From an uncultured Eubacteriales bacterium (GTDB lineage Bacteria; Bacillota; Clostridia; Oscillospirales; CAG-272), in NCBI GenBank assembly GCA_900545935.1, contig URAP01000007.1, positions 4,463 to 68,462 of the forward strand: DNA of 64,000 nucleotides, written 5' to 3'. This document shows, piece after piece, positions 1-64,000 of the stretch (positions within the stretch are counted from its first letter, which is position 1; each line of letters begins with the position of its first letter). A program made the position numbers and the translations under genes. The notes below the pieces were generated by a model. The model was not told the DNA's origin, did no database searches, and worked only from the letters and a program-made list of their open reading frames with translations.

Positions 1-500
1 TCTCAGAGCGTGCCGCAGGTAAAGCATATGCATTTGTAGCGCTTGCCGCTTCGCTTGATATTCCGGTCGTGACTCTCGTCGATACGGCGGGCTTTGACAC
101 CACCTCGTATACCGAGATCGAGCGTGCATCTACAAGAATGGCGCGTCTTGCAACGACCTACGCAGAGTCGAATAACACACATGTTACCGTTATCACCGGC
201 AGAGCCTACGGTACGGCATCCGTGCTGCTCGGCTCCCGTGCTATCGGTTCGGATATCTGCCTCGCTCTTGAGGGTGCGGATATCAGCATTATCACTCCCG
301 AGACAGCGGTTCAGTTTATGTACGGCGACGAGATAGACTCAGCCGCAGACCCGCGTGAGGCTCGCAGCGCGCGCATCGCCGAGTGGAAGGAAATGCATGG
401 CGGCACGGGCGAGGCTGCTATGGAGGGCGAGATAGATGATATTATCGCTCCCGCAGAGCTTCGTGCACGCATAGCGGCGGCTGTCAAGGAATTCAGATGA
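1..500 (+). CDS. acyl-CoA carboxyltransferase (PccB/MmdA/12S type), C-terminal fragment; the gene begins upstream of the window
   Basis: Frame 3 is open from base 3. The translation (...SLDIPVVTLVDTAGF...ITGRAYGTASVLLG...GEIDDIIAPAELRARI) resembles the C-terminal half of carboxyl-transferase domain proteins. OadG/BCCP/OadB genes follow directly. Confidence 0.8.
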   Translation, partial: SERAAGKAYAFVALAASLDIPVVTLVDTAGFDTTSYTEIERASTRMARLATTYAESNNTHVTVITGRAYGTASVLLGSRAIGSDICLALEGADISIITPETAVQFMYGDEIDSAADPREARSARIAEWKEMHGGTGEAAMEGEIDDIIAPAELRARIAAAVKEFR

Positions 501-516
501 TCGGAGGACACAGATA

Positions 517-897
517 ATGGTCACAGAGGTCACAACAGCGGCTGCCGACAGCCTGACGAACACCGCCCCCATGGGCGAGCGAATGGCTCTCGGACTGCAA
601 ACAACACTCCTCGGTCTCGGTACGGTCTTTGCCGTGCTCGTGATACTGATGGTCGTGCTATTGCTCTTCCGTCTGTTCTTCTATACGATACCGAACAGAA
701 AGCAGCACGCAGCGGTCGATGCATCGCCCGCACCCGAGGCTGCACCTGCGGCATCTGATGTCGGCTCCGACGATAACGGCGCACTTGCCGCGGCAATTAC
801 CGCAGCGGTAGCGGCGTATCTTGATGCCGAAGCAGCAGAGCAGGGCAATGCCTCCGCTCCCGCATTCCGCGTTGTTAATTTCCGCCGCGCGAGATAG
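517..897 (+). CDS. OadG/MmdD-like small membrane subunit of a Na+-translocating decarboxylase
   Basis: 126 aa with one N-terminal TM helix (LLGLGTVFAVLVILMVVLLLF), an Ala/Pro-rich linker and a basic C-terminus (AFRVVNFRRAR). GGAGGA RBS. Sits between the carboxyltransferase and BCCP genes. Confidence 0.65.
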   Translation: MVTEVTTAAADSLTNTAPMGERMALGLQTTLLGLGTVFAVLVILMVVLLLFRLFFYTIPNRKQHAAVDASPAPEAAPAASDVGSDDNGALAAAITAAVAAYLDAEAAEQGNASAPAFRVVNFRRAR

Positions 898-1031
898 AGT
901 TTTATGCCGCATGTGCGGCACAGACGCAGAGCAAGACAGATCCGAACGCTTCATACATCAGCGCATATACGGTGACGGCAGGAGCGAACGGTATATTAAA
1001 AATATTTATTCCGTGAAAGGAAGAGACTGAT

Positions 1032-1394
1032 ATGAGAACATTCAATATTAAGGTTAACGGCGTATCCTACGCAGTAGAGGTTGAAGAGGTCGGCTCGACC
1101 GCAGCTCCCGCAGCCGCAGCAGCACCGACCGCAGCACCCGCACCCGCGGCAGCTCCCGCTCCTGCACCCGCAGCAGGCGCAGGTGATCCCATCAAGGCTC
1201 CTATGCAGGGCACTATCGTTAAGGTCAATGTCGGTGTAGGCGACGCGGTAAAGAAGGGCGATGTGGTCTGCCTGCTCGAGGCAATGAAGATGGAGAACGA
1301 GATATTCGCACCCCGCGACGGCAAGGTTACGGGCGTTCTCTGCAAGCAGGGCGACGCTGTCAAGATCGACGACGTACTCATTACTATTCAGTAA
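1032..1394 (+). CDS. biotin carboxyl carrier protein (biotinyl/lipoyl domain, 1.3S/MmdC-like)
   Basis: Ala/Pro linker followed by a biotinyl domain with the EAMKMENEI biotinylation motif. Confidence 0.9.
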   Translation: MRTFNIKVNGVSYAVEVEEVGSTAAPAAAAAPTAAPAPAAAPAPAPAAGAGDPIKAPMQGTIVKVNVGVGDAVKKGDVVCLLEAMKMENEIFAPRDGKVTGVLCKQGDAVKIDDVLITIQ

Positions 1395-1425
1395 CTGCGG
1401 TCTCGTGAAAGAACGGTAATCTGCC

Positions 1426-2607
1426 ATGCTTGAAACGATACAGAATTTTTTAAATACCACCGGCATCAGTCAGATGATGATCGGTGACACGCCCGCATGG
1501 AAGTATATCGCCATGTGGGTGATAATCGGCGTGCTCTTCTATCTCGCCGTTGTCAAGAAGTTCGAGCCTCTGCTGCTGCTGCCGATAGCATTCGGCATGC
1601 TGCTTGCAAACCTGCCGGGTGCCAACCTGTTCCATTCCGAATTCTTTTTCGGAGATACGGTCGACTTCGGAGCGGTGCTGCATAACGGAGGATTGCTCGA
1701 TCTGATATATCTCGGAGTCAAGCTCGGAATCTACCCGTCGATAATCTTTATGGGTGTCGGCGCAATGACCGATTTTGCTCCCCTTATCGCAGACCCTAAG
1801 TCGCTGCTGCTCGGCGCTGCCGCTCAGTTCGGCGTTTTCGCGGCATTCACCGGCGCGCTCGCACTCGGCTTCTCGCCCGAGGCTGCCTCCGCTATCGGCA
1901 TAATCGGCGGTGCGGACGGTCCTACCGCGATCCTCGTTACAAAGATTCTTGCGCCTACCCTTCTCGGAGCTATCGCCATCGCGGCATATTCCTACATGGC
2001 GCTTATCCCCGTCATTCAGCCTCCGCTGATGAAGGCGCTTACGACTAAGCGCGAGCGCACCATTCACATGGAGCGTCCGAGAACGGTCAAGAAGATCGAG
2101 ATCGTTCTCTTCCCGATAGTCGTTACTCTTGTTGTCAGCCTTATTGTTCCGTCGGCTACACCTCTTGTCGGCTTCCTCATGCTCGGCAATCTCTTTAATG
2201 TCAGTGGCGTTACTGAGCGTCTGTCAAAGACGGTCCAGAACGAGCTTATCAACATCACGACCGTCCTTCTCGGAGTATCGGTCGGCGGTACTGCGAATGC
2301 GAATAACTTCCTCTCCATGCAGACCATCAAGATCCTCGTTCTCGGCGTTGCCGCATTTGCGCTCTCGACGGTCGGCGGTCTGCTGCTCGGAAAGCTCATG
2401 TGCTTCCTGACTCACGGCAAGGTCAACCCGCTTATCGGTTCGGCAGGCGTTTCAGCTGTTCCTATGGCGGCGCGCGTTTCTCAGACGGTAGGACAGAAGG
2501 AGGATCCCTCTAACTTCCTGCTCATGAATGCGATGGGACCGAATGTAGCCGGAGTTATCGGATCGGCGGTCGCAGCCGGTGTGCTGCTCGCCACCTTCGG
2601 AAAGTAA
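1426..2607 (+). CDS. Na+-transporting decarboxylase beta subunit (OadB/MmdB/GcdB family)
   Basis: 393 aa polytopic membrane protein with OadB-like motifs ([42 protein letters not shown]). Confidence 0.9.
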
Positions 2608-2634
2608 GCGATTTTTCAGAAAGGAATCAATCTC

Positions 2635-4038
2635 ATGGCACAGAACAAAAAGATCAAGATCTGCGAGACCGGTCTGCGCGATGCGCATCAGTCTCTTATT
2701 GCTACAAGAATGACCACCGAGGATATGCTTCCCGTGCTCGGCGCTATGGACAAGGTCGGCTACCATTCTCTCGAGGCATGGGGCGGTGCAACCTTCGATG
2801 CATGCCTGCGCTTTCTCGGCGAGGACCCGTGGAAGAGACTCCGCGTTATCCGTGATGCGGTTAAGAATACCAAGCTCCAGATGCTTTTCCGCGGTCAGAA
2901 CATCCTCGGCTACCGTCATTACGCCGACGATGTTGTCGCATATTTCGTACAGAAGTCGGTTGCTAACGGCATCGACATTATCCGTATCTTTGATGCGCTG
3001 AACGACCCCCGCAACCTCAAGACCGCTATCGACGCTACAAAGCGCGAGGGCGGACATGTTCAGGTCGCTATCTCGTATACCACAAGCCCCGTTCACACCT
3101 GCGAGGCATTTGCAGAATACGCGGCGACTATTGCCGACATGGGCGCAGACTCCATCTGCATAAAGGATATGGCGGGTCTGCTTACCCCCTTTGCCGCAGA
3201 GGAACTGGTCAAGGCTATCAAGGCGAAGGTAGACCTGCCTCTCGAGCTGCACACGCACTACACGACGGGGCTTGCTTCGATGACGCTGCTCAAGGCAATC
3301 GAGGCGGGCGTTGATATCATTGATACCGCTATTTCCCCGCTTGCGCTCGGAACGAGCCAGCCTCCCACAGAGTCGATGGTTGCTGCACTCGCCGACTCGC
3401 CCTACGATACCGGACTTTCGCTTGAGGCTCTTGAGCCGGTTCGCGCTCACTTTGCAAAGCTGCGCGAGAAGTACATCGAGCTGGGTCTGCTCGACCCGAC
3501 CGTTCTCAAGGTCGATGTAAATGCACTGCGATATCAGGTGCCCGGCGGAATGCTCTCAAACCTCGTTTCACAGCTTAAGAACGCAGGAAAGAGCGAGCTG
3601 CTCCCCGAGGTGCTCAGCGAGGTTCCGCGCGTCCGTGCAGATGCCGGATATCCCCCGCTTGTTACCCCGTCGTCTCAGATCGTCGGCACCCAGGCGGTGT
3701 TCAATGTTCTCAGCGGTGAGCGCTATAAGATGGTATCCAAGGAGTTCACCGGTCTCGTTGCGGGCGAGTACGGCAGAACACCCGCACCCATTGATCCCGA
3801 TTTCAAGAAGAAGATACTCGGCGACCGTCCCGAGATAACCTGCCGCCCCGCGGATCTGCTTCAGCCCGAGCTCGATAAGCTCCGTGAGGAGGTCGCACCC
3901 TACGCAGAGCAGGAGGAGGATGTCCTTTCCTATGCGCTGTTCGGTCAGGTCGCACTCGATTTCTTCAAGCGCAGACAGTCTAAGAAATATCACGTAGACG
4001 AGAACGCAGACAAGAAGACCGGTGTTCACACCGTCTGA
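2635..4038 (+). CDS. oxaloacetate decarboxylase alpha / transcarboxylase 5S-type carboxyltransferase, without its own biotinyl domain
   Basis: The N-terminus (KIKICETGLRDAHQSLIATRMTTEDM), HTHYTTGLA and the C-terminal conserved region match the HMGL-like pyruvate carboxyltransferase fold. At 467 aa there is no C-terminal biotin domain. Confidence 0.85.
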   Translation: MAQNKKIKICETGLRDAHQSLIATRMTTEDMLPVLGAMDKVGYHSLEAWGGATFDACLRFLGEDPWKRLRVIRDAVKNTKLQMLFRGQNILGYRHYADDVVAYFVQKSVANGIDIIRIFDALNDPRNLKTAIDATKREGGHVQVAISYTTSPVHTCEAFAEYAATIADMGADSICIKDMAGLLTPFAAEELVKAIKAKVDLPLELHTHYTTGLASMTLLKAIEAGVDIIDTAISPLALGTSQPPTESMVAALADSPYDTGLSLEALEPVRAHFAKLREKYIELGLLDPTVLKVDVNALRYQVPGGMLSNLVSQLKNAGKSELLPEVLSEVPRVRADAGYPPLVTPSSQIVGTQAVFNVLSGERYKMVSKEFTGLVAGEYGRTPAPIDPDFKKKILGDRPEITCRPADLLQPELDKLREEVAPYAEQEEDVLSYALFGQVALDFFKRRQSKKYHVDENADKKTGVHTV

Positions 4039-4105
4039 TCGCAACATAACACAGCGCTTCAGAATCGGTCAATTAAATATTATCTCCGCTCGGCAGAGCA
4101 GAAGA

Positions 4106-4138
4106 AGCAGTACGGCTTGTCACCGTGCTGCTTTTTTT
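4106..4138 (+). terminator. intrinsic terminator after the decarboxylase operon
   Basis: AGCAGTACGG-cttgtca-CCGTGCTGCT hairpin (one mismatch) followed by T7. Confidence 0.7.
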
Positions 4139-4239
4139 AATAGAATAAATCAAAATAAGGTCGAAAGGGATCCGCTTTCGCGCCCGGCTACACGGTGCGC
4201 CGTTATACACGGAAACGCAGAGCGGGTAAAGGCAGAGTC

Positions 4240-5079
4240 ATGAATGAGAGAATTATTACCGATTCGCATATCCGAAGCTTTGAGCAGCAGCTGATGCTCG
4301 AGGAAAAGAGCGCATGCACCGTGCGAAAATATCTGCACGATGTGCGTATGTTTGCCGACTTCTGCGCGGGCGCACCCGTGATGCAGGATGTGCTGATAGC
4401 ATACAAGGAGCAGCTGTGCGAAAAATATTCCGTTCGCAGTATTAACTCCATGCTTGCATCGCTCGGCAGTCTGTTTTCGCATCTCGGCTGGCACGAGCTG
4501 CATGTAAAGGGCATCCGAGTTCAGCGGCAGCTGTACTGCGCAGAGGAATCGGAGCTGACGCGGGAGGAGTATTATCGGCTGTGTCGTGCTGCGGAGCGCA
4601 GGAGCGCAAGACTCGGACTGATACTGCAGACAATCGGAAGCACGGGAATGCGCGTCAGTGAGCTGCGTTTCGTCACCGTAGAAGCGGCTCGGTGCGGGGA
4701 GGCTGTTGTACGCTGCAAGGGCAAGGCGCGGGTTATTTTTCTGGTTCCGGAATTGAGAAATCGGCTGCTTGATTATGCAGAACAGCATGGGATAGAGCGC
4801 AGTATGATATTTGTTACGCGGGGCGGGCTTCCCGTTGATAGGACAAACATCTGGCGGGATATGAAAACGGTCTGTGCCGACGCGGGCATAAGCCCGGATA
4901 AGGTGTTCCCGCACAATCTCAGACATCTGTTTGCGCGGGTGTTCTATGAAATGGATAAGGATATCGCGCAGCTCGCCGATGTGCTCGGTCACAGCAGCAT
5001 CAACACCACACGGCTGTACATCGTTTCTTCGGGCGCGGAGCACAGACGGAGAATGGAGGATATGGGACTGATAAAATAG
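4240..5079 (+). CDS. tyrosine site-specific recombinase (XerC/XerD/phage-integrase family)
   Basis: Catalytic motifs are present: GMRVSELR (Arg), HNLRHLFA (H-x-x-R), LGHSSINTTRLY (His...Tyr). The ORF is open from GTG 4195; ATG 4240 (MNERIITD...) is the more typical start. Confidence 0.85.
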   Translation: MNERIITDSHIRSFEQQLMLEEKSACTVRKYLHDVRMFADFCAGAPVMQDVLIAYKEQLCEKYSVRSINSMLASLGSLFSHLGWHELHVKGIRVQRQLYCAEESELTREEYYRLCRAAERRSARLGLILQTIGSTGMRVSELRFVTVEAARCGEAVVRCKGKARVIFLVPELRNRLLDYAEQHGIERSMIFVTRGGLPVDRTNIWRDMKTVCADAGISPDKVFPHNLRHLFARVFYEMDKDIAQLADVLGHSSINTTRLYIVSSGAEHRRRMEDMGLIK

Positions 5080-5159
5080 CCGTCGGGTGTGCGGCACCGA
5101 GTATCCTGCGCGGTTTATATCTCTGTATCGGTCTTATATGAGAAAGCGCCCGCTTGCCC

Positions 5160-5189
5160 GTAAATAAAAAAGGCTCTGCGTGTGCAGAG
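5160..5189 (-). terminator. minus-strand intrinsic terminator between the inverton and the recombinase gene
   Basis: On the minus strand: CTCTGC-acac-GCAGAG, then CC-TTTTTT-ATTT. The stem is short (6 bp). On the plus strand no T-tract follows the hairpin. Confidence 0.45.
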
Positions 5190-5243
5190 TGCGTCTGAGG
5201 ACGGTGCATATATTTCCTTATGAGCGCCGCGATAGGTGATAAT

Positions 5244-5270
5244 ACAACATAATATTGATTATGATGTTGT
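5244..5270. repeat. left recombination site / inverted repeat of the inverton
   Basis: ACAACATAATATTGATTATGATGTTGT. Palindromic arms surround an asymmetric centre (TATTGA). The first 20 nt are identical to the reverse complement of 5490-5509. Confidence 0.75.
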
Positions 5271-5312
5271 TTGAATTTGATGATATCGCCTAATGCTCGA
5301 TATTCACCCCTA

Positions 5313-5341
5313 AGTATACCAAATTAATCCTAAAATGTAAA
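5313..5341 (-). promoter_or_regulatory. sigma-A type promoter inside the inverton, currently pointing away from the 5534 operon
   Basis: Minus strand: TTTACA (5341-5336), 17 nt spacer, TGg-TATACT (-10 at 5318-5313; extended -10). Confidence 0.65.
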
Positions 5342-5484
5342 GGGCTTTTTCCGAAAAAGTTCAGATTTCTTTCATAAATATAGCTTTTTCGCGCCTATCT
5401 GCCGTGCTTCGCGAAACACAGGAGAATATCGACACCATTTTTGCGGCGCTCGTCTGATAATTTTGCTGCCCCACTGCTCCGTTT

Positions 5485-5510
5485 AACAACATAATCAATA
5501 TTATGTTGTT
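5485..5510. repeat. right recombination site / inverted repeat of the inverton
   Basis: AACAACATAATCAATATTATGTTGTT. Same arms as the left site, with the centre reverse-complemented (TCAATA). Ends 23 nt before the start codon at 5534. Confidence 0.75.
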
Positions 5511-5533
5511 ATTAAATCGAAGCGGAGGTAAAC

Positions 5534-8857
<3,324 letters not shown>

Positions 8858-8873
8858 ATTAGGGAGGGTATTT

Positions 8874-11800
8874 ATGGGCACCAAAAAACAGTTGTCAACA
8901 AGAATTGCTTCGTTTCTTTTAACAATGCTTATGGTGATCACGGCGGCACCCGTGACCGTGATCAGTGCAGAATCATCCGGCACGGCAGACGCTCAGCTAA
9001 TTATGGATGGCGTATTCGCTATGCCGGGCGAAACGGTAGAGATGAATATTACTCTGAAAAATGCGCCCACGGTTAAGAGTATGTCGATCTCAAACATCAC
9101 ATTTGATACCGACAAAATGACATTGACTGATGTTGAGTGGATATGTGATGCGGAAATTAAAAACTGGAATCAATCACAGGGGCGCGGCGTATTGGCGTTC
9201 AGTGAAAATACCGATGCTAACGGCACGGTCGTTAAACTGACGTTTGAAATCAATAAGATAGTTGATGACGCAGACGTAAATGTTATGTGTGCGATGTCAC
9301 TTAAACGAATGGATGATGCGGATAATGAAATACCCGTTCCCGTCAGTATTATTTCGGGCAGCGTCACGATTCGTAATGCGATCCGCGGAGACATGGACGC
9401 AAATGACAAGCTGAACAGCAATGATGCGGTTTATTTGCTGTATTATGTTATGTTCGGCAAGGATGACTATCCGATTCGCCAGAACGGTGATATGGACGGA
9501 AACGGCAAGGTAAACAGCAACGATGCTGTTTATCTGCTGTATCATGTCATGTTCGGAGAAGAAGATTATCCGCTTTACGAGCCGTGCGCGCATGCTCTGC
9601 AGCATGTCGCCGCAAAGGCTATGACATGTACGGTTGACGGTAATATTGAGTATTGGAGCTGCACAAAGTGCGGAAAGTGTTTCTCGGATGATGCCGCAGA
9701 AAATGAAGTTTCGCACGAAAGCACGATCCTGAAAGCGGCGCATAATGAAATTGTTAAAGAAGCTGTTCCGGCAACATCTACATCCGAGGGTTATACCGAG
9801 GGCATTTGGTGCGATAGATGCAATACATGGCTCAGCGGACATGAGAGAATAGAGCCCATCAAGCCGAATACAAGGTCTATTACATACAACATTGTAAACG
9901 AGGCGAAGCATCCGTATCTGAAAACACTGCAGATAGATGTGAGTGCGCTTGACTTTTCTTATGTACCGGGAGAGACCAAGGTGCTTAAAAATCTCGATCT
10001 CGGAAAATACGGATATACCTTTGATGGTTGGTACGACGGCTTCGGAGACGGAGCAGCACAGATAAAGGAAATACCCGCATCGGCGACCGAAAACATAGAA
10101 TTGTACGCGCACGTAACCGAGATGGTGTACGATATTACGTATAATCTTTATCAGACGCCGGTTACTTCTGCTCCGAGCAGTGCACAGCAGCACTATACCG
10201 TCAGCAAGGGTAATTCAAATCTGTACAACCCGGAGATAAATAATTACAAATTTCTCGGTTGGTATGATAATGACGGCACGGAGTACAAAACAATTCCGAT
10301 AGGCACTACCGGAAATATCACGCTTAATGCTTATTATACAAGTCTGCGTAACCTTGCCGTAAGCAAGAATGACAGCAATCCGATCATCCTTGAGGATCAG
10401 AATACGAATGTTGTTTACTTCACGTATGAGATCGGTGAAATTCGTAATATACCTCTTAATGCCGACAAGCCTTTTTGGGAGATCCAAAGTGTAGCCGGCT
10501 TGTCGCAGCAGGTTTCCGAAACCTATACAACGAGTATTACAAATTCGGAAGCGGAGAATGTCTCTAAGACTATTTCCGATATGACATCGAATTCCTCCAC
10601 CTGGACATTGTCCGAGAACTGGAATGACGTTACCACGGTAAACGAGACTTGGGCAAAGTCTATCGGAAAGACAACGGAGGAGTGCAAAACAGAGGCGACG
10701 ACGTCGTCGGGAACATTGAGTGTTTCTGCACAAAACGGCGGTTCGACCTATCATAAGACAGAGGACGGATCGACTGTATACGATTATGATACAAAGACCG
10801 TGACCAATGATAAGGGGCATCAGTTTGATGCAAGCTTAAGCGGCAATTATACTAATAAAACCGAGGTAAGCCTCGGCGCATCGTCGGAATACGGCGCAAC
10901 CGATTCTTATGGATATACAAGTAAGTCCAAGGACAATGAATATAATCATTCCGCATCGGGCTCCGACAAGGACGCAGTATCTTCCGGTATAAGACACGAA
11001 AACGGATTTGAATTCAATGGAGGACTTAAGTACGGATACCATAATAACACAAATACGGTTACTAAGACGGGAACCGATAAGGTTACGGTAAATTCCGAAA
11101 TTGATGAAAATACGAGCAGTTGGAATTATGCCGGTGCTTTCACCTCGACACAGCAGCACAGCACAAGTCAGACTGTGAGAAATGCATTGTCCGACATCGT
11201 TACAACTACTAAGGGATACGGCAACAGCTATTCTAAGGGTGGAAGTGATACCAAGACTCAAGGCTTCAGCTCTACCGCAAGTAACACGACGGGTACTTCG
11301 TCGTCTGTTACATACAGCAAGCTCGAGAGTAAAACTACGACCTCGACCTACAGCGTAGACGGTAGAATCGAAGGAAAATACAGAAGTATATTGGTAGGAA
11401 AGGCTCACGTGTTTGCCGTTGTCGGTTACGACTATGCTGCAAAATCATACTTTACATATACATTCAGTGTGATGGATGATAATGTGAAAGAATTTCTGGA
11501 TTATACACCTAAGGGCGGCTCTTTCGATGATTGTGAGTATAGCTGCCTGCCATTTGAAATTCCGTATGATGTTTTTGAATATGTCAGCGGAAGAACCTCA
11601 AAAACTACCGGCGTTCAGTATATAACCGATTCGCTTAACGGTACGGCTAAGGTTACCGGATATGTAGGAGAATCTACGGATGTTATTATTCCTTCCTATG
11701 TCTCCGACGGTAAGCAGGCATATAAGGTGACCGAAATATCCGGCAAGGCATTTGCCGGAAAGTCCGTTCGTTCCGTGTCTTTAGGTGAGTTTATTACGGA

Positions 11801-13439
11801 GATTCCCGACGGCGCGTTTAAGAACTGTACCATGCTTGAAGAGGTTGTAGGCAGCTTTACGTCTATCGGAAACGAAGCATTCTCGGGATGTGTAAATCTT
11901 ACCAACATGAATATTCCCTCGAATGTCGTAAAGATAGGAACAGACGCATTTGTCGGGGCGAAAAGTATAAGCGTAAGGGCGGTTAACTCTTTGGCTTCTT
12001 ACACTGAGGCGGTGCAGCAATTGCCCGACGCTTCGGATGAGGAAATTAGAGCAAAGCAAAAAGAAATTACGCAGGAATTTATAAAAGCAATTCTTGACAG
12101 CGGAGCGCAGAATATTGTCCTTGATATATCGTATATTGCAGAAGGAACACCGTTGTCACTTACCGTTCCCAAGATAGAATCCATTGAAATTAACGGCGGA
12201 ACAAAGACCTATAATGATTTCCGCATCGATTCTTCAGCTGAGAATACAACCTTGAACGAGCTGACGGTAGTCGATAGCCGCGGGACACCGATAAAGGTTG
12301 ATTCCGGAAAGCTTACGCTGCGCAAGGTGTTTGTTAACAGCAATACTACTGCGGTGATTCTAAAAAGGGACGGCGCAATTTTGTCGCTCTCTCAAGACAG
12401 CGCAGTTAAAACAAACTCGAGCTATGCGATCATAGGAAAGAACCTTGTTATCGAGTCGCAGGTGACTGCAGACGGTGCATCAGGTTATCTCGGTGTGACC
12501 GGCAACCTCGGCTATGTTAACTCTGTTTCCGGCGAAGATTACATAAGTATTTCAAACGGCGATTTGATCCAAATCTCGGAGGAAGAATTCGCAAGATATA
12601 TTAAAGGGCAAAGCACCGTCAGCTTTGATGCGAACGAGGGAATTCTTGACGCTTCCGAAGCTTCGTGCAGTGTTTTTTATGGAGAAAAAATAGGAACATT
12701 GCCCGTGCCGGCTCGTGACTATCATAATTTCTTGGGATGGTTTACGGAAAAGGACGGAGGTACGAGAATCACGGAAGATGATGTGGTTACAAGAACAGAT
12801 GATATCACCTTGTATGCGCATTGGGAGCTGAAGCCGCTGTCCGGTTGGGTAAGAGCCGACAGTGTTCCGGCGGACGGAGCGGCGGTGAATCGCTACTGGA
12901 GCTTTACCGTTTCATCGACAAGCGGTGTTGATGCGGTGAAGAGGAGCGAGTGGCAGCTCGTATCTTCTTCATCACAGTGGAGTGACTACGGCGCATGGAG
13001 CTCGTGGTCAAGAAACAGCATATCCTCGAGCGATTCGCGTCAGGTTCAGACAAAAACCGTAACGGACAGAGAGGCATATACCAACTATCGTTATTGGATC
13101 TATCGGTCGAGTGACGGTTATTCCTTCGGCACCAAAAATTACAAGTCTGACAGCGGTAGAATATGCACGAAATATGATGAAATAAATCTTACGTATCCTC
13201 TTGAATCGCTTGGCTACAGAGGACTTTACGGATACTATGACAGCAGTATGTTCTCGCATTCATATGATAATAAGTGGTTCTTCGGTGAATCGACCGATGT
13301 TCCGGCAGAAACACATACGGAGTATTCTTACAGAGATCGTTCGTTGGTTTATACTTATAGCTTTGAATCAACGTATGATCCGACCGTATACGAAAATGTA
13401 AGTAATGCCGTGGAGTGGGTTCAATACAGAGTAAAATAA
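8874..13439 (+). CDS. giant secreted multidomain protein: cohesin-like module, dockerin, Cys/His modules, Flg_new repeats, Ser/Thr/Asn-rich region, BspA-type leucine-rich repeats, Trp-rich C-terminus
   Basis: Signal peptide. GETVEMNITLKNAPTVKSMSISNITFD (cohesin-like). GDMDANDKLNSNDAVYLLYYVMFG and GDMDGNGKVNSNDAVYLLYHVMFG (two dockerin Ca-loop/helix repeats). GYTFDGWYDG, YKFLGWYDNDG and NFLGWFTEKDGG (Flg_new). EISGKAFAG...IPDGAFKNC...IGNEAFSGC...IGTDAFVG (BspA LRR). Confidence 0.8.
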   Translation: MGTKKQLSTRIASFLLTMLMVITAAPVTVISAESSGTADAQLIMDGVFAMPGETVEMNITLKNAPTVKSMSISNITFDTDKMTLTDVEWICDAEIKNWNQSQGRGVLAFSENTDANGTVVKLTFEINKIVDDADVNVMCAMSLKRMDDADNEIPVPVSIISGSVTIRNAIRGDMDANDKLNSNDAVYLLYYVMFGKDDYPIRQNGDMDGNGKVNSNDAVYLLYHVMFGEEDYPLYEPCAHALQHVAAKAMTCTVDGNIEYWSCTKCGKCFSDDAAENEVSHESTILKAAHNEIVKEAVPATSTSEGYTEGIWCDRCNTWLSGHERIEPIKPNTRSITYNIVNEAKHPYLKTLQIDVSALDFSYVPGETKVLKNLDLGKYGYTFDGWYDGFGDGAAQIKEIPASATENIELYAHVTEMVYDITYNLYQTPVTSAPSSAQQHYTVSKGNSNLYNPEINNYKFLGWYDNDGTEYKTIPIGTTGNITLNAYYTSLRNLAVSKNDSNPIILEDQNTNVVYFTYEIGEIRNIPLNADKPFWEIQSVAGLSQQVSETYTTSITNSEAENVSKTISDMTSNSSTWTLSENWNDVTTVNETWAKSIGKTTEECKTEATTSSGTLSVSAQNGGSTYHKTEDGSTVYDYDTKTVTNDKGHQFDASLSGNYTNKTEVSLGASSEYGATDSYGYTSKSKDNEYNHSASGSDKDAVSSGIRHENGFEFNGGLKYGYHNNTNTVTKTGTDKVTVNSEIDENTSSWNYAGAFTSTQQHSTSQTVRNALSDIVTTTKGYGNSYSKGGSDTKTQGFSSTASNTTGTSSSVTYSKLESKTTTSTYSVDGRIEGKYRSILVGKAHVFAVVGYDYAAKSYFTYTFSVMDDNVKEFLDYTPKGGSFDDCEYSCLPFEIPYDVFEYVSGRTSKTTGVQYITDSLNGTAKVTGYVGESTDVIIPSYVSDGKQAYKVTEISGKAFAGKSVRSVSLGEFITEIPDGAFKNCTMLEEVVGSFTSIGNEAFSGCVNLTNMNIPSNVVKIGTDAFVGAKSISVRAVNSLASYTEAVQQLPDASDEEIRAKQKEITQEFIKAILDSGAQNIVLDISYIAEGTPLSLTVPKIESIEINGGTKTYNDFRIDSSAENTTLNELTVVDSRGTPIKVDSGKLTLRKVFVNSNTTAVILKRDGAILSLSQDSAVKTNSSYAIIGKNLVIESQVTADGASGYLGVTGNLGYVNSVSGEDYISISNGDLIQISEEEFARYIKGQSTVSFDANEGILDASEASCSVFYGEKIGTLPVPARDYHNFLGWFTEKDGGTRITEDDVVTRTDDITLYAHWELKPLSGWVRADSVPADGAAVNRYWSFTVSSTSGVDAVKRSEWQLVSSSSQWSDYGAWSSWSRNSISSSDSRQVQTKTVTDREAYTNYRYWIYRSSDGYSFGTKNYKSDSGRICTKYDEINLTYPLESLGYRGLYGYYDSSMFSHSYDNKWFFGESTDVPAETHTEYSYRDRSLVYTYSFESTYDPTVYENVSNAVEWVQYRVK

Positions 13440-13466
13440 TCGTATAACCGAAGCTTAGGTTATGCA

Positions 13467-13503
13467 GCGGGGTGCGCGGGAAACCGAGCGCCCCGCATTT
13501 TTT
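13467..13503 (+). terminator. intrinsic terminator after the giant-protein operon
   Basis: GCGGGGTGCGC...GCGCCCCGC hairpin followed by A-T6. Confidence 0.7.
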
Positions 13504-13588
13504 GTGTCCGAATTCAATGCGGCGATACATTTTGCGCGAGTTCGGGGCGTAAAAAAGTGCCGAAATTTCGGCAAATGACAAAATAGTG

Positions 13589-13617
13589 TTTACAATTTGA
13601 CAAATATGTGTTAAAAT
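13589..13617 (+). promoter_or_regulatory. sigma-A type promoter
   Basis: TTTACA, 17 nt spacer, TGt-TAAAAT. Confidence 0.55.
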
Positions 13618-13702
13618 ACCCTTGTTACATTAGCGAGAAAGATTGCTTTATATCATAAATACTACGGCGCTGCGCGCCGCGCGGCGGTGAAAGGAAATAA
13701 AA

Positions 13703-14452
13703 ATGAAGGCTATAATCATGGCAGGCGGCAAGGGAACGAGACTGTACGATAATGAACATCCCTGCCCGAAGGTACTCCGCGAGGCTTGCGGAAGACCGCT
13801 TATCTCTTATGTGTTCGATTCCATTGATTTTATTCCCGACGAGGATATTACCGTTGTTGTAGGCTTTATGGCTGACGAGGTAAAGGCGGCATTCCCGGAG
13901 CGCAACTATGCGCTGCAGGGTCAGGACGGCTACGGCACGGGCTATGCGGTCCGCTGCGCGATAGAGCAGTCGGGGCTTAAGGATTACAAGGGTGATGTTG
14001 TCATTCTCAGCGGCGATGTTCCGTGTATCAAGCGCGAGACGGTCGAGCAGCTCTGCCATGAGCACGAGGCAAGCGGCAACAGCTGCACAATGCTGACCTG
14101 CGTCAGCGAGAGGGCGCTGCCGTTCGGCAGGATCATCCGCGATGCGGACGGCAACATCACAGGTATACGCGAGCACAAGGATTGTACACCCGAGGAGAGG
14201 GCAATAAAGGAGCTGAACGTCGGTCTGTATGTATTCCGCTGCGACCGATTGGTAGACGCTCTCGGAAAGATAAATGCCGACAACGCGGCGGGCGAATACT
14301 ATCTGACCGATGTGCCGAAGATAATGCTCGAGTGCGGCGATAAGGTCGGCTCGGCAACCACCACCGACGAGCGCGAGCTGCTCGGTGTAAATACGCCCGA
14401 CGATCTTGCGACCGTTGAGGCTATAATTCGTGCTGAACAAAAGAATAACTGA
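13703..14452 (+). CDS. sugar-1-phosphate nucleotidyltransferase, similar to the GlmU N-terminal domain, without the acetyltransferase LbH domain
   Basis: MKAIIMAGGKGTRL, LSGDVPCI and EYYLTDVP motifs. Only 249 aa. Confidence 0.75.
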   Translation: MKAIIMAGGKGTRLYDNEHPCPKVLREACGRPLISYVFDSIDFIPDEDITVVVGFMADEVKAAFPERNYALQGQDGYGTGYAVRCAIEQSGLKDYKGDVVILSGDVPCIKRETVEQLCHEHEASGNSCTMLTCVSERALPFGRIIRDADGNITGIREHKDCTPEERAIKELNVGLYVFRCDRLVDALGKINADNAAGEYYLTDVPKIMLECGDKVGSATTTDERELLGVNTPDDLATVEAIIRAEQKNN

Positions 14453-14469
14453 AAAGGTCTGAATTATAA

Positions 14470-15528
14470 ATGCTTGATAAGATGCCCGCACCCACCTTCC
14501 GCACTGCGGTCGGCGGGTATAACAAGGACGATATAAATAATTATATAAGAGAGACAAACGCGAGCTTTCTCGCGTCCTCAAAAGAACATGAGGACCGCAT
14601 ACACGACCTGAGTACGGCGGTCGCCGAGCGTGACCGCTTGATTGCGGAGCTGAAGGAAAAGCTCGCGGCGGTCGACGACGCGGAGATAACGGATCTCAGA
14701 CGGCAGAACAGCGTACTGTCCGAGTCTTTGACAGAGGCTCGCAGTGAGAATACTCGCAGCGCGAATATGATCAACTCGCTGAGGCAGGAGCTTACGGAGC
14801 TGCGCTCGGCGGAGGCGCAAATCGGCGCAGAGAATGAGTCGGTACCCGGGGAGAAGCAAAAGGCCGAGGCATATGACAAGGTATCCGCTCAGATAGGCAG
14901 GATATTGCTCGATGCGCGCGAGAATGCCGAGTCGGTCGTTGCAGCCGCTCAGAACGAGGCTGAGGCTATACGCGCTGAAGCTCGTGATGAGCTTGCGCGC
15001 GCACGTGACGATGCCGACGGGCTTCGCCGTGATGCCGAGGAGGACTGCCGCAGGACGCAGGAAAAGCTCCGCAATGTCGGTGCGGCATTCGGCTGCTCGG
15101 TAGACGATATGGCTAAGCGCATAGAGCGCGAGGTCGGCTTGGTCATAGGCAATGTCTGCGGTATGCTTCGCAGCGCTGTCAACGGGGCAGACGAGGAGAT
15201 AAGCGAGCTGTCGCACAGGCTCGGCACCGAATGCGAAAATCTGCTCGACTCGGCTCTTCGCAGCGCAAAGCACGATGTGGCTAATGCGACCGGAATACCC
15301 GCAGAAGAGCTTCATGCTATACGCAGAGGTGATTCGCGTGAGGACAGAGTACGCGGCGACAGACGGGAGGACAGAGTGCGCGATGCTGCACGAAACGACT
15401 TGCAGCGAAGCATGCCGTCCCGTGAGGACAGAGCGCGCGCAGAGGCGAGGCGCGAGGAGCAGAGAAGAACCGTGCAGCGGCAGGAACCCGGCTTTCGCAG
15501 CGTATTTTCACAGCGAGAAAAGAAGTAA
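14470..15528 (+). CDS. DivIVA-domain-like coiled-coil protein
   Basis: The N-terminus (FRTAVGGYNKDDINNYI) resembles the DivIVA N-terminal motif. It is followed by a long Glu/Arg/Ala-rich predicted coiled coil and REDRVR repeats. Confidence 0.5.
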   Translation: MLDKMPAPTFRTAVGGYNKDDINNYIRETNASFLASSKEHEDRIHDLSTAVAERDRLIAELKEKLAAVDDAEITDLRRQNSVLSESLTEARSENTRSANMINSLRQELTELRSAEAQIGAENESVPGEKQKAEAYDKVSAQIGRILLDARENAESVVAAAQNEAEAIRAEARDELARARDDADGLRRDAEEDCRRTQEKLRNVGAAFGCSVDDMAKRIEREVGLVIGNVCGMLRSAVNGADEEISELSHRLGTECENLLDSALRSAKHDVANATGIPAEELHAIRRGDSREDRVRGDRREDRVRDAARNDLQRSMPSREDRARAEARREEQRRTVQRQEPGFRSVFSQREKK

Positions 15529-15673
15529 GCGTAAATCACAACGCAAATAGATATTGCGCCGGGGCGGGCGGCACCGAAAGCCAAACGAATCTTGTGACAA
15601 CATGCGGCATTTCTATCTCATTATTGATTATCAATGCCGCAGATATGAATCTTAACGAATAAATACAGACAAT

Positions 15674-15708
15674 GGAGACTTTTCGGTTTTGTAAAGTCTC
15701 CATATTTT
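15674..15708 (+). terminator. intrinsic terminator
   Basis: GGAGACTTT-tcggttttgt-AAAGTCTCC followed by ATATTTT. A second 9-bp hairpin, TGCGGCATT/AATGCCGCA, lies at 15603-15641. Confidence 0.6.
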
Positions 15709-15876
15709 GACTTGCGGCGAAAATACCGATGTATTTGCAAGCCGACATCAGAGATCGTCCGATTAAAGTATGCGGATGAAATGCGAATGATATGATGGGG
15801 CTTGCGTTTGGAGCGTGTTTTTTTACTCGGACTCTGCCGCACATGATACAAGGCAAAACGAAAGGAGGAAGCGCCG

Positions 15877-18504
15877 ATGGCAGATAGAAAAGAAAAATCT
15901 GCGGAAAAGAAAAAATCTGTGGACGAGCATTATGAGACCAACGACTCGCGCCCGTGCGAATCATCGGACGACAAGTCGACCGATAAGGCGAAAAAGGCTT
16001 CCCCCGAACGGATGGAATATGTACCGAGTGCGCGCGATCTTGAGGTGTATGCAGCGCTGTACCGATATGAAGCGGACGGCGGAACGGTTGAAAAAATCGG
16101 GTTCGATTCGACCGAAGCCTTTGGAAGTAATTCAAAAATCGGCATAGAGCTCAACGGCATTGCCGGAGACGATGCGGACAGACGGTCGAAGCGGGCAGGC
16201 GGTATGACCGTGCCTGACACAAGCGTGGCTGACGCGAACGCTCTTATATACTGCGCCGAGCTCGACCGCTCGCCGGAGGGTATGATATCCGAATGCCGCG
16301 TTTTTGTTCTTCCGGACAGCATAGACGTTGTTATGTACACGGTTCGTCTCGGCAGAGCAGAGCGGATAACCGGCAGCAGACTTCCGGCGCGCGCTCTGCG
16401 TCGGTTTATCGGTCTTATGCCGTGGGAGCGAAGGCTCCCGGGACACCGTATTGATATTACGGCGGTGACGCGCATATCCCGTGTGGGACTCGGCGGCTTT
16501 CGCGTAGAGGAGCTTCCGGGAGGACTGCGGATAGTGGCGGAGCGCGGAGGCGACGGAATAACGCTTGCGCGCATGTCGCTTGACCGCAGAAGCTCGGGTG
16601 ATGCGCTTGTTCGCGTGCTCGCATCTTTGACCGAGTGCGGCGAACTGCCGGAGCGAGAGGCGTCCGACGGTGAGGTCAAAAACATCTGTCCTCGCTGCGG
16701 TGCCGCTATGAGCGGAAATCCTCCGCGCTGCTCCCGCTGTGCGAGACCGACGAGCATTATGCATCGCTTCCTTGCACTTATGAAGCGATACCGCGCAAGA
16801 ATGGCGCTTATCGTTCTGTTTATGGTCATAAGCTCGGCACTCGGTGTGCTTACTCCTTACATTACTTCCGGCTTTTATGTCGACGAGGTGCTGACCGAGG
16901 GCGGCAGCTTTTTCGGTTCGATAGGGCTTGTGCTGCTGCTCAGCGTCGGAACAAAGCTCCTTTCCACCGTTAATTCTATCGTAAGCGCACTCGTTAGCTG
17001 CAAGATGTCAGCCGACTTTATATATGAACTGAAGAAAGAGGTCTTTTCCTCATTTGAGCGGCTGTCGGTGGCGTTTTTTACCGGACGGCAGACCGGCGGT
17101 CTGATGCAGATGGTCGACGGCGATACAGGGACTATATATTGGCTGTTCGGCGACGGACTGCCGTATCTGCTTGTAAATCTTGCGCAGGTCTTTGTAATAT
17201 TTATTATAATGCTGTGCATCAGCGTGCCTCTGACGCTGCTGACGGTCGCCGTTATCCCGGTCGCTGTGCTGCTGTGGAGGCTCGCCTATTCAAAGATGCG
17301 CTCGTATAATGCTCGCCGCTTTTCCGCAGACAGAACGCTTAAGGCGCTGCTCTCCGACGTTTTCGGAGGAATGCGCGTTGTCAAGACCTTTGCCAAGGAG
17401 CAGGAGGAGAATGCCCGCTTCGAGGGCGTGAGTCAGGCTCAGGCGGATGCCGATCTGCATGCATCGGTGTTCTTCTCTGCTGCGTTTCCGCTTGCGACGG
17501 TGATACTTTCGCTCAGCGTTGCGGCGGCATGGGCGGTAGGTGGACTGTACGTTATGCATGGGGAGCTTTCCTACGGTCAGTTTTATACATTCATTACCTA
17601 TGTCGGAATGGTCCACGCACCTATCCAATATTTCTACAACATGATATACGCAATGTCCGACTCGCTCAATGCAATGTCTCGCATTACCGATATTCTTGAT
17701 GCCGAGCCGGACGTTGTAGAGGCAGAGCATCCTATATCCATGCCCGCGCCGCGGGGAGATGTGGTGTTTGACGGAGTGGGGTTTTCGTATGACGGAGTTC
17801 ACCGTGTGCTCGAGGATGTCTCATTTCGCGTCCCTGCCGGCGAAACTCTCGGCATAGTCGGATATACCGGCGCGGGAAAATCAACGCTTGTGAACCTTCT
17901 CATGCGCTTGTACGACCCGACTGCGGGCAGTATAAGCATTGACGGCGTGCCGATATCTCAGGTATGTATGGCGGACCTGAGGGAGAATATAGCGATCGTC
18001 TCGCAGGAAACGTACCTCTTCGTCGGCAGCATTTATGACAATATCGCCTATGCCCGCCCGGAGGCGAGCCGTGCAGAGGTCATCAATGCGGCAAGACTCG
18101 CGGGAGCACATGAATTTATCATGCGTTTGCCGGATGCTTATCAGACGAGGATAGGCCGCGGAAACAAGGATCTCTCCGGCGGCGAGCGTCAGCGGATATC
18201 CATTGCCCGCGCGCTGCTGCGCGACCCGAAGATACTCATAATGGATGAGGCAACCGCTGCGATGGATACGCACACGGAGCGGCTGATACAGCGCGCTATA
18301 AGCGGCGTTACGCGCGGCAGAACAACGATAATTATCGCGCACAGACTGTCTACGCTCCGCGATGCGGACAGTATAATAGTCGTCGACGGCGGCAGGATTC
18401 CGGAGCGGGGAACGCATGAGGAGCTGCTCGCGCTCGACGGAATATATGCAAAGCTGTATAAGCTCCAGCTCGAGGCGCTTAAAAATATCGGTGTAGAGGG
18501 CTGA
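15877..18504 (+). CDS. ABC exporter fused permease/ATPase (MsbA/type I exporter fold) with a ~300 aa N-terminal extension ending in a zinc ribbon
   Basis: GYTGAGKST (Walker A), LSGGERQRISIARALL (signature) and ILIMDEATAAMD (Walker B). Six-TM region from about aa 305. CPRCGAAMSGNPPRCSRC lies just before TM1. Confidence 0.85.
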   Translation: MADRKEKSAEKKKSVDEHYETNDSRPCESSDDKSTDKAKKASPERMEYVPSARDLEVYAALYRYEADGGTVEKIGFDSTEAFGSNSKIGIELNGIAGDDADRRSKRAGGMTVPDTSVADANALIYCAELDRSPEGMISECRVFVLPDSIDVVMYTVRLGRAERITGSRLPARALRRFIGLMPWERRLPGHRIDITAVTRISRVGLGGFRVEELPGGLRIVAERGGDGITLARMSLDRRSSGDALVRVLASLTECGELPEREASDGEVKNICPRCGAAMSGNPPRCSRCARPTSIMHRFLALMKRYRARMALIVLFMVISSALGVLTPYITSGFYVDEVLTEGGSFFGSIGLVLLLSVGTKLLSTVNSIVSALVSCKMSADFIYELKKEVFSSFERLSVAFFTGRQTGGLMQMVDGDTGTIYWLFGDGLPYLLVNLAQVFVIFIIMLCISVPLTLLTVAVIPVAVLLWRLAYSKMRSYNARRFSADRTLKALLSDVFGGMRVVKTFAKEQEENARFEGVSQAQADADLHASVFFSAAFPLATVILSLSVAAAWAVGGLYVMHGELSYGQFYTFITYVGMVHAPIQYFYNMIYAMSDSLNAMSRITDILDAEPDVVEAEHPISMPAPRGDVVFDGVGFSYDGVHRVLEDVSFRVPAGETLGIVGYTGAGKSTLVNLLMRLYDPTAGSISIDGVPISQVCMADLRENIAIVSQETYLFVGSIYDNIAYARPEASRAEVINAARLAGAHEFIMRLPDAYQTRIGRGNKDLSGGERQRISIARALLRDPKILIMDEATAAMDTHTERLIQRAISGVTRGRTTIIIAHRLSTLRDADSIIVVDGGRIPERGTHEELLALDGIYAKLYKLQLEALKNIGVEG

Positions 18505-18580
18505 CTGCTGTTAAGCGGAGCTGTGTATATTGTGCTATGTGAATGCGCGGATATGACGAAAATGAAAGGAGACGGCGAAA

Positions 18581-19279
18581 ATGGATGAGAAAAAAAGCAC
18601 CGCGGCTTCGACGGAAGGTATGACGGATAATAAGTCGGCAGCTCCGATCGAAAAAATGACAGAAAATATATCCGAGCGGGATGTGATGACCGATGCGGAG
18701 ACGCTCGACGATATTTCCGGTATGATAGAGCTCGGCTCCGATAACGCTCATTTTTCACGGCGAGGGGATTTTCTCGCGCTCGAGCTTGATACGGCGACGG
18801 CTGAACGCATAGCGCGCAGGCGGGCGGCAAATGCAATGCCGGGTGCCGAGGAAAGCTTCTCGGCAGAGGAGCTTCGCCGCTATGACAGAGTCTCGCTGCG
18901 CAGAGCATTTCCGTTCGATGTGCCGGATTCGTATATCTCGGTATTCGATGCGGACGGCATCGAGATAGGTATGGTGGCAGAGCTTTCGGAGCTTGAACCG
19001 GATCAGTCTGCGCTCCTGCGCGCCGAGCTTGATGTTGTCTATTATATGCCGCATGTACGCAGGATCGGCGGTATAGCGAACAAGCGCGGTATGCAGCTAT
19101 GGCGGCTCGATACCGATGCCGGTGAGATCGAGATATCCGTGCGCGACGCAACGAGCAGCCTGATCAAGACCTCCGGCGGCGGAGTGATAATTCTCGACCA
19201 GAGCGGAAACAGATATGAGATAAAGGATATTGCCGCACTCGACAGCGCAAGTCGGAGACGACTCGATCAGTGCATATAA
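18581..19279 (+). CDS. ABC-transporter-associated protein of unknown function (recalls DUF1854)
   Basis: 232 aa soluble protein between the two ABC genes (RRAFPFDVPDSYISVFDADGIEIGMVAELSEL...VVYYMPHVRRI). The family assignment is from memory of DUF1854 and is unverified. Confidence 0.5.
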   Translation: MDEKKSTAASTEGMTDNKSAAPIEKMTENISERDVMTDAETLDDISGMIELGSDNAHFSRRGDFLALELDTATAERIARRRAANAMPGAEESFSAEELRRYDRVSLRRAFPFDVPDSYISVFDADGIEIGMVAELSELEPDQSALLRAELDVVYYMPHVRRIGGIANKRGMQLWRLDTDAGEIEISVRDATSSLIKTSGGGVIILDQSGNRYEIKDIAALDSASRRRLDQCI

Positions 19280-19416
19280 TATGCAGCGACGGCGCAGCGG
19301 CGCAGTGATGAGTGTCAGGCGCAGCGGCGTTCGATAACCGAGCGGCACCGTCAGTGCCAAGCTATGCCGTACTCGCGGCAGATCGGTATTAATGACAAAA
19401 GAAAGGGGGAGCGGCT

Positions 19417-21753
19417 ATGGAGCTCGGCTCGGAAATAAAATCGCGCGCGGCAGCGGCGCTGCCCGAGCTTGCCGAGGAGATCGGCGGTGCTGCCGGTGCG
19501 ATAGGCTTTGACCTTAGCGCTGCCGAGCGCTGCGACGGAGCGATCTTTCTCGTCGGAGACGGTGAGAGACGACAGCTGCTCCTGATCGCGGATATCGGAG
19601 GCAGAACAGAGTCCGGCAATAAATCGGAAATTTATAACAAAGCAGGATCCGACAGCGAACTTACATCCGGCGGCAGTGCCGCGCAGTACGGAAGCGCGGT
19701 CGGTGATACGTCGCGTATCGACGTAGAACGCGGCACGGTATTTACCTGCCGCGATGACGTAGGCAGCGTCTGTATCGAATATAAGGACTCGACCGGTGAG
19801 CACCTGCTCTGTCGTGCTGACATGAGCTATGCCAAGCTGTATGCCGGGGCTGCTCTTCGGCTCGGTATATGGGCAGATGGCGGCATTTACGACGATTCTT
19901 ACGAGCAGCGGTCGCGAAAGGTCTGCCCTAAATGCGGAATGCCGTATAAGCAGGGCTCGTCGGTGTGCCCCCGCTGCGCCGAAAAGGGCAAATACTTTCG
20001 GCGGCTGTGGCGCGAGGCGCGCTCGAGTCACTTTATAATATACATATCGGTGCTTCTTTACCTTGTCTCGGCGGCTTTTGACATTGTTTCTCCTATATTT
20101 ACGCGCGTGCTTACCGACGATTATATAAATGCCGACGATATGCCGCCGATCAGCGGTTTTCTCGTAACGGTAGCAATGATGTTCGGCGTAGGCGTGCTCT
20201 CTCGCATAGTTACGGTGGTGCGCAGCGTTCTGCTCGCACGTGCCGGCAACCGGGTGACGGTCGACCTCCGCAATCTGATATTCAGCCGTATTATGAAGCT
20301 GAGCATAGGCGATATCGGCAGACGAAAGGTCGGATACCTTATGCGTCGTGTCAGCAGCGACACGGCGGTACTGAAGAACTTCCTCGTTAACGATATCGGT
20401 CAGGCTATCGAGATGGCAGTGATGTTTATCGGCGTGGGAATATTCCTGTTTTCTTACAGCCCCGCGATCGCGCTTGCGATACTGCTGCCGATGCCGCTCA
20501 TCTATATGCTGAATCACCGCTTTAACCGCTTTATATGGCCGCGCTTTCTTCGTTCATGGATAGCTTCGGCGAATGCTTCGACGGTGATGCACGATATTTT
20601 TTCCGGCATCCGTGTCGTAAAATCCTACGGCAGAGAGCGTGCGGAATCTGTTCGATATGAGCGCTATGTGGCAAAGGAACGCGATATGAAGCTGATCACC
20701 GATCGGTGGTACAGTGTGGTCATGCCGATATTGCAGTTCCTCATGGGCGCGGGCCAGTTCTTTATTATGTGGTATATGGGACGCGGTATTCTGCGCGGTG
20801 ATATGACTCTCGGATATATGCAGCAGATATCCTCGTATATTACGATGCTCTACTCGCCGCTGTTTTGGTTCTCGAGCTTTTTGCGCAAGCTCGTAAATGT
20901 TTCCGTCTCGGTCGTCAGGATATATGAGATAGTCGACGAGGAGGGGGATATGAAGGAGTCCGAGCATCCGGTAGAGCGGAATATTACCGGCGAGATATCG
21001 GTAAATAACATCAACTTCGGTTATGAGCACGGCGATGTTCTGCGCGGTGTCTCGCTCGATATCATGCCCGGTGAGACCATAGGTATTGTAGGACGGTCGG
21101 GTGTCGGTAAAACAACACTTATCAACCTTATAATGCGCATGTACGATGTGAGTGACGGAAGCATTCGGATAGACGGCGTAGATATACGCGATTACTCGGG
21201 CAGATGTCTGCGCTCGCAGATAGGTGCCGTGCTTCAGGAGACCTTTCTTTTCGGCGGTACGGTCTATGAGAACATAGCGTACGCAAAGCCCGATGCGACC
21301 CGTCGCGAGGTCATAACCGCAGCAAAGCTCGCAGGGGCGCATAACTTTATTATGCGGATGAGCGACGGATATAATACCCGCATAGGAGAGGGCGGAATGA
21401 CCGTCTCCGGCGGAGAGCGTCAGCGTATCTCCATTGCCCGCGCATTGCTGCACGATCCGCGTATACTCATTCTTGACGAGGCGACAAGCGCACTCGATAC
21501 CGAGACAGAGCGCGAAATACAGCGCTCGCTCGCATATCTCTCAAAGGGGAGAACCACTATCGCTATCGCGCATAGACTTTCTACGCTCCGCAATGCGACG
21601 AGACTTGTGGTGCTTGATAAGGGCGGCGTGGCTGAGGTCGGTACGCATGAGGAACTGATGAAAAAGCATGGTATCTATTACGGACTGGTATGCGCACAAC
21701 GTGACATGAATAGAATCAGCAAACAAACAGAAGGCGCGGGAGGCAACGAATGA
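19417..21753 (+). CDS. ABC exporter fused permease/ATPase with a ~190 aa N-terminal extension ending in a zinc ribbon
   Basis: GRSGVGKTT, VSGGERQRISIARALL and ILILDEATSALD. CPKCGMPYKQGSSVCPRC lies just before TM1. Confidence 0.85.
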   Translation: MELGSEIKSRAAAALPELAEEIGGAAGAIGFDLSAAERCDGAIFLVGDGERRQLLLIADIGGRTESGNKSEIYNKAGSDSELTSGGSAAQYGSAVGDTSRIDVERGTVFTCRDDVGSVCIEYKDSTGEHLLCRADMSYAKLYAGAALRLGIWADGGIYDDSYEQRSRKVCPKCGMPYKQGSSVCPRCAEKGKYFRRLWREARSSHFIIYISVLLYLVSAAFDIVSPIFTRVLTDDYINADDMPPISGFLVTVAMMFGVGVLSRIVTVVRSVLLARAGNRVTVDLRNLIFSRIMKLSIGDIGRRKVGYLMRRVSSDTAVLKNFLVNDIGQAIEMAVMFIGVGIFLFSYSPAIALAILLPMPLIYMLNHRFNRFIWPRFLRSWIASANASTVMHDIFSGIRVVKSYGRERAESVRYERYVAKERDMKLITDRWYSVVMPILQFLMGAGQFFIMWYMGRGILRGDMTLGYMQQISSYITMLYSPLFWFSSFLRKLVNVSVSVVRIYEIVDEEGDMKESEHPVERNITGEISVNNINFGYEHGDVLRGVSLDIMPGETIGIVGRSGVGKTTLINLIMRMYDVSDGSIRIDGVDIRDYSGRCLRSQIGAVLQETFLFGGTVYENIAYAKPDATRREVITAAKLAGAHNFIMRMSDGYNTRIGEGGMTVSGGERQRISIARALLHDPRILILDEATSALDTETEREIQRSLAYLSKGRTTIAIAHRLSTLRNATRLVVLDKGGVAEVGTHEELMKKHGIYYGLVCAQRDMNRISKQTEGAGGNE

Positions 21754-21854
21754 CGGATGCCGAATATATGAGCATTGCGGTCGTTGCCGAATGAATATCA
21801 ATGCCCGAATGAATAAACGCGGCGGTCGATGCCCGAAAGCTCGGATACCGCTTG

Positions 21855-21890
21855 AAAAAACAAAAGTCTCCCGCGAGGGAGGCTTTTTTT
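21855..21890. terminator. bidirectional intrinsic terminator between convergent genes
   Basis: An A-run, then GTCTCCC-gcga-GGGAGGC, then T7. Confidence 0.7.
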
Positions 21891-21923
21891 ATATGGGGTC
21901 GTACGTTTTGGGTGTCGGCGTGC

Positions 21924-22952
21924 TCAGACTCTGTCTGCGAGGTCGAGGACCATAGCTTCGGTCTTTGCCCAACCGAGGCAGGGGTCGGTGATGGACTTGC
22001 CGTAAATGCCGCCGCCGATAGGCTGTGCGCCGTCCTCGATGTAGCTCTCTACCATGAAGCCCTTGACCATGCGCTTTATCTCATGGTTATTGCGTCCGCT
22101 TTCGATGACCTCGCGTATGATGCGGGGCTGTGCGAGCGGGTCCTTGCCGGAGTTTGCATGGTTGGTGTCGACGATGATGCCGGGGTTTGCAAGCTCGCGC
22201 TTATTGTAGGCGTCGATGAGGTGTACAAGGTCCTCGTAGTGGTAGTTAGGCATGGTCTGACCGTGCTTATTCATGTAGCCGCGCAGGATGGCATGAGAGT
22301 AGGGATTGCCCTGCGAATGCGCCTCCCAGCCGCGGTAGATGAAGGTGTGCTTGTGCTGTGCTGCGGTGATGGAGTTGAGCATTACCGAGAAGTCGCCGCT
22401 CGTCGGGTTCTTCATTCCGACGGGAGCCTCGAGACCGCTCGCGGTCAGACGGTGCTGCTGATTCTCTACCGAACGCGCGCCGACCGCGACGTATGCTAGC
22501 ATATCGTCGAGGTACTTGTGTGTCTCGGGATAGAGCATTTCATCCGCGCAGGAAAAGCCGGTCTCGCGGAGCGCTCTCATGTGCAGCTCGCGGATGGTGA
22601 TGATACCCTTGAGCAGGTCGGGCTTTGCGCTCGGGTCGGGCTGATGAAGAACTCCCTTGTAGCCGTCGCCGGTCGTACGGGGCTTGTTGGTATAGATACG
22701 GGGGATGATGTAGATACGGTCGATGACCTTGTCCTGAAGCCTGCGCAGACGCGAGATGTAGTCGATAACGCTGTCCTCGTTGTCTGCCGAGCAGGGTCCG
22801 ATGATAAGCAGGAGACGATCGTCCTCGCCGGAGAGTATCTTCTTTATCTCGTTGTCTCTCTTCTGTACAAGTGAGTGCAGCTCGTTGTCAAGCGGAAACA
22901 TTTTCTTGACTTCCTGCGGGATAGCGAGCTTGCGTTCAAAAATCATATTCAT
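21924..22952 (-). CDS. aroF: 3-deoxy-7-phosphoheptulonate (DAHP) synthase, class I
   Basis: LLIIGPCSADNEDSV, YTNKPRTT..GYKG, and the C-terminal DTNHANSGKD motif. Confidence 0.85.
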   Translation of the reverse strand: MNMIFERKLAIPQEVKKMFPLDNELHSLVQKRDNEIKKILSGEDDRLLLIIGPCSADNEDSVIDYISRLRRLQDKVIDRIYIIPRIYTNKPRTTGDGYKGVLHQPDPSAKPDLLKGIITIRELHMRALRETGFSCADEMLYPETHKYLDDMLAYVAVGARSVENQQHRLTASGLEAPVGMKNPTSGDFSVMLNSITAAQHKHTFIYRGWEAHSQGNPYSHAILRGYMNKHGQTMPNYHYEDLVHLIDAYNKRELANPGIIVDTNHANSGKDPLAQPRIIREVIESGRNNHEIKRMVKGFMVESYIEDGAQPIGGGIYGKSITDPCLGWAKTEAMVLDLADRV

Positions 22953-22961
22953 GGTGGTGTG

Positions 22962-23915
22962 TCAATCCTTTCCGGGTATGCCGTCAACGGCTTGTGTATG
23001 TGAGAGTGCCGAGGCACTTATCTCCTTGTTTTCCGCATCTGCGCAGTCGAATACCGCTCTGCGGGCGGTAGAGAGGCGCATTTTGTCCATCAGCTTTTCG
23101 CGGTCGCCGCGTCGTATCAGCTCGCGCAGCTCCGATATTTCGCCGATAAAGACATCCATCTCGCGAAGCAGTGCGTCTCGATTGGCAAGGAACAGCTCGC
23201 TCCACATATCCTCGTTTATTCGCGCTATGCGCGTGAGGTCGCGGAAGGAGTCGCCCGTGCAGTCGGACAGATGCGTGTTGTCCGAGCAGGTCATCAGGCT
23301 TATCGCGATGCAGTGCGTCAGCTGTGAGACAAAGCCTATCATGCGGTCGTGATCCTCTGTCGAAAGCTCTGTTATCCTTGCGAAGCCGAGCGTCTCGGCA
23401 AGCTCGCGGCAGACCGATATTGCATGTGCCGTATTCTTCTCGGTGGGTACTACGATGTAGTTCGCACCGAAAAAAATTCTGTCGTCACTGTTCTGCACAC
23501 CGTATCGCTCGCGACCCGCCATCGGGTGAGCGGCGATAAATTCGGCGTCGGGGCGGAGCATTTCCTGCACCGGCTCAACTACGCCGCACTTTACACCGGT
23601 GACATCGGTCACAATGACGCCGGGGCGGAATGCCTTTTGGTTTTCACGCACCCAGTCGAGCAGGATGTGCGGATACAGCGAGAGAATGATGAGGTCGGCT
23701 CTGCCTATCGCCTCGGAATCTGGCTCGGTGTAGCCGCTGTCGATGTAGTCATGAGCGAGCGCGAAATCTATCGTATCGTCGCTGCGGTCGATAGCCTCAA
23801 CATGATAGCCCTTGCGGTGCAGCGCCATTGCGTAGCTGCCGCCGATGAGACCGAGACCTACTATAAGAATTCTTGTGTCATTTGGTAGCTGTTTCTGTTC
23901 CATTGCCATTGCCAT
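22962..23915 (-). CDS. tyrA: prephenate dehydrogenase
   Basis: Rossmann motif ILIVGLGLIGGSYA, HPMAGRE, and a C-terminal helical domain. Lies within the aro operon. Confidence 0.8.
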   Translation of the reverse strand: MAMAMEQKQLPNDTRILIVGLGLIGGSYAMALHRKGYHVEAIDRSDDTIDFALAHDYIDSGYTEPDSEAIGRADLIILSLYPHILLDWVRENQKAFRPGVIVTDVTGVKCGVVEPVQEMLRPDAEFIAAHPMAGRERYGVQNSDDRIFFGANYIVVPTEKNTAHAISVCRELAETLGFARITELSTEDHDRMIGFVSQLTHCIAISLMTCSDNTHLSDCTGDSFRDLTRIARINEDMWSELFLANRDALLREMDVFIGEISELRELIRRGDREKLMDKMRLSTARRAVFDCADAENKEISASALSHTQAVDGIPGKD

Positions 23916-23939
23916 TGCCTTTGTTATGCCTTTACCTTA

Positions 23940-25151
23940 TTACAGTTCTCTTGTTATTTTTATTCCCAGCCCCTCGAGCCGTGCAAAGAAGTCGGGCATG
24001 CTCTTTGTGACAGCCTCGGCACCGTCGATGGTGCCGCCGACCTTTGTCAGAAGTATTGCGGTAGCCATAACGATGCGGTGGTCTCCGTGACCGTCTATCG
24101 GGACGGTGGGGGCGCGCAGCGTTCCGGGGTGTACGACTACCTTGTTGTCATATACATCCGAGTGGATGCCGAACTTTTCGAGCTCCTCCGCGAGCACCTT
24201 TCCCCTGTCGCTCTCCTTGATATGGAGTCTTGCGGTGTCGGTGAGTGTGCAGCCGTGGAAGCATGCGGAGCATGCCATCAATATAGGCGCAAGGTCGGGC
24301 GAATCCTGAACCGAAAGGGTAGGGCATCCCTCGCGCAGTGCGTCAAAATACTGACGGTAGATGCGGTCTCCCTGACGTGAATCGTCGCGCAGTCCGGTGA
24401 TGGTCACCTCGCCGCCGAGCAGGGTCAGCGCGTCGAAGAATGCGGCGTTTGACCAGTCGCCCTCTACCGTCATGCGGCAGGGGCGGTAGTGCTGACCGCC
24501 GGGAATGCGCAGCGTGCGCTCGTCGAGCCATTCGACCGAAACGCCGAAATCGGCGAGTGTATCCGCCGTCATATCGATATACGGGCGGCTCTCGAATTTT
24601 CCGGTGACATGGATTATGCTGTCGGAGGGCAGCAGCGGCAGCGCGAACATCAGTCCGCTGATAAACTGGCTGCTGACTCCGCCGTCGACCGAGAATTCAC
24701 CCGCCTTGAGCGGACCGCCGAGCAGAATATTTTCGCTTCCGCGCGAGAAGGTCAGACCGCTGTCGGCACAGATGTTTTCAAATATATCGAGCGGGCGCTG
24801 CATGAGACGCGGCTTGCCGCCGATTCGTGCATTCTGCTCGGACAAAAGACATATCGGAATAAAGAATCTCATAGTACTGCCGCATTCTCTGCACGGCAGA
24901 TAGACCTCCTCCGTGCGGTGCACAGGGTCGCAGCCGCGAACGGTAACGGTGTCGCCCGAGATGCGCACATCCGCGCCTATCGCACGCAGGCAGTCGATGG
25001 TAGCCATAACGTCGTCCGAGTACGCTACTCCGAGAATTGTGCTGACTCCCTCGGCAAGCCCCGCGCAGACAAGCAGGCGATGCGATATGCTCTTTGAGGG
25101 CGGTGCCGATGTGATTCCGTATGCGCTTGAAGGGGAAATAGTTATTTTCAT
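23940..25151 (-). CDS. aroA: 3-phosphoshikimate 1-carboxyvinyltransferase (EPSP synthase)
   Basis: PPSKSISHRLL, LPCRECGSTMRF and DHRIVMA motifs. Start chosen at MKITISPSS because an AAAGAGG RBS precedes it; the ORF is open to 25229. Confidence 0.85.
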   Translation of the reverse strand: MKITISPSSAYGITSAPPSKSISHRLLVCAGLAEGVSTILGVAYSDDVMATIDCLRAIGADVRISGDTVTVRGCDPVHRTEEVYLPCRECGSTMRFFIPICLLSEQNARIGGKPRLMQRPLDIFENICADSGLTFSRGSENILLGGPLKAGEFSVDGGVSSQFISGLMFALPLLPSDSIIHVTGKFESRPYIDMTADTLADFGVSVEWLDERTLRIPGGQHYRPCRMTVEGDWSNAAFFDALTLLGGEVTITGLRDDSRQGDRIYRQYFDALREGCPTLSVQDSPDLAPILMACSACFHGCTLTDTARLHIKESDRGKVLAEELEKFGIHSDVYDNKVVVHPGTLRAPTVPIDGHGDHRIVMATAILLTKVGGTIDGAEAVTKSMPDFFARLEGLGIKITREL

Positions 25152-25247
25152 TGTTATAACCTCTTTCATATGGAATTTCGGTATTGTTGGGAATGCTAAA
25201 AAAGTCCTAACATTTTTATCTATTCCCAACTCGGTTATCCTAAATGT

Positions 25248-25682
25248 TTATTTAAAATGTTTATCTATCAAATAGTCGATAGCCTCGATATATCCGTCGG
25301 TGCCGTGACCGGATATCGTGTGCTCGCAGGCGCAGCGGACGTAGTTTATCCTGCGGAACTCCTCGCGCTCGTCTACGTGTGAGATATGCACTTCGACGGT
25401 CGGGATGGAGACCGCCTTGAGCGCATCGGGTATCGCAACGCTCGTGTGCGTATATCCGCCCGGATTTATAACGATGCCGTCATACACTCCGTACGCGCGC
25501 TGTATCTCGTCGATGAGGTCACCCTCGTGATTCGACTGACATATCCTTGCCTCGATGCCATTTTGCCGCGCGTGCTCCTCAATGTCTGATACAAGCGAGG
25601 TATATGTCTTTTTGCCGTAGATGTCGGGCTCGCGTATGCCGAGCATATTGATGTTCGGTCCGTTCAGTATCAGTATCTTCAT
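25248..25682 (-). CDS. aroQ: type II 3-dehydroquinate dehydratase
   Basis: MKILILNGPNINMLGIREPDIYG, QSNHEG and INPGGYTHTS. Confidence 0.9.
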   Translation of the reverse strand: MKILILNGPNINMLGIREPDIYGKKTYTSLVSDIEEHARQNGIEARICQSNHEGDLIDEIQRAYGVYDGIVINPGGYTHTSVAIPDALKAVSIPTVEVHISHVDEREEFRRINYVRCACEHTISGHGTDGYIEAIDYLIDKHFK

Positions 25683-25853
25683 GTGCCATGCTCCTTTCGG
25701 GAGTGTTTTTTTGTCCGCCCGGAGCGAATTCTTATCCGCTGTCGGTGCGTGGATCTTGAATGCTTTTGTGCATCCGGTCGATGTTATATATCCGATATCC
25801 GATGGCTCGGTATGTATCGAATTAAGTACTTGACCGATGTCGAAGCTATGGAC

Positions 25854-27098
25854 TCAGCCGATGTCGAGCCCGTGAGCGCGGCAGATCTGTGTGACCGCCT
25901 CATCGGGGCTGGAGAAGCAAATGCGGCTGTCCGCACAGCTCTCGTATATCCCGTGCCGCTCCTCGTATCGTTTCCGTATCGCCTCGGCACTGCTCGCCGT
26001 AGGACGATCGGGGGTCGGGATAAGCGACTCAAGTCCGCGATCAAGGTAGTAGAGTCTGCCGTTTTTACGCAGCGCATCTACGTTTTCTCGGCGGAGCACC
26101 GCACCGCCTCCGGTCGCGATTATGCAGCCGGTCTCGGCGCTTGCCTTTCTTACCGCCTCGCTCTCGAGGCAGCGAAAACCGCTCTCTCCCTCTTGCTCGA
26201 ATATCTCGCTCGGTGTCATGCCGGTAGCCTCGGTTATCATTGTGTCGGTGTCGATGAGCTTTCTCCCGAGTTGCTTTGTAAGTGCGCTGCCGACGGTAGT
26301 CTTTCCGCAGCCGGGCATGCCGATGAGCACTATATTTTCTTTTTCTGCGAGAAGTGCGGAATATATTCGCTCGGCAATGCCATCCTCCGCAGGCTCTCCG
26401 GTGAACAGCTCGGAGGCGGCGATCGCCTGGCATACAAGCATATAAAGACCGCCCTCGGCGGGGATGCCGCGTGACTGTGCCTGCTGTACAAGCGTTGTGC
26501 GCAGCGGATTGTATATTGCATCAAGCACACCGCTGAGCCTCGAAAAAGCCTCGAGCCTGATAGGACAGGAGTATATGCCCGGCAGCATGCCGCATGGGGT
26601 CGTGTTTATTATAATGTCTGCGTCGCCGTGCTCGGCATATGCCTTCTCATAGGTTATTGCGCCGTCGCGTCCGCTGCGGCTGACACGGTATACCTCGCGG
26701 CAGCCGAGGCTGCGAGCTACCGCACGAGCCGTGAGCGATGTGCCGCCGGTGCCGAGTATCAGCACCTTTTTGCCCTGCATGTTCACTCCCGCATGCTTTG
26801 CCAGACCGCACATACCGTCAAAATCTGTGTTGTACCCGTACAGCTTGTCGCCTCGCCGCACAACGGTATTTACCGCGCCGATGTCCGTGGCGGCTGTATC
26901 TATCTCATCGAGCAGCGGCATTATCTCCTGCTTATATGGAATAGTTACGTTCAGCCCGAGAAAATTGCTCTCGCGGATGAAGCTCTCAAGACCTCCGCGC
27001 GGTATCTCGCGCAGGGTATAGCCGTATTTTCCTATCATGTCGTGGATCACGGCGGAAAAGCTGTGCCCGAGCCGCTCGCCTATAAGTCCGTATTCCAT
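25854..27098 (-). CDS. fused shikimate dehydrogenase (N-terminal) / shikimate kinase (C-terminal)
   Basis: The N-terminal half resembles AroE (GLIGERLGHSFS, NVTIPYK, GYNTD, ILGTGG). The C-terminal ~170 aa resemble AroK (IVLIGMPGCGKTTVG...DTD). Confidence 0.8.
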   Translation of the reverse strand: MEYGLIGERLGHSFSAVIHDMIGKYGYTLREIPRGGLESFIRESNFLGLNVTIPYKQEIMPLLDEIDTAATDIGAVNTVVRRGDKLYGYNTDFDGMCGLAKHAGVNMQGKKVLILGTGGTSLTARAVARSLGCREVYRVSRSGRDGAITYEKAYAEHGDADIIINTTPCGMLPGIYSCPIRLEAFSRLSGVLDAIYNPLRTTLVQQAQSRGIPAEGGLYMLVCQAIAASELFTGEPAEDGIAERIYSALLAEKENIVLIGMPGCGKTTVGSALTKQLGRKLIDTDTMITEATGMTPSEIFEQEGESGFRCLESEAVRKASAETGCIIATGGGAVLRRENVDALRKNGRLYYLDRGLESLIPTPDRPTASSAEAIRKRYEERHGIYESCADSRICFSSPDEAVTQICRAHGLDIG

Positions 27099-27194
27099 AA
27101 CCGCTCCTCTTTCGTGTTTTTGCGTTTTATCATACGCTGCCGCTGCATGCGGGATGTTTTTATAATTGCCGTGTGCGCTCGGCGCAGCCCGAGC

Positions 27195-28301
27195 TTACCG
27201 TCCGGCGAGCCAATCGGTGCCGTAGCGTACGGCGAGCATGTCCGCGAGCGTTATCGCCGTCATGCTGTCAACGACTATCCGCGCCCTGTGAACTATGGCG
27301 GGGTCGTGTCTGCCTTTTATTGTGAGCGTCGCGTTCTCACCCGTGCCGAGATTTACCGTCTGCTGCTCGCGCGAGATGGACGGGGTGGGCTTTACCGCGC
27401 AGCAGAATATCATCGGACTGCCCATTGTTATGCCGCCGCCGATGCCGCCGCAGCGATTGCTCTGTGCCACCGCTCTGCCGCCGCATGCGCGCAGCGGGTC
27501 ATTCGACTGACTTCCGCGCATGTCAGCGAGGGCAAAGCCGTCTCCGAATTCTACACCCTTGACCGCCGGAATGGAGAACAGTGCATGCGAGAGTAGTCCC
27601 TCGACGGTATCGAACCACGGCTCGCCCACGCCCGCAGGCATTCCCGTGACCGCAGTCTCAAGCACGCCGCCTACGCTGTCGCCATCCGCTCTTGCCGCCA
27701 TTACCGCCTCGCGCATCAGCTTGCCGCGCTCGGGGTCAAATACTGCAAAGTCCATGTCCGCTATCGCCTTTATTTGCTCGGTTATCTGTGCTATATTTCC
27801 GGAAAACCGTCTGTCCGAAACACCGCCGAGCCGCTCGATATGCGTTCCTATATATATGCCGCGCTCCTCGAGCGCCTGAGAGAGTATCGCGCCTGCCGCA
27901 ACAAGCGGTGCGGTTATTCTGCCGCTGAAATGTCCGCCGCCGCGAATGTCCTCATAGCCGTGATATTTTTCGCGCGCGGGATAATCGGCGTGACCGGGAC
28001 GGGCGAGGTAGTCGCCGCTTTCGTAATCGGATGAGCGCGTGTCGGTGTTCGGTATGAGTATGCATATCGGCGTGCCGCATGCTTTGCCGTCGCGAACGCC
28101 GCTGACGATGCGGAACTCGTCCGGCTCGTGCCGCTGTGTCGAGATAAGCCCGCTCGGACGGCGCAGCGAAAGGCGTGAGGCGATATAATTCTCATCGACC
28201 GCAATTCCGGGCGCAATGCCGTCGATCACGCAGCCGATCTCTCTGCCGTGACTCTCACCGAAGAGAGTTATGCAAATGCTCTGTCCTATCGTGTTCTTCA
28301 T
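27195..28301 (-). CDS. aroC: chorismate synthase
   Basis: FGESHG, RPGHADY, GGGHFSGR and KPTPSI motifs. Confidence 0.9.
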   Translation of the reverse strand: MKNTIGQSICITLFGESHGREIGCVIDGIAPGIAVDENYIASRLSLRRPSGLISTQRHEPDEFRIVSGVRDGKACGTPICILIPNTDTRSSDYESGDYLARPGHADYPAREKYHGYEDIRGGGHFSGRITAPLVAAGAILSQALEERGIYIGTHIERLGGVSDRRFSGNIAQITEQIKAIADMDFAVFDPERGKLMREAVMAARADGDSVGGVLETAVTGMPAGVGEPWFDTVEGLLSHALFSIPAVKGVEFGDGFALADMRGSQSNDPLRACGGRAVAQSNRCGGIGGGITMGSPMIFCCAVKPTPSISREQQTVNLGTGENATLTIKGRHDPAIVHRARIVVDSMTAITLADMLAVRYGTDWLAGR

Positions 28302-28358
28302 TTCGTTTTCCGCCCTTCCGTCGGTATTTCGCAGATGACCAAATAAATTTACCTTTGA

Positions 28359-29657
28359 TTATGTCTGTACGGCAAATGTGCGGTCGAGCCGCTCGCCGAG
28401 CTGCTCTGCGGTCTCTATGCTCTCGCCGTACCGACCCGGCTCGTCTACCGTGATTATTCTGATGCCGCCCGATGCCGACTTTTTGTCATGCGATACCGCG
28501 TCGAGTATCGCGCACCGCAGCTCGGGTGTTATATTGATTGAAGTATCGAGCCCTACGGCACGCAGCGCCGATATTATCTTTTCCTTTGCTGTTCCGGCGC
28601 TCATCGGCAGCATGCCGAGTGCAACGCACTCACCGTGCAGCAGCGCGCCGCCGGATGCTGCCTCTATCCCGTGACCGAGCGTGTGCCCGAAGTTGAGCGC
28701 GCGTCTAAGTCCGCTTTCCCGCTCATCCTGCTCGACTACCGAGCGCTTTATCATCAGCGAGTCGTGTATTATTCGGTCGATATCCTTGCCGCCGTTCAGC
28801 ACTATCTCGTCAAGCAGCTCGGAATCAAAGCACGCCGCCATCTTGACAGCCTCTGCGAGACCGCAGCGCAGCTGGCGCGGGTCGAGGGTAGACAGCACAT
28901 TCGGGTCGATTATAACGCACCTCGGCTGCCAAAACGCGCCTACGCAGTTTTTTACTCCGTCCATGTCAACGCCGGTCTTGCCGCCGATGCCCGAATCTAT
29001 CTGCGAGAGCAGGGTAGTCGGGATATTGTAGAAATCTATGCCGCGCATGTAAGCCGACGCTGCAAAGCCGGAAAGGTCGCCGACAACTCCTCCGCCGACG
29101 GCAACAACGCAGTCGCTGCGGGTGAAGCCGCTCTCGAGCATCTTCGACAGCACGCTCTGCCATACCGGAATGCGCTTGCTGTCCTCACCCTGCGGCAGAC
29201 ACAGCACGGTAGGCGTACGAGATGCTTCTGCAACCGCGCGGGTATACTCTGCGGGAACACCGTCGTCGGTCACTATCATTACCTTGCGGTCGAGCTTAAG
29301 CAGCGAGCCGACCTCACGCAGCGCGCCGCGTCGGAGAATAATGTCATAGCCGCCCGATGCGGTCCCGACTCGGATAGTGTCGCTTACCGCAAGTGCACGG
29401 TGCTGATACTCGCGCGATACTCTCATCATATCTGCGAGCAGCGCCGCATAGTACGGGCGCAGCTCCTCATCGGATATCAGTGCCGTGCCGCGTTCGATCA
29501 CCTGTGCTTCACGCGCCGGATCGAATATCGGCTTTCCGGTCTTGCGCTTGTACTGCGCTACCGACCGTACCGCGGTCATTCGGCGTTCAAATGCCGCCGC
29601 GATGGCTCTGTCCGCCTCGTTTATTTCCTCTCTTGCTTTGTCGAGCAGATTTTCCAT
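28359..29657 (-). CDS. fused chorismate mutase (AroQ-class, N-terminal ~90 aa) / 3-dehydroquinate synthase
   Basis: The N-terminus (LLDKAREEINEADRAIAAAFERRMTAVRSVAQYKRKTGKPIFDPAREAQVI) looks like CM_2. The remainder resembles AroB (GGGVVGDLSGFAA, NFGHTLGHGIE). Start is ATG 29657, with a GAGG RBS 7 nt upstream. Confidence 0.8.
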   Translation of the reverse strand: MENLLDKAREEINEADRAIAAAFERRMTAVRSVAQYKRKTGKPIFDPAREAQVIERGTALISDEELRPYYAALLADMMRVSREYQHRALAVSDTIRVGTASGGYDIILRRGALREVGSLLKLDRKVMIVTDDGVPAEYTRAVAEASRTPTVLCLPQGEDSKRIPVWQSVLSKMLESGFTRSDCVVAVGGGVVGDLSGFAASAYMRGIDFYNIPTTLLSQIDSGIGGKTGVDMDGVKNCVGAFWQPRCVIIDPNVLSTLDPRQLRCGLAEAVKMAACFDSELLDEIVLNGGKDIDRIIHDSLMIKRSVVEQDERESGLRRALNFGHTLGHGIEAASGGALLHGECVALGMLPMSAGTAKEKIISALRAVGLDTSINITPELRCAILDAVSHDKKSASGGIRIITVDEPGRYGESIETAEQLGERLDRTFAVQT

Positions 29658-29667
29658 TGTATACCTC

Positions 29668-29710
29668 AAAAAAACACCGCCGTGCTTCGATAATACGAAA
29701 ACCGGCGGTG
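29668..29710 (-). terminator. leader terminator directly upstream of the aro operon start codon
   Basis: Minus strand: CACCGCCG-(20 nt with an inner TTCG/CGAA stem)-CGGCGGTG, then T7. It ends 11 nt before the ATG. Confidence 0.65.
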
Positions 29711-29854
29711 GATATTGCAGTTATCGGTTAACTGAGCAATGTCCATCGCTTGATGTAAAGTAATAGTATCCGCAGCAGCTGAAGCATGTCATTGCATCTG
29801 TTTCCTTTCGATAAAAATACTGTATAACGAATCATAGTCGTTATTTATGCGTGT

Positions 29855-29883
29855 ATTATACATCAACCTACAGCCTTTGTCAA
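29855..29883 (-). promoter_or_regulatory. consensus sigma-A promoter of the aro operon
   Basis: Minus strand: TTGACA (29883-29878), 17 nt spacer, TATAAT (29860-29855). Confidence 0.7.
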
Positions 29884-29961
29884 TAGCACATATTAATAAG
29901 ATATCATTTCGCGCACCCGCTGCTTTAATGCAATATTCGCCCATGCGGCGGCTTTTTTCTA

Positions 29962-29990
29962 TTGACATGGCGGCGGGGCGGTGATATAAT
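29962..29990 (+). promoter_or_regulatory. consensus sigma-A promoter, divergent from the aro promoter
   Basis: TTGACA, 17 nt spacer, TGa-TATAAT. Confidence 0.7.
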
Positions 29991-30036
29991 CAAAATGTAG
30001 GCGCGGATATCTCATTTCCCGCCTGAATTTTTAATT

Positions 30037-30180
30037 GCAGAGTAGGACGTACGCGTGAAGTGCCGTCGGGACGGGGAGTTTGCCTGACGGACGAAAGTCG
30101 AACGGTGTCGGCTGCGATACATTTGTGTCGCGGAGGCTTATCGGTCGGCTGCGGTGTACGCTCCGCATCCCGCTGTTGCG
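30037..30180 (+). promoter_or_regulatory. THF (tetrahydrofolate) riboswitch aptamer
   Basis: GCAGAGUAG-GACGUAC-GCGUGAAGUG-CCGUC..GGGA..GACGG-ACGAA...GCGGUG-UACGCUCC-GCAUCCCGCUGU follows the conserved blocks of the folT-motif THF riboswitch as I remember the Eubacterium siraeum sequence (AGAGUAG, GCGUNAAGUG, GGGA loop, ACGAA, GCGGUG, GCAUCC). P4 is longer than in that example. A FolT-like gene lies downstream. Confidence 0.65.
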
Positions 30181-30397
30181 ATCGAATCAATCGGGACTGT
30201 CGCTTTCAGCGCAGAGCGAGAAGCATAATGTCAGAGGACCGTATAATTTCGTCGGCGATTGACCGACGGCGCGGTGAGGCATACTGCTCTTCGGGCTTTT
30301 TCCGTCGGGCTTCGGCTCGGGAAAATGCGATTTCTGCATCCGAGCGGCGGTCTTTTGGCTTTTTTCGGTCGGGCGGGTCTGTGGAAAGGAACAGACC

Positions 30398-32014
30398 GTG
30401 AAAAAAAACGAAAACGAGCTTGAAAACAATTATGAAGGCGGCGCGCAGACCGCATCCGAGACGGAGGGGGGCATCGCTTCCGACGGTGTATCGGCATATG
30501 ATGCGCCGACGGACGGCAAAACGCCCGGAAACGCCGACGAGACTGTCGGAGACGGCGGTGCAGCCTTGAGTGAAGCATCCGCCGATGCCGAGATGCCGTC
30601 ATGCGGCGGAGAATGCGGCGGCTGCATGGGCTGCGGTATGGCAGATATGCTGCACGTGCCGCGACCGGGAGGACGCAAAGCGGAAAATCCCGCCGAGCGC
30701 AGGGCGCACAGAGCGCTGCTTTTGCGGCGCATGACCTTTTCTGCGGTATTTATCGCGCTTGCCGTGGTAGCAAAGCTGCTGCTCTCATTCCGCATACCGC
30801 TGCTCGGAGCGGACGGACTGCGCGTCAGTCTTGCGGGAGTATTTACCGCTTTTCCCGCGATAGTCTGCGGACCGGTGTACGGTGGTATTGCAAGTGCCTT
30901 ATCCGACCTTATCGGGCATTTTGCAAAGCCGGAGGGCGCATACATACCGTGGCTGACGATCATGGCGTTCGTCGGCGGTGTTATGAAGGGTGTTATATGG
31001 CGCGCGCTCTCGCGTGAGCGTAAGAGCAGGGCGTTCCGAACGGCAGTCATTGTCGTTCTTGCGGCACTCGGTGTGCTCGGCGTCAGTTCGCATATCGCGC
31101 TCGCGAGCGACGGTGTTATCAATTCGCTGACCGTTACCGCATCGGAGCTGCCCACGCGCGGAATGACCGACAGCGCTGAGGCAGAGGATAGGCTCGGCTT
31201 TATTTCAAAAACGGTGATTTCGCTCGCCCGATATAACAATGACGTATTTACGGTGCTCGGTGTGACCGACGGCGCGGAGGTCGTGCTGCCGTCCGAGGCG
31301 GTGCTTGACGGATATCGCCGCCCGGTGACGAAGCTCGGCGCCGGCGCGCTTTCCGAATGCATCGAAATGACACGGCTCGTTATTCCGTCGTCGTATAAGG
31401 CGGCGGGCTTGCCGTCCGACGCACTCGGAGATATTGACGCATCGCGCATTACCATAGTAGGTGAGGATGGGAGCGGTGCGCAGGAATTTGCAGCATCGGT
31501 CGGTGCGGTGTTTGAAGCGTCGGACTCTATCGAGGATGTTACGCTCGAGCTGTCGTCTTCCGGCGGTGTTGCATCAATGACATCGGACGGATATACTGTT
31601 CGAAGCAGCGATACCTTCCGCCGCAATCTTTCCGGCTATATCGCTATCTCCACAATAGGACCGGAGGCGGTCTGCCTTGCCGGACTGCTGTATCTTGTGC
31701 TCGACTCGCTGATAGCAGCGCTCGACCGTCGGCACGGAGTGGGCAAGAGAGGCATACTCACACCCGACTTTGCCCGTATTGCTGTATCTGTAACCTTGTC
31801 GGGGCTGCTTGTCACAACGGTCAATACCAAGATACTTCAGGAGCTGCTCGCCGTATATGCCGGACGCTCGTTTATGATACTTTGGATACCTCGCGCGCTC
31901 GAGGAGCTTGTCGTCTGCATGGTACATTCGTTTATCGTAGCTATGCTGTACGGAGTTTTCCGCCGTACGGCAGGGCATTCCGGGCTCTTTACACCGATCG
32001 GCGGAGAAAAATAA
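30398..32014 (+). CDS. FolT-like ECF transporter S-component with an acidic/Cys-rich N-terminal extension and a ~200 aa insertion between TM helices
   Basis: GTG start with a GAAAGGAA RBS. TM helices have ECF S-component character (FSAVFIALAVVAKLL, GVFTAFPAIVCGPVYGGIASALSDLIGHF, WLTIMAFVGGVMKGVIW). The inserted hydrophilic segment has LRR-like strands (VVLPSEAVLDGY...LGAGALSEC...LVIPSSY). The function call leans on the upstream THF riboswitch. Confidence 0.55.
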   Translation: MKKNENELENNYEGGAQTASETEGGIASDGVSAYDAPTDGKTPGNADETVGDGGAALSEASADAEMPSCGGECGGCMGCGMADMLHVPRPGGRKAENPAERRAHRALLLRRMTFSAVFIALAVVAKLLLSFRIPLLGADGLRVSLAGVFTAFPAIVCGPVYGGIASALSDLIGHFAKPEGAYIPWLTIMAFVGGVMKGVIWRALSRERKSRAFRTAVIVVLAALGVLGVSSHIALASDGVINSLTVTASELPTRGMTDSAEAEDRLGFISKTVISLARYNNDVFTVLGVTDGAEVVLPSEAVLDGYRRPVTKLGAGALSECIEMTRLVIPSSYKAAGLPSDALGDIDASRITIVGEDGSGAQEFAASVGAVFEASDSIEDVTLELSSSGGVASMTSDGYTVRSSDTFRRNLSGYIAISTIGPEAVCLAGLLYLVLDSLIAALDRRHGVGKRGILTPDFARIAVSVTLSGLLVTTVNTKILQELLAVYAGRSFMILWIPRALEELVVCMVHSFIVAMLYGVFRRTAGHSGLFTPIGGEK

Positions 32015-32103
32015 CCGTCGGAAAATAACCCTGGCCGAATCTGCAAAAGAACGTAGCCGGGAAAACTCATAAACATAATCTAAAAAAATATTCCGGAATT
32101 GGT

Positions 32104-33324
32104 GTGAAAAATATGACAGAACAACAGATACTTCAGGCGCGTGCAGCATCGCGCATATACGAGCATGACGGCGAAGCGCTGTTATTTGACGCGACCGTTC
32201 TGTCGGTCGAAGGGATCGACGGCGGCTATGCGATAGAGCTTGACCGTACTGCTTTTTTTCCCGGCGGCGGCGGTCAGAGCGCCGATACCGGTGTCCTGTG
32301 CTTCGGCAGTACCGAGCTGCGTGTCTCGACATGTGAGCGCGGCGGGACGGTCGTATGTATTTCCGGACTGCCGATACCGGTCGGTACTGCTGTTACAGGC
32401 AAGGTAGACGCGCGTCCGCGCCTGTCGCGCATGCAGAGCCATACCGGAGAGCATATTATCTCCGGTATCGCGCATCGGATGTTCGGCTGCGAGAATCGCG
32501 GCTTTCATATGTCGGAAAATGAGGACGGTACTGTTTGCTTTTTTACCGTTGATACCGACCGCGAGCTTACCGAGGAGAACATCCGTGATATAGAAACGGC
32601 GGCAAATGAGGTGATAATGCGCAATATTCCGGTCGTCTGCCGTTTCCCGCTCCGCTCTGAGCTCGGTACCATCGACTATCGCTCGAAAAAGGAGCTGAGC
32701 GGTCCGGTTCGGCTTGTCGGTATCGAGAGCGTGGATCTGTGCGCCTGCTGTGCGCCGCATTTCTCACGTACAGGCAGCGTCGGCGCGCTGCGTATAACTG
32801 ACAGCATGCGCTATAAGGGAGGTATGCGCTTGACTGCGACTGCGGGTATGGCGGCACTGTTCGACGAGCGGCAAAAGTTCGGACAGCTTGCGCTTATCTC
32901 GCGCTCGCTCTCGGTAAAGCAGCAGGAGGCTGCCGCCGGAGTAGCGCGCCTCAGACAGGAGCTCGAGGCTGAAAAAAACAGGGCATCGGTACTTGAAATG
33001 CGTCTGTCAGAGCTTATCGCAGAGCATGCACACTGCGGTGTTGTATTCGAGCCGTCTCTCAGCCTCGCCGCACGCAAGCATACGGCTCAGGCGCTCGCAC
33101 GGCGGCTTGACGGTATAGGCGCGGTGCTCAGCGGCAGTGACGACACGGGCTATGATTACGTTATCGCACTGCCCGAGGGTCGGAGCGGCCTGCGCGCACT
33201 CGCACAGCAGCTCCGTACGCTCGGCGGCGGCGGAGGTGGGAGCGAGGAGCTTATCAGCGGCAGGATAAATGCGAGCCGTGATGAGATCTTAGCCTCGGGC
33301 TTTCTTCCGTATAAGGACAGCTAA
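32104..33324 (+). CDS. alanyl-tRNA editing protein (AlaX-L type: tRNA_SAD plus DHHA1-like C-terminus)
   Basis: HTGEHIISG (HxxxH) and CACCAPH (CxxxH) zinc motifs of the AlaRS editing domain. ATG 32113 is an alternative start. Confidence 0.7.
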   Translation: MKNMTEQQILQARAASRIYEHDGEALLFDATVLSVEGIDGGYAIELDRTAFFPGGGGQSADTGVLCFGSTELRVSTCERGGTVVCISGLPIPVGTAVTGKVDARPRLSRMQSHTGEHIISGIAHRMFGCENRGFHMSENEDGTVCFFTVDTDRELTEENIRDIETAANEVIMRNIPVVCRFPLRSELGTIDYRSKKELSGPVRLVGIESVDLCACCAPHFSRTGSVGALRITDSMRYKGGMRLTATAGMAALFDERQKFGQLALISRSLSVKQQEAAAGVARLRQELEAEKNRASVLEMRLSELIAEHAHCGVVFEPSLSLAARKHTAQALARRLDGIGAVLSGSDDTGYDYVIALPEGRSGLRALAQQLRTLGGGGGGSEELISGRINASRDEILASGFLPYKDS

Positions 33325-33360
33325 GGCATGAAATGATTTTCTGCACGAAAATACATAACA

Positions 33361-33446
33361 AATAAGAACACCCGAACGCGGAGTGATATGTGTCAGGAAA
33401 ACCGGGTACATATCAGAGAATGTAACTGCGTTCGGGTGTTCTTATT
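33361..33446. repeat. 86-nt extended hairpin between convergent genes (probable bidirectional terminator)
   Basis: A perfect 19-bp inverted repeat, AATAAGAACACCCGAACGC / GCGTTCGGGTGTTCTTATT, encloses a second stem (TGATATGT/ACATATCA). T-rich sequence follows. Confidence 0.6.
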
Positions 33447-33531
33447 TGTGTTGTTTTATTATTCCGATTGCAGAGCATGACGCATGCTCCCGCAAATTGT
33501 AAGGCATAGTGCATACTCTCGGCGGACGGCT

Positions 33532-35058
33532 TTATCTTCTTCTGCCGTCTCTGCGTATTCGGCTCTCGCCGTAGTCTCGGTCGCTGTGATAAGCAAACGG
33601 CCCCTCGGGCTGCGGCGGGCGCTGTGCGGATTGTCTCTGCCGTACCGCCTGTCCCTGCGAGGGGAGTGCCGTGCGTGCGGACCGACGCTGTACGGGAGTT
33701 GTATTTTGAATCCCGCGAGACGCTTGTCCCGACCGTGCGGTCTGTGCCGGCTGAACGGACGGCGCGCGGCGCGGAACGGTGATATCGGATGCGGATACTT
33801 GTCTGCTTTGTGCTGCTCCGTTCGATTGAGCGCTCCTTGCATTGCCGGCACTGCCCGCGCGTCTGCGCGCGAGCAGTATACGCTGCAGCTCCTCCGGAGT
33901 TTGTGTCTCTGCCATTGCGGGGGCTGAGACTGCTTTTTCGGCGGTGGGAGCTGTTGTGCGAGCAGAAGTTGCTGCGGGCGCTGCAGATGCCTTTGCCTGA
34001 GAGGCGGATGATCCGAGAGATGCTAAGGCTGAGCTTGCGCGGATGGCAGAACGCGATGACGAGTCTCTGCGTGTCGATTCATCGGAGACTAACACGGTCC
34101 TTGTATTACCGTTTTCTTTTCCTCTGCCGACGGCTCCGACGGATCTTTTGTCGGTTCGCTCCGCCGCTCCGGCGGACTGTGATATGCTTTTTGCCGATCC
34201 GACGAAATTTGCCGTGCCGGCAGCGGAGGTATCGCGCGGCGCAATCGACGAGCCATCAAGATTCTCGGTGCCGGTGTCCTCTGCCGGAGTCCGCATAGCG
34301 CGAACGAGGAAGATAACGACCGTTACGATTGCTGCGGCTATTATTGCGAGCAGCATATAGGGCAGTATCCCGCGCTCGCTGCCTTGAGCCTCGGTCTGCG
34401 TATCGGTGCTGCCGGATATCATGGCGGAGGAGCCGGAGGTCGGAGAGGGATTGACCCCGTACAGCGCACACAGCTTTCCGTACAAGGCGTCAAACAGCGC
34501 CTTTGTACCAACGCTGTATTCGCCTGCGGCAAAGCACGGCTCGAAGATGCTGTCGAGCATCGTTCTCAGCGACGAGACGGGCAGAGTGCTCTCAAGTCCG
34601 CTCCCTTTTGTCAGCCAATAGTTGCCGTCGTCTATTGCCATAAGCAGCAGGACACCGTTGTCCTTATTTTTATCGCCTATTTCGCGGTCGAGAAAATAGC
34701 GCTCTGCGTATCGGTCGATGGGTTCGCCGTTTAGACTGCGCGTTATGGCAATAACTATCTGAGCTCCGGTCAGCTTACACAGCGCATCGGAGCGTGAGCG
34801 GATATATTCACAGGTATCGCTGTCAATCACTCCCGAGGCATCGTCGACGTAGCCGTTCGGAGCATTGACCGCGCCGATCGGTAATGCCGCCGATATTGCG
34901 AGCAGCAGTGCGAGAATGATTGAAAGCAGAGGTACGGCGCGGCGCGCAGCGAGCTTTCGGTATGTAATTGCCGCTTGTGCGGTGCTGCTTGCGCTCGGTA
35001 AGCAGCATGCGCTGCGGTTGCCTGCCGATGGGTAAAGCCATGTATGACGGTGTTTCAA
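33532..35058 (-). CDS. TPM-domain protein with a TM helix and a long disordered basic/Ala/Ser-rich tail
   Basis: YVDDASGVIDSDT...LTGAQIVIAI...DNGVLLLMAIDD...GSGLE matches the TPM_phosphatase pattern. Followed by a TM helix (LLAIIAAAIVTVVIFLV) and a low-complexity C-terminus. Confidence 0.7.
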   Translation of the reverse strand: MKHRHTWLYPSAGNRSACCLPSASSTAQAAITYRKLAARRAVPLLSIILALLLAISAALPIGAVNAPNGYVDDASGVIDSDTCEYIRSRSDALCKLTGAQIVIAITRSLNGEPIDRYAERYFLDREIGDKNKDNGVLLLMAIDDGNYWLTKGSGLESTLPVSSLRTMLDSIFEPCFAAGEYSVGTKALFDALYGKLCALYGVNPSPTSGSSAMISGSTDTQTEAQGSERGILPYMLLAIIAAAIVTVVIFLVRAMRTPAEDTGTENLDGSSIAPRDTSAAGTANFVGSAKSISQSAGAAERTDKRSVGAVGRGKENGNTRTVLVSDESTRRDSSSRSAIRASSALASLGSSASQAKASAAPAATSARTTAPTAEKAVSAPAMAETQTPEELQRILLARRRAGSAGNARSAQSNGAAQSRQVSASDITVPRRAPSVQPAQTARSGQASRGIQNTTPVQRRSARTALPSQGQAVRQRQSAQRPPQPEGPFAYHSDRDYGESRIRRDGRRR

Positions 35059-35312
35059 TTAAGTTTCCTCTTTTTAACGCTATGTTTGTTGTGAACGGAT
35101 CATTGCTCTTTGGCGGAGCGGAAGATGTCCGTGCACATCCCGTTTGATTCTTCTCCCGAATATTATACCCTATATTAGCCGTCGATGCAAGAATTATTTG
35201 TCGAACCGCTCGTTTTTTGTTTATTATCGTTTCGGAGGCAAAGAAGTGCATTCGAGACAAAAAAATAATTATGAATTTTCTGTTATTTATAACAATATAT
35301 CATCCGTACGGC

Positions 35313-35342
35313 TTGACAAATTGTACGTAAATATGATAAAAT
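35313..35342 (+). promoter_or_regulatory. sigma-A type promoter
   Basis: TTGACA, 18 nt spacer, TGa-TAAAAT. Confidence 0.5.
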
Positions 35343-35450
35343 AAAACGAAAGGTTATGCCAAGCGGTGATATTTCACCGAAAAACGGCGGCGATATATCG
35401 CCGACAGATATTGAAGAACGGACAGCAGGCTGCGGCCATGCCGACGGCAT

Positions 35451-36275
35451 GTGAGACGGAAGAAGAGTATGCAAGACAGCGGGAGCAGAAAAACGAAAAT
35501 AATAACCGTGACGAGCTTAAAGGGCGGAGTGGGAAAATCCACGGTCACGGCGAATCTCGGATATTCGCTTGCGCTGCGCGGAAAGCAGACGCTCGTTATC
35601 GACTGCGACTTCAATATACGTAATCTTGATCTGATAATGGGGCTTGAGGATAGGGTCGTGTACGATTTCGGCGACGCTGTCCGAGGAAGCGTCAAGGCGG
35701 AAAAGGCGGTTATCCGCGACCCGCGCAGCGAGTATCTCTCTATGTGCGCAGCGCCGTATACCGATTTTCAGATACCGTCGGAGCAGTCATTCAGCGCGGT
35801 GATAGACGAGCTATCGTCCTCCGGACGGTATGACTTTATCGTTATTGATACTCCCGGCGATTCCGGCACGGTGATGAAGCTCGCGGTCGGATGCTCAGAT
35901 GTCGCCATTATCGTCACAACGCATAATCCCGCGTCGCTTCGTGCGGCTGAGCGTACCGGAGCGCTTGTACAAAGCTTCGGCGCACGGGAGAGCTTTCTCG
36001 TGATAAATAATTTTTCTTACAGCGAGACAAAGCTCGGATATTTTCCCGGCATTCTGTCGGTAATCGACAGAGCCGGCATCGGGCTGCTCGGCATTATTCC
36101 GGACGATGAGACGATACAGCGCTATCAGGAGGACGGAATACTTGTTGCGCAGACCGGACTTGTGGAATGCAAGGCTGCGTTTACCAACATTGCCGCTCGC
36201 ATATGCGGCGAGGATGTACCGCTTTTTGCGGGCTTTCCGAAAAAGGCTGCGCGGAAGTACCTCGCGGCGCTTTGA
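35451..36275 (+). CDS. MinD/ParA-family P-loop ATPase (orphan; no minC/minE or parB adjacent)
   Basis: Deviant Walker A (SLKGGVGKST), VIDCD, and VIDTPG. ATG 35469 is an alternative start. Confidence 0.8.
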   Translation: MRRKKSMQDSGSRKTKIITVTSLKGGVGKSTVTANLGYSLALRGKQTLVIDCDFNIRNLDLIMGLEDRVVYDFGDAVRGSVKAEKAVIRDPRSEYLSMCAAPYTDFQIPSEQSFSAVIDELSSSGRYDFIVIDTPGDSGTVMKLAVGCSDVAIIVTTHNPASLRAAERTGALVQSFGARESFLVINNFSYSETKLGYFPGILSVIDRAGIGLLGIIPDDETIQRYQEDGILVAQTGLVECKAAFTNIAARICGEDVPLFAGFPKKAARKYLAAL

Positions 36276-36358
36276 TCCTATGCGGCTCAGACAGTGCCGA
36301 TTTTTTACTGCCTTCACTTTTATTTTAAATCATAACCGAAAGGATAAAGGTATATATC

Positions 36359-36871
36359 ATGCAAATCGCTCTCATAGCCGACGACCAGAAGAAAGAACTT
36401 CTCAATCAATTCTGTATCGCATATTGCGGAATTCTGTCAAAGCAGAGAATATGCGCGACAAGCAGAACGGGCAAAAGCGTAGCCGAAGCTACGGGACTTG
36501 ATGTTGAGTGCCTCCTGCCTGCATCACACGGCGGTGTTCAGCAGATATCCTCGCGCGTTTCGTACGATGAGGTGGATATCGTTATCTTTTTCCGTGATTC
36601 TTCGATCGAGTCCTCTACCAACGAGATAGCACTCGACCTGCTTCGTCTGTGCGACATTCACAATGTACCCGTCGCTACAAATATTGCCTCTGCGGAGGTG
36701 ATTATCCGCGGTCTCGAGCGCGGTGATATCGATTGGCGCGAACTCGTCAACCCCAAGAGCGATTTCAATCTCCGCCGTCGTGCTATCCGCGAGATGGAGG
36801 AGGCAAGAGCTGCAAGAGAGGCGGATAAGCGTCGCCGCGAGTCCAAGAGATCCAAGAAAACCGGACTTTGA
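36359..36871 (+). CDS. methylglyoxal-synthase-like (MGS fold) protein lacking the catalytic residues, with a basic C-terminal tail
   Basis: MQIALIADDQKK...ATSRTG...GGVQQI...VIFFRD...VPVATN aligns by eye to MgsA. The positions of His19, Asp71, His98 and Asp101 read D, V, T/S and I/E. Confidence 0.7.
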   Translation: MQIALIADDQKKELLNQFCIAYCGILSKQRICATSRTGKSVAEATGLDVECLLPASHGGVQQISSRVSYDEVDIVIFFRDSSIESSTNEIALDLLRLCDIHNVPVATNIASAEVIIRGLERGDIDWRELVNPKSDFNLRRRAIREMEEARAAREADKRRRESKRSKKTGL

Positions 36872-37145
36872 TAGACTCTGATTTTGTTTCTGTTTCTGCT
36901 TCTGCTTGCTTTTTGAACAGCCTCTTTGCAGAGAGCGCTCGGCGCTGTATTTCGAAGAAAAAACGGCAGCGGTAATAACGGCATCATAACAGCGTGACGG
37001 TATAATTACGGCAAAAAAATTGTCTGTCGATATGCATTAAGCGACATGATATTACGGGTGTCCGACGGATGCCCGTTTTTTTCTTTTGCCATGGTCGCGG
37101 AGAAATGATTCGGTATAAAATCGGTATAAAATAAGATGGTAATAC

Positions 37146-37179
37146 AAAAAACGAGCTGTCGCGCGACAGCTCGTTTTTT
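37146..37179. terminator. bidirectional intrinsic terminator
   Basis: A6, then ACGAGCTGTCGC/GCGACAGCTCGT (perfect 12-bp palindrome), then T6. Confidence 0.8.
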
Positions 37180-37273
37180 CGGTATTATGACTATAATCGT
37201 GCCTTTGGTATATGTGTGCGTATCTGCGGCGGCACGGGTCTTCGCTTCCCGACGGCATACAGTATCAAATCCG

Positions 37274-38341
37274 TTATCGTTTCTGAATACCCTCATCGGT
37301 TATAAAAGCGGTTATCAGCGAGTGATCGGTTATGTCAAATGCGGGATTGTATGCCTTTGCATGCTCCGGCATCAGATCCTCACGAAAATAGAGACCGCCT
37401 ATTTCGTCAGCATCGCGCAGCTCTACCGGAATATCATCTCCGGTTGCCGCATTCGGGTCAAATGTCGAGCGCGGCGCGGCGACATAGAAGGGAATACCGT
37501 AGTATTTCGCGAGTATCGCAACTACGCTCGTGCCTATTTTGTTTGCCGTATCGCCGTTTGCTGCAATGCGGTCTGCGCCTACGATCACCGCATCTATCAG
37601 TCCCTGCTTCATGACCGAGCCGACCATATTGTCGCATATAACGGTCGTGTTGATGCCCGCCTCGCTCAGCTCGAATGCCGAGAGACGCATACCCTGCAGC
37701 AGCGGGCGAGTCTCATCGGTATAAACGCGGAAATCATAGCCTCGCTCTGCACCGAGGTGTATCGGTGCAAGTGCCGTTCCGTAGCGTACGGCAGCAAGCT
37801 GACCTGCGTTACAGTGGGTCAGAATGCCGTTTCCGGGCTTCAGGAGAGACAGACCGTTTTCTGCTATCCTGCGGCAGGAGGCTATGTCCTCATCGCGTAT
37901 ACGAATCGCTTCGGCACGCATTCCCGCCGTTATCTCGCGCGGGCTCTCGTCGGCGAGCGAAGCGGCGCGCGCATACATGCGGTCGAGTGCCCAAAAGAGA
38001 TTGACCGCTGTCGGACGCGAGGAGGCAAGATAATCCCTTTCTTCCGCGATATGACCGAGCATAGCCGATGATGTGATATCCGGCTCCTGCGTCAACTTGC
38101 GGTGTGCCGCGATATACAGACCGATCGCCGCAGCTACGCCGATAGCGGGCGCACCGCGCACGCGCAGGCTCTTTATCGCCTCGAAAATCTCATATCGCTC
38201 ACTCAAATGCAGCAGTTTCAGCCGACGCGGCAGCTCTGTCTGATCTATTATTACCAGTTCTTCGCCCTCAAGCGCTACCGTGTCCGGCAGAGCGGTGTGC
38301 CGTGCTGTGGCAGCAGTCGTTTCATGGTTCATATTCTGCAT
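37274..38341 (-). CDS. mtnA: S-methyl-5-thioribose-1-phosphate isomerase
   Basis: LRVRGAPAIGVAAA, THCNAGQLA, ETRPLLQG and VIVGADRIAANGDTANKIGT. Confidence 0.85.
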   Translation of the reverse strand: MQNMNHETTAATARHTALPDTVALEGEELVIIDQTELPRRLKLLHLSERYEIFEAIKSLRVRGAPAIGVAAAIGLYIAAHRKLTQEPDITSSAMLGHIAEERDYLASSRPTAVNLFWALDRMYARAASLADESPREITAGMRAEAIRIRDEDIASCRRIAENGLSLLKPGNGILTHCNAGQLAAVRYGTALAPIHLGAERGYDFRVYTDETRPLLQGMRLSAFELSEAGINTTVICDNMVGSVMKQGLIDAVIVGADRIAANGDTANKIGTSVVAILAKYYGIPFYVAAPRSTFDPNAATGDDIPVELRDADEIGGLYFREDLMPEHAKAYNPAFDITDHSLITAFITDEGIQKR

Positions 38342-38358
38342 ATCATATATCGCGTATA

Positions 38359-39465
38359 TCAGTTGTATACGCGGGGAACGCGCTTGCTTATTCCGGTAAC
38401 TACCTCGTACCCGATGGTATCGGCGCGGGCGGCAACATCATCTGCGGTGATACCGCTGCTGCCGAATAGCATTACATCGGTCCCGACCGTGACGCCCGGA
38501 ATATCGGTTACGTCTATCATGAGCATATCCATGCATATGCGCCCGACTATCGGAGCTCGAGCTCCGCCCGCCGAAGGGATAATAACATCACCCGCATATG
38601 CTCGGCGAAAGCCGTCTGCGTATCCGACAGCAACGGTCGCAATGCGTGACGGACGCTCTGTGACAAATGCCGCACCGTAGCTTATCGGCTGCCCCTTGCA
38701 TACGTGGGCAATGTGTGTTACCGTTGACCACAGCTCCATTACCGGCTTTGTCAGCGGCGGCGTGTCGGGAGTTGACTTCAGACCGTAGAGCATTATTCCG
38801 GCACGTACGGCATCTTGATTCTGACACGGCAGCTGCATGAGCGCGGCGCTGTTGCAGAGGTGATTTATAGCGAATTTTCCGCACTTTGCCTCTATAGCCT
38901 CGACAGTCTTGTTGTACGCCGCGATCTGCTTATCGGTGTACTCGCTGTTCGGGGTGTCCGCGCATGAGAGGTGCGAGAATATGCCGTTTATCCGAAGTCC
39001 GGGCAGTGCCAAAACAGCCGATGCCTCGTTAACTCCGCGATCGGTACAGTCGATGCCGACGCGGTTCATTCCGCAGTTTAGTGCGAGATGACCGAGTACA
39101 GGCTTCTGCTCGCGTGTCGACATTGCGGCAGAGGCGAGCTTTGTTGCGTAGGACTTAGAGATAATAGCCTGAGTGATGTTATTCTCGACAAGGATATCGG
39201 CGCATCTCGGATCGGTATAGCCGAGTATGAGAATATCGGCGCGGCGGGTCGCAGCACGAACCTGCAGTGCCTCCGAGAGGTTGGCAACGGCGAAAAATGA
39301 TGCGCCGAGATTGCGCAGCCGGCGCACGACGGGGATGACGCCGTGACCGTAGGCGTCCGCCTTGACTACGCAGATGACGCGGCAGTCGCCGGTCATTCTT
39401 TTTATAGTACCATAGTTTTCGGTGAGATTGTCGAGATTGATTTTTGCATAGGTGAGATCGCTCAT
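38359..39465 (-). CDS. alr: alanine racemase
   Basis: VVKADAYGHG (PLP lysine motif), and the C-terminal GRICMDMLMIDVT and YEVVTGISKRVPR. Confidence 0.9.
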   Translation of the reverse strand: MSDLTYAKINLDNLTENYGTIKRMTGDCRVICVVKADAYGHGVIPVVRRLRNLGASFFAVANLSEALQVRAATRRADILILGYTDPRCADILVENNITQAIISKSYATKLASAAMSTREQKPVLGHLALNCGMNRVGIDCTDRGVNEASAVLALPGLRINGIFSHLSCADTPNSEYTDKQIAAYNKTVEAIEAKCGKFAINHLCNSAALMQLPCQNQDAVRAGIMLYGLKSTPDTPPLTKPVMELWSTVTHIAHVCKGQPISYGAAFVTERPSRIATVAVGYADGFRRAYAGDVIIPSAGGARAPIVGRICMDMLMIDVTDIPGVTVGTDVMLFGSSGITADDVAARADTIGYEVVTGISKRVPRVYN

Positions 39466-39573
39466 GAAATACCTCCGATCTCATCCGCAAAGCGGGAGCG
39501 GATGAAGGGGAAATTTATATATGTGAGTGCGCCGAGCGGAAATTGCGGCGCTGAGTGCCTCGCATCGGTGATA

Positions 39574-40941
39574 TCAGTTGCGGAGACTGTGAATGGGTGC
39601 CGGAATGCGGCCGCCTCTGCCGATAAAGCGGGCAGGAGAACGCATATTGAGCTCCATAATCGGTGCGTGACCGAGCAGACCGCCGAATTCTACATCCTCG
39701 CCGACACCTTTTCCGATAACGGGAATGACGCGAACCGCGGTGGTCTTTCCGTTGATAACACCGATAGCTATCTCATCGGCGATTATACCGCAGATAACGT
39801 CGGCGGGAGTATCGCCCGGAATTGCTATCATATCGAGACCTACCGAGCAGACGGCGGTCATGGCCTCGAGCTTCTCGATAGAGAGCGAGCCTTCGCGAAC
39901 GGCGTTTATCATGCCGCTGTCCTCGGATACCGGAATGAATGCGCCGGAAAGACCGCCGACATGAGAGGATGCCATGGTACCGCCCTTCTTGACTGCGTCG
40001 TTGAGCATCGCGAGAGCCGCGGTCGTACCGTGACAGCCTGTGCATTCAAGACCCATTTCCTCAAGAATCTCGGCGACCGAATCACCGATAGCCGGAGTGG
40101 GAGCGAGTGAGAGGTCGACGATGCCGAACGGAGCATTCAAGCGGCGGGAAGCCTCATAAGCGGTAAGCTGACCCATACGCGTAATCTTGAATGCGGTCTT
40201 TTTGATAACGTCGGCAAGCTCGTCAAGCGGGCAGTCACCTGCGCGGCGAATGGCACTTGCCACAACGCCGGGACCCGAAACGCCGACATTGATAACACGG
40301 TCCGGCTCGCTTACACCGTGGAATGCGCCTGCCATAAAGGGGTTATCCTCGGGAACATTCGAAAATACAACAAGCTTTGCACAGCCTATCGCATCGCGGT
40401 CGGCTGTCAGCTCTGCCGCGCGGCGTACCGTGCTGCCCATCAGCTTTACGGCATCCATATTAATGCCCGCCTTGGTGGACGCTACATTTACCGATGAGCA
40501 GACCATCTCTGTGGAGGAGAGCGCCTCGGGAATAGCCTCAATAAGATTGCGGTCGCCGACGGTCATACCCTTTTGCACGAGCGCACCGAAGCCGCCGATA
40601 AAGTTTATGCCGAGCGTCTGAGCCGCACGGTCGAGCGCTTTTGCCGCAAGGACAAAGCCGTCGGGCTTGAGCGCACCGCCCGCAATGGAGATGGGGGTCA
40701 CCGAAACGCGCTTGTTGATTATCGGAATGCCGTATTCCTTTTCTATCTCCATGCAGACCGGGACGAGACGCTCTGCGCTGCGAGTTACCTTGTCATAGAT
40801 AAGGTCTGCAAAGCGCTTCGAATCATCCGAGCAGCAGTCGAGCAGGGAAATGCCCATTGTGACGGTACGTATATCGAGGTTTTCCTCGCGTATCATATTA
40901 ATAGTTTCGAGGATATCCCCCGTGTTTATCATAGTTGACAT
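39574..40941 (-). CDS. UPF0210 (DUF711, 'PFL family') protein
   Basis: [27 protein letters not shown] at the N-terminus, ~455 aa, and the typical pairing with a small ACT protein upstream. Confidence 0.75.
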
Positions 40942-40953
40942 CGCGCACCTCGA

Positions 40954-41223
40954 TCAAATTCTGTGCATGGCGGAGAACAGCTCCTCATGCATGGTATGTA
41001 TTTCGAGCGAGTTTTCATGACCGAGCGCGGTCATACGGTCGACAAAGTCGGAGAACGGGATGCTCAGCTTGTCGATGTCGGTAAGCATGATCATTGCGAA
41101 CAAATCTCCGAGGACGCTCTGCGTTATGTCGATTATATTTACGCCGTTTGCGGCACATTCCGCGCTGACCTTGGCGATGATGCCGCTCGTGTCGCGACCG
41201 GTTACGGTGATAACAGTCTTCAT
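40954..41223 (-). CDS. ACT-domain protein (UPF0237 type)
   Basis: 89 aa. VITVTGRDTSGIIAKVSAECAANGVNIIDITQ. Confidence 0.8.
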   Translation of the reverse strand: MKTVITVTGRDTSGIIAKVSAECAANGVNIIDITQSVLGDLFAMIMLTDIDKLSIPFSDFVDRMTALGHENSLEIHTMHEELFSAMHRI

Positions 41224-41315
41224 AAGTAAATAACCTCCGATTCTCCGGATGCTGCCGGAGCTGAATTGTAGTGTTCTTCGGGTAGTCCCCCGAGCAATAG
41301 TATTATTAATATATA

Positions 41316-41344
41316 ATTATACATTAAAGCGGAGATATTATCAA
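41316..41344 (-). promoter_or_regulatory. sigma-A type promoter for the ACT/UPF0210 operon
   Basis: Minus strand: TTGATA, 17 nt spacer, TATAAT. Confidence 0.55.
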
Positions 41345-41838
41345 GTGGTTGCACGGTTATTTTTTTCAAAAATCGGCAAAAGAAATACTCAGAGCCGCAT
41401 ATTCGCCGCGATGTAAACAATTTGTTCACATTTAAAATACATAATCAAACAATCATATCATAAAATGGATATACAGCGATATAATCGCCTGTTTTTCACA
41501 TTTTTTCGCATTGTGCATAACGTAGAAATTGCAGGCTTAATTTTGTCGAAAATGACACAAAAAATGCGACCGATTACCTGATACAAGAATCAAAACAAAA
41601 TCCATAAAATGGACACATTTATGATAAAAAGCACCGAGTTTATCATTTCGCGTGAGTATTAGGTCGAAAAACACACGGCCATATCGGGGCTTTTTCGTCG
41701 CCCGGAGACTTTTTTGCCGACCGTCCGCGGGTGCTCGACAGAGCGTATCTGCACGGGTGTGCCGAACTCGGAAAAAAACGGATGAGGGCATGTCGCGGAG
41801 TATGGCTGTGCATGAAAAATCTGTTCATAAATCGGTGC

Positions 41839-41867
41839 TTGACTTTTGTGTATATATATGATATCAT
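41839..41867 (+). promoter_or_regulatory. sigma-A type promoter for the carbohydrate ABC locus
   Basis: TTGACT, 17 nt spacer, TGa-TATCAT. Confidence 0.55.
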
Positions 41868-41949
41868 TTTAAAAGCAATTTTTCTGCGCATATGACATGC
41901 TATGCGCACACACCGCAAGTGTGAAATGGAACTGGAGGAATCAATTTTC

Positions 41950-44900
41950 ATGAAGAAATCGCACGTTTTCAAAGCGCTTTCTGCTTTTCTCCTTGCCGCG
42001 ACTATCACCGGTACGTTTGTGCCGGTCTTTGCGGCGGGCGAGGATACGCAGAAGGGGTCGAACGGGGTCGATCTTACAAGTGTAACCCCGGCGGCGGACG
42101 ATTCCGCTGTCGGTGAGAGCACGAGAGGGTCGAACGGCCTCGGCGAGCGCACCGCTGCCGAGATCATGACCCTTGTCGACACCGACTCATACATGAATTA
42201 CAGTGAGCGCAATGCATCCAAGCCGAAAGCGAAGCAGACCGTTGTCATTCAGGGCTCGGATTACGACGCGGAGAGCACCACCGCGGCGGTTGAGGTTTAT
42301 TCCGATTATGAGGGACGTTCCAACTGTCTCTATACTCCCGAGACCGAGACGGTCACATGGAAGTTTACCGTGCCCGAGACCGGCAAGTATGCGATAAAGC
42401 TCAACTATTATACAGTCAAGGCTACTAATACCACGGTGGAGCGCATGCTCTTCATCGACGGTAAGCTGCCGTTCTCCGAGACCCGTTATCTCTACTTCCC
42501 GAGAACTTGGGAGTATGAGTACGTGTACGACGATGACGGAAATAGAACCTTCGACCACGATATGAACGGAAACGATATCCGTCCCGTAAGAAACGAGGTA
42601 TTCCAGTGGAGAGAGTATTATCTCCGTGACTGGGTCGGCTTTACGATGGAACCGTTCGAGTTCTACCTTGAGGCAGGCGAGCATGAGCTTACCTTTGAGG
42701 CGAACCGCGAGCCGATGATCATCGACACGATCACCCTCTATCCCTACATTGAGGCTTCCGATTATAACGAGGTTGCTCAGGGATGGGTAAACGACGGACT
42801 CAAGCTCGTTCATCTCGACGAGCCTATCAAGGTTCAGGCAGAGCAGCCTACGACCATCTCGATGCAGAGTATGTTTCCGGCGAACGACCGTACCTCCGCG
42901 CTCACCGAGCCGCAGGACCCGTCGCGTATCCGTTACAACGTGCTTGACTATGCAAACTGCAATATGTTCGCCACCTACAAGGTGACGGTTCCGGAAGACG
43001 GCCTCTACCGTATCGCTGTCAGATACCGTCAGAACGCCCTTATCGGAATGTTCTCCTCCAGACGTATATATATAAATGATGAAGTTCAGTTTTCGGAGGC
43101 GGAGCGGATCCGCTTCGTATATAATACCGGCTTCCAGTCCGAGGTGCTCGGAAACGAAGAACGCGAATTTGTCTTCCATTTTAATAAAGGCGAGAATACA
43201 GTGACCTTTGAGGCGGTTCTCGGAGATATGATCGAGTATGTCTACAAGATCCGCGGAATGGTCGATGAGCTGTATGAAGCATATCAGCTGTTACTCATGA
43301 TCACCGGTCCTAACCCCGATGCAAACCGTGACTACGGCTTCAGCCGTATAGCCGGCTCTGCTATACTTACTATCGCAAAGGCATCAAAGGAGCTGTATGC
43401 CATTGTCGATGAGCTCGTCGCTATAACCGGCGAGAAGGGCGACCAGGTCAATACGCTCGAGACGGCGGCGCTGCTCTTCAAGCAGATGTCGCAGGATGAG
43501 TACAAGATCGCGGGTAACTTCGTATCATTCAAAAACTACATCGTCATGCTTTCCAACTGGATGTACACATCACTGTCTCAGCCGATAAAGCTCGACTACT
43601 TTGAGATACTCGGAGATGAGGGCGTTGCTCCGCAGGCAGTCGCTTCCTTTAACCAGTCTGCATGGTTTGAGGTCAAGGCGTTCGTTATGTCCTTCTTTAT
43701 GGACTATACGACGATAGGCTTCAAGGCAGAGAGCGACGATGAGGTTTATGACGACTATATCACGATGTGGGCGACGAGCGACCGCGAGACGATGCTTATC
43801 AACCGACGCATAATCGACTCGAACTTCACACCGCAATATAATATAGGATTGACGATCAAGGTCATAAATGCCGGACTCGAGCAGGCGATACTCGCCGGTA
43901 TCGGTCCCGATATCTCGGATATGACCACGACGAACGCCATAACATGGGGACTTCGTACGGCGGTCGAAAAGCTCAACGATACAAACGATCCTTCGGTCGG
44001 CTTTGAGGGCTTCGACGAGGCGTGCGAGGATATAGATCCGGCCGCGCTCAAGACGTGTACGCTTTACGGCGTGACCTATGCGCTGCCTAAGACGATGGAC
44101 TTCCCGATGATGTTCTACCGCCTCGATATCCTTGCCGAGCTCGGACTCGAGATCCCGGAGACGTGGGATGAGCTGTACGACATGATGAGCGTTCTTCAGA
44201 ACAAGAAGCTCGAGGTCGGACTTCCCGTCGGACTTCCCGGACTTCAGGTATTCCTCTATCAGCAGGGCATTGACCTTTATACCGACGACGGTTGGCGAAC
44301 AAACCTCGATTCTCATGAGGCGCTCTCCGCTTTCGATACATACGCAGGCTTCTTCCGCAAGTACTCGAGTCCCGTTGCGTGGGATACTTCACGTTTCCGT
44401 ACCGGAGAGATCCCGGTCATGATGTCGAGCAACGGTGCTGCGGCTACTGCAAACCAGAGTGCGGTCAGCTTCTATAATGAGCTGATGAACTATGTCGAGC
44501 TCCGCGGACTGTGGGAGATAGCTCCGATGCTTGCAACTGTTGTCGAGAATGACGACGGAACTCTTTCGCAGAACTGGTCGAGCGTTGTGCTTGTCACCGG
44601 TATGATAATCCCGCGCGGCTCGAACAACCCCGAGTCGAGCTGGAAGTACCTCAAGTGGTACGTATCGAGCGATACTCAGGAGCGTATGCGTAACGAGACC
44701 ATCGCGGTTTCACCTCTGCCTACGACCAAGTATAATACGGCAAACACCAAGGTATTCCTCAATCAGCCGTGGACCGCGAGCGAGTATGCCGCAGTCTCGA
44801 AGCAGATGAAGCAGCTCTGCGGTATCACCGAGTATCCCGGACACTACATCGTTCCTACATATGTTAAGAACGCATTTATGGACGTGTACAACAGCGGTGC

Positions 44901-45054
44901 TGATGCATCTAACGCGATGCTTGACCGTATCTACGATATAAACCGTGAGATTTCACGTAAGCGTCAGGAGTTCGGTATGGATGCTTACGATATCTCGTAT
45001 TCCGGCGTTGATTACACCAAAAAGACCGGCTCCGAGACCACGGACGGCGAGTAA
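41950..45054 (+). CDS. very large extracellular solute-binding protein: two CBM-like beta-sandwich modules fused to a family-1 sugar SBP domain
   Basis: Start at MKKSHVF (GGAGGA RBS); the ORF is open from 41902. Signal peptide has no lipobox Cys. There are two similar modules (KFTVPETGKYAIKLNYYT...ELTFEA; TYKVTVPEDGLYRIAVRYRQ...TVTFEA). The C-terminal ~450 aa look SBP-like and permease genes follow. Confidence 0.7.
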   Translation: MKKSHVFKALSAFLLAATITGTFVPVFAAGEDTQKGSNGVDLTSVTPAADDSAVGESTRGSNGLGERTAAEIMTLVDTDSYMNYSERNASKPKAKQTVVIQGSDYDAESTTAAVEVYSDYEGRSNCLYTPETETVTWKFTVPETGKYAIKLNYYTVKATNTTVERMLFIDGKLPFSETRYLYFPRTWEYEYVYDDDGNRTFDHDMNGNDIRPVRNEVFQWREYYLRDWVGFTMEPFEFYLEAGEHELTFEANREPMIIDTITLYPYIEASDYNEVAQGWVNDGLKLVHLDEPIKVQAEQPTTISMQSMFPANDRTSALTEPQDPSRIRYNVLDYANCNMFATYKVTVPEDGLYRIAVRYRQNALIGMFSSRRIYINDEVQFSEAERIRFVYNTGFQSEVLGNEEREFVFHFNKGENTVTFEAVLGDMIEYVYKIRGMVDELYEAYQLLLMITGPNPDANRDYGFSRIAGSAILTIAKASKELYAIVDELVAITGEKGDQVNTLETAALLFKQMSQDEYKIAGNFVSFKNYIVMLSNWMYTSLSQPIKLDYFEILGDEGVAPQAVASFNQSAWFEVKAFVMSFFMDYTTIGFKAESDDEVYDDYITMWATSDRETMLINRRIIDSNFTPQYNIGLTIKVINAGLEQAILAGIGPDISDMTTTNAITWGLRTAVEKLNDTNDPSVGFEGFDEACEDIDPAALKTCTLYGVTYALPKTMDFPMMFYRLDILAELGLEIPETWDELYDMMSVLQNKKLEVGLPVGLPGLQVFLYQQGIDLYTDDGWRTNLDSHEALSAFDTYAGFFRKYSSPVAWDTSRFRTGEIPVMMSSNGAAATANQSAVSFYNELMNYVELRGLWEIAPMLATVVENDDGTLSQNWSSVVLVTGMIIPRGSNNPESSWKYLKWYVSSDTQERMRNETIAVSPLPTTKYNTANTKVFLNQPWTASEYAAVSKQMKQLCGITEYPGHYIVPTYVKNAFMDVYNSGADASNAMLDRIYDINREISRKRQEFGMDAYDISYSGVDYTKKTGSETTDGE

Positions 45055-45071
45055 TTACCGACAGAATAAAA

Positions 45072-45097
45072 GCTCTCCTGCCGCAGGGCGGGAGAGC
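45072..45097 (+). other. intra-operon stem-loop after the binding-protein gene
   Basis: GCTCTCC-tgccgcagggcg-GGAGAGC with no T-tract. Such hairpins commonly stabilise the SBP segment of the transcript. Confidence 0.4.
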
Positions 45098-45135
45098 GTA
45101 CGAGATATTCAGACTTAAACAGAGAGGTTTTTCCG

Positions 45136-46107
45136 ATGACAGAACAAGTTGCAGTCAAGGGTCAGCAGCCTGCTGAGGAAAAGAAAGAGAAAACGAAAAA
45201 GGAAATGACTCGTTTTCAGTGGACATGGCACGAAATGAAGCGCCAGAAGGTCGGCTATTACATGGTAATACCGTTCTTGATCATGTTCATCTGCTTTACG
45301 GTCATCCCTGTTCTGCTTTCTATTCTGCTCAGCTTTACTTCCTTTAATATGCTGCAGATGCCCAAGTTTATATTCCTTGATAACTATTTACGCATGTTTC
45401 TCGATGACGACCTGTTTATAACTGCGTTTAAAAACACGCTGATATTTGCGGTCGCAACGGGACCTACCTCGTATATACTTTCCTTCCTTGTTGCATGGTT
45501 CATTAATGAGCTGTCTCCGAGAATGAGAGCATTCGTAACGGTTATCTTCTACTCCCCCTCCATTGCCGGCTCTGCTTACGTTGTTTGGCAGGTTATCTTC
45601 AGAGAGGATATCTACGGCTATGTCAACGGTTGGCTGATGAAGATGGGCTTCATTTCATCACCTATCGCATTCTTCTCGAACGCATCCTATGTTGTTCCGA
45701 TAGTCATCATAGTTTCGCTGTGGTCGAGTCTCGGAACCGCATTCCTTGCATTTATCGCAGGTCTGCAGGGCGTTGACCGCCATCTCTACGAGGCAGGCGC
45801 GGTCGACGGTATCAAGAACCGTTGGCAGGAGCTGTGGTACATTACTCTGCCGAGTATGAAGAGCATGCTGATGTTCGGTGCGGTCCAGGCAATAACCGGA
45901 GCCTTCGGCTTCGGAGCGATAGTCGATGCACTGTGCGGTAACCCGTCGGTCGACTACTGCGCGTGGACGCTTACGCACCATCTTAACGAGTACATGACAA
46001 CAAGATTTGAGTTCGGATATGCTTCTGCGATTTCGCTTGTGCTGTTCCTGCTCTGCTTCGGATCGAATATTGCGGTCCAGAAATTCCTTTCAAAGGTGGG
46101 ACAGTGA
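45136..46107 (+). CDS. carbohydrate ABC transporter permease (MalF/UgpA-like)
   Basis: Six-TM protein with an EAA loop (EAGAVDGIKNRWQELWYITLPSM). Confidence 0.85.
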   Translation: MTEQVAVKGQQPAEEKKEKTKKEMTRFQWTWHEMKRQKVGYYMVIPFLIMFICFTVIPVLLSILLSFTSFNMLQMPKFIFLDNYLRMFLDDDLFITAFKNTLIFAVATGPTSYILSFLVAWFINELSPRMRAFVTVIFYSPSIAGSAYVVWQVIFREDIYGYVNGWLMKMGFISSPIAFFSNASYVVPIVIIVSLWSSLGTAFLAFIAGLQGVDRHLYEAGAVDGIKNRWQELWYITLPSMKSMLMFGAVQAITGAFGFGAIVDALCGNPSVDYCAWTLTHHLNEYMTTRFEFGYASAISLVLFLLCFGSNIAVQKFLSKVGQ

Positions 46108-46108
46108 C

Positions 46109-46981
46109 ATGAAGAAGACGAAAAAGCTCAGAACAAGAAAGCACGCCGTTGTCCTTAACCGAAGCGCAGGCGGCGACGCAGGCATTACCATACTGCTTGT
46201 AATTCTCGGCATATTCATGTTTCTGCCGATGTGGTTTACCCTTGTAAACTCTCTCAAGCCTCTCGGCGAGATGAGCCTTACTCCTCCGCGTTTCTACGTA
46301 ATAAAGCCGACGCTCAAGAATTTCGCCGATCTGTTTACGAACATCAACGCGACATGGGTGCCTATCTCCCGTTATCTCTTTAATACCATTTTTATTTCGG
46401 TAGGAGCAACGGTCGGATGCCTTGTGCTCGGTTCTATGAGTGCATATTCCATCTCGAAGATACGCTTCCCGGGCTATAAGATAGTAATGAACATCATCGT
46501 ATATTCGCTGATGATCTCCTCTACCATCTCGAGTCTTACAAACTTTATCGTATATGTTGCACTCGGATGGCTCAATACCTACACGATTTCCATCGTGCCG
46601 ATTTGGGCATCTACCCTCGGACTTTACCTGATGAAGCAGTTCATAGACAGCAATGTTTCCGACGAGATGATCGAGGCTGCCCGTATCGACGGTGCTAACG
46701 AGATGTACATCTACTCGCGCATAGTTATGCCGCTTGTAAAGCCCGCATGGCTGACGCTTATCATCACAACATTCCAGAACGTGTGGAACAGCGGCGCTTC
46801 TCCCTATGTATGGAGTGAGCAGCTAAAGACCTTTAACAGCGCGGTCGCAACCATTTCTACGGTTTCGACCGGTGCCGGCTCCGCTGCCGCAGTGCTGACA
46901 ATGGCTGTGCCGATCATAATATTCATCGTATCTCAGGCTCAGATCGTTGAGACGATGGGATCCTCGGGAATGAAGGACTGA
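46109..46981 (+). CDS. carbohydrate ABC transporter permease (MalG/UgpE-like)
   Basis: Start at MKKTKKL, overlapping the upstream stop (TGACATG). EAA loop EAARIDGANEMYIYSRIVMPL. Confidence 0.85.
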   Translation: MKKTKKLRTRKHAVVLNRSAGGDAGITILLVILGIFMFLPMWFTLVNSLKPLGEMSLTPPRFYVIKPTLKNFADLFTNINATWVPISRYLFNTIFISVGATVGCLVLGSMSAYSISKIRFPGYKIVMNIIVYSLMISSTISSLTNFIVYVALGWLNTYTISIVPIWASTLGLYLMKQFIDSNVSDEMIEAARIDGANEMYIYSRIVMPLVKPAWLTLIITTFQNVWNSGASPYVWSEQLKTFNSAVATISTVSTGAGSAAAVLTMAVPIIIFIVSQAQIVETMGSSGMKD

Positions 46982-46997
46982 GAAAGGAAGGCACTCA

Positions 46998-49103
46998 ATG
47001 CAGAAGAAAAAGAAAATAAGAGTCGCCTTTCTTATGCTGGCGATACTGATGCTTGTAACATCGGTTCTTCCGGTGTTTGCGGCATCATCCTATCAGACTT
47101 ATACCTACACAACATTCGGTATTTCCGCACCCTCGCCGGATGCATATACCCCGTATAAGACCTACCATGCCAAGGATATAGGCCTTGCCGGTGCTAACCT
47201 CGATAATCTTACCGATATCGAGGTGGATGATAAGAATAATGTATATCTCGCCGATCCCGGCAATAACAGAATTCTTATCCTTGACCCCTACCTCCAGTAC
47301 AAGTCTGCTATTCAGACCTTCGTAAACGAGGAGGGTATTCGCGATAAGCTCGCAGAGCCGAACGGTGTCTTTGTCACCGCAGAGAAGATATTCGTTGCCG
47401 ATACGAACAACAGCCGTATAGTTGTTTTCGACCGAAACGGAAGCTTCCTCTATCAGCTCCGTGAGCCGCAGTCTACCGTATTCCCGACCGGCTCTATCTA
47501 CAAGCCGATCGCGATCGCGGTCGACAATGCAGAGCGTATCTATGTCGTTTCGTCCACCACATACATGGGCGTTATCGTACTTGATTCGCAGGGCGAATTT
47601 CAGAACTTTATCGGTTCTCAGACGGTCTCGGTAAGTGCCCTTGAGCTTATGTGGCGTTCGTTCATGAGCGCAAAGCAGAGAGCACTCACCAAGAAGAACG
47701 TCTCGACCGAGTATAACAACATTACTATCGACGAGGACGGCTTCGTATATGTAACCACCTCTTCGATAAAGGAAGAGTCGCAGTACACAAGTATCAAAGG
47801 CGATACGACCTATGCACCGGTCAAGAAGCTCAATGCTTCCGGTACCGACGTTATGACGCATAACGGCTTCTTCGGTCCTTACGGCGAGGTCGCTACGAAC
47901 GCAATCGGAAGATCCACGAACGAGACCGGCGTATCGCGTGTCGTTGACGCTGCGGTAGGACCCGAGGGCACATGGTCGCTTATCGATGACAAGCGCTCGA
48001 GAGTCTACACCTACGACGACAGCGGTAACCTGCTGTTCGCTTTCGGTGCAAAGGGTCAGATGCTCGGTAACCTCTCGACCGTTTCCGGTATCACCTATCA
48101 GGATTCCAAGATACTGCTTCTCGACAAGAGTGATGCAAGTATTACGGTATTCAACCGTACCGAGTACGGAGATGTCCTTATCTCCGCTCTTCAGCACAAC
48201 AACGACAGGCAGTATGATCTCGCAGTTTCCGACTGGGAGACGATACTGCAGTATAACAACAACTTCGATACAGCCTATATCGGTATCGGTCAGAGCTATT
48301 TCCGCTCCGGTAACTGGTCTAAGGCTATGGAGTACTTTAGTTTCGCTGCCGATACCGATAACTATAACAACGCCTTTAAGATGTGGCGTCAGGAATGGAT
48401 ATCCAAGTACGCGCTTGTTATCCCTGTTGTAATCATCGTGTTCTTTGTACTCCTTGCCAAGTACTTCAAGTGGGCAGGCAAGGTCAACAAGGCTGCAACG
48501 CTCAAGCGCGGACGGCGTACCTATAAGGAGGAGCTGCTTTATTCGGCTCACCTTATCTTCCATCCGTTCGACGGCTTCTGGGATCTGAAGCATGAGAACC
48601 GGGGCTCGGTTCGCGGAGCACTGACCTTTATCGGTCTGACCATCGTTTCATTCTGCTTTAAATATGCAGGAATAAATGTGTTCTTCGAGATAATAGGAGT
48701 TATGCTTCCGATAATGCTCTTCGTTACCGCGAACTGGTGTCTTACGACACTGTTTGAGGGTGAGGGCAGCTTCAAGGATATCTTTGTTGCCACCGGCTAT
48801 GCCGTTGCGCCGCTGCCTTTTATGACCATACTCTCCACGGCACTTGCTAATGTACTTACCGCAGAGGAATCCGGCATACTCACTATGATTAACAATATTG
48901 CATACGTGTGGGTCGGAATACTGCTGTTCTTCGGCGTTATGATAACGCATGATTATCAGCTCGGCAAGAACATTCTTACCATTATCGGTACTATTGTCGG
49001 AATGATAGTAATTGTCTTTCTCGTAGCCCTGTTCGCAACACTGATAGGCAAGATCATCAGCTTCATTTCCAACATAATCACAGAGCTTTCCTTCAGGACA
49101 TAA
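46998..49103 (+). CDS. secreted NHL-repeat beta-propeller fused to a C-terminal YIP1-type multi-TM domain
   Basis: Signal peptide. NHL-like strands (VYLADPGNNRILILD, IFVADTNNSRIVVFD, RIYVVSS). A TPR-like segment. The C-terminus has about five TM helices typical of the Yip1 domain. Confidence 0.6.
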   Translation: MQKKKKIRVAFLMLAILMLVTSVLPVFAASSYQTYTYTTFGISAPSPDAYTPYKTYHAKDIGLAGANLDNLTDIEVDDKNNVYLADPGNNRILILDPYLQYKSAIQTFVNEEGIRDKLAEPNGVFVTAEKIFVADTNNSRIVVFDRNGSFLYQLREPQSTVFPTGSIYKPIAIAVDNAERIYVVSSTTYMGVIVLDSQGEFQNFIGSQTVSVSALELMWRSFMSAKQRALTKKNVSTEYNNITIDEDGFVYVTTSSIKEESQYTSIKGDTTYAPVKKLNASGTDVMTHNGFFGPYGEVATNAIGRSTNETGVSRVVDAAVGPEGTWSLIDDKRSRVYTYDDSGNLLFAFGAKGQMLGNLSTVSGITYQDSKILLLDKSDASITVFNRTEYGDVLISALQHNNDRQYDLAVSDWETILQYNNNFDTAYIGIGQSYFRSGNWSKAMEYFSFAADTDNYNNAFKMWRQEWISKYALVIPVVIIVFFVLLAKYFKWAGKVNKAATLKRGRRTYKEELLYSAHLIFHPFDGFWDLKHENRGSVRGALTFIGLTIVSFCFKYAGINVFFEIIGVMLPIMLFVTANWCLTTLFEGEGSFKDIFVATGYAVAPLPFMTILSTALANVLTAEESGILTMINNIAYVWVGILLFFGVMITHDYQLGKNILTIIGTIVGMIVIVFLVALFATLIGKIISFISNIITELSFRT

Positions 49104-49130
49104 GCACAAGGCAAAAAGGAGAAAAGATAG

Positions 49131-51947
49131 ATGAAAAAAATCAGAATAATCAGTCTTGCTCTTGCATTGCTTTCGGTGCTTTCGGCATCTGCTGTCTGCT
49201 CCTATGCGGCAGACAACGATACCGCGACAACGGGCGAAACAGAGGCAATAGACTATTTCAACCACGATTTTGCGACGCAGGAAGATAAGCTTGCGACAAT
49301 GAATCTCATGCTCGAGCTTTACGGCTATCAGCTGTATTTCGAGCCTACGACCGGAGAGGTCGCTTACCGCAACACCGAGACGGGCGCTATTACCTTTACA
49401 AACCCGTACAGCGTTGCAAAGAGCGGAGGCGGCGGAACCGCCGACGTAAAGAGTATGCTGCTCTCGCAGATAATACTCACCTATACCGAGAACGGCAAGA
49501 CCAGTACGATGTATTCCTACACCGAGGCTGCCGCTCGCGGTCAGATCAATGTAAAGTATGTAAAGAACGGTATTCGCGTTGAGTACGCTATGGGTCGTCT
49601 TGAGACCCGCCGCCTGCTTCCGCGCCTTATCGAAAAGTCGAAATTCGAGTCTATGATCCTTGTAAACTGCGTGGGTCAGCAGACCGGTGACGGTCAGGAT
49701 CTCGTTAAATATCTAAATGCATTCTACACGCTCGAGGATCCCGAGGGCAAGAGTCAGGCAGAGATCGACGAGATGAACGCAAGAGTTCCGATCACAAAGG
49801 ATATGGCTGTTTATCAGCTCCAGTCGGATACCTCAGAGCGTGAGATGAACATCATCGAGAGCTACATCAAGCTCTACTGCCCGGACTTTACCTATGAGGT
49901 GCTCGCAGAGTGCCACGATGAGGTACAGTATATCGGAACAGACAGCGATCCCGCACTTTTCCGTCTCTCGCTTGAGTACTACCTCGACGAGTACGGACTT
50001 CAGGTCAGACTTCCCGCAAACGGTATCCGTTTCAACGAGAGCACGTTCTCGCTTGACTCGATAAAGATACTTCCGTATTTCGGTGCCGCTTCTCAGGACT
50101 ATGACGGCTACACCCTCTTCCCGGACGGAAGCGGAACGCTGATACGCTTTGAGGATCTTGATTCCTCACTTACCATGAGCGGTAAGCTCTACGGCGAGGA
50201 CTATGCATATCAGGATGCGGCCTTTACCTATTCGCAGACTGTGCGCATGCCTGTATACGGACTTGTCTCCAACTATTACAGTGAAGAGACCAAGACCGAG
50301 ATCATTGACGGAAATGTTGAGTTCAACATCGTCCGCACCGATACCGACCGCGGCTTTCTTGCGATAGTTGAGGAGGGCGAGTCGCTTGCTTCCATTACGA
50401 GCGAGCACGGCGCAAACTCCATTCATAAGTTCAACTCCGCATATACTACGTTTTCACCCCGCCCTAAGGACACATACAACCTTGCCGATGCGATATCGGT
50501 AAGTTCGGATACGACATGGACGGTCGTGTCAAAGCGTAAGTATACCGGCTCTTATACGATCCGCGTCATTCAGCTCAACGATGCCAAGGATGAGGCGAAT
50601 TGCAAGACTACAAAGTTCTATGAGAGCAGCTATGTCGGAATGGCTAAGGCATACAGAGAATATCTCGAAGCTACCGGCAAGATCTCCCGCCTGACGGAAA
50701 AGGGCGATATCCCGCTCTATGTTTCGTCTTTCGGTGAAATTGATACCTATACAGCTATTCTTTCGTTCATTAAAAAGATTCCGAAATCCCTTACAAATAC
50801 CGATCAGATCAAGGAGATGTACGATTATTTCGCCGAAAACGGAATAACTAATGTCAACTTCCGTCTTGTCGGCTTCGGAAAAGGCGGACTTATCCGTCTT
50901 GCTGTTCCGTATCATGCGGACTTTGAAAAGGTCTGCGGCGGTAAGGACGGCTACCGTGATCTGCTCGATTATGCGGCAGAGAAGGGCTTCGGCGTATATC
51001 CCGAGTATGACTTCACTTATCTGTACGACTACTCTGCATTCAACGGCTATTCCGCAAAGCGTGATACCGTCAAATGTATAGACGGCCGTTATGCGACCAA
51101 GGCTCTGCTTTCCTCTATGGACCAGGGTATGGTAATCGGTCACTTCGACTGTATCTCCGCTTCCGCATTCGGACGTATGTTCAAGTCCTTTGATAAGGAT
51201 ATGACCGACATACTTGACGGACGCAGCACCGGAATCTCGGTCTCCACTCTCGGTACCGACCTCAACTCCGACTTTGATACCGATGAGCCTTACAACCGTG
51301 AGGATTCTAAGGCATTTACTCAGGAGCTGCTTCAGAATCTCAGCGATAAGTACCCGGTAATGATCGACGGCGGCAATTCATATGCGATCCCCTATGCTTC
51401 GCATATCCTCAGCGCTCCGATCGACTCCAGCCACTATACGAGAGCGAGCGAGACTGTCCCGTTCTTCGGAATGGTATATCACGGCTATGTGAATTATGCC
51501 GGCTCGCCTACCAACATGTCGGGCGACACGAACTACGAGAAGCTCAAGATGATAGAGAGCGGCGCATCTCCTTATTTCATGCTCTCCTATGAAAACACCT
51601 CGCTGCTTAAGGACTATTACCGCTATCTTAAGTATTATTCCGTTAACTATGAGAACTGGCGTGAGGATGCGGTCTCCATCTACAACGAGATCAACGCGCT
51701 CCTCGGCGGAAATGTTTCCACAGCGGTAATTTCCGACCATCAGTTTGTAAACGGCAGACGTGTTGCAACGGCGGATGAGATAGCCGACGGTGCAAACGAG
51801 AACTCGGATGAGTTTAAGGTAGAGGACGGCAGCATAGTCAAGGTAAGCTATGACTGCGGCGTCACCTACATGCTCAACTACAATTACTTTGACGTCGTGG
51901 CAGACGGTGTGACCGTTCCCGCGATGGGCTATGTAACTATTAAGTGA
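49131..51947 (+). CDS. large secreted protein of unknown function (recalls the DUF5696 proteins found in similar loci)
   Basis: Signal peptide, 938 aa, and no motif I can assign. The family name is recollection only. Confidence 0.4.
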   Translation: MKKIRIISLALALLSVLSASAVCSYAADNDTATTGETEAIDYFNHDFATQEDKLATMNLMLELYGYQLYFEPTTGEVAYRNTETGAITFTNPYSVAKSGGGGTADVKSMLLSQIILTYTENGKTSTMYSYTEAAARGQINVKYVKNGIRVEYAMGRLETRRLLPRLIEKSKFESMILVNCVGQQTGDGQDLVKYLNAFYTLEDPEGKSQAEIDEMNARVPITKDMAVYQLQSDTSEREMNIIESYIKLYCPDFTYEVLAECHDEVQYIGTDSDPALFRLSLEYYLDEYGLQVRLPANGIRFNESTFSLDSIKILPYFGAASQDYDGYTLFPDGSGTLIRFEDLDSSLTMSGKLYGEDYAYQDAAFTYSQTVRMPVYGLVSNYYSEETKTEIIDGNVEFNIVRTDTDRGFLAIVEEGESLASITSEHGANSIHKFNSAYTTFSPRPKDTYNLADAISVSSDTTWTVVSKRKYTGSYTIRVIQLNDAKDEANCKTTKFYESSYVGMAKAYREYLEATGKISRLTEKGDIPLYVSSFGEIDTYTAILSFIKKIPKSLTNTDQIKEMYDYFAENGITNVNFRLVGFGKGGLIRLAVPYHADFEKVCGGKDGYRDLLDYAAEKGFGVYPEYDFTYLYDYSAFNGYSAKRDTVKCIDGRYATKALLSSMDQGMVIGHFDCISASAFGRMFKSFDKDMTDILDGRSTGISVSTLGTDLNSDFDTDEPYNREDSKAFTQELLQNLSDKYPVMIDGGNSYAIPYASHILSAPIDSSHYTRASETVPFFGMVYHGYVNYAGSPTNMSGDTNYEKLKMIESGASPYFMLSYENTSLLKDYYRYLKYYSVNYENWREDAVSIYNEINALLGGNVSTAVISDHQFVNGRRVATADEIADGANENSDEFKVEDGSIVKVSYDCGVTYMLNYNYFDVVADGVTVPAMGYVTIK

Positions 51948-51963
51948 AAGGAAGGGTGAATTA

Positions 51964-52941
51964 ATGGCTACTAAGACCAAGCGTAAGCCTGCTTCGCGCA
52001 GACCTGCATCACTTGATAAAAGAAAAGCTAAATCCGGATGGCTGTTTGTTGCGCCTTTCGTGATCGGCTTTATAGTGATCTACCTTCCGATCATTATCAA
52101 CTCTATAATTTACAGCTTCAGTGAATTTGAGACTATTGCAGCGATCGACGGCGGAGGATATATTCTTCACAATGTCGGTTTTGATAACTACAAGAATGCG
52201 CTGTTTGTCGATACCGAGTTCGTCAAGGTCTTGACGACCGGTATCCGCCAGCTGCTCCTTGAGGTTCCCGCGATAGTAATCTTCAGCCTTTTCCTTGCCG
52301 TCATTCTTAACGAAAAGATGGTGGGAAGAGCTGCATTCCGTGCGATACTCTTCGTCCCCGTTATTCTTCAGACCGGTCTTATTGCCGAGATCGATGCTGC
52401 CAACACGCTCCTTGCGAGTATGAACGACACGTCGAGCGGTATCACGACCGGAGGAGGCGGCGCGGCTGAGGAGGCTGTCACCGGAGTCTTGTCTACCGAC
52501 GACCTGAGCTGGCTGTTCGCAAATCTCTCTGTCGGCTCGGACATGATAACCTATGTAACACAGCTGATAAACAACATATACGACATCATCAACCGCTCCG
52601 GCGTTCAGATGCTTATATTCCTTGCCGGACTCCAGTCCATCTCTCCCGCTATCTACGAGTCTTGTGAGATAGACGGTGCTACTGCATGGGAGACCTTCTG
52701 GAAGATCACGGTCCCGATGATCTCGCCTATGATCCTTGTTAACGCCGTATACACGGTAATTGACGCATTCACCTCTTCCTCCAACGACGTTATGGCGTAT
52801 ATCAATACGGTCTACTCCAAGGCGGGCGGAAACGTTCTAAGTGCCGCAATGTCCTGGATGTACTTCCTGCTCGTCATCGCGTGCATAGGAATAGTAGTTG
52901 CGGTGCTCTCGGCATTCGTATTCTACCAGAGGCGCGATTAA
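51964..52941 (+). CDS. carbohydrate ABC transporter permease (second MalF-like)
   Basis: EAA loop ESCEIDGATAWETFWKITVPMI. Confidence 0.85.
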   Translation: MATKTKRKPASRRPASLDKRKAKSGWLFVAPFVIGFIVIYLPIIINSIIYSFSEFETIAAIDGGGYILHNVGFDNYKNALFVDTEFVKVLTTGIRQLLLEVPAIVIFSLFLAVILNEKMVGRAAFRAILFVPVILQTGLIAEIDAANTLLASMNDTSSGITTGGGGAAEEAVTGVLSTDDLSWLFANLSVGSDMITYVTQLINNIYDIINRSGVQMLIFLAGLQSISPAIYESCEIDGATAWETFWKITVPMISPMILVNAVYTVIDAFTSSSNDVMAYINTVYSKAGGNVLSAAMSWMYFLLVIACIGIVVAVLSAFVFYQRRD

Positions 52942-52953
52942 GGGGGTAAGCAG

Positions 52954-54045
52954 ATGAATCTCAGTTTTAAAAAGAAATCCGCGGCAGCTCAAGCATCCTC
53001 CCCGGAGGGGACCAAGGTGCTCCGCGAGTCGAAGAATCGCATTCGCGTTGACTTTGAACGTACGAGCAGATGGCAGCGCTTTAAGATCAAGTACCTCTCC
53101 GTTAGCTTTGTTATTGATGTGCTTTGGTACATCTTCCGTCTCGGACTGCTTATCGGCGTTTCCTACATTATTCTTCAGCCCTTCTTCTCGAAGATAATGT
53201 CCTCTTTCATGAGCCCCAACGATTTTGTCGATGTAACGGTCAAGCTCATCCCGCGTTATCCCACCCTTGATACCTATCGCGGTATCCTGCGTGATAACGG
53301 TTACTGGACGGCTCTGTTTAATACCACAACGCTCTCGCTTGCCTGCGCTATCATTCAGACATTTATATGCTGCCTGATCGGCTACGGCTTTGCTAAGTTT
53401 AAGTTCAAAGGCAACAAGCTGCTGTTTGCGCTCGTCATCTTTACGATGATCGTTCCGCATAATACCGTTAAGTTCGCAATGCTCATCAAGTTCAAGTATT
53501 TTGATATTCTCGGAATATTTAATTTCCTTGGCGGAGGAGTGTTCAAATGGCTTAAGATATTCAGCTTCGACTCTATCGACCTTACAAATACCTACTGGCC
53601 GCTTATCCTACTCTCGCTCGGCGGACTTGCCTTTAAGAACGGACTGTATATCTACATGATGCGTCAGTTCTTCCGCGGCGTGCCCGATGAGCTTGAGGAG
53701 TCTGCTTACATCGACGGCTCGGGAACATTCGGAACCTTTATGCGGATAATTCTTCCGCTCTCGATTCCGATGATGATCACGATCTTCCTGTTCTCGTTCT
53801 CGTGGCAGTGGACGGATAACTTCTACACGAATCTGTTCTTTACCTCGTCCGGCCCGACGCTTATGCCTGATATCGTTGCGATACCGAAATCGCTCTTTAT
53901 CAAGGACTTTGCAGCGGCTACCGCATATGAGGCAGCGATCAGAAATACCTGCGGACTGCTCATTATCGCTCCGCTCGTAATCATCTACGTGTTCTGCCAG
54001 AGGTACCTCGTTCAGGGTATCGAGCGCTCCGGTATCGTCGGCTGA
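52954..54045 (+). CDS. carbohydrate ABC transporter permease (second MalG-like)
   Basis: EAA loop ESAYIDGSGTFGTFMRIILPL. Confidence 0.85.
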   Translation: MNLSFKKKSAAAQASSPEGTKVLRESKNRIRVDFERTSRWQRFKIKYLSVSFVIDVLWYIFRLGLLIGVSYIILQPFFSKIMSSFMSPNDFVDVTVKLIPRYPTLDTYRGILRDNGYWTALFNTTTLSLACAIIQTFICCLIGYGFAKFKFKGNKLLFALVIFTMIVPHNTVKFAMLIKFKYFDILGIFNFLGGGVFKWLKIFSFDSIDLTNTYWPLILLSLGGLAFKNGLYIYMMRQFFRGVPDELEESAYIDGSGTFGTFMRIILPLSIPMMITIFLFSFSWQWTDNFYTNLFFTSSGPTLMPDIVAIPKSLFIKDFAAATAYEAAIRNTCGLLIIAPLVIIYVFCQRYLVQGIERSGIVG

Positions 54046-54123
54046 TACGGCATTATACAGCTGCGGCAACATCGCTGCTGTCCGTCGATCTTCGCCGAAA
54101 TATCGGGTAATAAAATCCACCTT

Positions 54124-54164
54124 ACCGCCTGCGGCGCTTCTGCGCCCGGGCGGTTTACCTTTTC
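54124..54164 (+). terminator. GC-rich hairpin with a T-rich tail after the ABC locus
   Basis: ACCGCCTGCGGCGC-ttct-GCGCCCGGGCGGT followed by TTTACCTTTT. Confidence 0.5.
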
Positions 54165-54377
54165 CGTACGTTTCGCTGAATTGCTTTGTATACGCACTCC
54201 GCGTTGACTGTCATTGGTGATTTTCGCTTCTGCTTTGATGCTCTGCCTTGATCGGTGCTCCGCCTGCACGGCGGTTTTATGGCATTGCGTACGGGCGTTT
54301 CGATCATGCTGCTGCTTGCATATCCCGGGCAGCTATCCGGCGTTTTCGCGTTTATGCGCATAAAATCATAAAAAGGG

Positions 54378-54406
54378 TTGAAATATCGACGGAAATAGTG
54401 TATAAT
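54378..54406 (+). promoter_or_regulatory. sigma-A type promoter of upp
   Basis: TTGAAA, 17 nt spacer, TATAAT. Confidence 0.6.
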
Positions 54407-54470
54407 TTTCTTTGAAAAAAGCCGCCGCAGACGACGGAAAATATATTCAAGACCGAAAGGAATTATTATA

Positions 54471-55100
54471 ATGGGAAAGTTACACGTAGTTGACCATCCT
54501 CTTATCCAGCACAAGCTGACTATCATGAGAATGACCGAGACCGGAGGAAAGGACTTCCGTCAGCTCCTCAACGAGATCACAGAGCTGATGGGCTACGAGC
54601 TCACCCGCGATCTTCCGCTCGACGATGTTCGGATAAATACCCCCGTTGCCCCTATGACGGGTAAGGCTATAATGGGTAAGAAGCTCGCTATCGTTCCGAT
54701 ACTTCGCGCCGGGCTCGGCATGGTCGATGGGCTGCTTAACCTTATCCCCGTTGCCAAGGTCGGACACATCGGACTCTATCGCGACCCAGAGACGCACGAG
54801 CCGGTAGAGTACTACTGCAAGCTGCCGGCAGACATCGACGGCAGACTTGTGATAGTTGTTGACCCGATGCTTGCTACCGGCGGCAGCGCTGCCGATGCCA
54901 TTACGCTTATCAAGAAGCGCGGCGCGACCAACATCCGTCTGCTCAACCTTGTTGCCGCTCCCGAGGGCGTTGCAAAAGTACAGAGCGAGCATCCCGATGT
55001 TGACATCTACTGTGCGGCACTTGATGAGCGCCTGAACGAGCATGCATATATCATCCCCGGTCTCGGAGATGCCGGCGACCGCCTCTTCGGCACTAAGTGA
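54471..55100 (+). CDS. upp: uracil phosphoribosyltransferase
   Basis: [25 protein letters not shown] and [16 protein letters not shown]. Confidence 0.95.
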
Positions 55101-55174
55101 TCGGTACATAGTTCGATCGAATTATGCATCGCTCCGGAGAAATGTAAATTTAATATTAACGCATACCACACCGA

Positions 55175-55203
55175 TTGACAAAAGACGATCGGTGTGGTAT
55201 CAT
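55175..55203 (+). promoter_or_regulatory. sigma-A type promoter of rpsF-ssb-rpsR
   Basis: TTGACA, 17 nt spacer, TATCAT. A 13-bp inverted repeat (55163-55200) straddles it. Confidence 0.55.
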
Positions 55204-55305
55204 GTTATAGTTGAAAACAGAGTTTTCTCCTTGCCGCTCCGAATACGAGCATAGGCTTGTAAAAAACAGTTCGGTGCGGTCTTACGTCCATAGGGAGGTG
55301 TATTT

Positions 55306-55752
55306 ATGGAAAGACAGTTTTCGTCTTACGAAGCACTTTTCGTTGTTGATCTTGATATCGGTGACGAGAGTGTAAAAGCCATTATTGAAAAGTTTAAGGG
55401 AATGATCGAGCAGAGTGGTAAGATCGTTCGCATCGATGACTGGGGCAAGCGCAGACTCGCTTATCCTATCAACGACAAGAACGACGGATACTATTCTCTT
55501 ATCACCTTTGATGCTCCGGCAGATCTTCCTGCCGAGATCAATCGTGTTGCAAAAATCACCGAGGGTGTTATGCGCGCAATGGTGCTCAAGGCAGTAGCTC
55601 CTACCGCTAAGGCTCCCGCAGCTATCGCTCCCGCATCTGATGAGGCTGCACCCGCTGCTCCCGCAGCAGAGGTTGAGGCTCCTGCCGCTGAGGTAGCTGA
55701 GGCTCCCGCAGCAGAGGCAGCTGAGGCTCCCGCAGCAGAGGCAGCTGAGTAA
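55306..55752 (+). CDS. rpsF: 30S ribosomal protein S6 with an Ala/Pro/Glu-rich C-terminal extension
   Basis: YEALFVV...DWGKRRLAYPI. Located upstream of ssb and rpsR. Confidence 0.9.
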   Translation: MERQFSSYEALFVVDLDIGDESVKAIIEKFKGMIEQSGKIVRIDDWGKRRLAYPINDKNDGYYSLITFDAPADLPAEINRVAKITEGVMRAMVLKAVAPTAKAPAAIAPASDEAAPAAPAAEVEAPAAEVAEAPAAEAAEAPAAEAAE

Positions 55753-55817
55753 TCTTGCCCGCGTCGGCTACAGCCGCCGCGCGCTGATCTTTTGACATAG
55801 AAAGGTTGGTTTAAATT

Positions 55818-56285
55818 ATGGCAAGTCTTAACAAGATAATGCTCATAGGCAGACTTACCGCAGACCCCGAGCTCAAGCAGACTCAGTCGGGTATTCCGGT
55901 AGTCACCTTTTCCATCGCGGTCAACCGTAGATTTACAAAGCAGGGTGAGCAGCCTCAGGCTGACTTTATCCGCATAACCGCATGGAGACAGCAGGCAGAG
56001 TTCGTTTCGAGATACTTTAACAAGGGTAAGTCAATATTCGTTCTCGGAGCGCTCCAGAACAGAAACTGGACCGACCAGAACGGACAGAAGCACTACGACT
56101 TTGAGGTCGTAGCAGACGAGGTTTCCTTCGTCGAGAGCAAGAGCGGAGAGGACGGCGGTGCAGCTAACCGCAACTTCCAGACTCCGAGCGAGGCTCCGAC
56201 CTCCGGTGCGGTCTATTCGCCCGCAGCGCAGGAATCTCCCGCTCCCTTCGAGGATCTCGGCAGCGACGACGACCTGCCGTTCTGA
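55818..56285 (+). CDS. ssb: single-stranded DNA-binding protein
   Basis: MASLNKIMLIGRLTADPELK, an OB fold, and the acidic tail DDDLPF. Confidence 0.95.
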   Translation: MASLNKIMLIGRLTADPELKQTQSGIPVVTFSIAVNRRFTKQGEQPQADFIRITAWRQQAEFVSRYFNKGKSIFVLGALQNRNWTDQNGQKHYDFEVVADEVSFVESKSGEDGGAANRNFQTPSEAPTSGAVYSPAAQESPAPFEDLGSDDDLPF

Positions 56286-56365
56286 TTATACTGCGGCATA
56301 TTCCGCAGGAAATCAATTAATATTAAATTATTCGGCGGCACAGCCGCATATAGGAGGTTTTCGTT

Positions 56366-56626
56366 ATGGAAAACGAGAGAGAAAACGTTCAGCCCAGACC
56401 TGCGCGCCCCGTTGCTCGCAGACATAAGAAGGTATGCCAGTTCTGCGCTGACAAGATCGCAGAGATCGACTATAAGGATACCGCAAGACTCCGTAAGTGC
56501 ATCAGCGAGCGCGCTAAGATTCTGCCTCGCCGTGTGACCGGAACCTGCGCTAAGCATCAGCGTCAGGTCGCAGTTGCCGTTAAGCGTGCACGTCAGGCAG
56601 CTCTTCTTCCTTACGTCAGCGACTGA
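56366..56626 (+). CDS. rpsR: 30S ribosomal protein S18
   Basis: [18 protein letters not shown]...[25 protein letters not shown]. Confidence 0.95.
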
Positions 56627-56650
56627 TTACAGTTATTTGCATATGACAGA

Positions 56651-56696
56651 GATCCCGATTTTCCGCCGCAGGGCAGAGAATCGGGATCTTTTTTTC
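56651..56696 (+). terminator. intrinsic terminator after rpsR
   Basis: GATCCCGATT-(18 nt)-AATCGGGATC followed by T8. Confidence 0.8.
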
Positions 56697-56978
56697 TTTA
56701 AATCATGTCCGCAATATCCGCGCAGTGCGACATGAGTACTGTTAGTTCAAGCGTTCTATCTTTACATAGTATACTCTATCTTCGTATTGTATGGCTATAA
56801 GCTGTATACAGCGGCACATAAGAAGAGGGCAGAGCGGCTTTCGTCTGCTCTGCCCATAAAAAATGTTCACTTGAATGCGGTCGTATTTTTGCCCGAGCGC
56901 GGGGCTGTATTGCAGCGCTGTAGCATCAATGCTCACATGACATGAAAGCCTGCGCCGGTCGCTGTCGATCTCCGCTGC

Positions 56979-58316
56979 TCAGTCCTCCGATTCGGAGTCC
57001 TCACTTTCGCTCGGCAGCTCCTTTACGCAGACATTTATCTCCTGCGCCATAAGGTCGTCTGCCTTGGTGACGGTTATCTCGAGGTTCTGATAATCGAATT
57101 TATAACCCTGCTCGGGGATACTGCCTATCTGCTCGATTATCCAACCGTTGACTGTCGTCGCCTCGGGCTCTTCGGCGGCTTCGAGATCGAAGAAATCAAA
57201 GAAATCCTCGATATTCGCCGTGCATAGAACGCGGTAGCTGCCGTCGTCGAGCTTAACGAATTCCTTTATCTCCTCGTCGCGCTCGTCCCATATCTCCCCG
57301 ACGATCTCCTCGAGGATATCCTCCATTGTCACGATACCCGCCGTTTCACCGTACTCGTTTACGACAATAACGATGTGATTGTGCTCCTTCTGCATGTCCT
57401 TGAAAAGAACATCGAGGTGCGCGGTCTCGGGGACAAAGGTCGGCTGAAACATTGCATCCGCGAGTTTAAAGTCCTCGCGCGTATGGCGCAGCAGAAAGTC
57501 GCGTGTATGCAGTATTCCTACGATATTATCAGTCGTATCGGCATATACGGGAATTCGCGAATAGCCCTCTGTCTCGATTATCTCGAGTATCTCCTCATCG
57601 GTCGCCTCCTGCGGGATAAGCACGAGCGCACGGCGGGGAGTCATAACGTCCTCGGCGGTCATACCGTCGAGCTTAAACACATTTTTAATATATTCAATAT
57701 CATTCTGATTCAGGCTTCCCTCATCGGCACCTGCATCGAGCATGAGGACAATGTCCTCCTCGGAGACCGGCTCTTCCTTTTCGTGCGGGTCGATTCCGAA
57801 CAGACGGAGAACTCCGTTTGTCGAGACGGTGAGCAGCCATATGATGGGGCGGAGAACTACTGCCAGACCGGAAATAGTACCGCACACATGCTCCGCGAGC
57901 TTTTCCTTGTGCTTCATGGCGATGCGCTTGGGTACAAGCTCGCCGAGCACGAGGGTAAAGAAAGAGAGAATGAGCGTTATCACGATAACGGCTGCGGTAT
58001 TTATTATACCGACACGGCTCTCGGGGATATTAAAGGCGCGGACGGCAAAGCTCGACAGCCTCTCTGCGAAGTTGTCGGCAGCGAATGCCGAGCCGAGAAA
58101 GCCGGCAAGGGTGATGCCTATCTGAATAGTCGAGAGAAAGCGCGTCGGCTCCTCGATCATTTTCAGCATCTTTTTCGCCTTTTTGTCGCCGTCGTCGGCG
58201 CGTGCCTTGACCTTTTTCTCGTTCAGTGATATCACCGCGATCTCGGTCGCGGCGAAGAAAGCATTCAACAGAATAAGTATTAGCTGTAATAATAGTTGTC
58301 CGGCAATGTCAGACAT
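56979..58316 (-). CDS. CNNM/CorC-family transporter (DUF21 TM domain, CBS pair, CorC_HlyC domain; 'hemolysin family protein')
   Basis: N-terminal four-TM DUF21 (LLQLILILLNAFFAATEIAV), a CBS pair (MTPRRALV..., ETEGYSRIPVY) and CorC_HlyC (TVNGWIIEQIGSIPEQG). Confidence 0.85.
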   Translation of the reverse strand: MSDIAGQLLLQLILILLNAFFAATEIAVISLNEKKVKARADDGDKKAKKMLKMIEEPTRFLSTIQIGITLAGFLGSAFAADNFAERLSSFAVRAFNIPESRVGIINTAAVIVITLILSFFTLVLGELVPKRIAMKHKEKLAEHVCGTISGLAVVLRPIIWLLTVSTNGVLRLFGIDPHEKEEPVSEEDIVLMLDAGADEGSLNQNDIEYIKNVFKLDGMTAEDVMTPRRALVLIPQEATDEEILEIIETEGYSRIPVYADTTDNIVGILHTRDFLLRHTREDFKLADAMFQPTFVPETAHLDVLFKDMQKEHNHIVIVVNEYGETAGIVTMEDILEEIVGEIWDERDEEIKEFVKLDDGSYRVLCTANIEDFFDFFDLEAAEEPEATTVNGWIIEQIGSIPEQGYKFDYQNLEITVTKADDLMAQEINVCVKELPSESEDSESED

Positions 58317-58528
58317 TTTTATGTAACCTCCAAAATATTATACGGTGAAATTCGTTAACTTGCTGCAGCGCGGCTCAGCATCTGTCGGGGGGACGGATGT
58401 CGGCGCTGCCAGCAGCGACGCACACGTAGAATTTCGGCGGTGTACATCTGTCGGCATTTATGCCGCAACTTCGGGGAAGCGGATCCATTAGGTCTACCAA
58501 CTCCTTTTATATATAAATATCTAATTAT

Positions 58529-58557
58529 ATTCTACCACAAAAAACGCAAAAAGTCAA
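58529..58557 (-). promoter_or_regulatory. sigma-A type promoter about 210 nt upstream of the CNNM gene
   Basis: Minus strand: TTGACT, 17 nt spacer, TGg-TAGAAT. Confidence 0.55.
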
Positions 58558-58637
58558 TTACATATGCGCATTTTTATGGCAAGCCCGATCCGAATTATGA
58601 TTTTAATGGTAATACTCATACTTCGGCATTTTTTCTA

Positions 58638-58666
58638 TTTACAAATCAATCTGCGCATGATACAAT
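58638..58666 (+). promoter_or_regulatory. sigma-A type promoter of the dockerin mini-gene
   Basis: TTTACA, 17 nt spacer, TGa-TACAAT. Confidence 0.55.
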
Positions 58667-58719
58667 ATAGTTGTCGAAAAATCGATATGAAATTGCCGTA
58701 TGTCGACCGAAAGGAATAA

Positions 58720-59034
58720 ATGATGAACAGAATACTTCACCGCATATCCCCGCGTCTGATAGCGCTGCTCTCGGCGCTGATAATGCTGCTGTCCGTGCTG
58801 CCTGCCTATGCTGCCGGGTCGGATATAGACGGCGATATCGACGGTGATGGTGTTGCTATACCGAAGGTCGGTGATATCAACGCTGACGGCTCTGTCGATG
58901 TCAAGGATCTTGTAAGGCTTATGAAGTATATTTCCGGTGCCGATGTGACGATATGCGGCTCCGATGTGAACGGCGACGGCATGACCGATACGTGCGACCT
59001 TGTTCGTCTTATGAGGATAATTGCGGCTGCGTGA
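58720..59034 (+). CDS. secreted dockerin-only mini-protein
   Basis: Signal peptide (LLSVLPAYAAG), then only a two-repeat dockerin (GDINADGSVDVKDLVRLMKYISG...SDVNGDGMTDTCDLVRLMRIIA). Confidence 0.8.
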   Translation: MMNRILHRISPRLIALLSALIMLLSVLPAYAAGSDIDGDIDGDGVAIPKVGDINADGSVDVKDLVRLMKYISGADVTICGSDVNGDGMTDTCDLVRLMRIIAAA

Positions 59035-59180
59035 TACATCTGAGCTTTATTTTTCGACGGCACCTTGTCGAAATTTTCCGCGAATAAATATTGCTTCAAC
59101 CGAAGGCCGCATACCCGAATGCAGTCGTACAGCACACCAGTGTACGTACCGAATTATATAAAAAAACGGAGGACATTATT

Positions 59181-60572
59181 ATGAAAAAAACAAGATATCG
59201 CGTATCCCTGCGGCTCACTGCGCTGCTCTCTGCGCTGATAGTGTTGCTGACTCTCCTGCCAATCCATGCCGCCGACGGCAACGGAATGAATGTTAACCTC
59301 GGAAATGCCGCATGCCGAAAGGGAGAGGCGGTAGTGATACCGGTATCCGTAGAGAATAATCCCGGTATCTCTGCGCTCGGAATGTCGCTTGTATATGATG
59401 ATACAAAGCTCGAATTTCTCGATGTCGGATATGCAGACTTTTACGGCAGCATCGAGGTGGGAGAGAAGATACTGTGGATGAATAACAGCGATGTGCACGG
59501 TGACGGCGTTGTTCTTCAGCTCGTTTTCCGCGCCCTCGTCGATCCTGATCCGTCGCTCTCCGTCACCGTCGCCTTTGACGACGGCGATATTGTCAACAGC
59601 CGTGAGGAGAAGATCGAGGTAGGCGAGATCGGCACTGCGACCGTCTCTCTCGGCAGCTGTGAGCACGAGCTTGAGATCTTTGACGGTGCGCTGCCCGGTT
59701 GTGTGTATAACGGATATACGGATGGTGAGTACTGCACGAAATGTGATGTTTTTACCGTATTTCCAACCGCGGTACCGCCTATCGGTCATTGCTATATCGA
59801 CGGAAAGTGCGCATATTGCGGGCTTGAGATAGACGGTGTGCCTACGCTGACTCTTACCTCCGGCTTTGCCGGAAAGGGCGATAAACTTATTGTAAATGTA
59901 TACATAGTCAACAGCCCCGGTATCTCCGCAATGTCGATGCTTCCGGTTTATGACAAGTCGCTGTTTGAGCTGAAGTCGGTCAAATTCAACAGTAATGGCT
60001 TTAACGGTATCAGCGAATATGTCTCAAAGCTCGTTTCTGTAACGAATCATGATGTGTCAGGCACATTCCTCTATGCCACATTGATATTTAATGTTATCAG
60101 TGACGATTTTGTCCGCAGTGAAATAACGATGAATACCAATTCCAATTCGTTTGTCAACGCATCCGAGGAGCGGGTTGAATTTCAGGTCGAGCCGGCTACG
60201 GTGGTGCACAACTGCGTTGACGGACATCACGTCTATATTGACGTTCCGGGTGTTAAGCCTACTTGTACGGAGCCCGGCTATACCGCAGGCAGCTACTGCG
60301 TTTACTGCTATCAGCCTGAGGTTGCGTCCACCGAGATCCCCGCGCTCGGACATACATATGTTGACGGATATTGTAAGAATTGCGGCGAAAAGTGCCCGTT
60401 TATTATGGGCGATACCAACGCCGACGGCACGATAGACGTTAAGGATATCATTCGGTTAATGAAACATATCGCCGGAGTGGATATCGAGATTCAGGGCGCG
60501 GATGTCAACGGCGACGGCGCGATCGATACCCTCGATATCGTTCGTCTGATGAAGCTCATAGCAGAATCCTGA
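59181..60572 (+). CDS. secreted protein: two cohesin-like modules, each followed by a Cys/His-rich module, then a C-terminal dockerin
   Basis: Start at MKKTRYR (GGAGGA RBS). KGEAVVIPVSVENNPGISALGMSLVYDD and DKLIVNVYIVNSPGISAMSMLPVYD (cohesin-like). GDTNADGTIDVKDIIRLMKHIAG...ADVNGDGAIDTLDIVRLMKLIA (dockerin). Confidence 0.8.
   Translation: MKKTRYRVSLRLTALLSALIVLLTLLPIHAADGNGMNVNLGNAACRKGEAVVIPVSVENNPGISALGMSLVYDDTKLEFLDVGYADFYGSIEVGEKILWMNNSDVHGDGVVLQLVFRALVDPDPSLSVTVAFDDGDIVNSREEKIEVGEIGTATVSLGSCEHELEIFDGALPGCVYNGYTDGEYCTKCDVFTVFPTAVPPIGHCYIDGKCAYCGLEIDGVPTLTLTSGFAGKGDKLIVNVYIVNSPGISAMSMLPVYDKSLFELKSVKFNSNGFNGISEYVSKLVSVTNHDVSGTFLYATLIFNVISDDFVRSEITMNTNSNSFVNASEERVEFQVEPATVVHNCVDGHHVYIDVPGVKPTCTEPGYTAGSYCVYCYQPEVASTEIPALGHTYVDGYCKNCGEKCPFIMGDTNADGTIDVKDIIRLMKHIAGVDIEIQGADVNGDGAIDTLDIVRLMKLIAES
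60336..60554 (+). repeat. 219-bp near-identical direct repeat, copy 1 (3' ends of the two cohesin genes)
   Basis: Aligns base-for-base with 62610-62828, with about six mismatches by eye. Confidence 0.85.
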
Positions 60573-60595
60573 CCGAACGGCACGTTTTGATTCTA

Positions 60596-60641
60596 TATAC
60601 TCGGCTTTCCCATGTGTATGGGAAGTCGAGTATATTTTTTA
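60596..60641 (+). terminator. intrinsic terminator
   Basis: ATATACTCGGCTTTCCCAT-gtgt-ATGGGAAGTCGAGTATAT followed by T6. Confidence 0.75.
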
Positions 60642-60788
60642 TCCGATATTATATTACCGTAGGGATTCCGTGCAAATATTCGTGTTTTATGCTGACATCC
60701 GAGCCTTGTATAGATATGGAGAGAGTGTGAATTTTTCGTTTTTTTTTTTAATTTTGCGCCGCTGCGTTAACAAAAACACAATAAAATA

Positions 60789-60816
60789 TTGACAGTATAT
60801 TTTTGTGTGATATAAT
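60789..60816 (+). promoter_or_regulatory. sigma-A type promoter
   Basis: TTGACA, 16 nt spacer, TGa-TATAAT. Confidence 0.6.
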
Positions 60817-60914
60817 TATAAATGTGAAAAAGCGGTGCTTTTTCCTCAAATTATGCTGTCAATTCGTATATAATATCGAATTGCTGTAAAAACGGAAAGG
60901 AAAGTGAAATTAAA

Positions 60915-62846
60915 TTGCTTGAAAAATGCACTCTTCGAAGAAAACTGATTTCCTTTATGCTTGCGGCTGTTATGGTCGTTTGCATGATCCCGATCAGCGC
61001 AGCAAACGCAGTGATGATCTCGATCGGCAGTGCCGAGCTTGTAGTCGGTGAGACGATAGAGCTTCCGGTCACCGTCAGCAGCGATGTTGCAATCGGGTCC
61101 TTTGATGCGCAGGTCGTATACGATTCTTCCTATCTTTCGCTGACAAAGGTCAAAACCGGAGATTTAAACGGTATCATAATGGGCGGTAATAAGATCAATT
61201 GGGTGACTGCTACCGATGATGCTACTAACGGAACGATTTGTCTGCTTGTGTTCAAGGTTCTGAAAAAGCCGACTAAGCAGACAGAGGTCTCTCTTTCGTC
61301 TGTCAAAGTGCGTAATATCAACGAGGATATGATCGATACAAGCATCGTTCCCGCTATTCTCGGAGTTAAGCCCTGCATTCATCAGCTTGTTGTTGATGAT
61401 GGAGTTGAGCCGACCTGTACCGAGAACGGATGGTCCTCCGGCGTACATTGCTCTGTCTGCGGAGATGTCATAGTCGCGAGGCAGGAGCTCGCCCCGCTCG
61501 GTCATTCGTGGAAAGACGGCATTTGTACGCGATGCGGAGCGGCGATAACATTAGACGGACCGCATATTATTCTGGATGATACTGTGGTTGAACCGGGAAC
61601 AAGGTTTAGTGTAAAAGCACGCCTTAAAAACAATCCCGGTATCGTAGCCGCGACCTTTGACTTTTCTTACGATTCATCGCTGCTCAGCTTTGTTTCGGCG
61701 AAGCTATGCGACGGTGTTCCGGGACTTATTACTACGGACAAAAAGATCGTATGGGTAAACAACGGCACATATGACAGCGACGGAGATTTTATCGAGCTGA
61801 TTTTCAAGGCGAAGGATGATATTGTCGGGGCAAAAGACGCTTATGTTTCCGTTTCGAGCAAGACAGGCGGAATAGTTGATATTAATGAAAATAACGTTGG
61901 CTTTTCTTTCATTCCCGCAAATGTTCGTATAAATGAATGCGTGCATACCCCGGTGGATTTTGATGCCGTAATGCCTACATGTACAGCCGCAGGCAGCACC
62001 CCCGGACAGAAATGCAGCAAATGCGGTGTGGTAATTTCGGGCGGTGTTTCCGTTCCTGCGTTTGAACACGATTATGTATCCGGTGTGTGCACACGCTGCG
62101 GAGATGTGCTCGGAACGGCTCCGGCACTGACCGTACAAAATGTGGCTGCCGAGACAGGCGATACCATCACCGTTGATGTCACCGTAAATAATAACCCCGG
62201 TATTTCTGCGGGAGCATTCCGCATTAATTTTGATTCGAGTGTGCTGCAGCTTGTCGGTGCAAAGCCCGGAGATTTTCCGGGACTTACTCAGATTGACCGC
62301 AAATTCGTATGGTGCAACTCTTCCGAGATCGCATACGACGGCGTGATAGCAAGGCTTGTTTTCCGTGTGATCGGCGACAGCTTTGTTCGCGTACCTGTTT
62401 CGGTCACCTGCGGAGGAGGCGATTTTTCAAATAGCGTAGAGCAGCGGATCATTTTTGAATCGTATAGCGGCAGCGTGACCAGGCAGTGCGGTGATGAGCA
62501 CATGCCCGCGGCGATAGGAGAGGATATTCCGGCAACCTGCACCGAGGCGGGACATAAGGCGGGCAGAGGCTGCGTCTATTGCGGCACGGTGCTCGCCGAA
62601 CCGACAGATATCCCCGCGCTCGGACATACATATGTTGACGGTTATTGTAAGAATTGCGGCGAAAAGTGCCCGTTTATTATGGGCGATACCAACGCCGACG
62701 GCACGATAGACGTTAAGGATATCATTCGGTTAATGAAATATATCGCCGGAGTGGATATCGAAATTCAGGGCGCGGATGTCAACGGCGACGGCGTGATCGA
62801 TACCCTCGATATCGTTCGCCTGATGAAGATGATAGCCGATACCTGA
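60915..62846 (+). CDS. secreted protein: three cohesin-like modules, each followed by a Cys/His-rich module, then a C-terminal dockerin
   Basis: A TTG start gives a signal peptide with an RRK n-region; ATG 60957 is an alternative. GETIELPVTVSSDVAIGSFDAQVVYD, TRFSVKARLKNNPGIVAATFDFSYD and DTITVDVTVNNNPGISAGAFRINFD (cohesin-like). The dockerin is nearly identical to the one at 59181-60572. Confidence 0.8.
   Translation: MLEKCTLRRKLISFMLAAVMVVCMIPISAANAVMISIGSAELVVGETIELPVTVSSDVAIGSFDAQVVYDSSYLSLTKVKTGDLNGIIMGGNKINWVTATDDATNGTICLLVFKVLKKPTKQTEVSLSSVKVRNINEDMIDTSIVPAILGVKPCIHQLVVDDGVEPTCTENGWSSGVHCSVCGDVIVARQELAPLGHSWKDGICTRCGAAITLDGPHIILDDTVVEPGTRFSVKARLKNNPGIVAATFDFSYDSSLLSFVSAKLCDGVPGLITTDKKIVWVNNGTYDSDGDFIELIFKAKDDIVGAKDAYVSVSSKTGGIVDINENNVGFSFIPANVRINECVHTPVDFDAVMPTCTAAGSTPGQKCSKCGVVISGGVSVPAFEHDYVSGVCTRCGDVLGTAPALTVQNVAAETGDTITVDVTVNNNPGISAGAFRINFDSSVLQLVGAKPGDFPGLTQIDRKFVWCNSSEIAYDGVIARLVFRVIGDSFVRVPVSVTCGGGDFSNSVEQRIIFESYSGSVTRQCGDEHMPAAIGEDIPATCTEAGHKAGRGCVYCGTVLAEPTDIPALGHTYVDGYCKNCGEKCPFIMGDTNADGTIDVKDIIRLMKYIAGVDIEIQGADVNGDGVIDTLDIVRLMKMIADT
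62610..62828 (+). repeat. 219-bp near-identical direct repeat, copy 2
   Basis: See copy 1. It encodes IPALGHTYVDGYCKNCGEKCPFIMGDTNADGTIDVKDIIRLMK.IAGVDIEIQGADVNGDG.IDTLDIVRLMK. Confidence 0.85.
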
Positions 62847-62900
62847 CAGATAGTATTTAATTCCGAATAGTAAAAAACAAATTAATGTGAGGCGCGGAAA

Positions 62901-63686
62901 ATGAAAAATTCAAACGAAAATAAGTATACGAATAAGCTGAGAGCATCTCGGACGGTAAATATCGTTCTCTCCGTGCTGCTCATTCTTTCCGTGTGCATAG
63001 CCCCTATCTTTGCGGCGGCATCAAATCGTTTTGATGTCACCGGAGACGGGCTTGTTGATACCCGTGATATTGTCAGAATGATGAAGTATATTGCAGGTGC
63101 GATAGACGAGGACGGCAACCCGATAACCCCCGGGGATAATGATGACAGCGGCGACAAGCCGTCCGTCACGCCCGCATATAATACCGTATCCGTTAACGGC
63201 GTACCCGTGTATTCGTACGACGTATGGATGAATTTGTATAATGAAAACGGAAGCGGCGGAGGTGATGAGGAAACGAACAAGCTGATAAAGGATGATTCAA
63301 ATAAAGGCAAGGTTTATAGGGTCACTATAAGCAAAAAGCTTATCGACAGTTCGGTTGACGATACGGTAAAAGACCCGATAGAACCTACGATATTTGATTA
63401 CAACGATTCTTATTCTTTCAGTTGGAAGGATAAGAATCAGAAGAGTATCGGAAGTCAAGGCTCAAACGGCGGATGGAAGGATTCCGACGGAGTTATTCAT
63501 TATTCGGGAGGAATTCTTAAATATCTCCGTGACTATTCAATCGGCGACATTGTACCGGTATCTATGTGGGGAGAAGTAAGATATAACAGTAGTACTACGT
63601 CAATGGATAAGTATAACGGTACATATGATGGGCACGAAGGTTGGGTCAATTTCGACGCTATAATCGAATTTGAGATCGCCGAATAA
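62901..63686 (+). CDS. secreted protein with a single dockerin-like half-repeat and an unassigned C-terminal domain
   Basis: Signal peptide, FDVTGDGLVDTRDIVRMMKYIAG, then ~170 aa with no motif I recognise. Confidence 0.6.
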   Translation: MKNSNENKYTNKLRASRTVNIVLSVLLILSVCIAPIFAAASNRFDVTGDGLVDTRDIVRMMKYIAGAIDEDGNPITPGDNDDSGDKPSVTPAYNTVSVNGVPVYSYDVWMNLYNENGSGGGDEETNKLIKDDSNKGKVYRVTISKKLIDSSVDDTVKDPIEPTIFDYNDSYSFSWKDKNQKSIGSQGSNGGWKDSDGVIHYSGGILKYLRDYSIGDIVPVSMWGEVRYNSSTTSMDKYNGTYDGHEGWVNFDAIIEFEIAE

Positions 63687-63765
63687 CATACTCATGCTCC
63701 TTGCTTTGAGGGGCGGTGCGGCTTGCTGCCCGCGCCTACAATAAATTATACGGAGACGTACTTTA

Positions 63766-64000
63766 ATGAGAAAAACAAACGAAAACAATAAAGGCGGAAA
63801 ACTCAAGACTTTCCGTACACTGAATGCGGTCTTGTCGGCGCTGCTTGTACTCTTAGTCGGTGTGGCTTGTGAAACGGTAAATTCGGGTGATGCTCATTAT
63901 ACCGAGGATAACACATTGACCGAAACGAAAGCAGATACCGAGAGCGGAGAGACACCGTCGACCGATTCGGGCAGCAATGACGGCGGTGAAAACCCGTCGA
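63766..64000 (+). CDS. putative lipoprotein, N-terminal fragment (runs off the window)
   Basis: ATG 63766 with a GGAGA RBS. MRKTNENNKGGKLKTFRTLNAVLSALLVLLVGVAC has a lipobox (LVGVAC). The frame is open to the end of the window, so it is absent from the ORF track. Confidence 0.55.
   Translation, partial: MRKTNENNKGGKLKTFRTLNAVLSALLVLLVGVACETVNSGDAHYTEDNTLTETKADTESGETPSTDSGSNDGGENPS

What the first reader, a model, noticed from the sequence alone, without database searches (positions are those of the whole stretch)
4240..5533. Recombinase-linked invertible promoter (inverton), captured in the OFF orientation, controlling the giant surface-protein operon
Two sites flank a 214-bp segment: ACAACATAATATTGATTATGATGTTGT (5244-5270) and AACAACATAATCAATATTATGTTGTT (5485-5510). 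Each site looks like a tyrosine-recombinase core, with 9-10 nt palindromic arms around an asymmetric centre. The centre is TATTGA on the left and its complement TCAATA on the right. This makes the sites inverted relative to each other: a 20-nt identical core at 5244-5263 versus the complement of 5490-5509. Because the arms are palindromic, only the centre defines orientation.

The enclosed segment carries one near-consensus promoter, on the minus strand (TTTACA, 17 nt, TGgTATACT at 5341-5313), pointing away from the 5534 gene. Only 23 nt lie between the right site and the ATG, and I find no other promoter. As assembled, the 5534-13439 operon should therefore be silent, and inversion would place the promoter roughly 90 nt upstream of the start codon.

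Leftward OFF-state transcripts meet a minus-strand terminator (5189-5160) before reaching the recombinase gene (4240-5079, RHRY-type motifs). That fits an insulated switch.
Basis: partly seen in the sequence, partly recalled or inferred. Interest (0 to 1): 0.8.

Follow-up and report, generated by a model that had tools for sequence, protein, structure and literature searches.

The report
Invertible promoter switch, seen both ways
A short promoter-carrying DNA segment between a recombinase gene and two large surface-protein genes of a human-gut Clostridia bacterium is a real flip-flop switch: 72 public assemblies of this species carry it pointing away from the genes (off) and 2 carry it flipped (on), which makes it a well-supported but ordinary example of bacterial phase variation.

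Summary

**The switch.** Two dif-like sites (ACAACATAA-TATTGA-TTATG..., 5244-5270 and 5485-5510) lie in inverted orientation. They enclose 214 bp whose only strong promoter (TTTACA-17-TGgTATACT, 5341-5313) points back toward a Xer-like tyrosine recombinase gene (4240-5079).

**Direct evidence.** Among 74 other contigs of the same species, 71 carry the window's orientation. Two (L066, L095; different samples, assemblers and recombinase variants) match the predicted inversion, with 6-7 mismatches in 361 nt against 159 for the unflipped form. One 142-kb scaffold ends on the last shared base of the left core.

**Comparative evidence.**
- 21 homologous recombinase loci from other Clostridia carry paired ACATAAT-N4-ATTATGT sites.
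- The 4-nt centre differs between species, yet in 21 of 22 loci (window included) the right centre is the reverse complement of the left.
- One locus (L008) is flipped relative to its relatives.

**Cargo.** A lipoprotein with collagen-like tracts and a cohesin domain, then a cohesin/dockerin-like BspA-LRR protein.

**Verdict.** This is a new member of a known kind, probably the Clostridia "inverton group 139 / invertase group 35" of PMC11892184. I found no published description of the dif-like site anatomy. Not shown: that this recombinase catalyses the inversion, or that expression depends on orientation.

The parts
4117..4146 (+). Promoter-like site (TTGTCA-18-TAGAAT) upstream of the recombinase gene; candidate promoter of the recombinase
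   Evidence: Consensus scan only, 10/12. Function is inferred.
4240..5079 (+). Xer-like tyrosine recombinase (279 aa), the presumed invertase
   Evidence: Pfam Phage_integrase 3e-22 plus Phage_int_SAM_1. Best NCBIfam hits are XerA/XerD/XerC, all far below their cutoffs. The best PDB match is XerA 4a8e (7e-22), with R, HxxR, H and Y aligned. The exact protein is listed in 237 blocks of the public collection. Homologues in other Clostridia are also followed by paired inverted sites.
5164..5189 (-). Intrinsic terminator on the minus strand (stem CTCTGCACACGCAGAG plus T-run), placed to stop leftward transcripts from the switch promoter before they reach the recombinase gene
   Evidence: Terminator scan. 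The hairpin appears in the fold of the minus-strand transcript. It is conserved in the same-species alignment. Other family members leave only 21-52 nt between the recombinase stop codon and the left site, too little for such an element.
5244..5270 (.). Left recombination site: dif-like, with outer arm (T)ACAACATAA, 6-bp centre TATTGA and an imperfect inner arm TTATGaTGTTGT
   Evidence: The core 5244-5263 is invariant in 71 same-species sequences. In the flipped contigs the imperfect inner arm has moved to the right-hand site, so crossover lies inside the 20-nt core.
5264..5489 (.). Invertible segment (everything between the two exact 20-nt cores; the interior proper is 5271-5484, 214 bp)
   Evidence: L066 and L095 equal the window with 5264-5489 reverse-complemented: 6 and 7 mismatches in 361 nt, against 159 for the unflipped form.
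5313..5341 (-). Switch promoter TTTACA-17-TGgTATACT, pointing toward the recombinase in the window (OFF) and toward the 5534 gene after inversion (ON; predicted 5' UTR about 86 nt)
   Evidence: Chance occurrence is 17 in 5000 resamples. The hexamers and the TG are invariant in 71 sequences while neighbouring bases vary. About 15 family loci have a comparable extended -10 promoter at the same distance, with the -35 box 66-98 nt (mostly 89-98) from the start of the left repeat.
5485..5510 (.). Right recombination site: dif-like, with perfect arms AACAACATAA / TTATGTTGTT around centre TCAATA (the reverse complement of the left centre)
   Evidence: Invariant in 71 sequences.
5524..5528 (+). Ribosome-binding site GGAGG of the first cargo gene
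   Evidence: Read directly from the sequence. Invariant in 71 sequences.
5534..8857 (+). Cargo gene 1: a 1107-aa lipoprotein. It has a signal peptide with lipobox LLGSC, about 30 GKSAYELA...EWLASLVG repeats interleaved with collagen-like Gly-X-Y tracts, and a C-terminal Flg_new plus cohesin domain
   Evidence: Translation. Pfam Collagen 1e-31, Flg_new, and Cohesin at 24.5 bits when the C-terminus is scanned alone. NCBIfam collagen-like adhesin models match below their cutoffs. Length varies between strains, 1055-1122 aa among full-length calls.
5540..5545 (+). A6 homopolymer in codons 3-4 of cargo gene 1. One lineage carries A5, which shifts the frame
   Evidence: L050-L054 have ATGAGCAAAAATTC.
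8874..13439 (+). Cargo gene 2: a 1521-aa secreted protein with an N-terminal cohesin domain, a dockerin-like repeat pair, Flg_new repeats and a BspA-type LRR_5 domain. It starts 16 nt after gene 1 with no terminator between them, so co-transcription is likely
   Evidence: Translation. Pfam LRR_5 1e-15 and Flg_new 1e-23. Cohesin 29.2 bits and a weak Dockerin_1 at 18.3 bits. No + strand terminator between the two genes.

Best explanation
This is a phase-variation switch, an invertible promoter.

**Proposed mechanism.** The Xer-like tyrosine recombinase encoded at 4240-5079 is proposed to bind the two dif-like sites at 5244-5270 and 5485-5510. It would exchange strands within their matching 6-bp centres (TATTGA / TCAATA) and so invert the roughly 226-bp segment between them.

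**OFF state (the window).** The segment's only strong promoter fires leftward. Its transcripts are stopped by a dedicated minus-strand terminator at 5189-5164 before they reach the recombinase gene. The two-gene surface-protein operon (5534-13439) has no promoter, because only 23 nt holding the RBS separate the right site from the ATG.

**ON state (after inversion).** The promoter sits about 86 nt upstream of the ATG. It would then drive a membrane-anchored lipoprotein with collagen-like tracts that ends in a cohesin domain, and a cohesin/dockerin-like BspA-LRR protein. Together these probably form a surface adhesin assembly.

**Shown:** the anatomy; that both orientations exist in natural populations of this species with junctions exactly at the sites; and that the recombinase-plus-paired-site module is conserved across Clostridia.

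**Inferred:** which enzyme does the flipping, that the promoter is active, that expression follows orientation, and what the cargo does.
For: 1. **Anatomy confirmed at all coordinates**.

2. **Both orientations exist in the same species.**
- Of 74 sequences with a readable interior (window included), 72 have the window's orientation and 2 are flipped.
- L066 is from ENA ERZ27267249 (contig named k115_, recombinase variant P0123). L095 is from Logan SRR24884229 (variant P0125).
- Both match the predicted inversion of 5264-5489 with 6-7 mismatches in 361 nt, against 159 for the unflipped form. The flanking genes are identical.
- The imperfect inner arm travels with the segment, which places the crossover inside the 20-nt core.

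3. **Scaffold break at the branch point.** Scaffold L049 (142.6 kb) ends on the last base of the left core. That is the base where the two orientations diverge, as expected for an assembly-graph branch.

4. **Family-level evidence.**
- 22 loci (window included) carry two ACATAAT-N4-ATTATGT sites. In the other 21 the left site starts 22-53 nt after the recombinase stop codon. The two sites lie 233-299 nt apart, start to start.
- The N4 centre takes 16 different values across loci, yet the right centre is the reverse complement of the left in 21 of 22.
- L008 has collinear flanks and an inverted interior relative to L025, L012, L009 and L006.
- About 15 loci carry an extended -10 promoter at the same position and in the same orientation.

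5. **Selective constraint within the species.** There are 30 variable columns among 305 in 71 sequences. None falls in the 66 nt that make up the site cores, the -35, the extended -10 and the RBS (P = 4e-4).

6. **The recombinase looks intact.** It has a complete catalytic set and is Xer-like. The sites share the CATAA-N6-TTATGTT skeleton and 6-bp centre of E. coli dif, GGTGCGCATAATGTATATTATGTTAAAT (sequence from PMC2731167).

7. **No alternative element.** The segment matches no Rfam family, and the window holds no other copy of the sites.
Against: - No reads were available, so within-sample mixtures are inferred only from the L049 scaffold break.
- The flipped state is rare among consensus assemblies (2 of 74), and the contigs are not all independent (for example, L053 and L054 come from the same run).
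- The first targeted scan for the flipped left junction in the metagenome collection found nothing. The control scan showed that collection holds only 6 contigs of this species.
- Promoter and terminator are consensus matches only.
- Nothing shows that this recombinase, rather than a housekeeping Xer enzyme acting on the dif-like sites, performs the inversion.
- No + strand terminator between the recombinase gene and the 5534 gene was convincingly identified, so read-through from the recombinase promoter could give some OFF-state expression.
Confidence: 0.87

Rival explanations
1. The segment inverts at these sites, but the enzyme is the cell's housekeeping Xer recombinase(s) acting on the dif-like sequences. 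The adjacent recombinase would then be accessory or unrelated.
For: The sites share the dif skeleton CATAA-N6-TTATGTT. No experiment links the adjacent gene to the reaction.
Against: - The recombinase gene and the paired sites travel together in 22 loci from different Clostridia, with the left site 22-53 nt after the stop codon in 21 of them.
- Some genomes carry several such modules: RUG13073 has L026 and L029, and Lapin-004 bin96 has L011 and L013.
- Both arms of each site are of one type, which fits a single-recombinase system.
- The recombinase keeps a full catalytic set and is well conserved within the species: 202 members in its 90%-identity cluster.
Confidence: 0.07
2. The flipped contigs reflect rare, fixed evolutionary inversions (for example, accidental recombination between short repeats) or assembly artefacts, not a programmed reversible switch.
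For: Only 2 of 74 consensus sequences are flipped, and no read-level data were examined.
Against: - The two flipped contigs come from different samples, different assembly sources and different recombinase variants (P0123, P0125). OFF contigs exist for both variants, so inversion has recurred.
- The repeat (20 nt exact, 25 nt with one mismatch) is short, so repeat-induced misassembly seems unlikely. I did not check the k-mer sizes the assemblers used.
- Junctions fall exactly at the site cores.
- Spacer covariation across 22 loci and invariance of the sites within the species indicate selection for recombination competence.
- An independent flip is seen in the family, L008 against L025.
Confidence: 0.04
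3. The switch mainly regulates the recombinase (through antisense or orientation-dependent control) or produces a small RNA, and the downstream operon has its own unrecognised promoter.
For: In most family members the leftward promoter would read straight into the 3' end of the recombinase gene, because only 21-52 nt separate the two. The strong OFF bias could reflect self-locking.
Against: - In this species a minus-strand terminator sits between the promoter and the recombinase gene.
- No promoter-like site reaching 9/12 lies on the + strand between the switch promoter and the ATG (5342-5533), and the 23-nt gap after the right site leaves no room for one.
- No Rfam family matches the region.
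- The two roles are not exclusive: fimS also shows orientational control of fimE (my own knowledge).
Confidence: 0.05
4. The inverted repeats are the terminal repeats of a small non-autonomous mobile element (MITE-like), or a single chromosomal dif site with a decayed duplicate.
For: Structurally it is a short AT-rich segment bounded by 25-nt inverted repeats. The sites are dif-like.
Against: - The window holds only one copy and there is no target-site duplication.
- The module sits at a fixed position next to a homologous recombinase in many species, each with its own species-specific centre.
- Several modules occur in one genome, whereas dif is single-copy (established knowledge).
- The interior inverts in place between unchanged flanks.
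Confidence: 0.01

Closest known systems
Clostridia 'inverton group 139' linked to tyrosine 'invertase group 35' in the hCom2 defined gut community (PMC11892184)
   Same: - Intergenic invertons in class Clostridia (32 of 33 members, 17 strains), with a tyrosine recombinase within 5 kb.
- The sizes of the two published examples match this family: repeats of 14 and 26 nt, interiors of 205 and 227 bp. L023 from Enterocloster has 26-nt arms and a 207-bp interior.
- Read-level flipping was shown there for Clostridium sp. D5 and Intestinimonas butyriciproducens, including dependence on surface attachment.
   Different: Identity of the two families is not proven. The repeat motif and strain tables of that paper are not held as text, and I could not fetch those genomes. 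That paper gives no site anatomy, makes no comparison with dif, and does not include this species or its cargo.
E. coli fimS switch with FimB/FimE
   Same: A roughly 300-bp promoter-bearing segment bounded by short inverted repeats. It lies next to the tyrosine recombinase gene(s) and upstream of a surface-adhesin operon. The population is biased toward OFF.
   Different: - The Fim recombinases are a distinct small-invertase subfamily. The NCBIfam tyrosine-type DNA invertase models hit this protein only at 1e-6, against 2e-34 for XerA and 1e-27 for XerD.
- fimS repeats are 9 bp and are not dif-like (my own knowledge).
- Here there is one recombinase gene, not two.
Clostridioides difficile RecV-dependent switches (cwpV, flgB, cmrRST; PMC5903667, PMC12282940)
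   Same: Tyrosine-recombinase-mediated inversion of short intergenic segments that control surface proteins in a member of Clostridia.
   Different: - RecV is encoded away from most of its switches and serves several of them.
- The cwpV and flgB switches act after transcription starts, not by moving the promoter (my own knowledge).
- Here the recombinase is adjacent, serves only this one switch within the 64-kb window, and the segment carries the promoter.
Mycoplasma Xer1-type recombinases that flip vpma/vsp loci (PMC2268961, PMC5634654)
   Same: A Xer-like tyrosine recombinase encoded next to the locus, catalysing inversions that switch expression of variable surface lipoproteins.
   Different: - Those systems shuffle one promoter among several lipoprotein genes through multiple sites.
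- Here a single promoter cassette flips between two sites, giving simple ON/OFF control.
- Sequence relatedness to Xer1 was not tested.
Single-recombinase Xer/dif modules (XerS/difSL, XerH/difH, archaeal XerA/dif; PMC2731167, PMC3325230)
   Same: One Xer-like recombinase genetically linked to its own dif-like site with a 6-bp centre. The best structural and NCBIfam matches of this recombinase are XerA and XerD.
   Different: - Those modules have one site per chromosome, at the replication terminus, and resolve chromosome dimers.
- Here two sites lie in inverted orientation about 240 bp apart around a promoter, several modules can occur in one genome, and the outcome is inversion.

Membership tests
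Invertible promoter (inverton) with a cis-encoded tyrosine invertase | A pair of inverted repeats bounding a short (about 100-800 bp) intergenic segment | tested here: met
   A 25-nt inverted repeat, 96% complementary, with a 20-nt exact core. It is unique in the window, with 0 matches expected by chance.
Invertible promoter (inverton) with a cis-encoded tyrosine invertase | Both orientations of the segment exist in populations of the same organism, with junctions at the repeats | tested here: met
   72 sequences in the window's orientation and 2 flipped contigs (L066, L095) that match the predicted inversion to within 6-7 of 361 nt. Read-level coexistence within one sample was not testable. 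The L049 scaffold break is only suggestive.
Invertible promoter (inverton) with a cis-encoded tyrosine invertase | A promoter inside the segment that faces the regulated gene in one orientation only | tested here: met
   Met at consensus level only. TTTACA-17-TGgTATACT lies on the minus strand, with a chance rate of 17 in 5000. It is invariant within the species, sits at a conserved position across the family, and is on the + strand in L066. Promoter activity is not testable here.
Invertible promoter (inverton) with a cis-encoded tyrosine invertase | An adjacent site-specific recombinase with intact catalytic residues | tested here: met
   Phage_integrase domain at 3e-22. R, HxxR, H and Y align to XerA 4a8e.
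Invertible promoter (inverton) with a cis-encoded tyrosine invertase | That recombinase catalyses the inversion | not testable with these tools
   Supported only by conserved linkage of gene and sites in 22 loci.
Invertible promoter (inverton) with a cis-encoded tyrosine invertase | Expression of the downstream gene depends on orientation | not testable with these tools
   No transcript data. Inferred from the lack of any other promoter and the 23-nt gap.
Inverton group 139 / invertase group 35 (PMC11892184) | Repeat sequence homologous to the group 139 motif | not testable with these tools
   The motif logos and tables are not held as text. Only dimensions, taxonomy and recombinase class agree.
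Xer/dif chromosome-dimer resolution system | A dif-like 28-bp site: two roughly 11-bp arms around a 6-bp centre, with a CATAA...TTATG core | tested here: met
   The right site is TAACAACATAA-TCAATA-TTATGTTGTTA, against E. coli dif GGTGCGCATAA-TGTATA-TTATGTTAAAT.
Xer/dif chromosome-dimer resolution system | A single site per chromosome, giving resolution and not inversion | tested here: not met
   Two sites in inverted orientation 242 nt apart. Inversion is observed. Several modules occur in one genome within the family.
Xer/dif chromosome-dimer resolution system | The recombinase scores as a XerC/XerD/XerA/XerS equivalog | tested here: not met
   All NCBIfam Xer models score far below their cutoffs: XerA 119 against 220 bits, XerD 97 against 330, XerC 90 against 335, XerS 50 against 267.
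FimB/FimE-type DNA invertases | The protein matches the tyrosine-type DNA invertase subfamily models | tested here: not met
   PRK09871 and PRK09870 score 28 and 27 bits against cutoffs of 222 and 221.

The most novel reading that the evidence does not exclude
The window's switch belongs to a very large family of 'dif-invertons' in gut and rumen Clostridia that has not been described mechanistically.

On this reading, a Xer-derived single recombinase was domesticated together with a duplicated, inverted copy of its own dif-like site, turning a chromosome-dimer-resolution module into a portable promoter-flipping cassette. The cassette has been placed in front of varied cargo: cohesin/dockerin-assembled adhesins, BspA-LRR proteins, and DUF2971/AbiGi-like, HerA-like and SPFH proteins.

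The strong bias toward the recombinase-facing orientation (72:2 in this species, and most other species' assemblies) would reflect built-in directional or antisense control, not only selection.
Probability: 0.3. Interest if true: 0.6.

Novelty: new member of a known kind. Interest (0 to 1): 0.45.

Why it matters
Phase-variable surface proteins shape how gut commensals adhere, evade IgA and phage, and persist.

Most mechanistic knowledge of invertons comes from Bacteroides, E. coli and C. difficile. Here is a clean example, verified in nature, in an uncultured human-gut Clostridia species:
- the sites are defined to the base;
- there is a candidate enzyme;
- the cargo architecture is predicted (a lipid-anchored stalk with collagen-like tracts ending in a cohesin domain, plus a dockerin-like BspA-LRR partner);
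- there is a population-level estimate of state (about 97% OFF among assemblies).

The family-wide rule gives a simple, searchable signature for finding thousands of related switches: ACATAAT-N4-ATTATGT sites whose centres always match in inverted orientation. It also points to an evolutionary route from Xer/dif dimer resolution to phase variation. For annotation pipelines, it explains why this large operon appears to lack a promoter.

Tried and rejected
1. **Targeted scan for the flipped junction.** An exact-match scan of metagenome contigs for the predicted flipped left junction gave 0 hits. The control scan showed the collection holds only 6 contigs of this species, all unflipped. That negative was therefore uninformative. 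The flipped state was found later through exact-protein look-ups of recombinase variants.

2. **First look-ups all unflipped.** The first 10 contigs (L032-L041), the 6 control-scan contigs (L042-L047) and the next 7 readable contigs (L048, L050-L055) all carried the window's orientation. For a while this argued against inversion in this species.

3. **Folding.** RNA folding of the minus-strand OFF transcript and of the + strand 5080-5540 gave nothing beyond the site hairpins and the terminator (z = -1.9 and -2.3). I could not show a + strand terminator that would block read-through from the recombinase gene.

4. **Link to inverton group 139.** I tried to confirm that this family is 'inverton group 139' of PMC11892184. 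The link stays an inference.

5. **Naming the organism.** The cluster members carry no organism names. Homologues are annotated Acutalibacteraceae, Ruminococcaceae, Oscillospiraceae or Clostridia MAGs.

6. **Literature.** Searches for the site motif and for invertons together with dif and XerD found no prior description.

7. **Rejected readings.** A MITE, the true chromosomal dif site, a riboswitch or leader (Rfam gave 0 hits), and a gene-altering shufflon (the repeats are intergenic).
Full report
**1. Checking the observation**

- The left site ACAACATAATATTGATTATGATGTTGT is at 5244-5270 and the right site AACAACATAATCAATATTATGTTGTT at 5485-5510. The repeat finder reports them as a 25-nt inverted repeat, 96% complementary, 216 nt apart.
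- The 20-nt exact core occurs once on each strand in the 64-kb window and nowhere else, even with 3 mismatches allowed. Shuffles give 0.
- The generic motif ACATAAT-N4-ATTATGT also occurs only at these two places.
- The centres TATTGA and TCAATA are reverse complements, so the two otherwise palindromic sites are inverted relative to each other.
- The interior (5271-5484) is 214 bp and AT-rich: 35-43% G+C, against 53-62% in the flanking genes.
- Its best promoter-like site is on the minus strand: TTTACA, 17 nt, TGgTATACT (5341-5313), 10/12 with an extended -10. Resampling the interior gives a site this good in 17 of 5000 trials.
- A minus-strand intrinsic terminator (stem 5189-5174, then CCTTTTTTAT) lies between the switch and the recombinase gene.
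- Only 23 nt, including GGAGG at 5524-5528, separate the right site from the ATG at 5534.

**2. The proteins**

*Recombinase.* The 4240-5079 product (279 aa) has a Phage_integrase catalytic domain (3e-22) and a SAM-like N-terminal domain.
- Its best matches among solved structures are XerA of Pyrococcus abyssi (4a8e, 7e-22), then XerD, another XerA and XerH. The catalytic R, HxxR, H and Y align.
- NCBIfam places it nearest XerA/XerD/XerC, but far below every equivalog cutoff. It is only marginally similar to the FimB/FimE-type invertase models.

*Cargo gene 1.* The 5534-8857 product is a 1107-aa lipoprotein ([24 protein letters not shown]...).
- It has about 30 copies of a GKSAYELA...GY.G...EWLASLVG unit interleaved with collagen-like Gly-X-Y tracts.
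- It ends in Flg_new and cohesin domains.

*Cargo gene 2.* The 8874-13439 product (1521 aa) starts 16 nt later.
- It has a signal peptide, a cohesin domain (29 bits), a dockerin-like repeat pair (weak, 18 bits), Flg_new repeats and a BspA-type LRR_5 domain.
- No + strand terminator lies between the two genes.

A cohesin/dockerin-assembled surface adhesin is a reasonable inference. It was not tested.

*Upstream.* The upstream genes are oxaloacetate decarboxylase subunits, which are housekeeping genes.

**3. Does the segment really invert?**

*Same-species contigs.* The exact recombinase protein is listed in 237 blocks of the public assembly collection. I collected 74 other contigs of the same species, from human-gut metagenomes in ENA, NCBI, JGI and Logan. 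They came from exact look-ups of the window's protein and seven near-identical variants, plus an orientation-neutral DNA pattern.

*Tally.* With the window that makes 75 sequences. One of them (L049) stops before the interior, leaving 74 with a readable interior.
- 72 have the window's orientation.
- 2 are flipped: L066 (ENA ERZ27267249) and L095 (Logan SRR24884229).
- Both flipped contigs match the window with 5264-5489 reverse-complemented to within 6 and 7 of 361 nt, against 159 mismatches for the unflipped form. The few differences lie at positions that vary within the species, and the flanking genes are the same.

*Where the crossover falls.*
- The flipped left junction reads GTGATAATACAACATAATATTGATTATG|TTGTTAAACGG.
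- The flipped right junction reads CAAACAACATCATAAT|CAATATTATGTTGTTATTAAATCG.
- The left site's imperfect inner arm has therefore moved to the right site. That places the crossover inside the 20-nt core.

*Independence.* The two flipped contigs come from different samples and assembly sources, and carry different recombinase variants (P0123, P0125). Both variants also occur with the unflipped state, so the inversion has recurred.

*Scaffold break.* A 142.6-kb scaffold (L049) ends on the last base of the left core. That is the base where the two orientations diverge, which is what an assembly-graph branch caused by mixed orientations would look like. This is circumstantial.

**4. The family**

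A scan of one genome per species found 31 loci encoding homologues. The 29 near-full-length homologues are 46-66% identical. They come mostly from rumen and gut Clostridia MAGs, plus Enterocloster and Diplocloster isolates.

- *Paired sites.* 22 loci, the window included, carry two ACATAAT-N4-ATTATGT sites. In the other 21 the first site starts 22-53 nt after the recombinase stop codon. The second lies 233-299 nt further on.
- *Covariation.* The arms are conserved. The 4-nt centre takes 16 different values across loci. Within a locus the right centre is the exact reverse complement of the left in 21 of 22 cases; L017 has one mismatch. This is the pattern expected of a tyrosine-recombinase crossover region: free to drift, but it must match between partners.
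- *Promoter position.* About 15 loci carry a TTGACx-17-TGnTAnnnT promoter on the strand facing the recombinase, with the -35 box 66-98 nt (mostly 89-98) from the start of the left repeat, as in the window.
- *Flipped relatives.* L008 has flanks collinear with L025 but an interior that aligns only when reverse-complemented: score 128 against 20, and similarly against L012, L009 and L006. L008 and L025 share an orthologous downstream BspA-LRR/CBM48 protein. L018 also has its best promoter (TTGACA-17-TATAAT) facing the cargo.
- *Copy number.* Some genomes hold two modules: RUG13073, and Lapin-004 bin96.

**5. Constraint within the species**

In 71 gap-free sequences (24 distinct) of 5235-5539 there are 30 variable columns. 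None falls in the two site cores, the -35, the TG plus -10, or the RBS. For those 66 nt, P = 4e-4 under uniform placement. Variation does occur in the promoter spacer (5325), just downstream of the -10 (5304-5311), and in the rest of the interior.

**6. Site anatomy and likely mechanism**

Each site reads as two arms of the same type around a 6-bp centre. The right site is TAACAACATAA-TCAATA-TTATGTTGTTA.
- This is the layout of a dif site, and it shares dif's inner arm bases. E. coli dif is GGTGCGCATAA-TGTATA-TTATGTTAAAT (sequence taken from PMC2731167).
- Together with the Xer-like recombinase, this suggests a single-recombinase Xer/dif-type module in which a second, inverted site turns resolution into inversion.

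From the established tyrosine-recombinase mechanism (an inference here), four protomers synapse the two sites. They exchange strands at the edges of the matching centres through a Holliday junction, and the interior inverts.

*OFF (the window).* The promoter fires leftward and meets the minus-strand terminator. This terminator sits in about 130 nt that other family members lack, since their gap between stop codon and left site is only 21-52 nt.

*ON.* The promoter lies about 86 nt upstream of the ATG, and the 5' UTR includes the right site.

**7. What remains unproven**

- That this recombinase is the enzyme.
- That the promoter and terminator work.
- That the operon is silent in OFF. I could not identify a convincing + strand terminator against read-through from the recombinase promoter at 4117-4146.
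- That the two cargo proteins assemble.
- The cause of the 72:2 bias. It could reflect selection against expression in the gut, directional recombination, or antisense control. Nothing here distinguishes these.

**8. Comparison with what is known**

Functionally this is a classic invertible promoter. Related systems include fimS with FimB/FimE, the Bacteroides Tsr-controlled surface proteins, the C. difficile RecV switches and the Mycoplasma Xer1/vpma system.

The closest published entity is probably 'inverton group 139' linked to tyrosine 'invertase group 35' in the hCom2 community study (PMC11892184).
- 32 of its 33 members are from Clostridia, across 17 strains.
- The two published examples have repeats of 14 and 26 nt, interiors of 205 and 227 bp, and a recombinase within 5 kb.
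- Read-level switching was shown in Clostridium sp. D5 and Intestinimonas butyriciproducens.

Dimensions and taxonomy agree with the family found here, but I could not compare sequences.

I found no paper in the searchable library that describes dif-like sites as inverton repeats.

**9. Verdict**

It is a new, well-documented member of a known kind of system. Interest is moderate: a specialist would not be surprised that a gut Clostridia adhesin operon is phase-variable. Three things are useful additions:
- base-level verification in natural populations;
- the family-wide site rule;
- the resemblance to Xer/dif.

Noticed in passing
window 5540-5545; loci L050-L054: The A6 tract in codons 3-4 of the lipoprotein gene is A5 in one lineage (recombinase variant P0004; 5 contigs from JGI 3300029621, ERZ824600, ERZ28656527 and ERZ918328/ERR911983). 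That shifts the frame, and I read a stop after about 15 codons. Gene callers then start at an ATG inside the right site (window 5503), which has no Shine-Dalgarno sequence. This could be a second, slipped-strand layer of phase variation, or decay of a gene that is usually OFF.
   Followed up: partly
L049 (ENA ERZ28617158 scaffold_96), locus end at 2524 = window 5263: A 142.6-kb scaffold ends on the last base of the 20-nt left core. That is exactly where the flipped and unflipped continuations diverge, which suggests mixed orientations in that sample.
   Followed up: partly
window 5534-8857 and its counterparts in L032-L105: The first cargo gene varies strongly between strains. Full-length products range from 1055 to 1122 aa. 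L040 is split into 75 + 779 aa. In L048 the gene after the switch is 641 aa with LRR_5/Flg_new. Several contigs end about 1010-1030 nt after the recombinase stop codon, inside the SAYELA/collagen-like repeat array, probably because the repeats break assemblies.
   Followed up: partly
L018:4856-5228: One family member has doubled sites. Two left sites lie 40 nt apart (4856, 4896) and two right sites 40 nt apart (5168, 5208), all with the same centre (TCGC/GCGA), forming a 65-nt inverted repeat. Its strongest promoter faces the cargo side. Nested sites could allow more than two states.
   Followed up: no
L002, L010, L028: These homologous recombinase loci have only the left site within 700 nt, although they have 2.6-4 kb of downstream sequence. 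They may be locked or decayed switches.
   Followed up: no
L001, L004, L016, L029, L012 (genes downstream of the right site): The cargo of related switches is not only surface proteins. It includes DUF2971/AbiGi-like proteins (L001, L004), an SPFH plus zinc-ribbon protein (L016), a 1087-aa HerA/DUF87-type ATPase (L029) and an S26 signal peptidase (L012). This hints that some family members may switch phage-defence-like genes.
   Followed up: partly
window 33350-33457: A 30-nt inverted repeat (90% complementary, 48 nt between the arms) lies between ORFs 32104-33324 (+) and 33532-35058 (-), which converge if both are real genes. It is most simply a bidirectional terminator hairpin and does not resemble the switch sites.
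   Followed up: no
window 4100-4140: A hairpin followed by a T-run (GCAGTACGG...CCGTGCTGC TTTTTTT) lies just after the oxaloacetate decarboxylase alpha-subunit gene. It probably terminates that operon and overlaps the recombinase's promoter-like site. The scan missed it on the + strand, and I judged it by eye only.
   Followed up: no

Follow-up and report, generated by a model that had tools for sequence, protein, structure and literature searches.

Gene organization of the locus

The window analysed here, a stretch of DNA of 64,000 nucleotides, contains four consecutive ORFs on the same (+) strand, where the first-pass annotation had placed them, and all four encode secreted proteins built from cohesins and dockerins (Table 1). 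Pfam confirmed the module make-up described there: gene i encodes a signal peptide (SP) and a dockerin, gene ii two cohesins and a dockerin, gene iii three cohesins and a dockerin, and gene iv a single dockerin repeat and an orphan domain. Between 58.7 and 63.7 kb, our custom HMMs, applied to the six-frame ORFs, detected five cohesins with five Cys modules, as well as three dockerins and a half dockerin, and the same HMMs found one further cohesin near the other end of the window.

Two details of this description had to be changed. Gene ii had been given as 493 aa, while the likeliest start, the ATG at 59181 preceded by a GGAGGA site, yields 463 aa. Moreover, the cluster of four genes continues with a fifth, gene v, whose product is a paralog of protein iv (54% identity) that has no dockerin repeat, and whose signal peptide ends in ...LVGVAC, a candidate lipoprotein signal. 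The first-pass annotation mentioned neither gene v nor the Cys6His2 modules that follow the cohesins.

As had been reported, no catalytic, CBM, SLH or sortase family matched genes i-iv in Pfam or NCBIfam. Neither SLH nor LPXTG was found by Pfam in genes i-v, NCBIfam returned trivial dockerin matches only for the cluster proteins, and Rfam detected no RNA family in the 56-64 kb region.

The host is an uncultured human-gut species of Clostridia, whose MAGs are labelled Oscillospiraceae bacterium or Christensenellales bacterium. Dozens of independent human-gut metagenome assemblies carry identical proteins, and all ORFs are intact. Among the GTDB representative genomes, the sole match to protein iii was a distant one in Acutalibacteraceae, which aligns with the Cys module and the dockerin at 32% identity.

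The locus varies among strains. Gene iii is deleted in strain L006 through recombination between the two copies of the 247-nt repeat, and gene iii alone, or genes iii-v together, are missing in some strains and in the sister species. Module loss and rearrangement are frequent here.

Table 1. Positions of the genes, modules, repeats and promoter candidates in the window
Feature	Position	Strand	Description
Lipoprotein-like protein, 1107 aa	5534..8857	+	Lipobox LLGSC, collagen and other repeats, Flg_new
BspA-LRR/Flg_new surface protein, 1521 aa	8874..13439	+	
N-terminal cohesin (1521-aa protein)	8976-9371	+	
Dockerin (1521-aa protein)	~9390-9551	+	Second sequence type, "AVYLLY"
Cys module (1521-aa protein)	9579-9728	+	
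Sigma-70-like promoter candidate	58638..58666	+	Upstream of gene i; TTTACA-17-TG-TACAAT, 10/12, consensus match only
Gene i, 104 aa	58720..59034	+	SP (...LPAYA/AG), ~20-aa linker, dockerin
Dockerin (i)	58864-59031	+	Complete, two repeats
Gene ii, adaptor scaffoldin, 463 aa	59181..60572	+	SP and modules below
Coh1 (ii)	59271-59651	+	
Cys1 (ii)	59649-59813	+	
Coh2 (ii)	59826-60209	+	
Cys2 (ii)	60213-60377	+	
247-nt direct repeat, copy 1	60330..60576	+	3' end of ii (Cys2 tail and dockerin); 95% identical to copy 2
Doc (ii)	60402-60569	+	
Extended -10 sigma-70 promoter consensus	60789..60816	+	Upstream of gene iii; TTGACA-16-TG-TATAAT, perfect 12/12
Gene iii, adaptor scaffoldin, 643 aa	60915..62846	+	From TTG (gene callers: ATG 60957, 629 aa); SP and modules below
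Coh1 (iii)	60996-61367	+	
Cys1 (iii)	61368-61529	+	
Coh2 (iii)	61545-61931	+	
Cys2 (iii)	61932-62093	+	
Coh3 (iii)	62109-62483	+	
Cys3 (iii)	62484-62651	+	
247-nt direct repeat, copy 2	62604..62850	+	3' end of iii
Doc (iii)	62676-62843	+	
Gene iv, 261 aa	62901..63686	+	SP, dockerin repeat, acidic linker, ~170-aa beta-rich orphan domain
Single dockerin repeat (iv)	63027-63125	+	
Gene v, 5' part	63767..64000	+	Runs off the window end; full 243 aa at L001:10866-11597

Cohesins and dockerins

The modules of proteins ii and iii are true cohesins and dockerins. The Pfam cohesin family (PF00963, cut-off 24.1) matched protein ii in two stretches with 41.5 bits and protein iii in three stretches with 93.8 bits (E 1.4e-26), and each cohesin module scored 94-121 bits with the custom HMM. 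In the AlphaFold2 (AF2) model of Coh3-Cys3-Doc of protein iii, the mean pLDDT is 88.4, and the cohesin reaches 94-98. When this model was compared with the PDB by Foldseek, every top match was a cohesin (TM 0.73-0.78, rmsd 2.0-2.7 A; 110 matches below 1e-3), including that of Archaeoglobus fulgidus (TM 0.78). The module therefore has the nine-stranded beta-sandwich (jelly-roll) cohesin fold, and HMMs and structure prediction confirm the cohesin identity asserted at first.

Pairwise identity among the five cohesins is only 23-31%. Each nevertheless keeps its position in a sister species, and the cohesins at the same positions of the ortholog P0001 are 31, 40 and 53% identical.

Dockerin_1 (PF00404, cut-off 22.9) matched proteins i, ii and iii with 33.6, 35.1 and 37.7 bits, respectively. 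All three are two-repeat type I dockerins with both Ca2+ loops intact, and the nearest PDB sequence is 6kg9 (E 1.9e-6). A single dockerin sequence type, DxNxDGxxDxxDxxRLMKxIA (hereafter "RLMK"), occurs in proteins i-iv, and the dockerins of ii and iii are 91% identical. The variants of the RLMK family carry VK, TL, VR, SR, TA, SA, TQ, TC or TR at repeat positions 10-11.

Protein iv carries a truncated dockerin. Repeat 1 alone was found (residues 44-73), in agreement with the half-repeat and unplaced domain proposed for it; it scores 17.1 bits in Pfam, which is below the cut-off, and 29.7 bits with the custom profile over positions 4-26. Single-repeat dockerins can function, and the group-2 truncated dockerins of Ruminococcus flavefaciens likewise have one Ca2+-binding repeat (PMC12270676); the repeat of protein iv differs in being of the RLMK type and N-terminal to an orphan domain. 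Neither a PDB sequence search nor Foldseek against the PDB (best E 0.06) gave a credible fold or function for protein iv. Its AF2 model has a mean pLDDT of 66.8, and Foldseek against viral structures gave no credible match (best E 0.008).

What is the origin of the dockerin-only protein i? Both of its ends correspond to those of a scaffoldin of 631 aa, which a sister species carries at this position. Gene i thus looks like an internal-deletion derivative of this scaffoldin. It is still under purifying selection, with a dN/dS of 0.25 against a divergent strain, an estimate from only 31 substitutions. It is intact as a short ORF in all strains seen, and its Ca2+-loop residues are all conserved. 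P0447, a form of protein i that has a lipoprotein signal and might have been a lipid-anchored dockerin, was set aside: it lies on a single 3-kb contig with unrelated neighbours, and may come from a chimeric assembly.

A Cys6His2 module follows each cohesin

Every cohesin of proteins ii and iii is followed by a zinc-ribbon-like Cys6His2 module of 55-60 aa, with the conserved pattern C-x-H...C...CxxC...H...CxxC. Its AF2 model is beta-rich (pLDDT 88-97). Among the Pfam families, only A24_N_bact (PF06750, cut-off 23) matched, weakly, with Cys-module scores of 27.2 and 29.6 bits; this match and the Cys/His pattern suggest putative zinc binding. Many surface proteins contain the module, arrayed in as many as 10 copies. 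Since Pfam offers nothing beyond the weak A24_N_bact match and the module forms such arrays, we regard the Cys6His2 spacer as a candidate new domain family. In the homologs P0002-P0004, from other organisms, the same array of cohesins and Cys modules is carried on SLH anchors.

Further members of the repertoire within the window

The 1521-aa BspA-LRR protein belongs to the same cohesin-dockerin repertoire: its cohesin-dockerin pair at 8976-9551 is supported by hhalign (97.2%, E 3e-11). The membership of the upstream 1107-aa protein is uncertain. Its C-terminal "cohesin-like" module at ~8.4-8.86 kb scored 20.5 bits in Pfam, below the cut-off of 24.1, and 27% in hhalign, and the custom HMM detected no cohesin at this C-terminus. 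Six of the seven cohesin-like modules first counted in the window therefore hold, and the seventh is weak.

Anchors and putative cargo at a second locus

A second locus (L008/L027) came to our attention through a database cluster that contained protein iii together with a 743-aa beta-helix protein; this grouping is a clustering artefact and does not reflect homology. The locus encodes two proteins of 293 and 227 aa, each composed of an SP, a single cohesin, a linker and a C-terminal TM helix, as well as beta-helix (743/758 aa), DUF4838 (682 aa) and CBM9-like (386 aa) proteins that each bear an RLMK dockerin. Together with the five cohesins of the cluster and the N-terminal one of the BspA-LRR protein, the two TM-anchored cohesins bring the number of confident cohesins to eight. 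Paralogs of the CBM9-like protein have a TM anchor in place of the dockerin, an alternation like that between protein iv, with its half dockerin, and protein v, with its Cys-containing signal. The cargo matches are to Beta_helix, Pel9A-like and DUF4838 only, and the enzyme roles are putative. The first-pass description of the cluster as free of enzymes thus holds for the four genes and does not extend to these dockerin-bearing proteins.

Two MAGs carry both the cluster and the second locus. The exact L008 proteins are found in a MAG as PWM72033.1, PWM72028.1 and PWM72026.1 (DBX45_09760, 09735 and 09725), and the same MAG contains DBX45_08955, a homolog of the DUF5696 protein of the window. MFR3309324.1 and MFR3310680.1 belong to one Christensenellales MAG. 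In addition, the same longest contig, of 1,773,127 bp, is listed for an L008-family protein and for an SSB of the window's cluster. The tetranucleotide correlations between L008 and segments of the window are 0.90-0.96, equal to the values within the window, as compared to 0.37-0.55 for an outgroup. Co-binning, composition and the shared longest contig thus place the two loci, in all likelihood, in one genome, although no contig read spans both. The TM cohesins would then be the putative anchors, and the beta-helix, DUF4838 and CBM9-like proteins the putative cargo, of a scaffold with an ordinary hierarchy.

Comparison with known cohesin-dockerin systems

Cohesin-dockerin systems have mostly been studied as degraders of cellulose or starch. 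The present system does not look cellulolytic. No dockerin-bearing cellulase or hemicellulase (GH5/9/48/10/11 and others) and no cellulose-binding CBM on a scaffoldin was found in the window, L001, L008 or L027. An exhaustive dockerin search was dominated by poly-dockerin proteins, and we used its single-dockerin subset only: the nearest 33 proteins with a single dockerin among public sequences include Flg_new and BspA-LRR proteins, lectins and peptidoglycan hydrolases, and no cellulase. A word-indexed search with the dockerin profile returned just 27 short fragments, which were unusable for a cargo inventory. In comparison with a cellulosome sensu stricto, neither the enzymes and the scaffoldin CBM, at these loci, nor SLH or sortase anchoring, in proteins i-v, were found; the anchors found are C-terminal TM helices, and SLH occurred solely in the homologs from other organisms. 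The proposal that this is not a cellulosome is borne out to that extent, and its reading as a matrix is only partly supported.

Proteins ii and iii, which are secreted, non-catalytic and combine cohesins with one dockerin, have the architecture of adaptor scaffoldins. Like ScaA of Acetivibrio cellulolyticus and ScaA/ScaB of R. flavefaciens, they consist of an SP and several cohesins with a dockerin at the C-terminus and lack a catalytic module, and they would be expected to attach to an anchoring cohesin and so increase the number of docking sites. Unlike in those complex cellulosomes, no cellulases, CBM3, X-module or SLH/sortase partner was seen, the cohesins within a protein are highly divergent, the Cys6His2 module stands in place of a Pro/Thr linker or X-module, and the anchors are TM helices.

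Further parallels come from other Clostridia of the human gut, namely Ruminococcus difficilis and its relatives, with a TM-anchored, atypical system that has few dockerin-bearing GHs (bioRxiv 10.64898/2026.02.05.704116), and the R. bromii amylosome, in which the Amy4 cohesin binds its own dockerin (PMC4611034). The shared features are anchoring proteins that have a single cohesin and C-terminal TM helices, a scarcity or absence of classical dockerin-GHs, numerous dockerin proteins whose other modules are LRR, Flg, lectin or unplaced, and proteins bearing both a cohesin and a dockerin. In contrast to these systems, no starch signature (GH13 amylases, CBM26/X25 scaffold modules) was seen here in the ~130 kb examined, and the cargo seen comprises beta-helix (Pel9A-like), DUF4838 and CBM9-like proteins. 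The lineage also differs, with no close relative among the GTDB representatives scanned, and Cys-rich spacer modules are unreported in that work. Finally, the A. fulgidus (2xdh) and Clostridium perfringens (cohesin-like, 2jh2) modules share the cohesin fold outside cellulose degradation, but they are isolated pairs, whereas multi-cohesin scaffolds and a whole partner repertoire exist here.

Because anchors and likely sugar-active cargo are present elsewhere in the genome, the system is an unusual-looking, cellulosome-like surface docking system, and not a new kind of machine.

Discussion

We consider it probable that the cluster encodes the connector proteins (adaptor scaffoldins) of a cellulosome-like, non-cellulolytic, membrane-anchored docking system, in which all of the cohesin-dockerin pairings are ones that we infer. 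The C-terminal dockerins of proteins ii and iii would be bound either by a cohesin anchored in the membrane or by one that belongs to a different scaffoldin. The five divergent cohesins would each recruit a different RLMK dockerin variant, and thereby multiply and order the proteins shown on the cell, namely proteins i and iv, the dockerin-bearing proteins of the second locus (beta-helix, DUF4838 and CBM9-like) and probably further ones. As spacers, the Cys modules may be rigid and metal-stabilised and replace Pro/Thr linkers. Protein i, which would be a larger scaffoldin reduced to its dockerin and kept in that form, could fill a cohesin site or regulate one. The absence of gene iii, or of genes iii-v, in some strains and in the sister species means that the adaptors are dispensable, which speaks against this explanation.

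Do the scaffoldins instead dock to each other? The first-pass annotation proposed an enzyme-free network, in which the dockerins of proteins ii and iii bind the cohesins of the same proteins to form chains or a branched matrix, as in a pellicle or in adhesion, with protein i capping the sites. Both scaffoldins combine cohesins with nearly identical dockerins, such dyads are common among the homologs (P0010, P0017-P0025), and R. bromii Amy4 provides a documented case of self-recognition (PMC4611034). Furthermore, the nearest public dockerins are mostly on adhesin-like proteins, and protein i is a conserved, secreted, dockerin-only protein. However, the divergence of the five cohesins, together with their positional conservation, fits distinct partners better than homopolymerisation, since a repeated acceptor of one dockerin would not be expected to show it. 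The same genome also offers a conventional hierarchy of membrane-anchored cohesins and dockerin-bearing, putatively glycan-active proteins, gene iii is deleted in some strains, and protein i is historically explained as a deletion product. We therefore regard self-docking as unlikely.

The connector reading of proteins ii and iii could be combined with a regulatory role for protein i, and possibly iv, which would tune the make-up of the complex by competing for one particular cohesin with the cargo. The purifying selection on gene i keeps a cap or competitor role conceivable, and its intact ORF, conserved Ca2+ loops and own candidate promoter are in line with it. However, no precedent can be cited, the dN/dS value is drawn from so few substitutions, and a neutral to mildly useful remnant occupying a site would fit the same facts; we hold such regulators to be rather improbable.

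With a similarly low expectation, we note that the five cohesins may form an addressable scaffold, in which each slot takes one RLMK variant, rigid zinc-ribbon spacers hold the complex away from the membrane, protein i blocks a slot, and a defined complex, with the beta-helix and DUF4838 proteins as its enzymes, is assembled for a non-cellulosic glycan. If so, the Cys6His2 module would represent a new stalk domain that binds metal outside the cell and is widespread in the surface proteins of gut Clostridia.

That the locus is what is left of an ancestral cellulosome, in decay and without function, as module loss and the half dockerin of protein iv might suggest, is very hard to reconcile with the intact ORFs and identical proteins in dozens of independent assemblies, the intact Ca2+-binding residues, the perfect promoter consensus at gene iii, the constraint on even the most suspect gene (i), and the functional single-repeat dockerins known elsewhere (PMC12270676).

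The connector reading describes a docking system from a widespread, uncultured human-gut species. The lack of a cellulase signature, the TM anchors and the beta-helix, DUF4838 and CBM9-like cargo point to general surface display and glycan handling, and not to the breakdown of fibre. The basic picture of scaffoldin function is unchanged. The gain and loss of modules from strain to strain shows how such scaffolds evolve, and the divergent cohesins are a natural source of cohesin-dockerin pairs that may be orthogonal.

Module content of the cluster

The first-pass annotation described four consecutive open reading frames at 58720-63686 (genes i–iv) that carry no catalytic, CBM, SLH or sortase-anchor module. 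Both statements hold: the frames all lie on the plus strand, and none of the catalytic, CBM, SLH and sortase families of Pfam and NCBIfam matches them. In Pfam, protein i matches Dockerin_1 with 33.6 bits (cut-off 22.9), protein ii matches Cohesin in two stretches (41.5 bits) and Dockerin_1 (35.1 bits), protein iii matches Cohesin in three stretches (93.8 bits, E 1.4e-26) and Dockerin_1 (37.7 bits), and in protein iv the match is limited to the first dockerin repeat (17.1 bits, below the cut-off of 22.9). Because the cohesins are distant in sequence from all solved structures (PDB sequence comparison), we modeled the Coh3-Cys3-Doc part of protein iii (cohesin, Cys6His2 module and dockerin) using a module alignment of 29 rows. 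The model reaches a mean pLDDT of 88.4 (94-98 in the cohesin part), and the top Foldseek matches in the PDB are cohesins without exception, with 110 matches at E <1e-3; the model superposes on 1aoh with TM 0.77 and rmsd 2.2 Å, on 5n5p with TM 0.78, and on A. fulgidus 2xdh with TM 0.78. The cohesins and dockerins are thus confirmed by Pfam, custom HMMs, and the model with Foldseek, and the cohesin/dockerin content of the cluster is real, far beyond chance. The custom HMMs, applied to the window's ORFs in all six frames, provided the exact module coordinates, and detected no further dockerin of the type DxNxDGxxDxxDxxRLMKxIA (hereafter called the “RLMK” type) elsewhere in the window.

For gene ii, the most likely start is ATG 59181, with a GGAGGA site upstream, in agreement with public gene calls, which give 463 aa. 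When read from TTG 60915, protein iii begins with a proper signal peptide that includes an n-region (RRK), as does its ortholog, P0001.

Features of the cohesin–dockerin regions (window positions)
Feature	Position	Description
1107-aa protein	5534-8857	Lipoprotein signal LLGSC; Collagen triple-helix repeats (Pfam, 108.7 bits)
1521-aa BspA-type LRR/Flg_new protein	8874-13439	N-terminal cohesin, dockerin immediately after
Cys6His2 modules	59649-59813, 60213-60377, 61368-61529, 61932-62093, 62484-62651, 9579-9728	~55 aa each
Direct repeat	60330-60576 and 62604-62850	247 nt, 95% identical; 3′ ends of ii and iii
Candidate sigma-70 promoter	58638-58666	Upstream of i; weaker consensus match
Sigma-70 promoter sequence	60789-60816	Upstream of iii; perfect consensus match with extended -10
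Gene v	from 63767	Runs past the window end; full product 243 aa

Protein v, 54% identical to protein iv, has no dockerin repeat, and the last residues of its signal peptide are ...LVGVAC. The iv/v family is restricted to this lineage (24 clusters, each at least 54% identical). The structure model of iv is mediocre (mean pLDDT 66.8), with no credible match in the PDB or a viral structure library. Since single-repeat dockerins can work in R. flavefaciens (PMC12270676), the half dockerin of iv is not necessarily inactive. On the 3′ side of gene v (L001:11733-16379, just past the end of the window) lie a Bce-like ABC ATPase, a 675-aa FtsX permease, an OmpR-type response regulator and a histidine kinase. 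Bce-like modules are typical for peptide-antibiotic sensing or resistance, and this transporter/two-component module is probably not related to the scaffold cluster.

Between 56.9 and 64 kb, the window matches a 187-kb human-gut metagenome scaffold at 100% identity, and dozens of independent gut assemblies hold identical proteins. Close homologs are filed as “Oscillospiraceae bacterium” (locus tags DBX45_*) and “Christensenellales bacterium”; no close relatives were found among the GTDB representatives scanned.

The giant surface proteins

The N-terminal cohesin–dockerin pair of the 1521-aa protein is supported by hhalign (97.2%, E 3e-11) and a custom HMM (45.6 bits). Its dockerin belongs to a second sequence type (DAVYLLYHVMFG), unlike RLMK. 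The order of the two modules is the same as in R. bromii Amy4, where the pair is C-terminal rather than N-terminal. A repeat of the form 'KSAYELA..GY.GT...WL.SL.G' occurs about 30 times in the 1107-aa lipoprotein, alongside a single Flg_new repeat, and the protein may be a long stalk on the cell surface. The “cohesin” at its C-terminus is doubtful, with 20.5 bits in Pfam (cut-off 24.1), 27% in hhalign and no match to the custom cohesin HMM. The previous count of four full dockerins plus a half repeat in the window therefore stands, while the seven cohesin-like modules become six confident cohesins and one weak candidate.

A tyrosine recombinase (Phage_integrase, 79 bits) is encoded at 4195-5079, just upstream of both giant genes, and the G+C content at 8000-14000 is 45-47%, versus 52-57% nearby. 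This region may be an acquired island.

The Cys6His2 module

Each cohesin of the cluster is followed by a 55-60 aa module with six cysteines and two histidines, in the pattern C-x-H...P-T-C-T-E-x-G...C-x-x-C-G...A-L-G-H...C-x-x-C-G. Pfam offers nothing beyond a weak match to A24_N_bact (27.2 and 29.6 bits; cut-off 23), a zinc-binding ribbon, and the module is confidently modeled as small beta-hairpins (pLDDT 88-97). In homologs from other organisms (P0002-P0120), it is repeated in tandem up to 10 times, with some of these arrays located between an N-terminal cohesin and SLH anchors, and others inside BspA-LRR, Flg_new, LytR and peptidoglycan-hydrolase proteins. Many secreted Clostridia proteins with the module also bear SLH, BspA-LRR, Flg_new, LytR, CHAP, GH25 or M23 domains. 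We read the module as a spacer or stalk that probably binds metal, and propose it as a candidate for an undescribed extracellular zinc-ribbon stalk domain.

Gain and loss of modules

In a sister species (CNNM gene 84% identical in nucleotides; L024:12849-20089, L025, L026), the position of the 104-aa gene i is occupied by a 631-aa scaffoldin with the architecture SP-Coh-Cys-Doc-Cys-Coh-Cys-Doc, including an internal dockerin. The mature N-terminus of protein i (YAAGSDID...) matches the N-terminal end of this scaffoldin, and its dockerin is 70% identical to the C-terminal dockerin of the scaffoldin, versus 61-63% to those of ii and iii. As both ends match, protein i is best explained as an internal-deletion derivative of the scaffoldin. 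Moreover, the gut strain L006 (8554-9945) lacks gene iii and its protein ii bears the tail of iii (...KMIADT), which places the crossover within the direct repeat; a clean recombinational deletion between the repeats is directly visible. Genes iii, iv and v are all missing from two of the three sister-species contigs. The locus is a hot spot for the gain and loss of modules.

Protein i is nonetheless not decaying, since comparison with a strain 10% divergent in DNA revealed 17 synonymous and 14 non-synonymous changes (dN/dS 0.25), with all Ca2+-loop residues kept. In P0447 (L030:2217-2567), a variant of i, the same linker and dockerin follow a lipoprotein signal, LLLLSGC. Such a protein would be a dockerin with a lipid anchor, but it occurs on one 3-kb contig only and may be a chimeric assembly.

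A second locus with candidate anchors and cargo

A second locus was found through a 743-aa protein filed with the 629-aa protein iii in one “90% identity” database cluster. The 743-aa protein consists of a signal peptide, an N-terminal RLMK-type dockerin and a right-handed beta-helix; homology with iii was rejected, as the two are unrelated. The shared cluster is a clustering artefact, and the database cluster sizes for both are therefore untrustworthy.

The second locus (L008-L020, L027/L028; L008:1-22232, L027:11270-17229) is conserved in many gut metagenomes. It encodes six Beta_helix/Pel9A-like paralogs, of which one has a dockerin. Of its two DUF4838 proteins, one bears a dockerin, and one has an N-terminus resembling GH67N/NAGLU_N. 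Its CBM9-like paralogs end in a transmembrane helix (349 and 340 aa) or a dockerin (386 aa). Two small proteins, of 293 and 227 aa, start with a signal peptide and a cohesin, continue with a Ser/Thr/Pro linker and end in a transmembrane helix with a Lys-rich tail. A GH95-like protein and a GDSL esterase are encoded next to these. The locus looks like one for processing glycans.

The second locus and the window are co-binned in two MAGs. The first contains the exact L008 proteins PWM72033.1, PWM72028.1 and PWM72026.1 (DBX45_09760, 09735, 09725) together with DBX45_08955, a homolog of the DUF5696 protein of the window, and the second contains the DUF4838 protein MFR3309324.1 as well as MFR3310680.1, which is a piece of protein ii. 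The same longest contig, 1,773,127 bp, is listed for both gene sets, and the tetranucleotide correlation between the second locus and window segments is 0.90-0.96, equal to that within the window (outgroup 0.37-0.55). The tie is strong but not physical.

The 938-aa DUF5696 protein (443 bits) lies in a sugar-uptake block of the window (41902-51947), alongside ABC permeases, a 701-aa NHL/Yip1 membrane protein and a solute-binding protein of 1050 aa that includes a Golvesin_C-like region.

Probable adaptor scaffoldins and their candidate partners

What do proteins ii and iii assemble? Given the membrane-anchored single cohesins and dockerin-bearing cargo encoded by the same genome, ii and iii are built like adaptor scaffoldins, and the cluster most likely forms the adaptor level of an ordinary anchor–adaptor–cargo hierarchy. 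The earlier proposal of a matrix rather than a cellulosome survives in that the system is non-cellulolytic and the cluster locally enzyme-free, but probably not as a stand-alone self-docking matrix, given the co-binned anchors and dockerin cargo.

The five cohesins of ii and iii share 23-31% identity, and the eight confident cohesins of the genome share 25-41%. The cohesins are closer to their same-position counterparts in P0001, from a sister lineage (31, 40 and 53%), than to each other. The RLMK dockerins are 61-91% identical overall and differ at repeat positions 10-11, which help to determine specificity in cellulosomes. The cohesin divergence, positional conservation and dockerin differences suggest that each cohesin slot would recruit its own dockerin, rather than one dockerin serving all. 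A head-to-tail polymer of ii and iii through their own cohesins and dockerins has a precedent in the documented self-recognition of R. bromii Amy4 (PMC4611034), but is weakened, as the divergence and positional conservation favor slot-specific recruitment. A more novel reading, in which the slots make up an addressable scaffold, a dockerin-only protein regulates it and the zinc-ribbon stalk domain is a new one, seems improbable to us, and a role of protein i as a cap or competitor for cohesin sites is possible but unsupported.

The same domain carries a transmembrane or lipid anchor or a dockerin in alternation, both in the CBM9-like paralogs and in iv versus v, which argues that the dockerin here is a device for cell-surface attachment.

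Relatives of the RLMK dockerin were sought among 1.8 billion representatives. The nearest single-dockerin relatives carry Flg_new, BspA-LRR, C-type and ricin lectin, Big_2, NAGPA or peptidoglycan-hydrolase domains, and no cellulase is among them. This resembles the non-cellulosomal cohesin–dockerin use in R. flavefaciens, with its 118 dockerin proteins of unknown function, its LRR-Doc proteins and a possible role in structuring the cell surface (PMC2930009), and agrees with the atypical systems lately described from human ruminococci, which are TM-anchored and poor in GHs (bioRxiv 10.64898/2026.02.05.704116). The cluster therefore belongs with these known systems, and departs from them mainly in its Cys-rich spacers, visible cargo and lineage.
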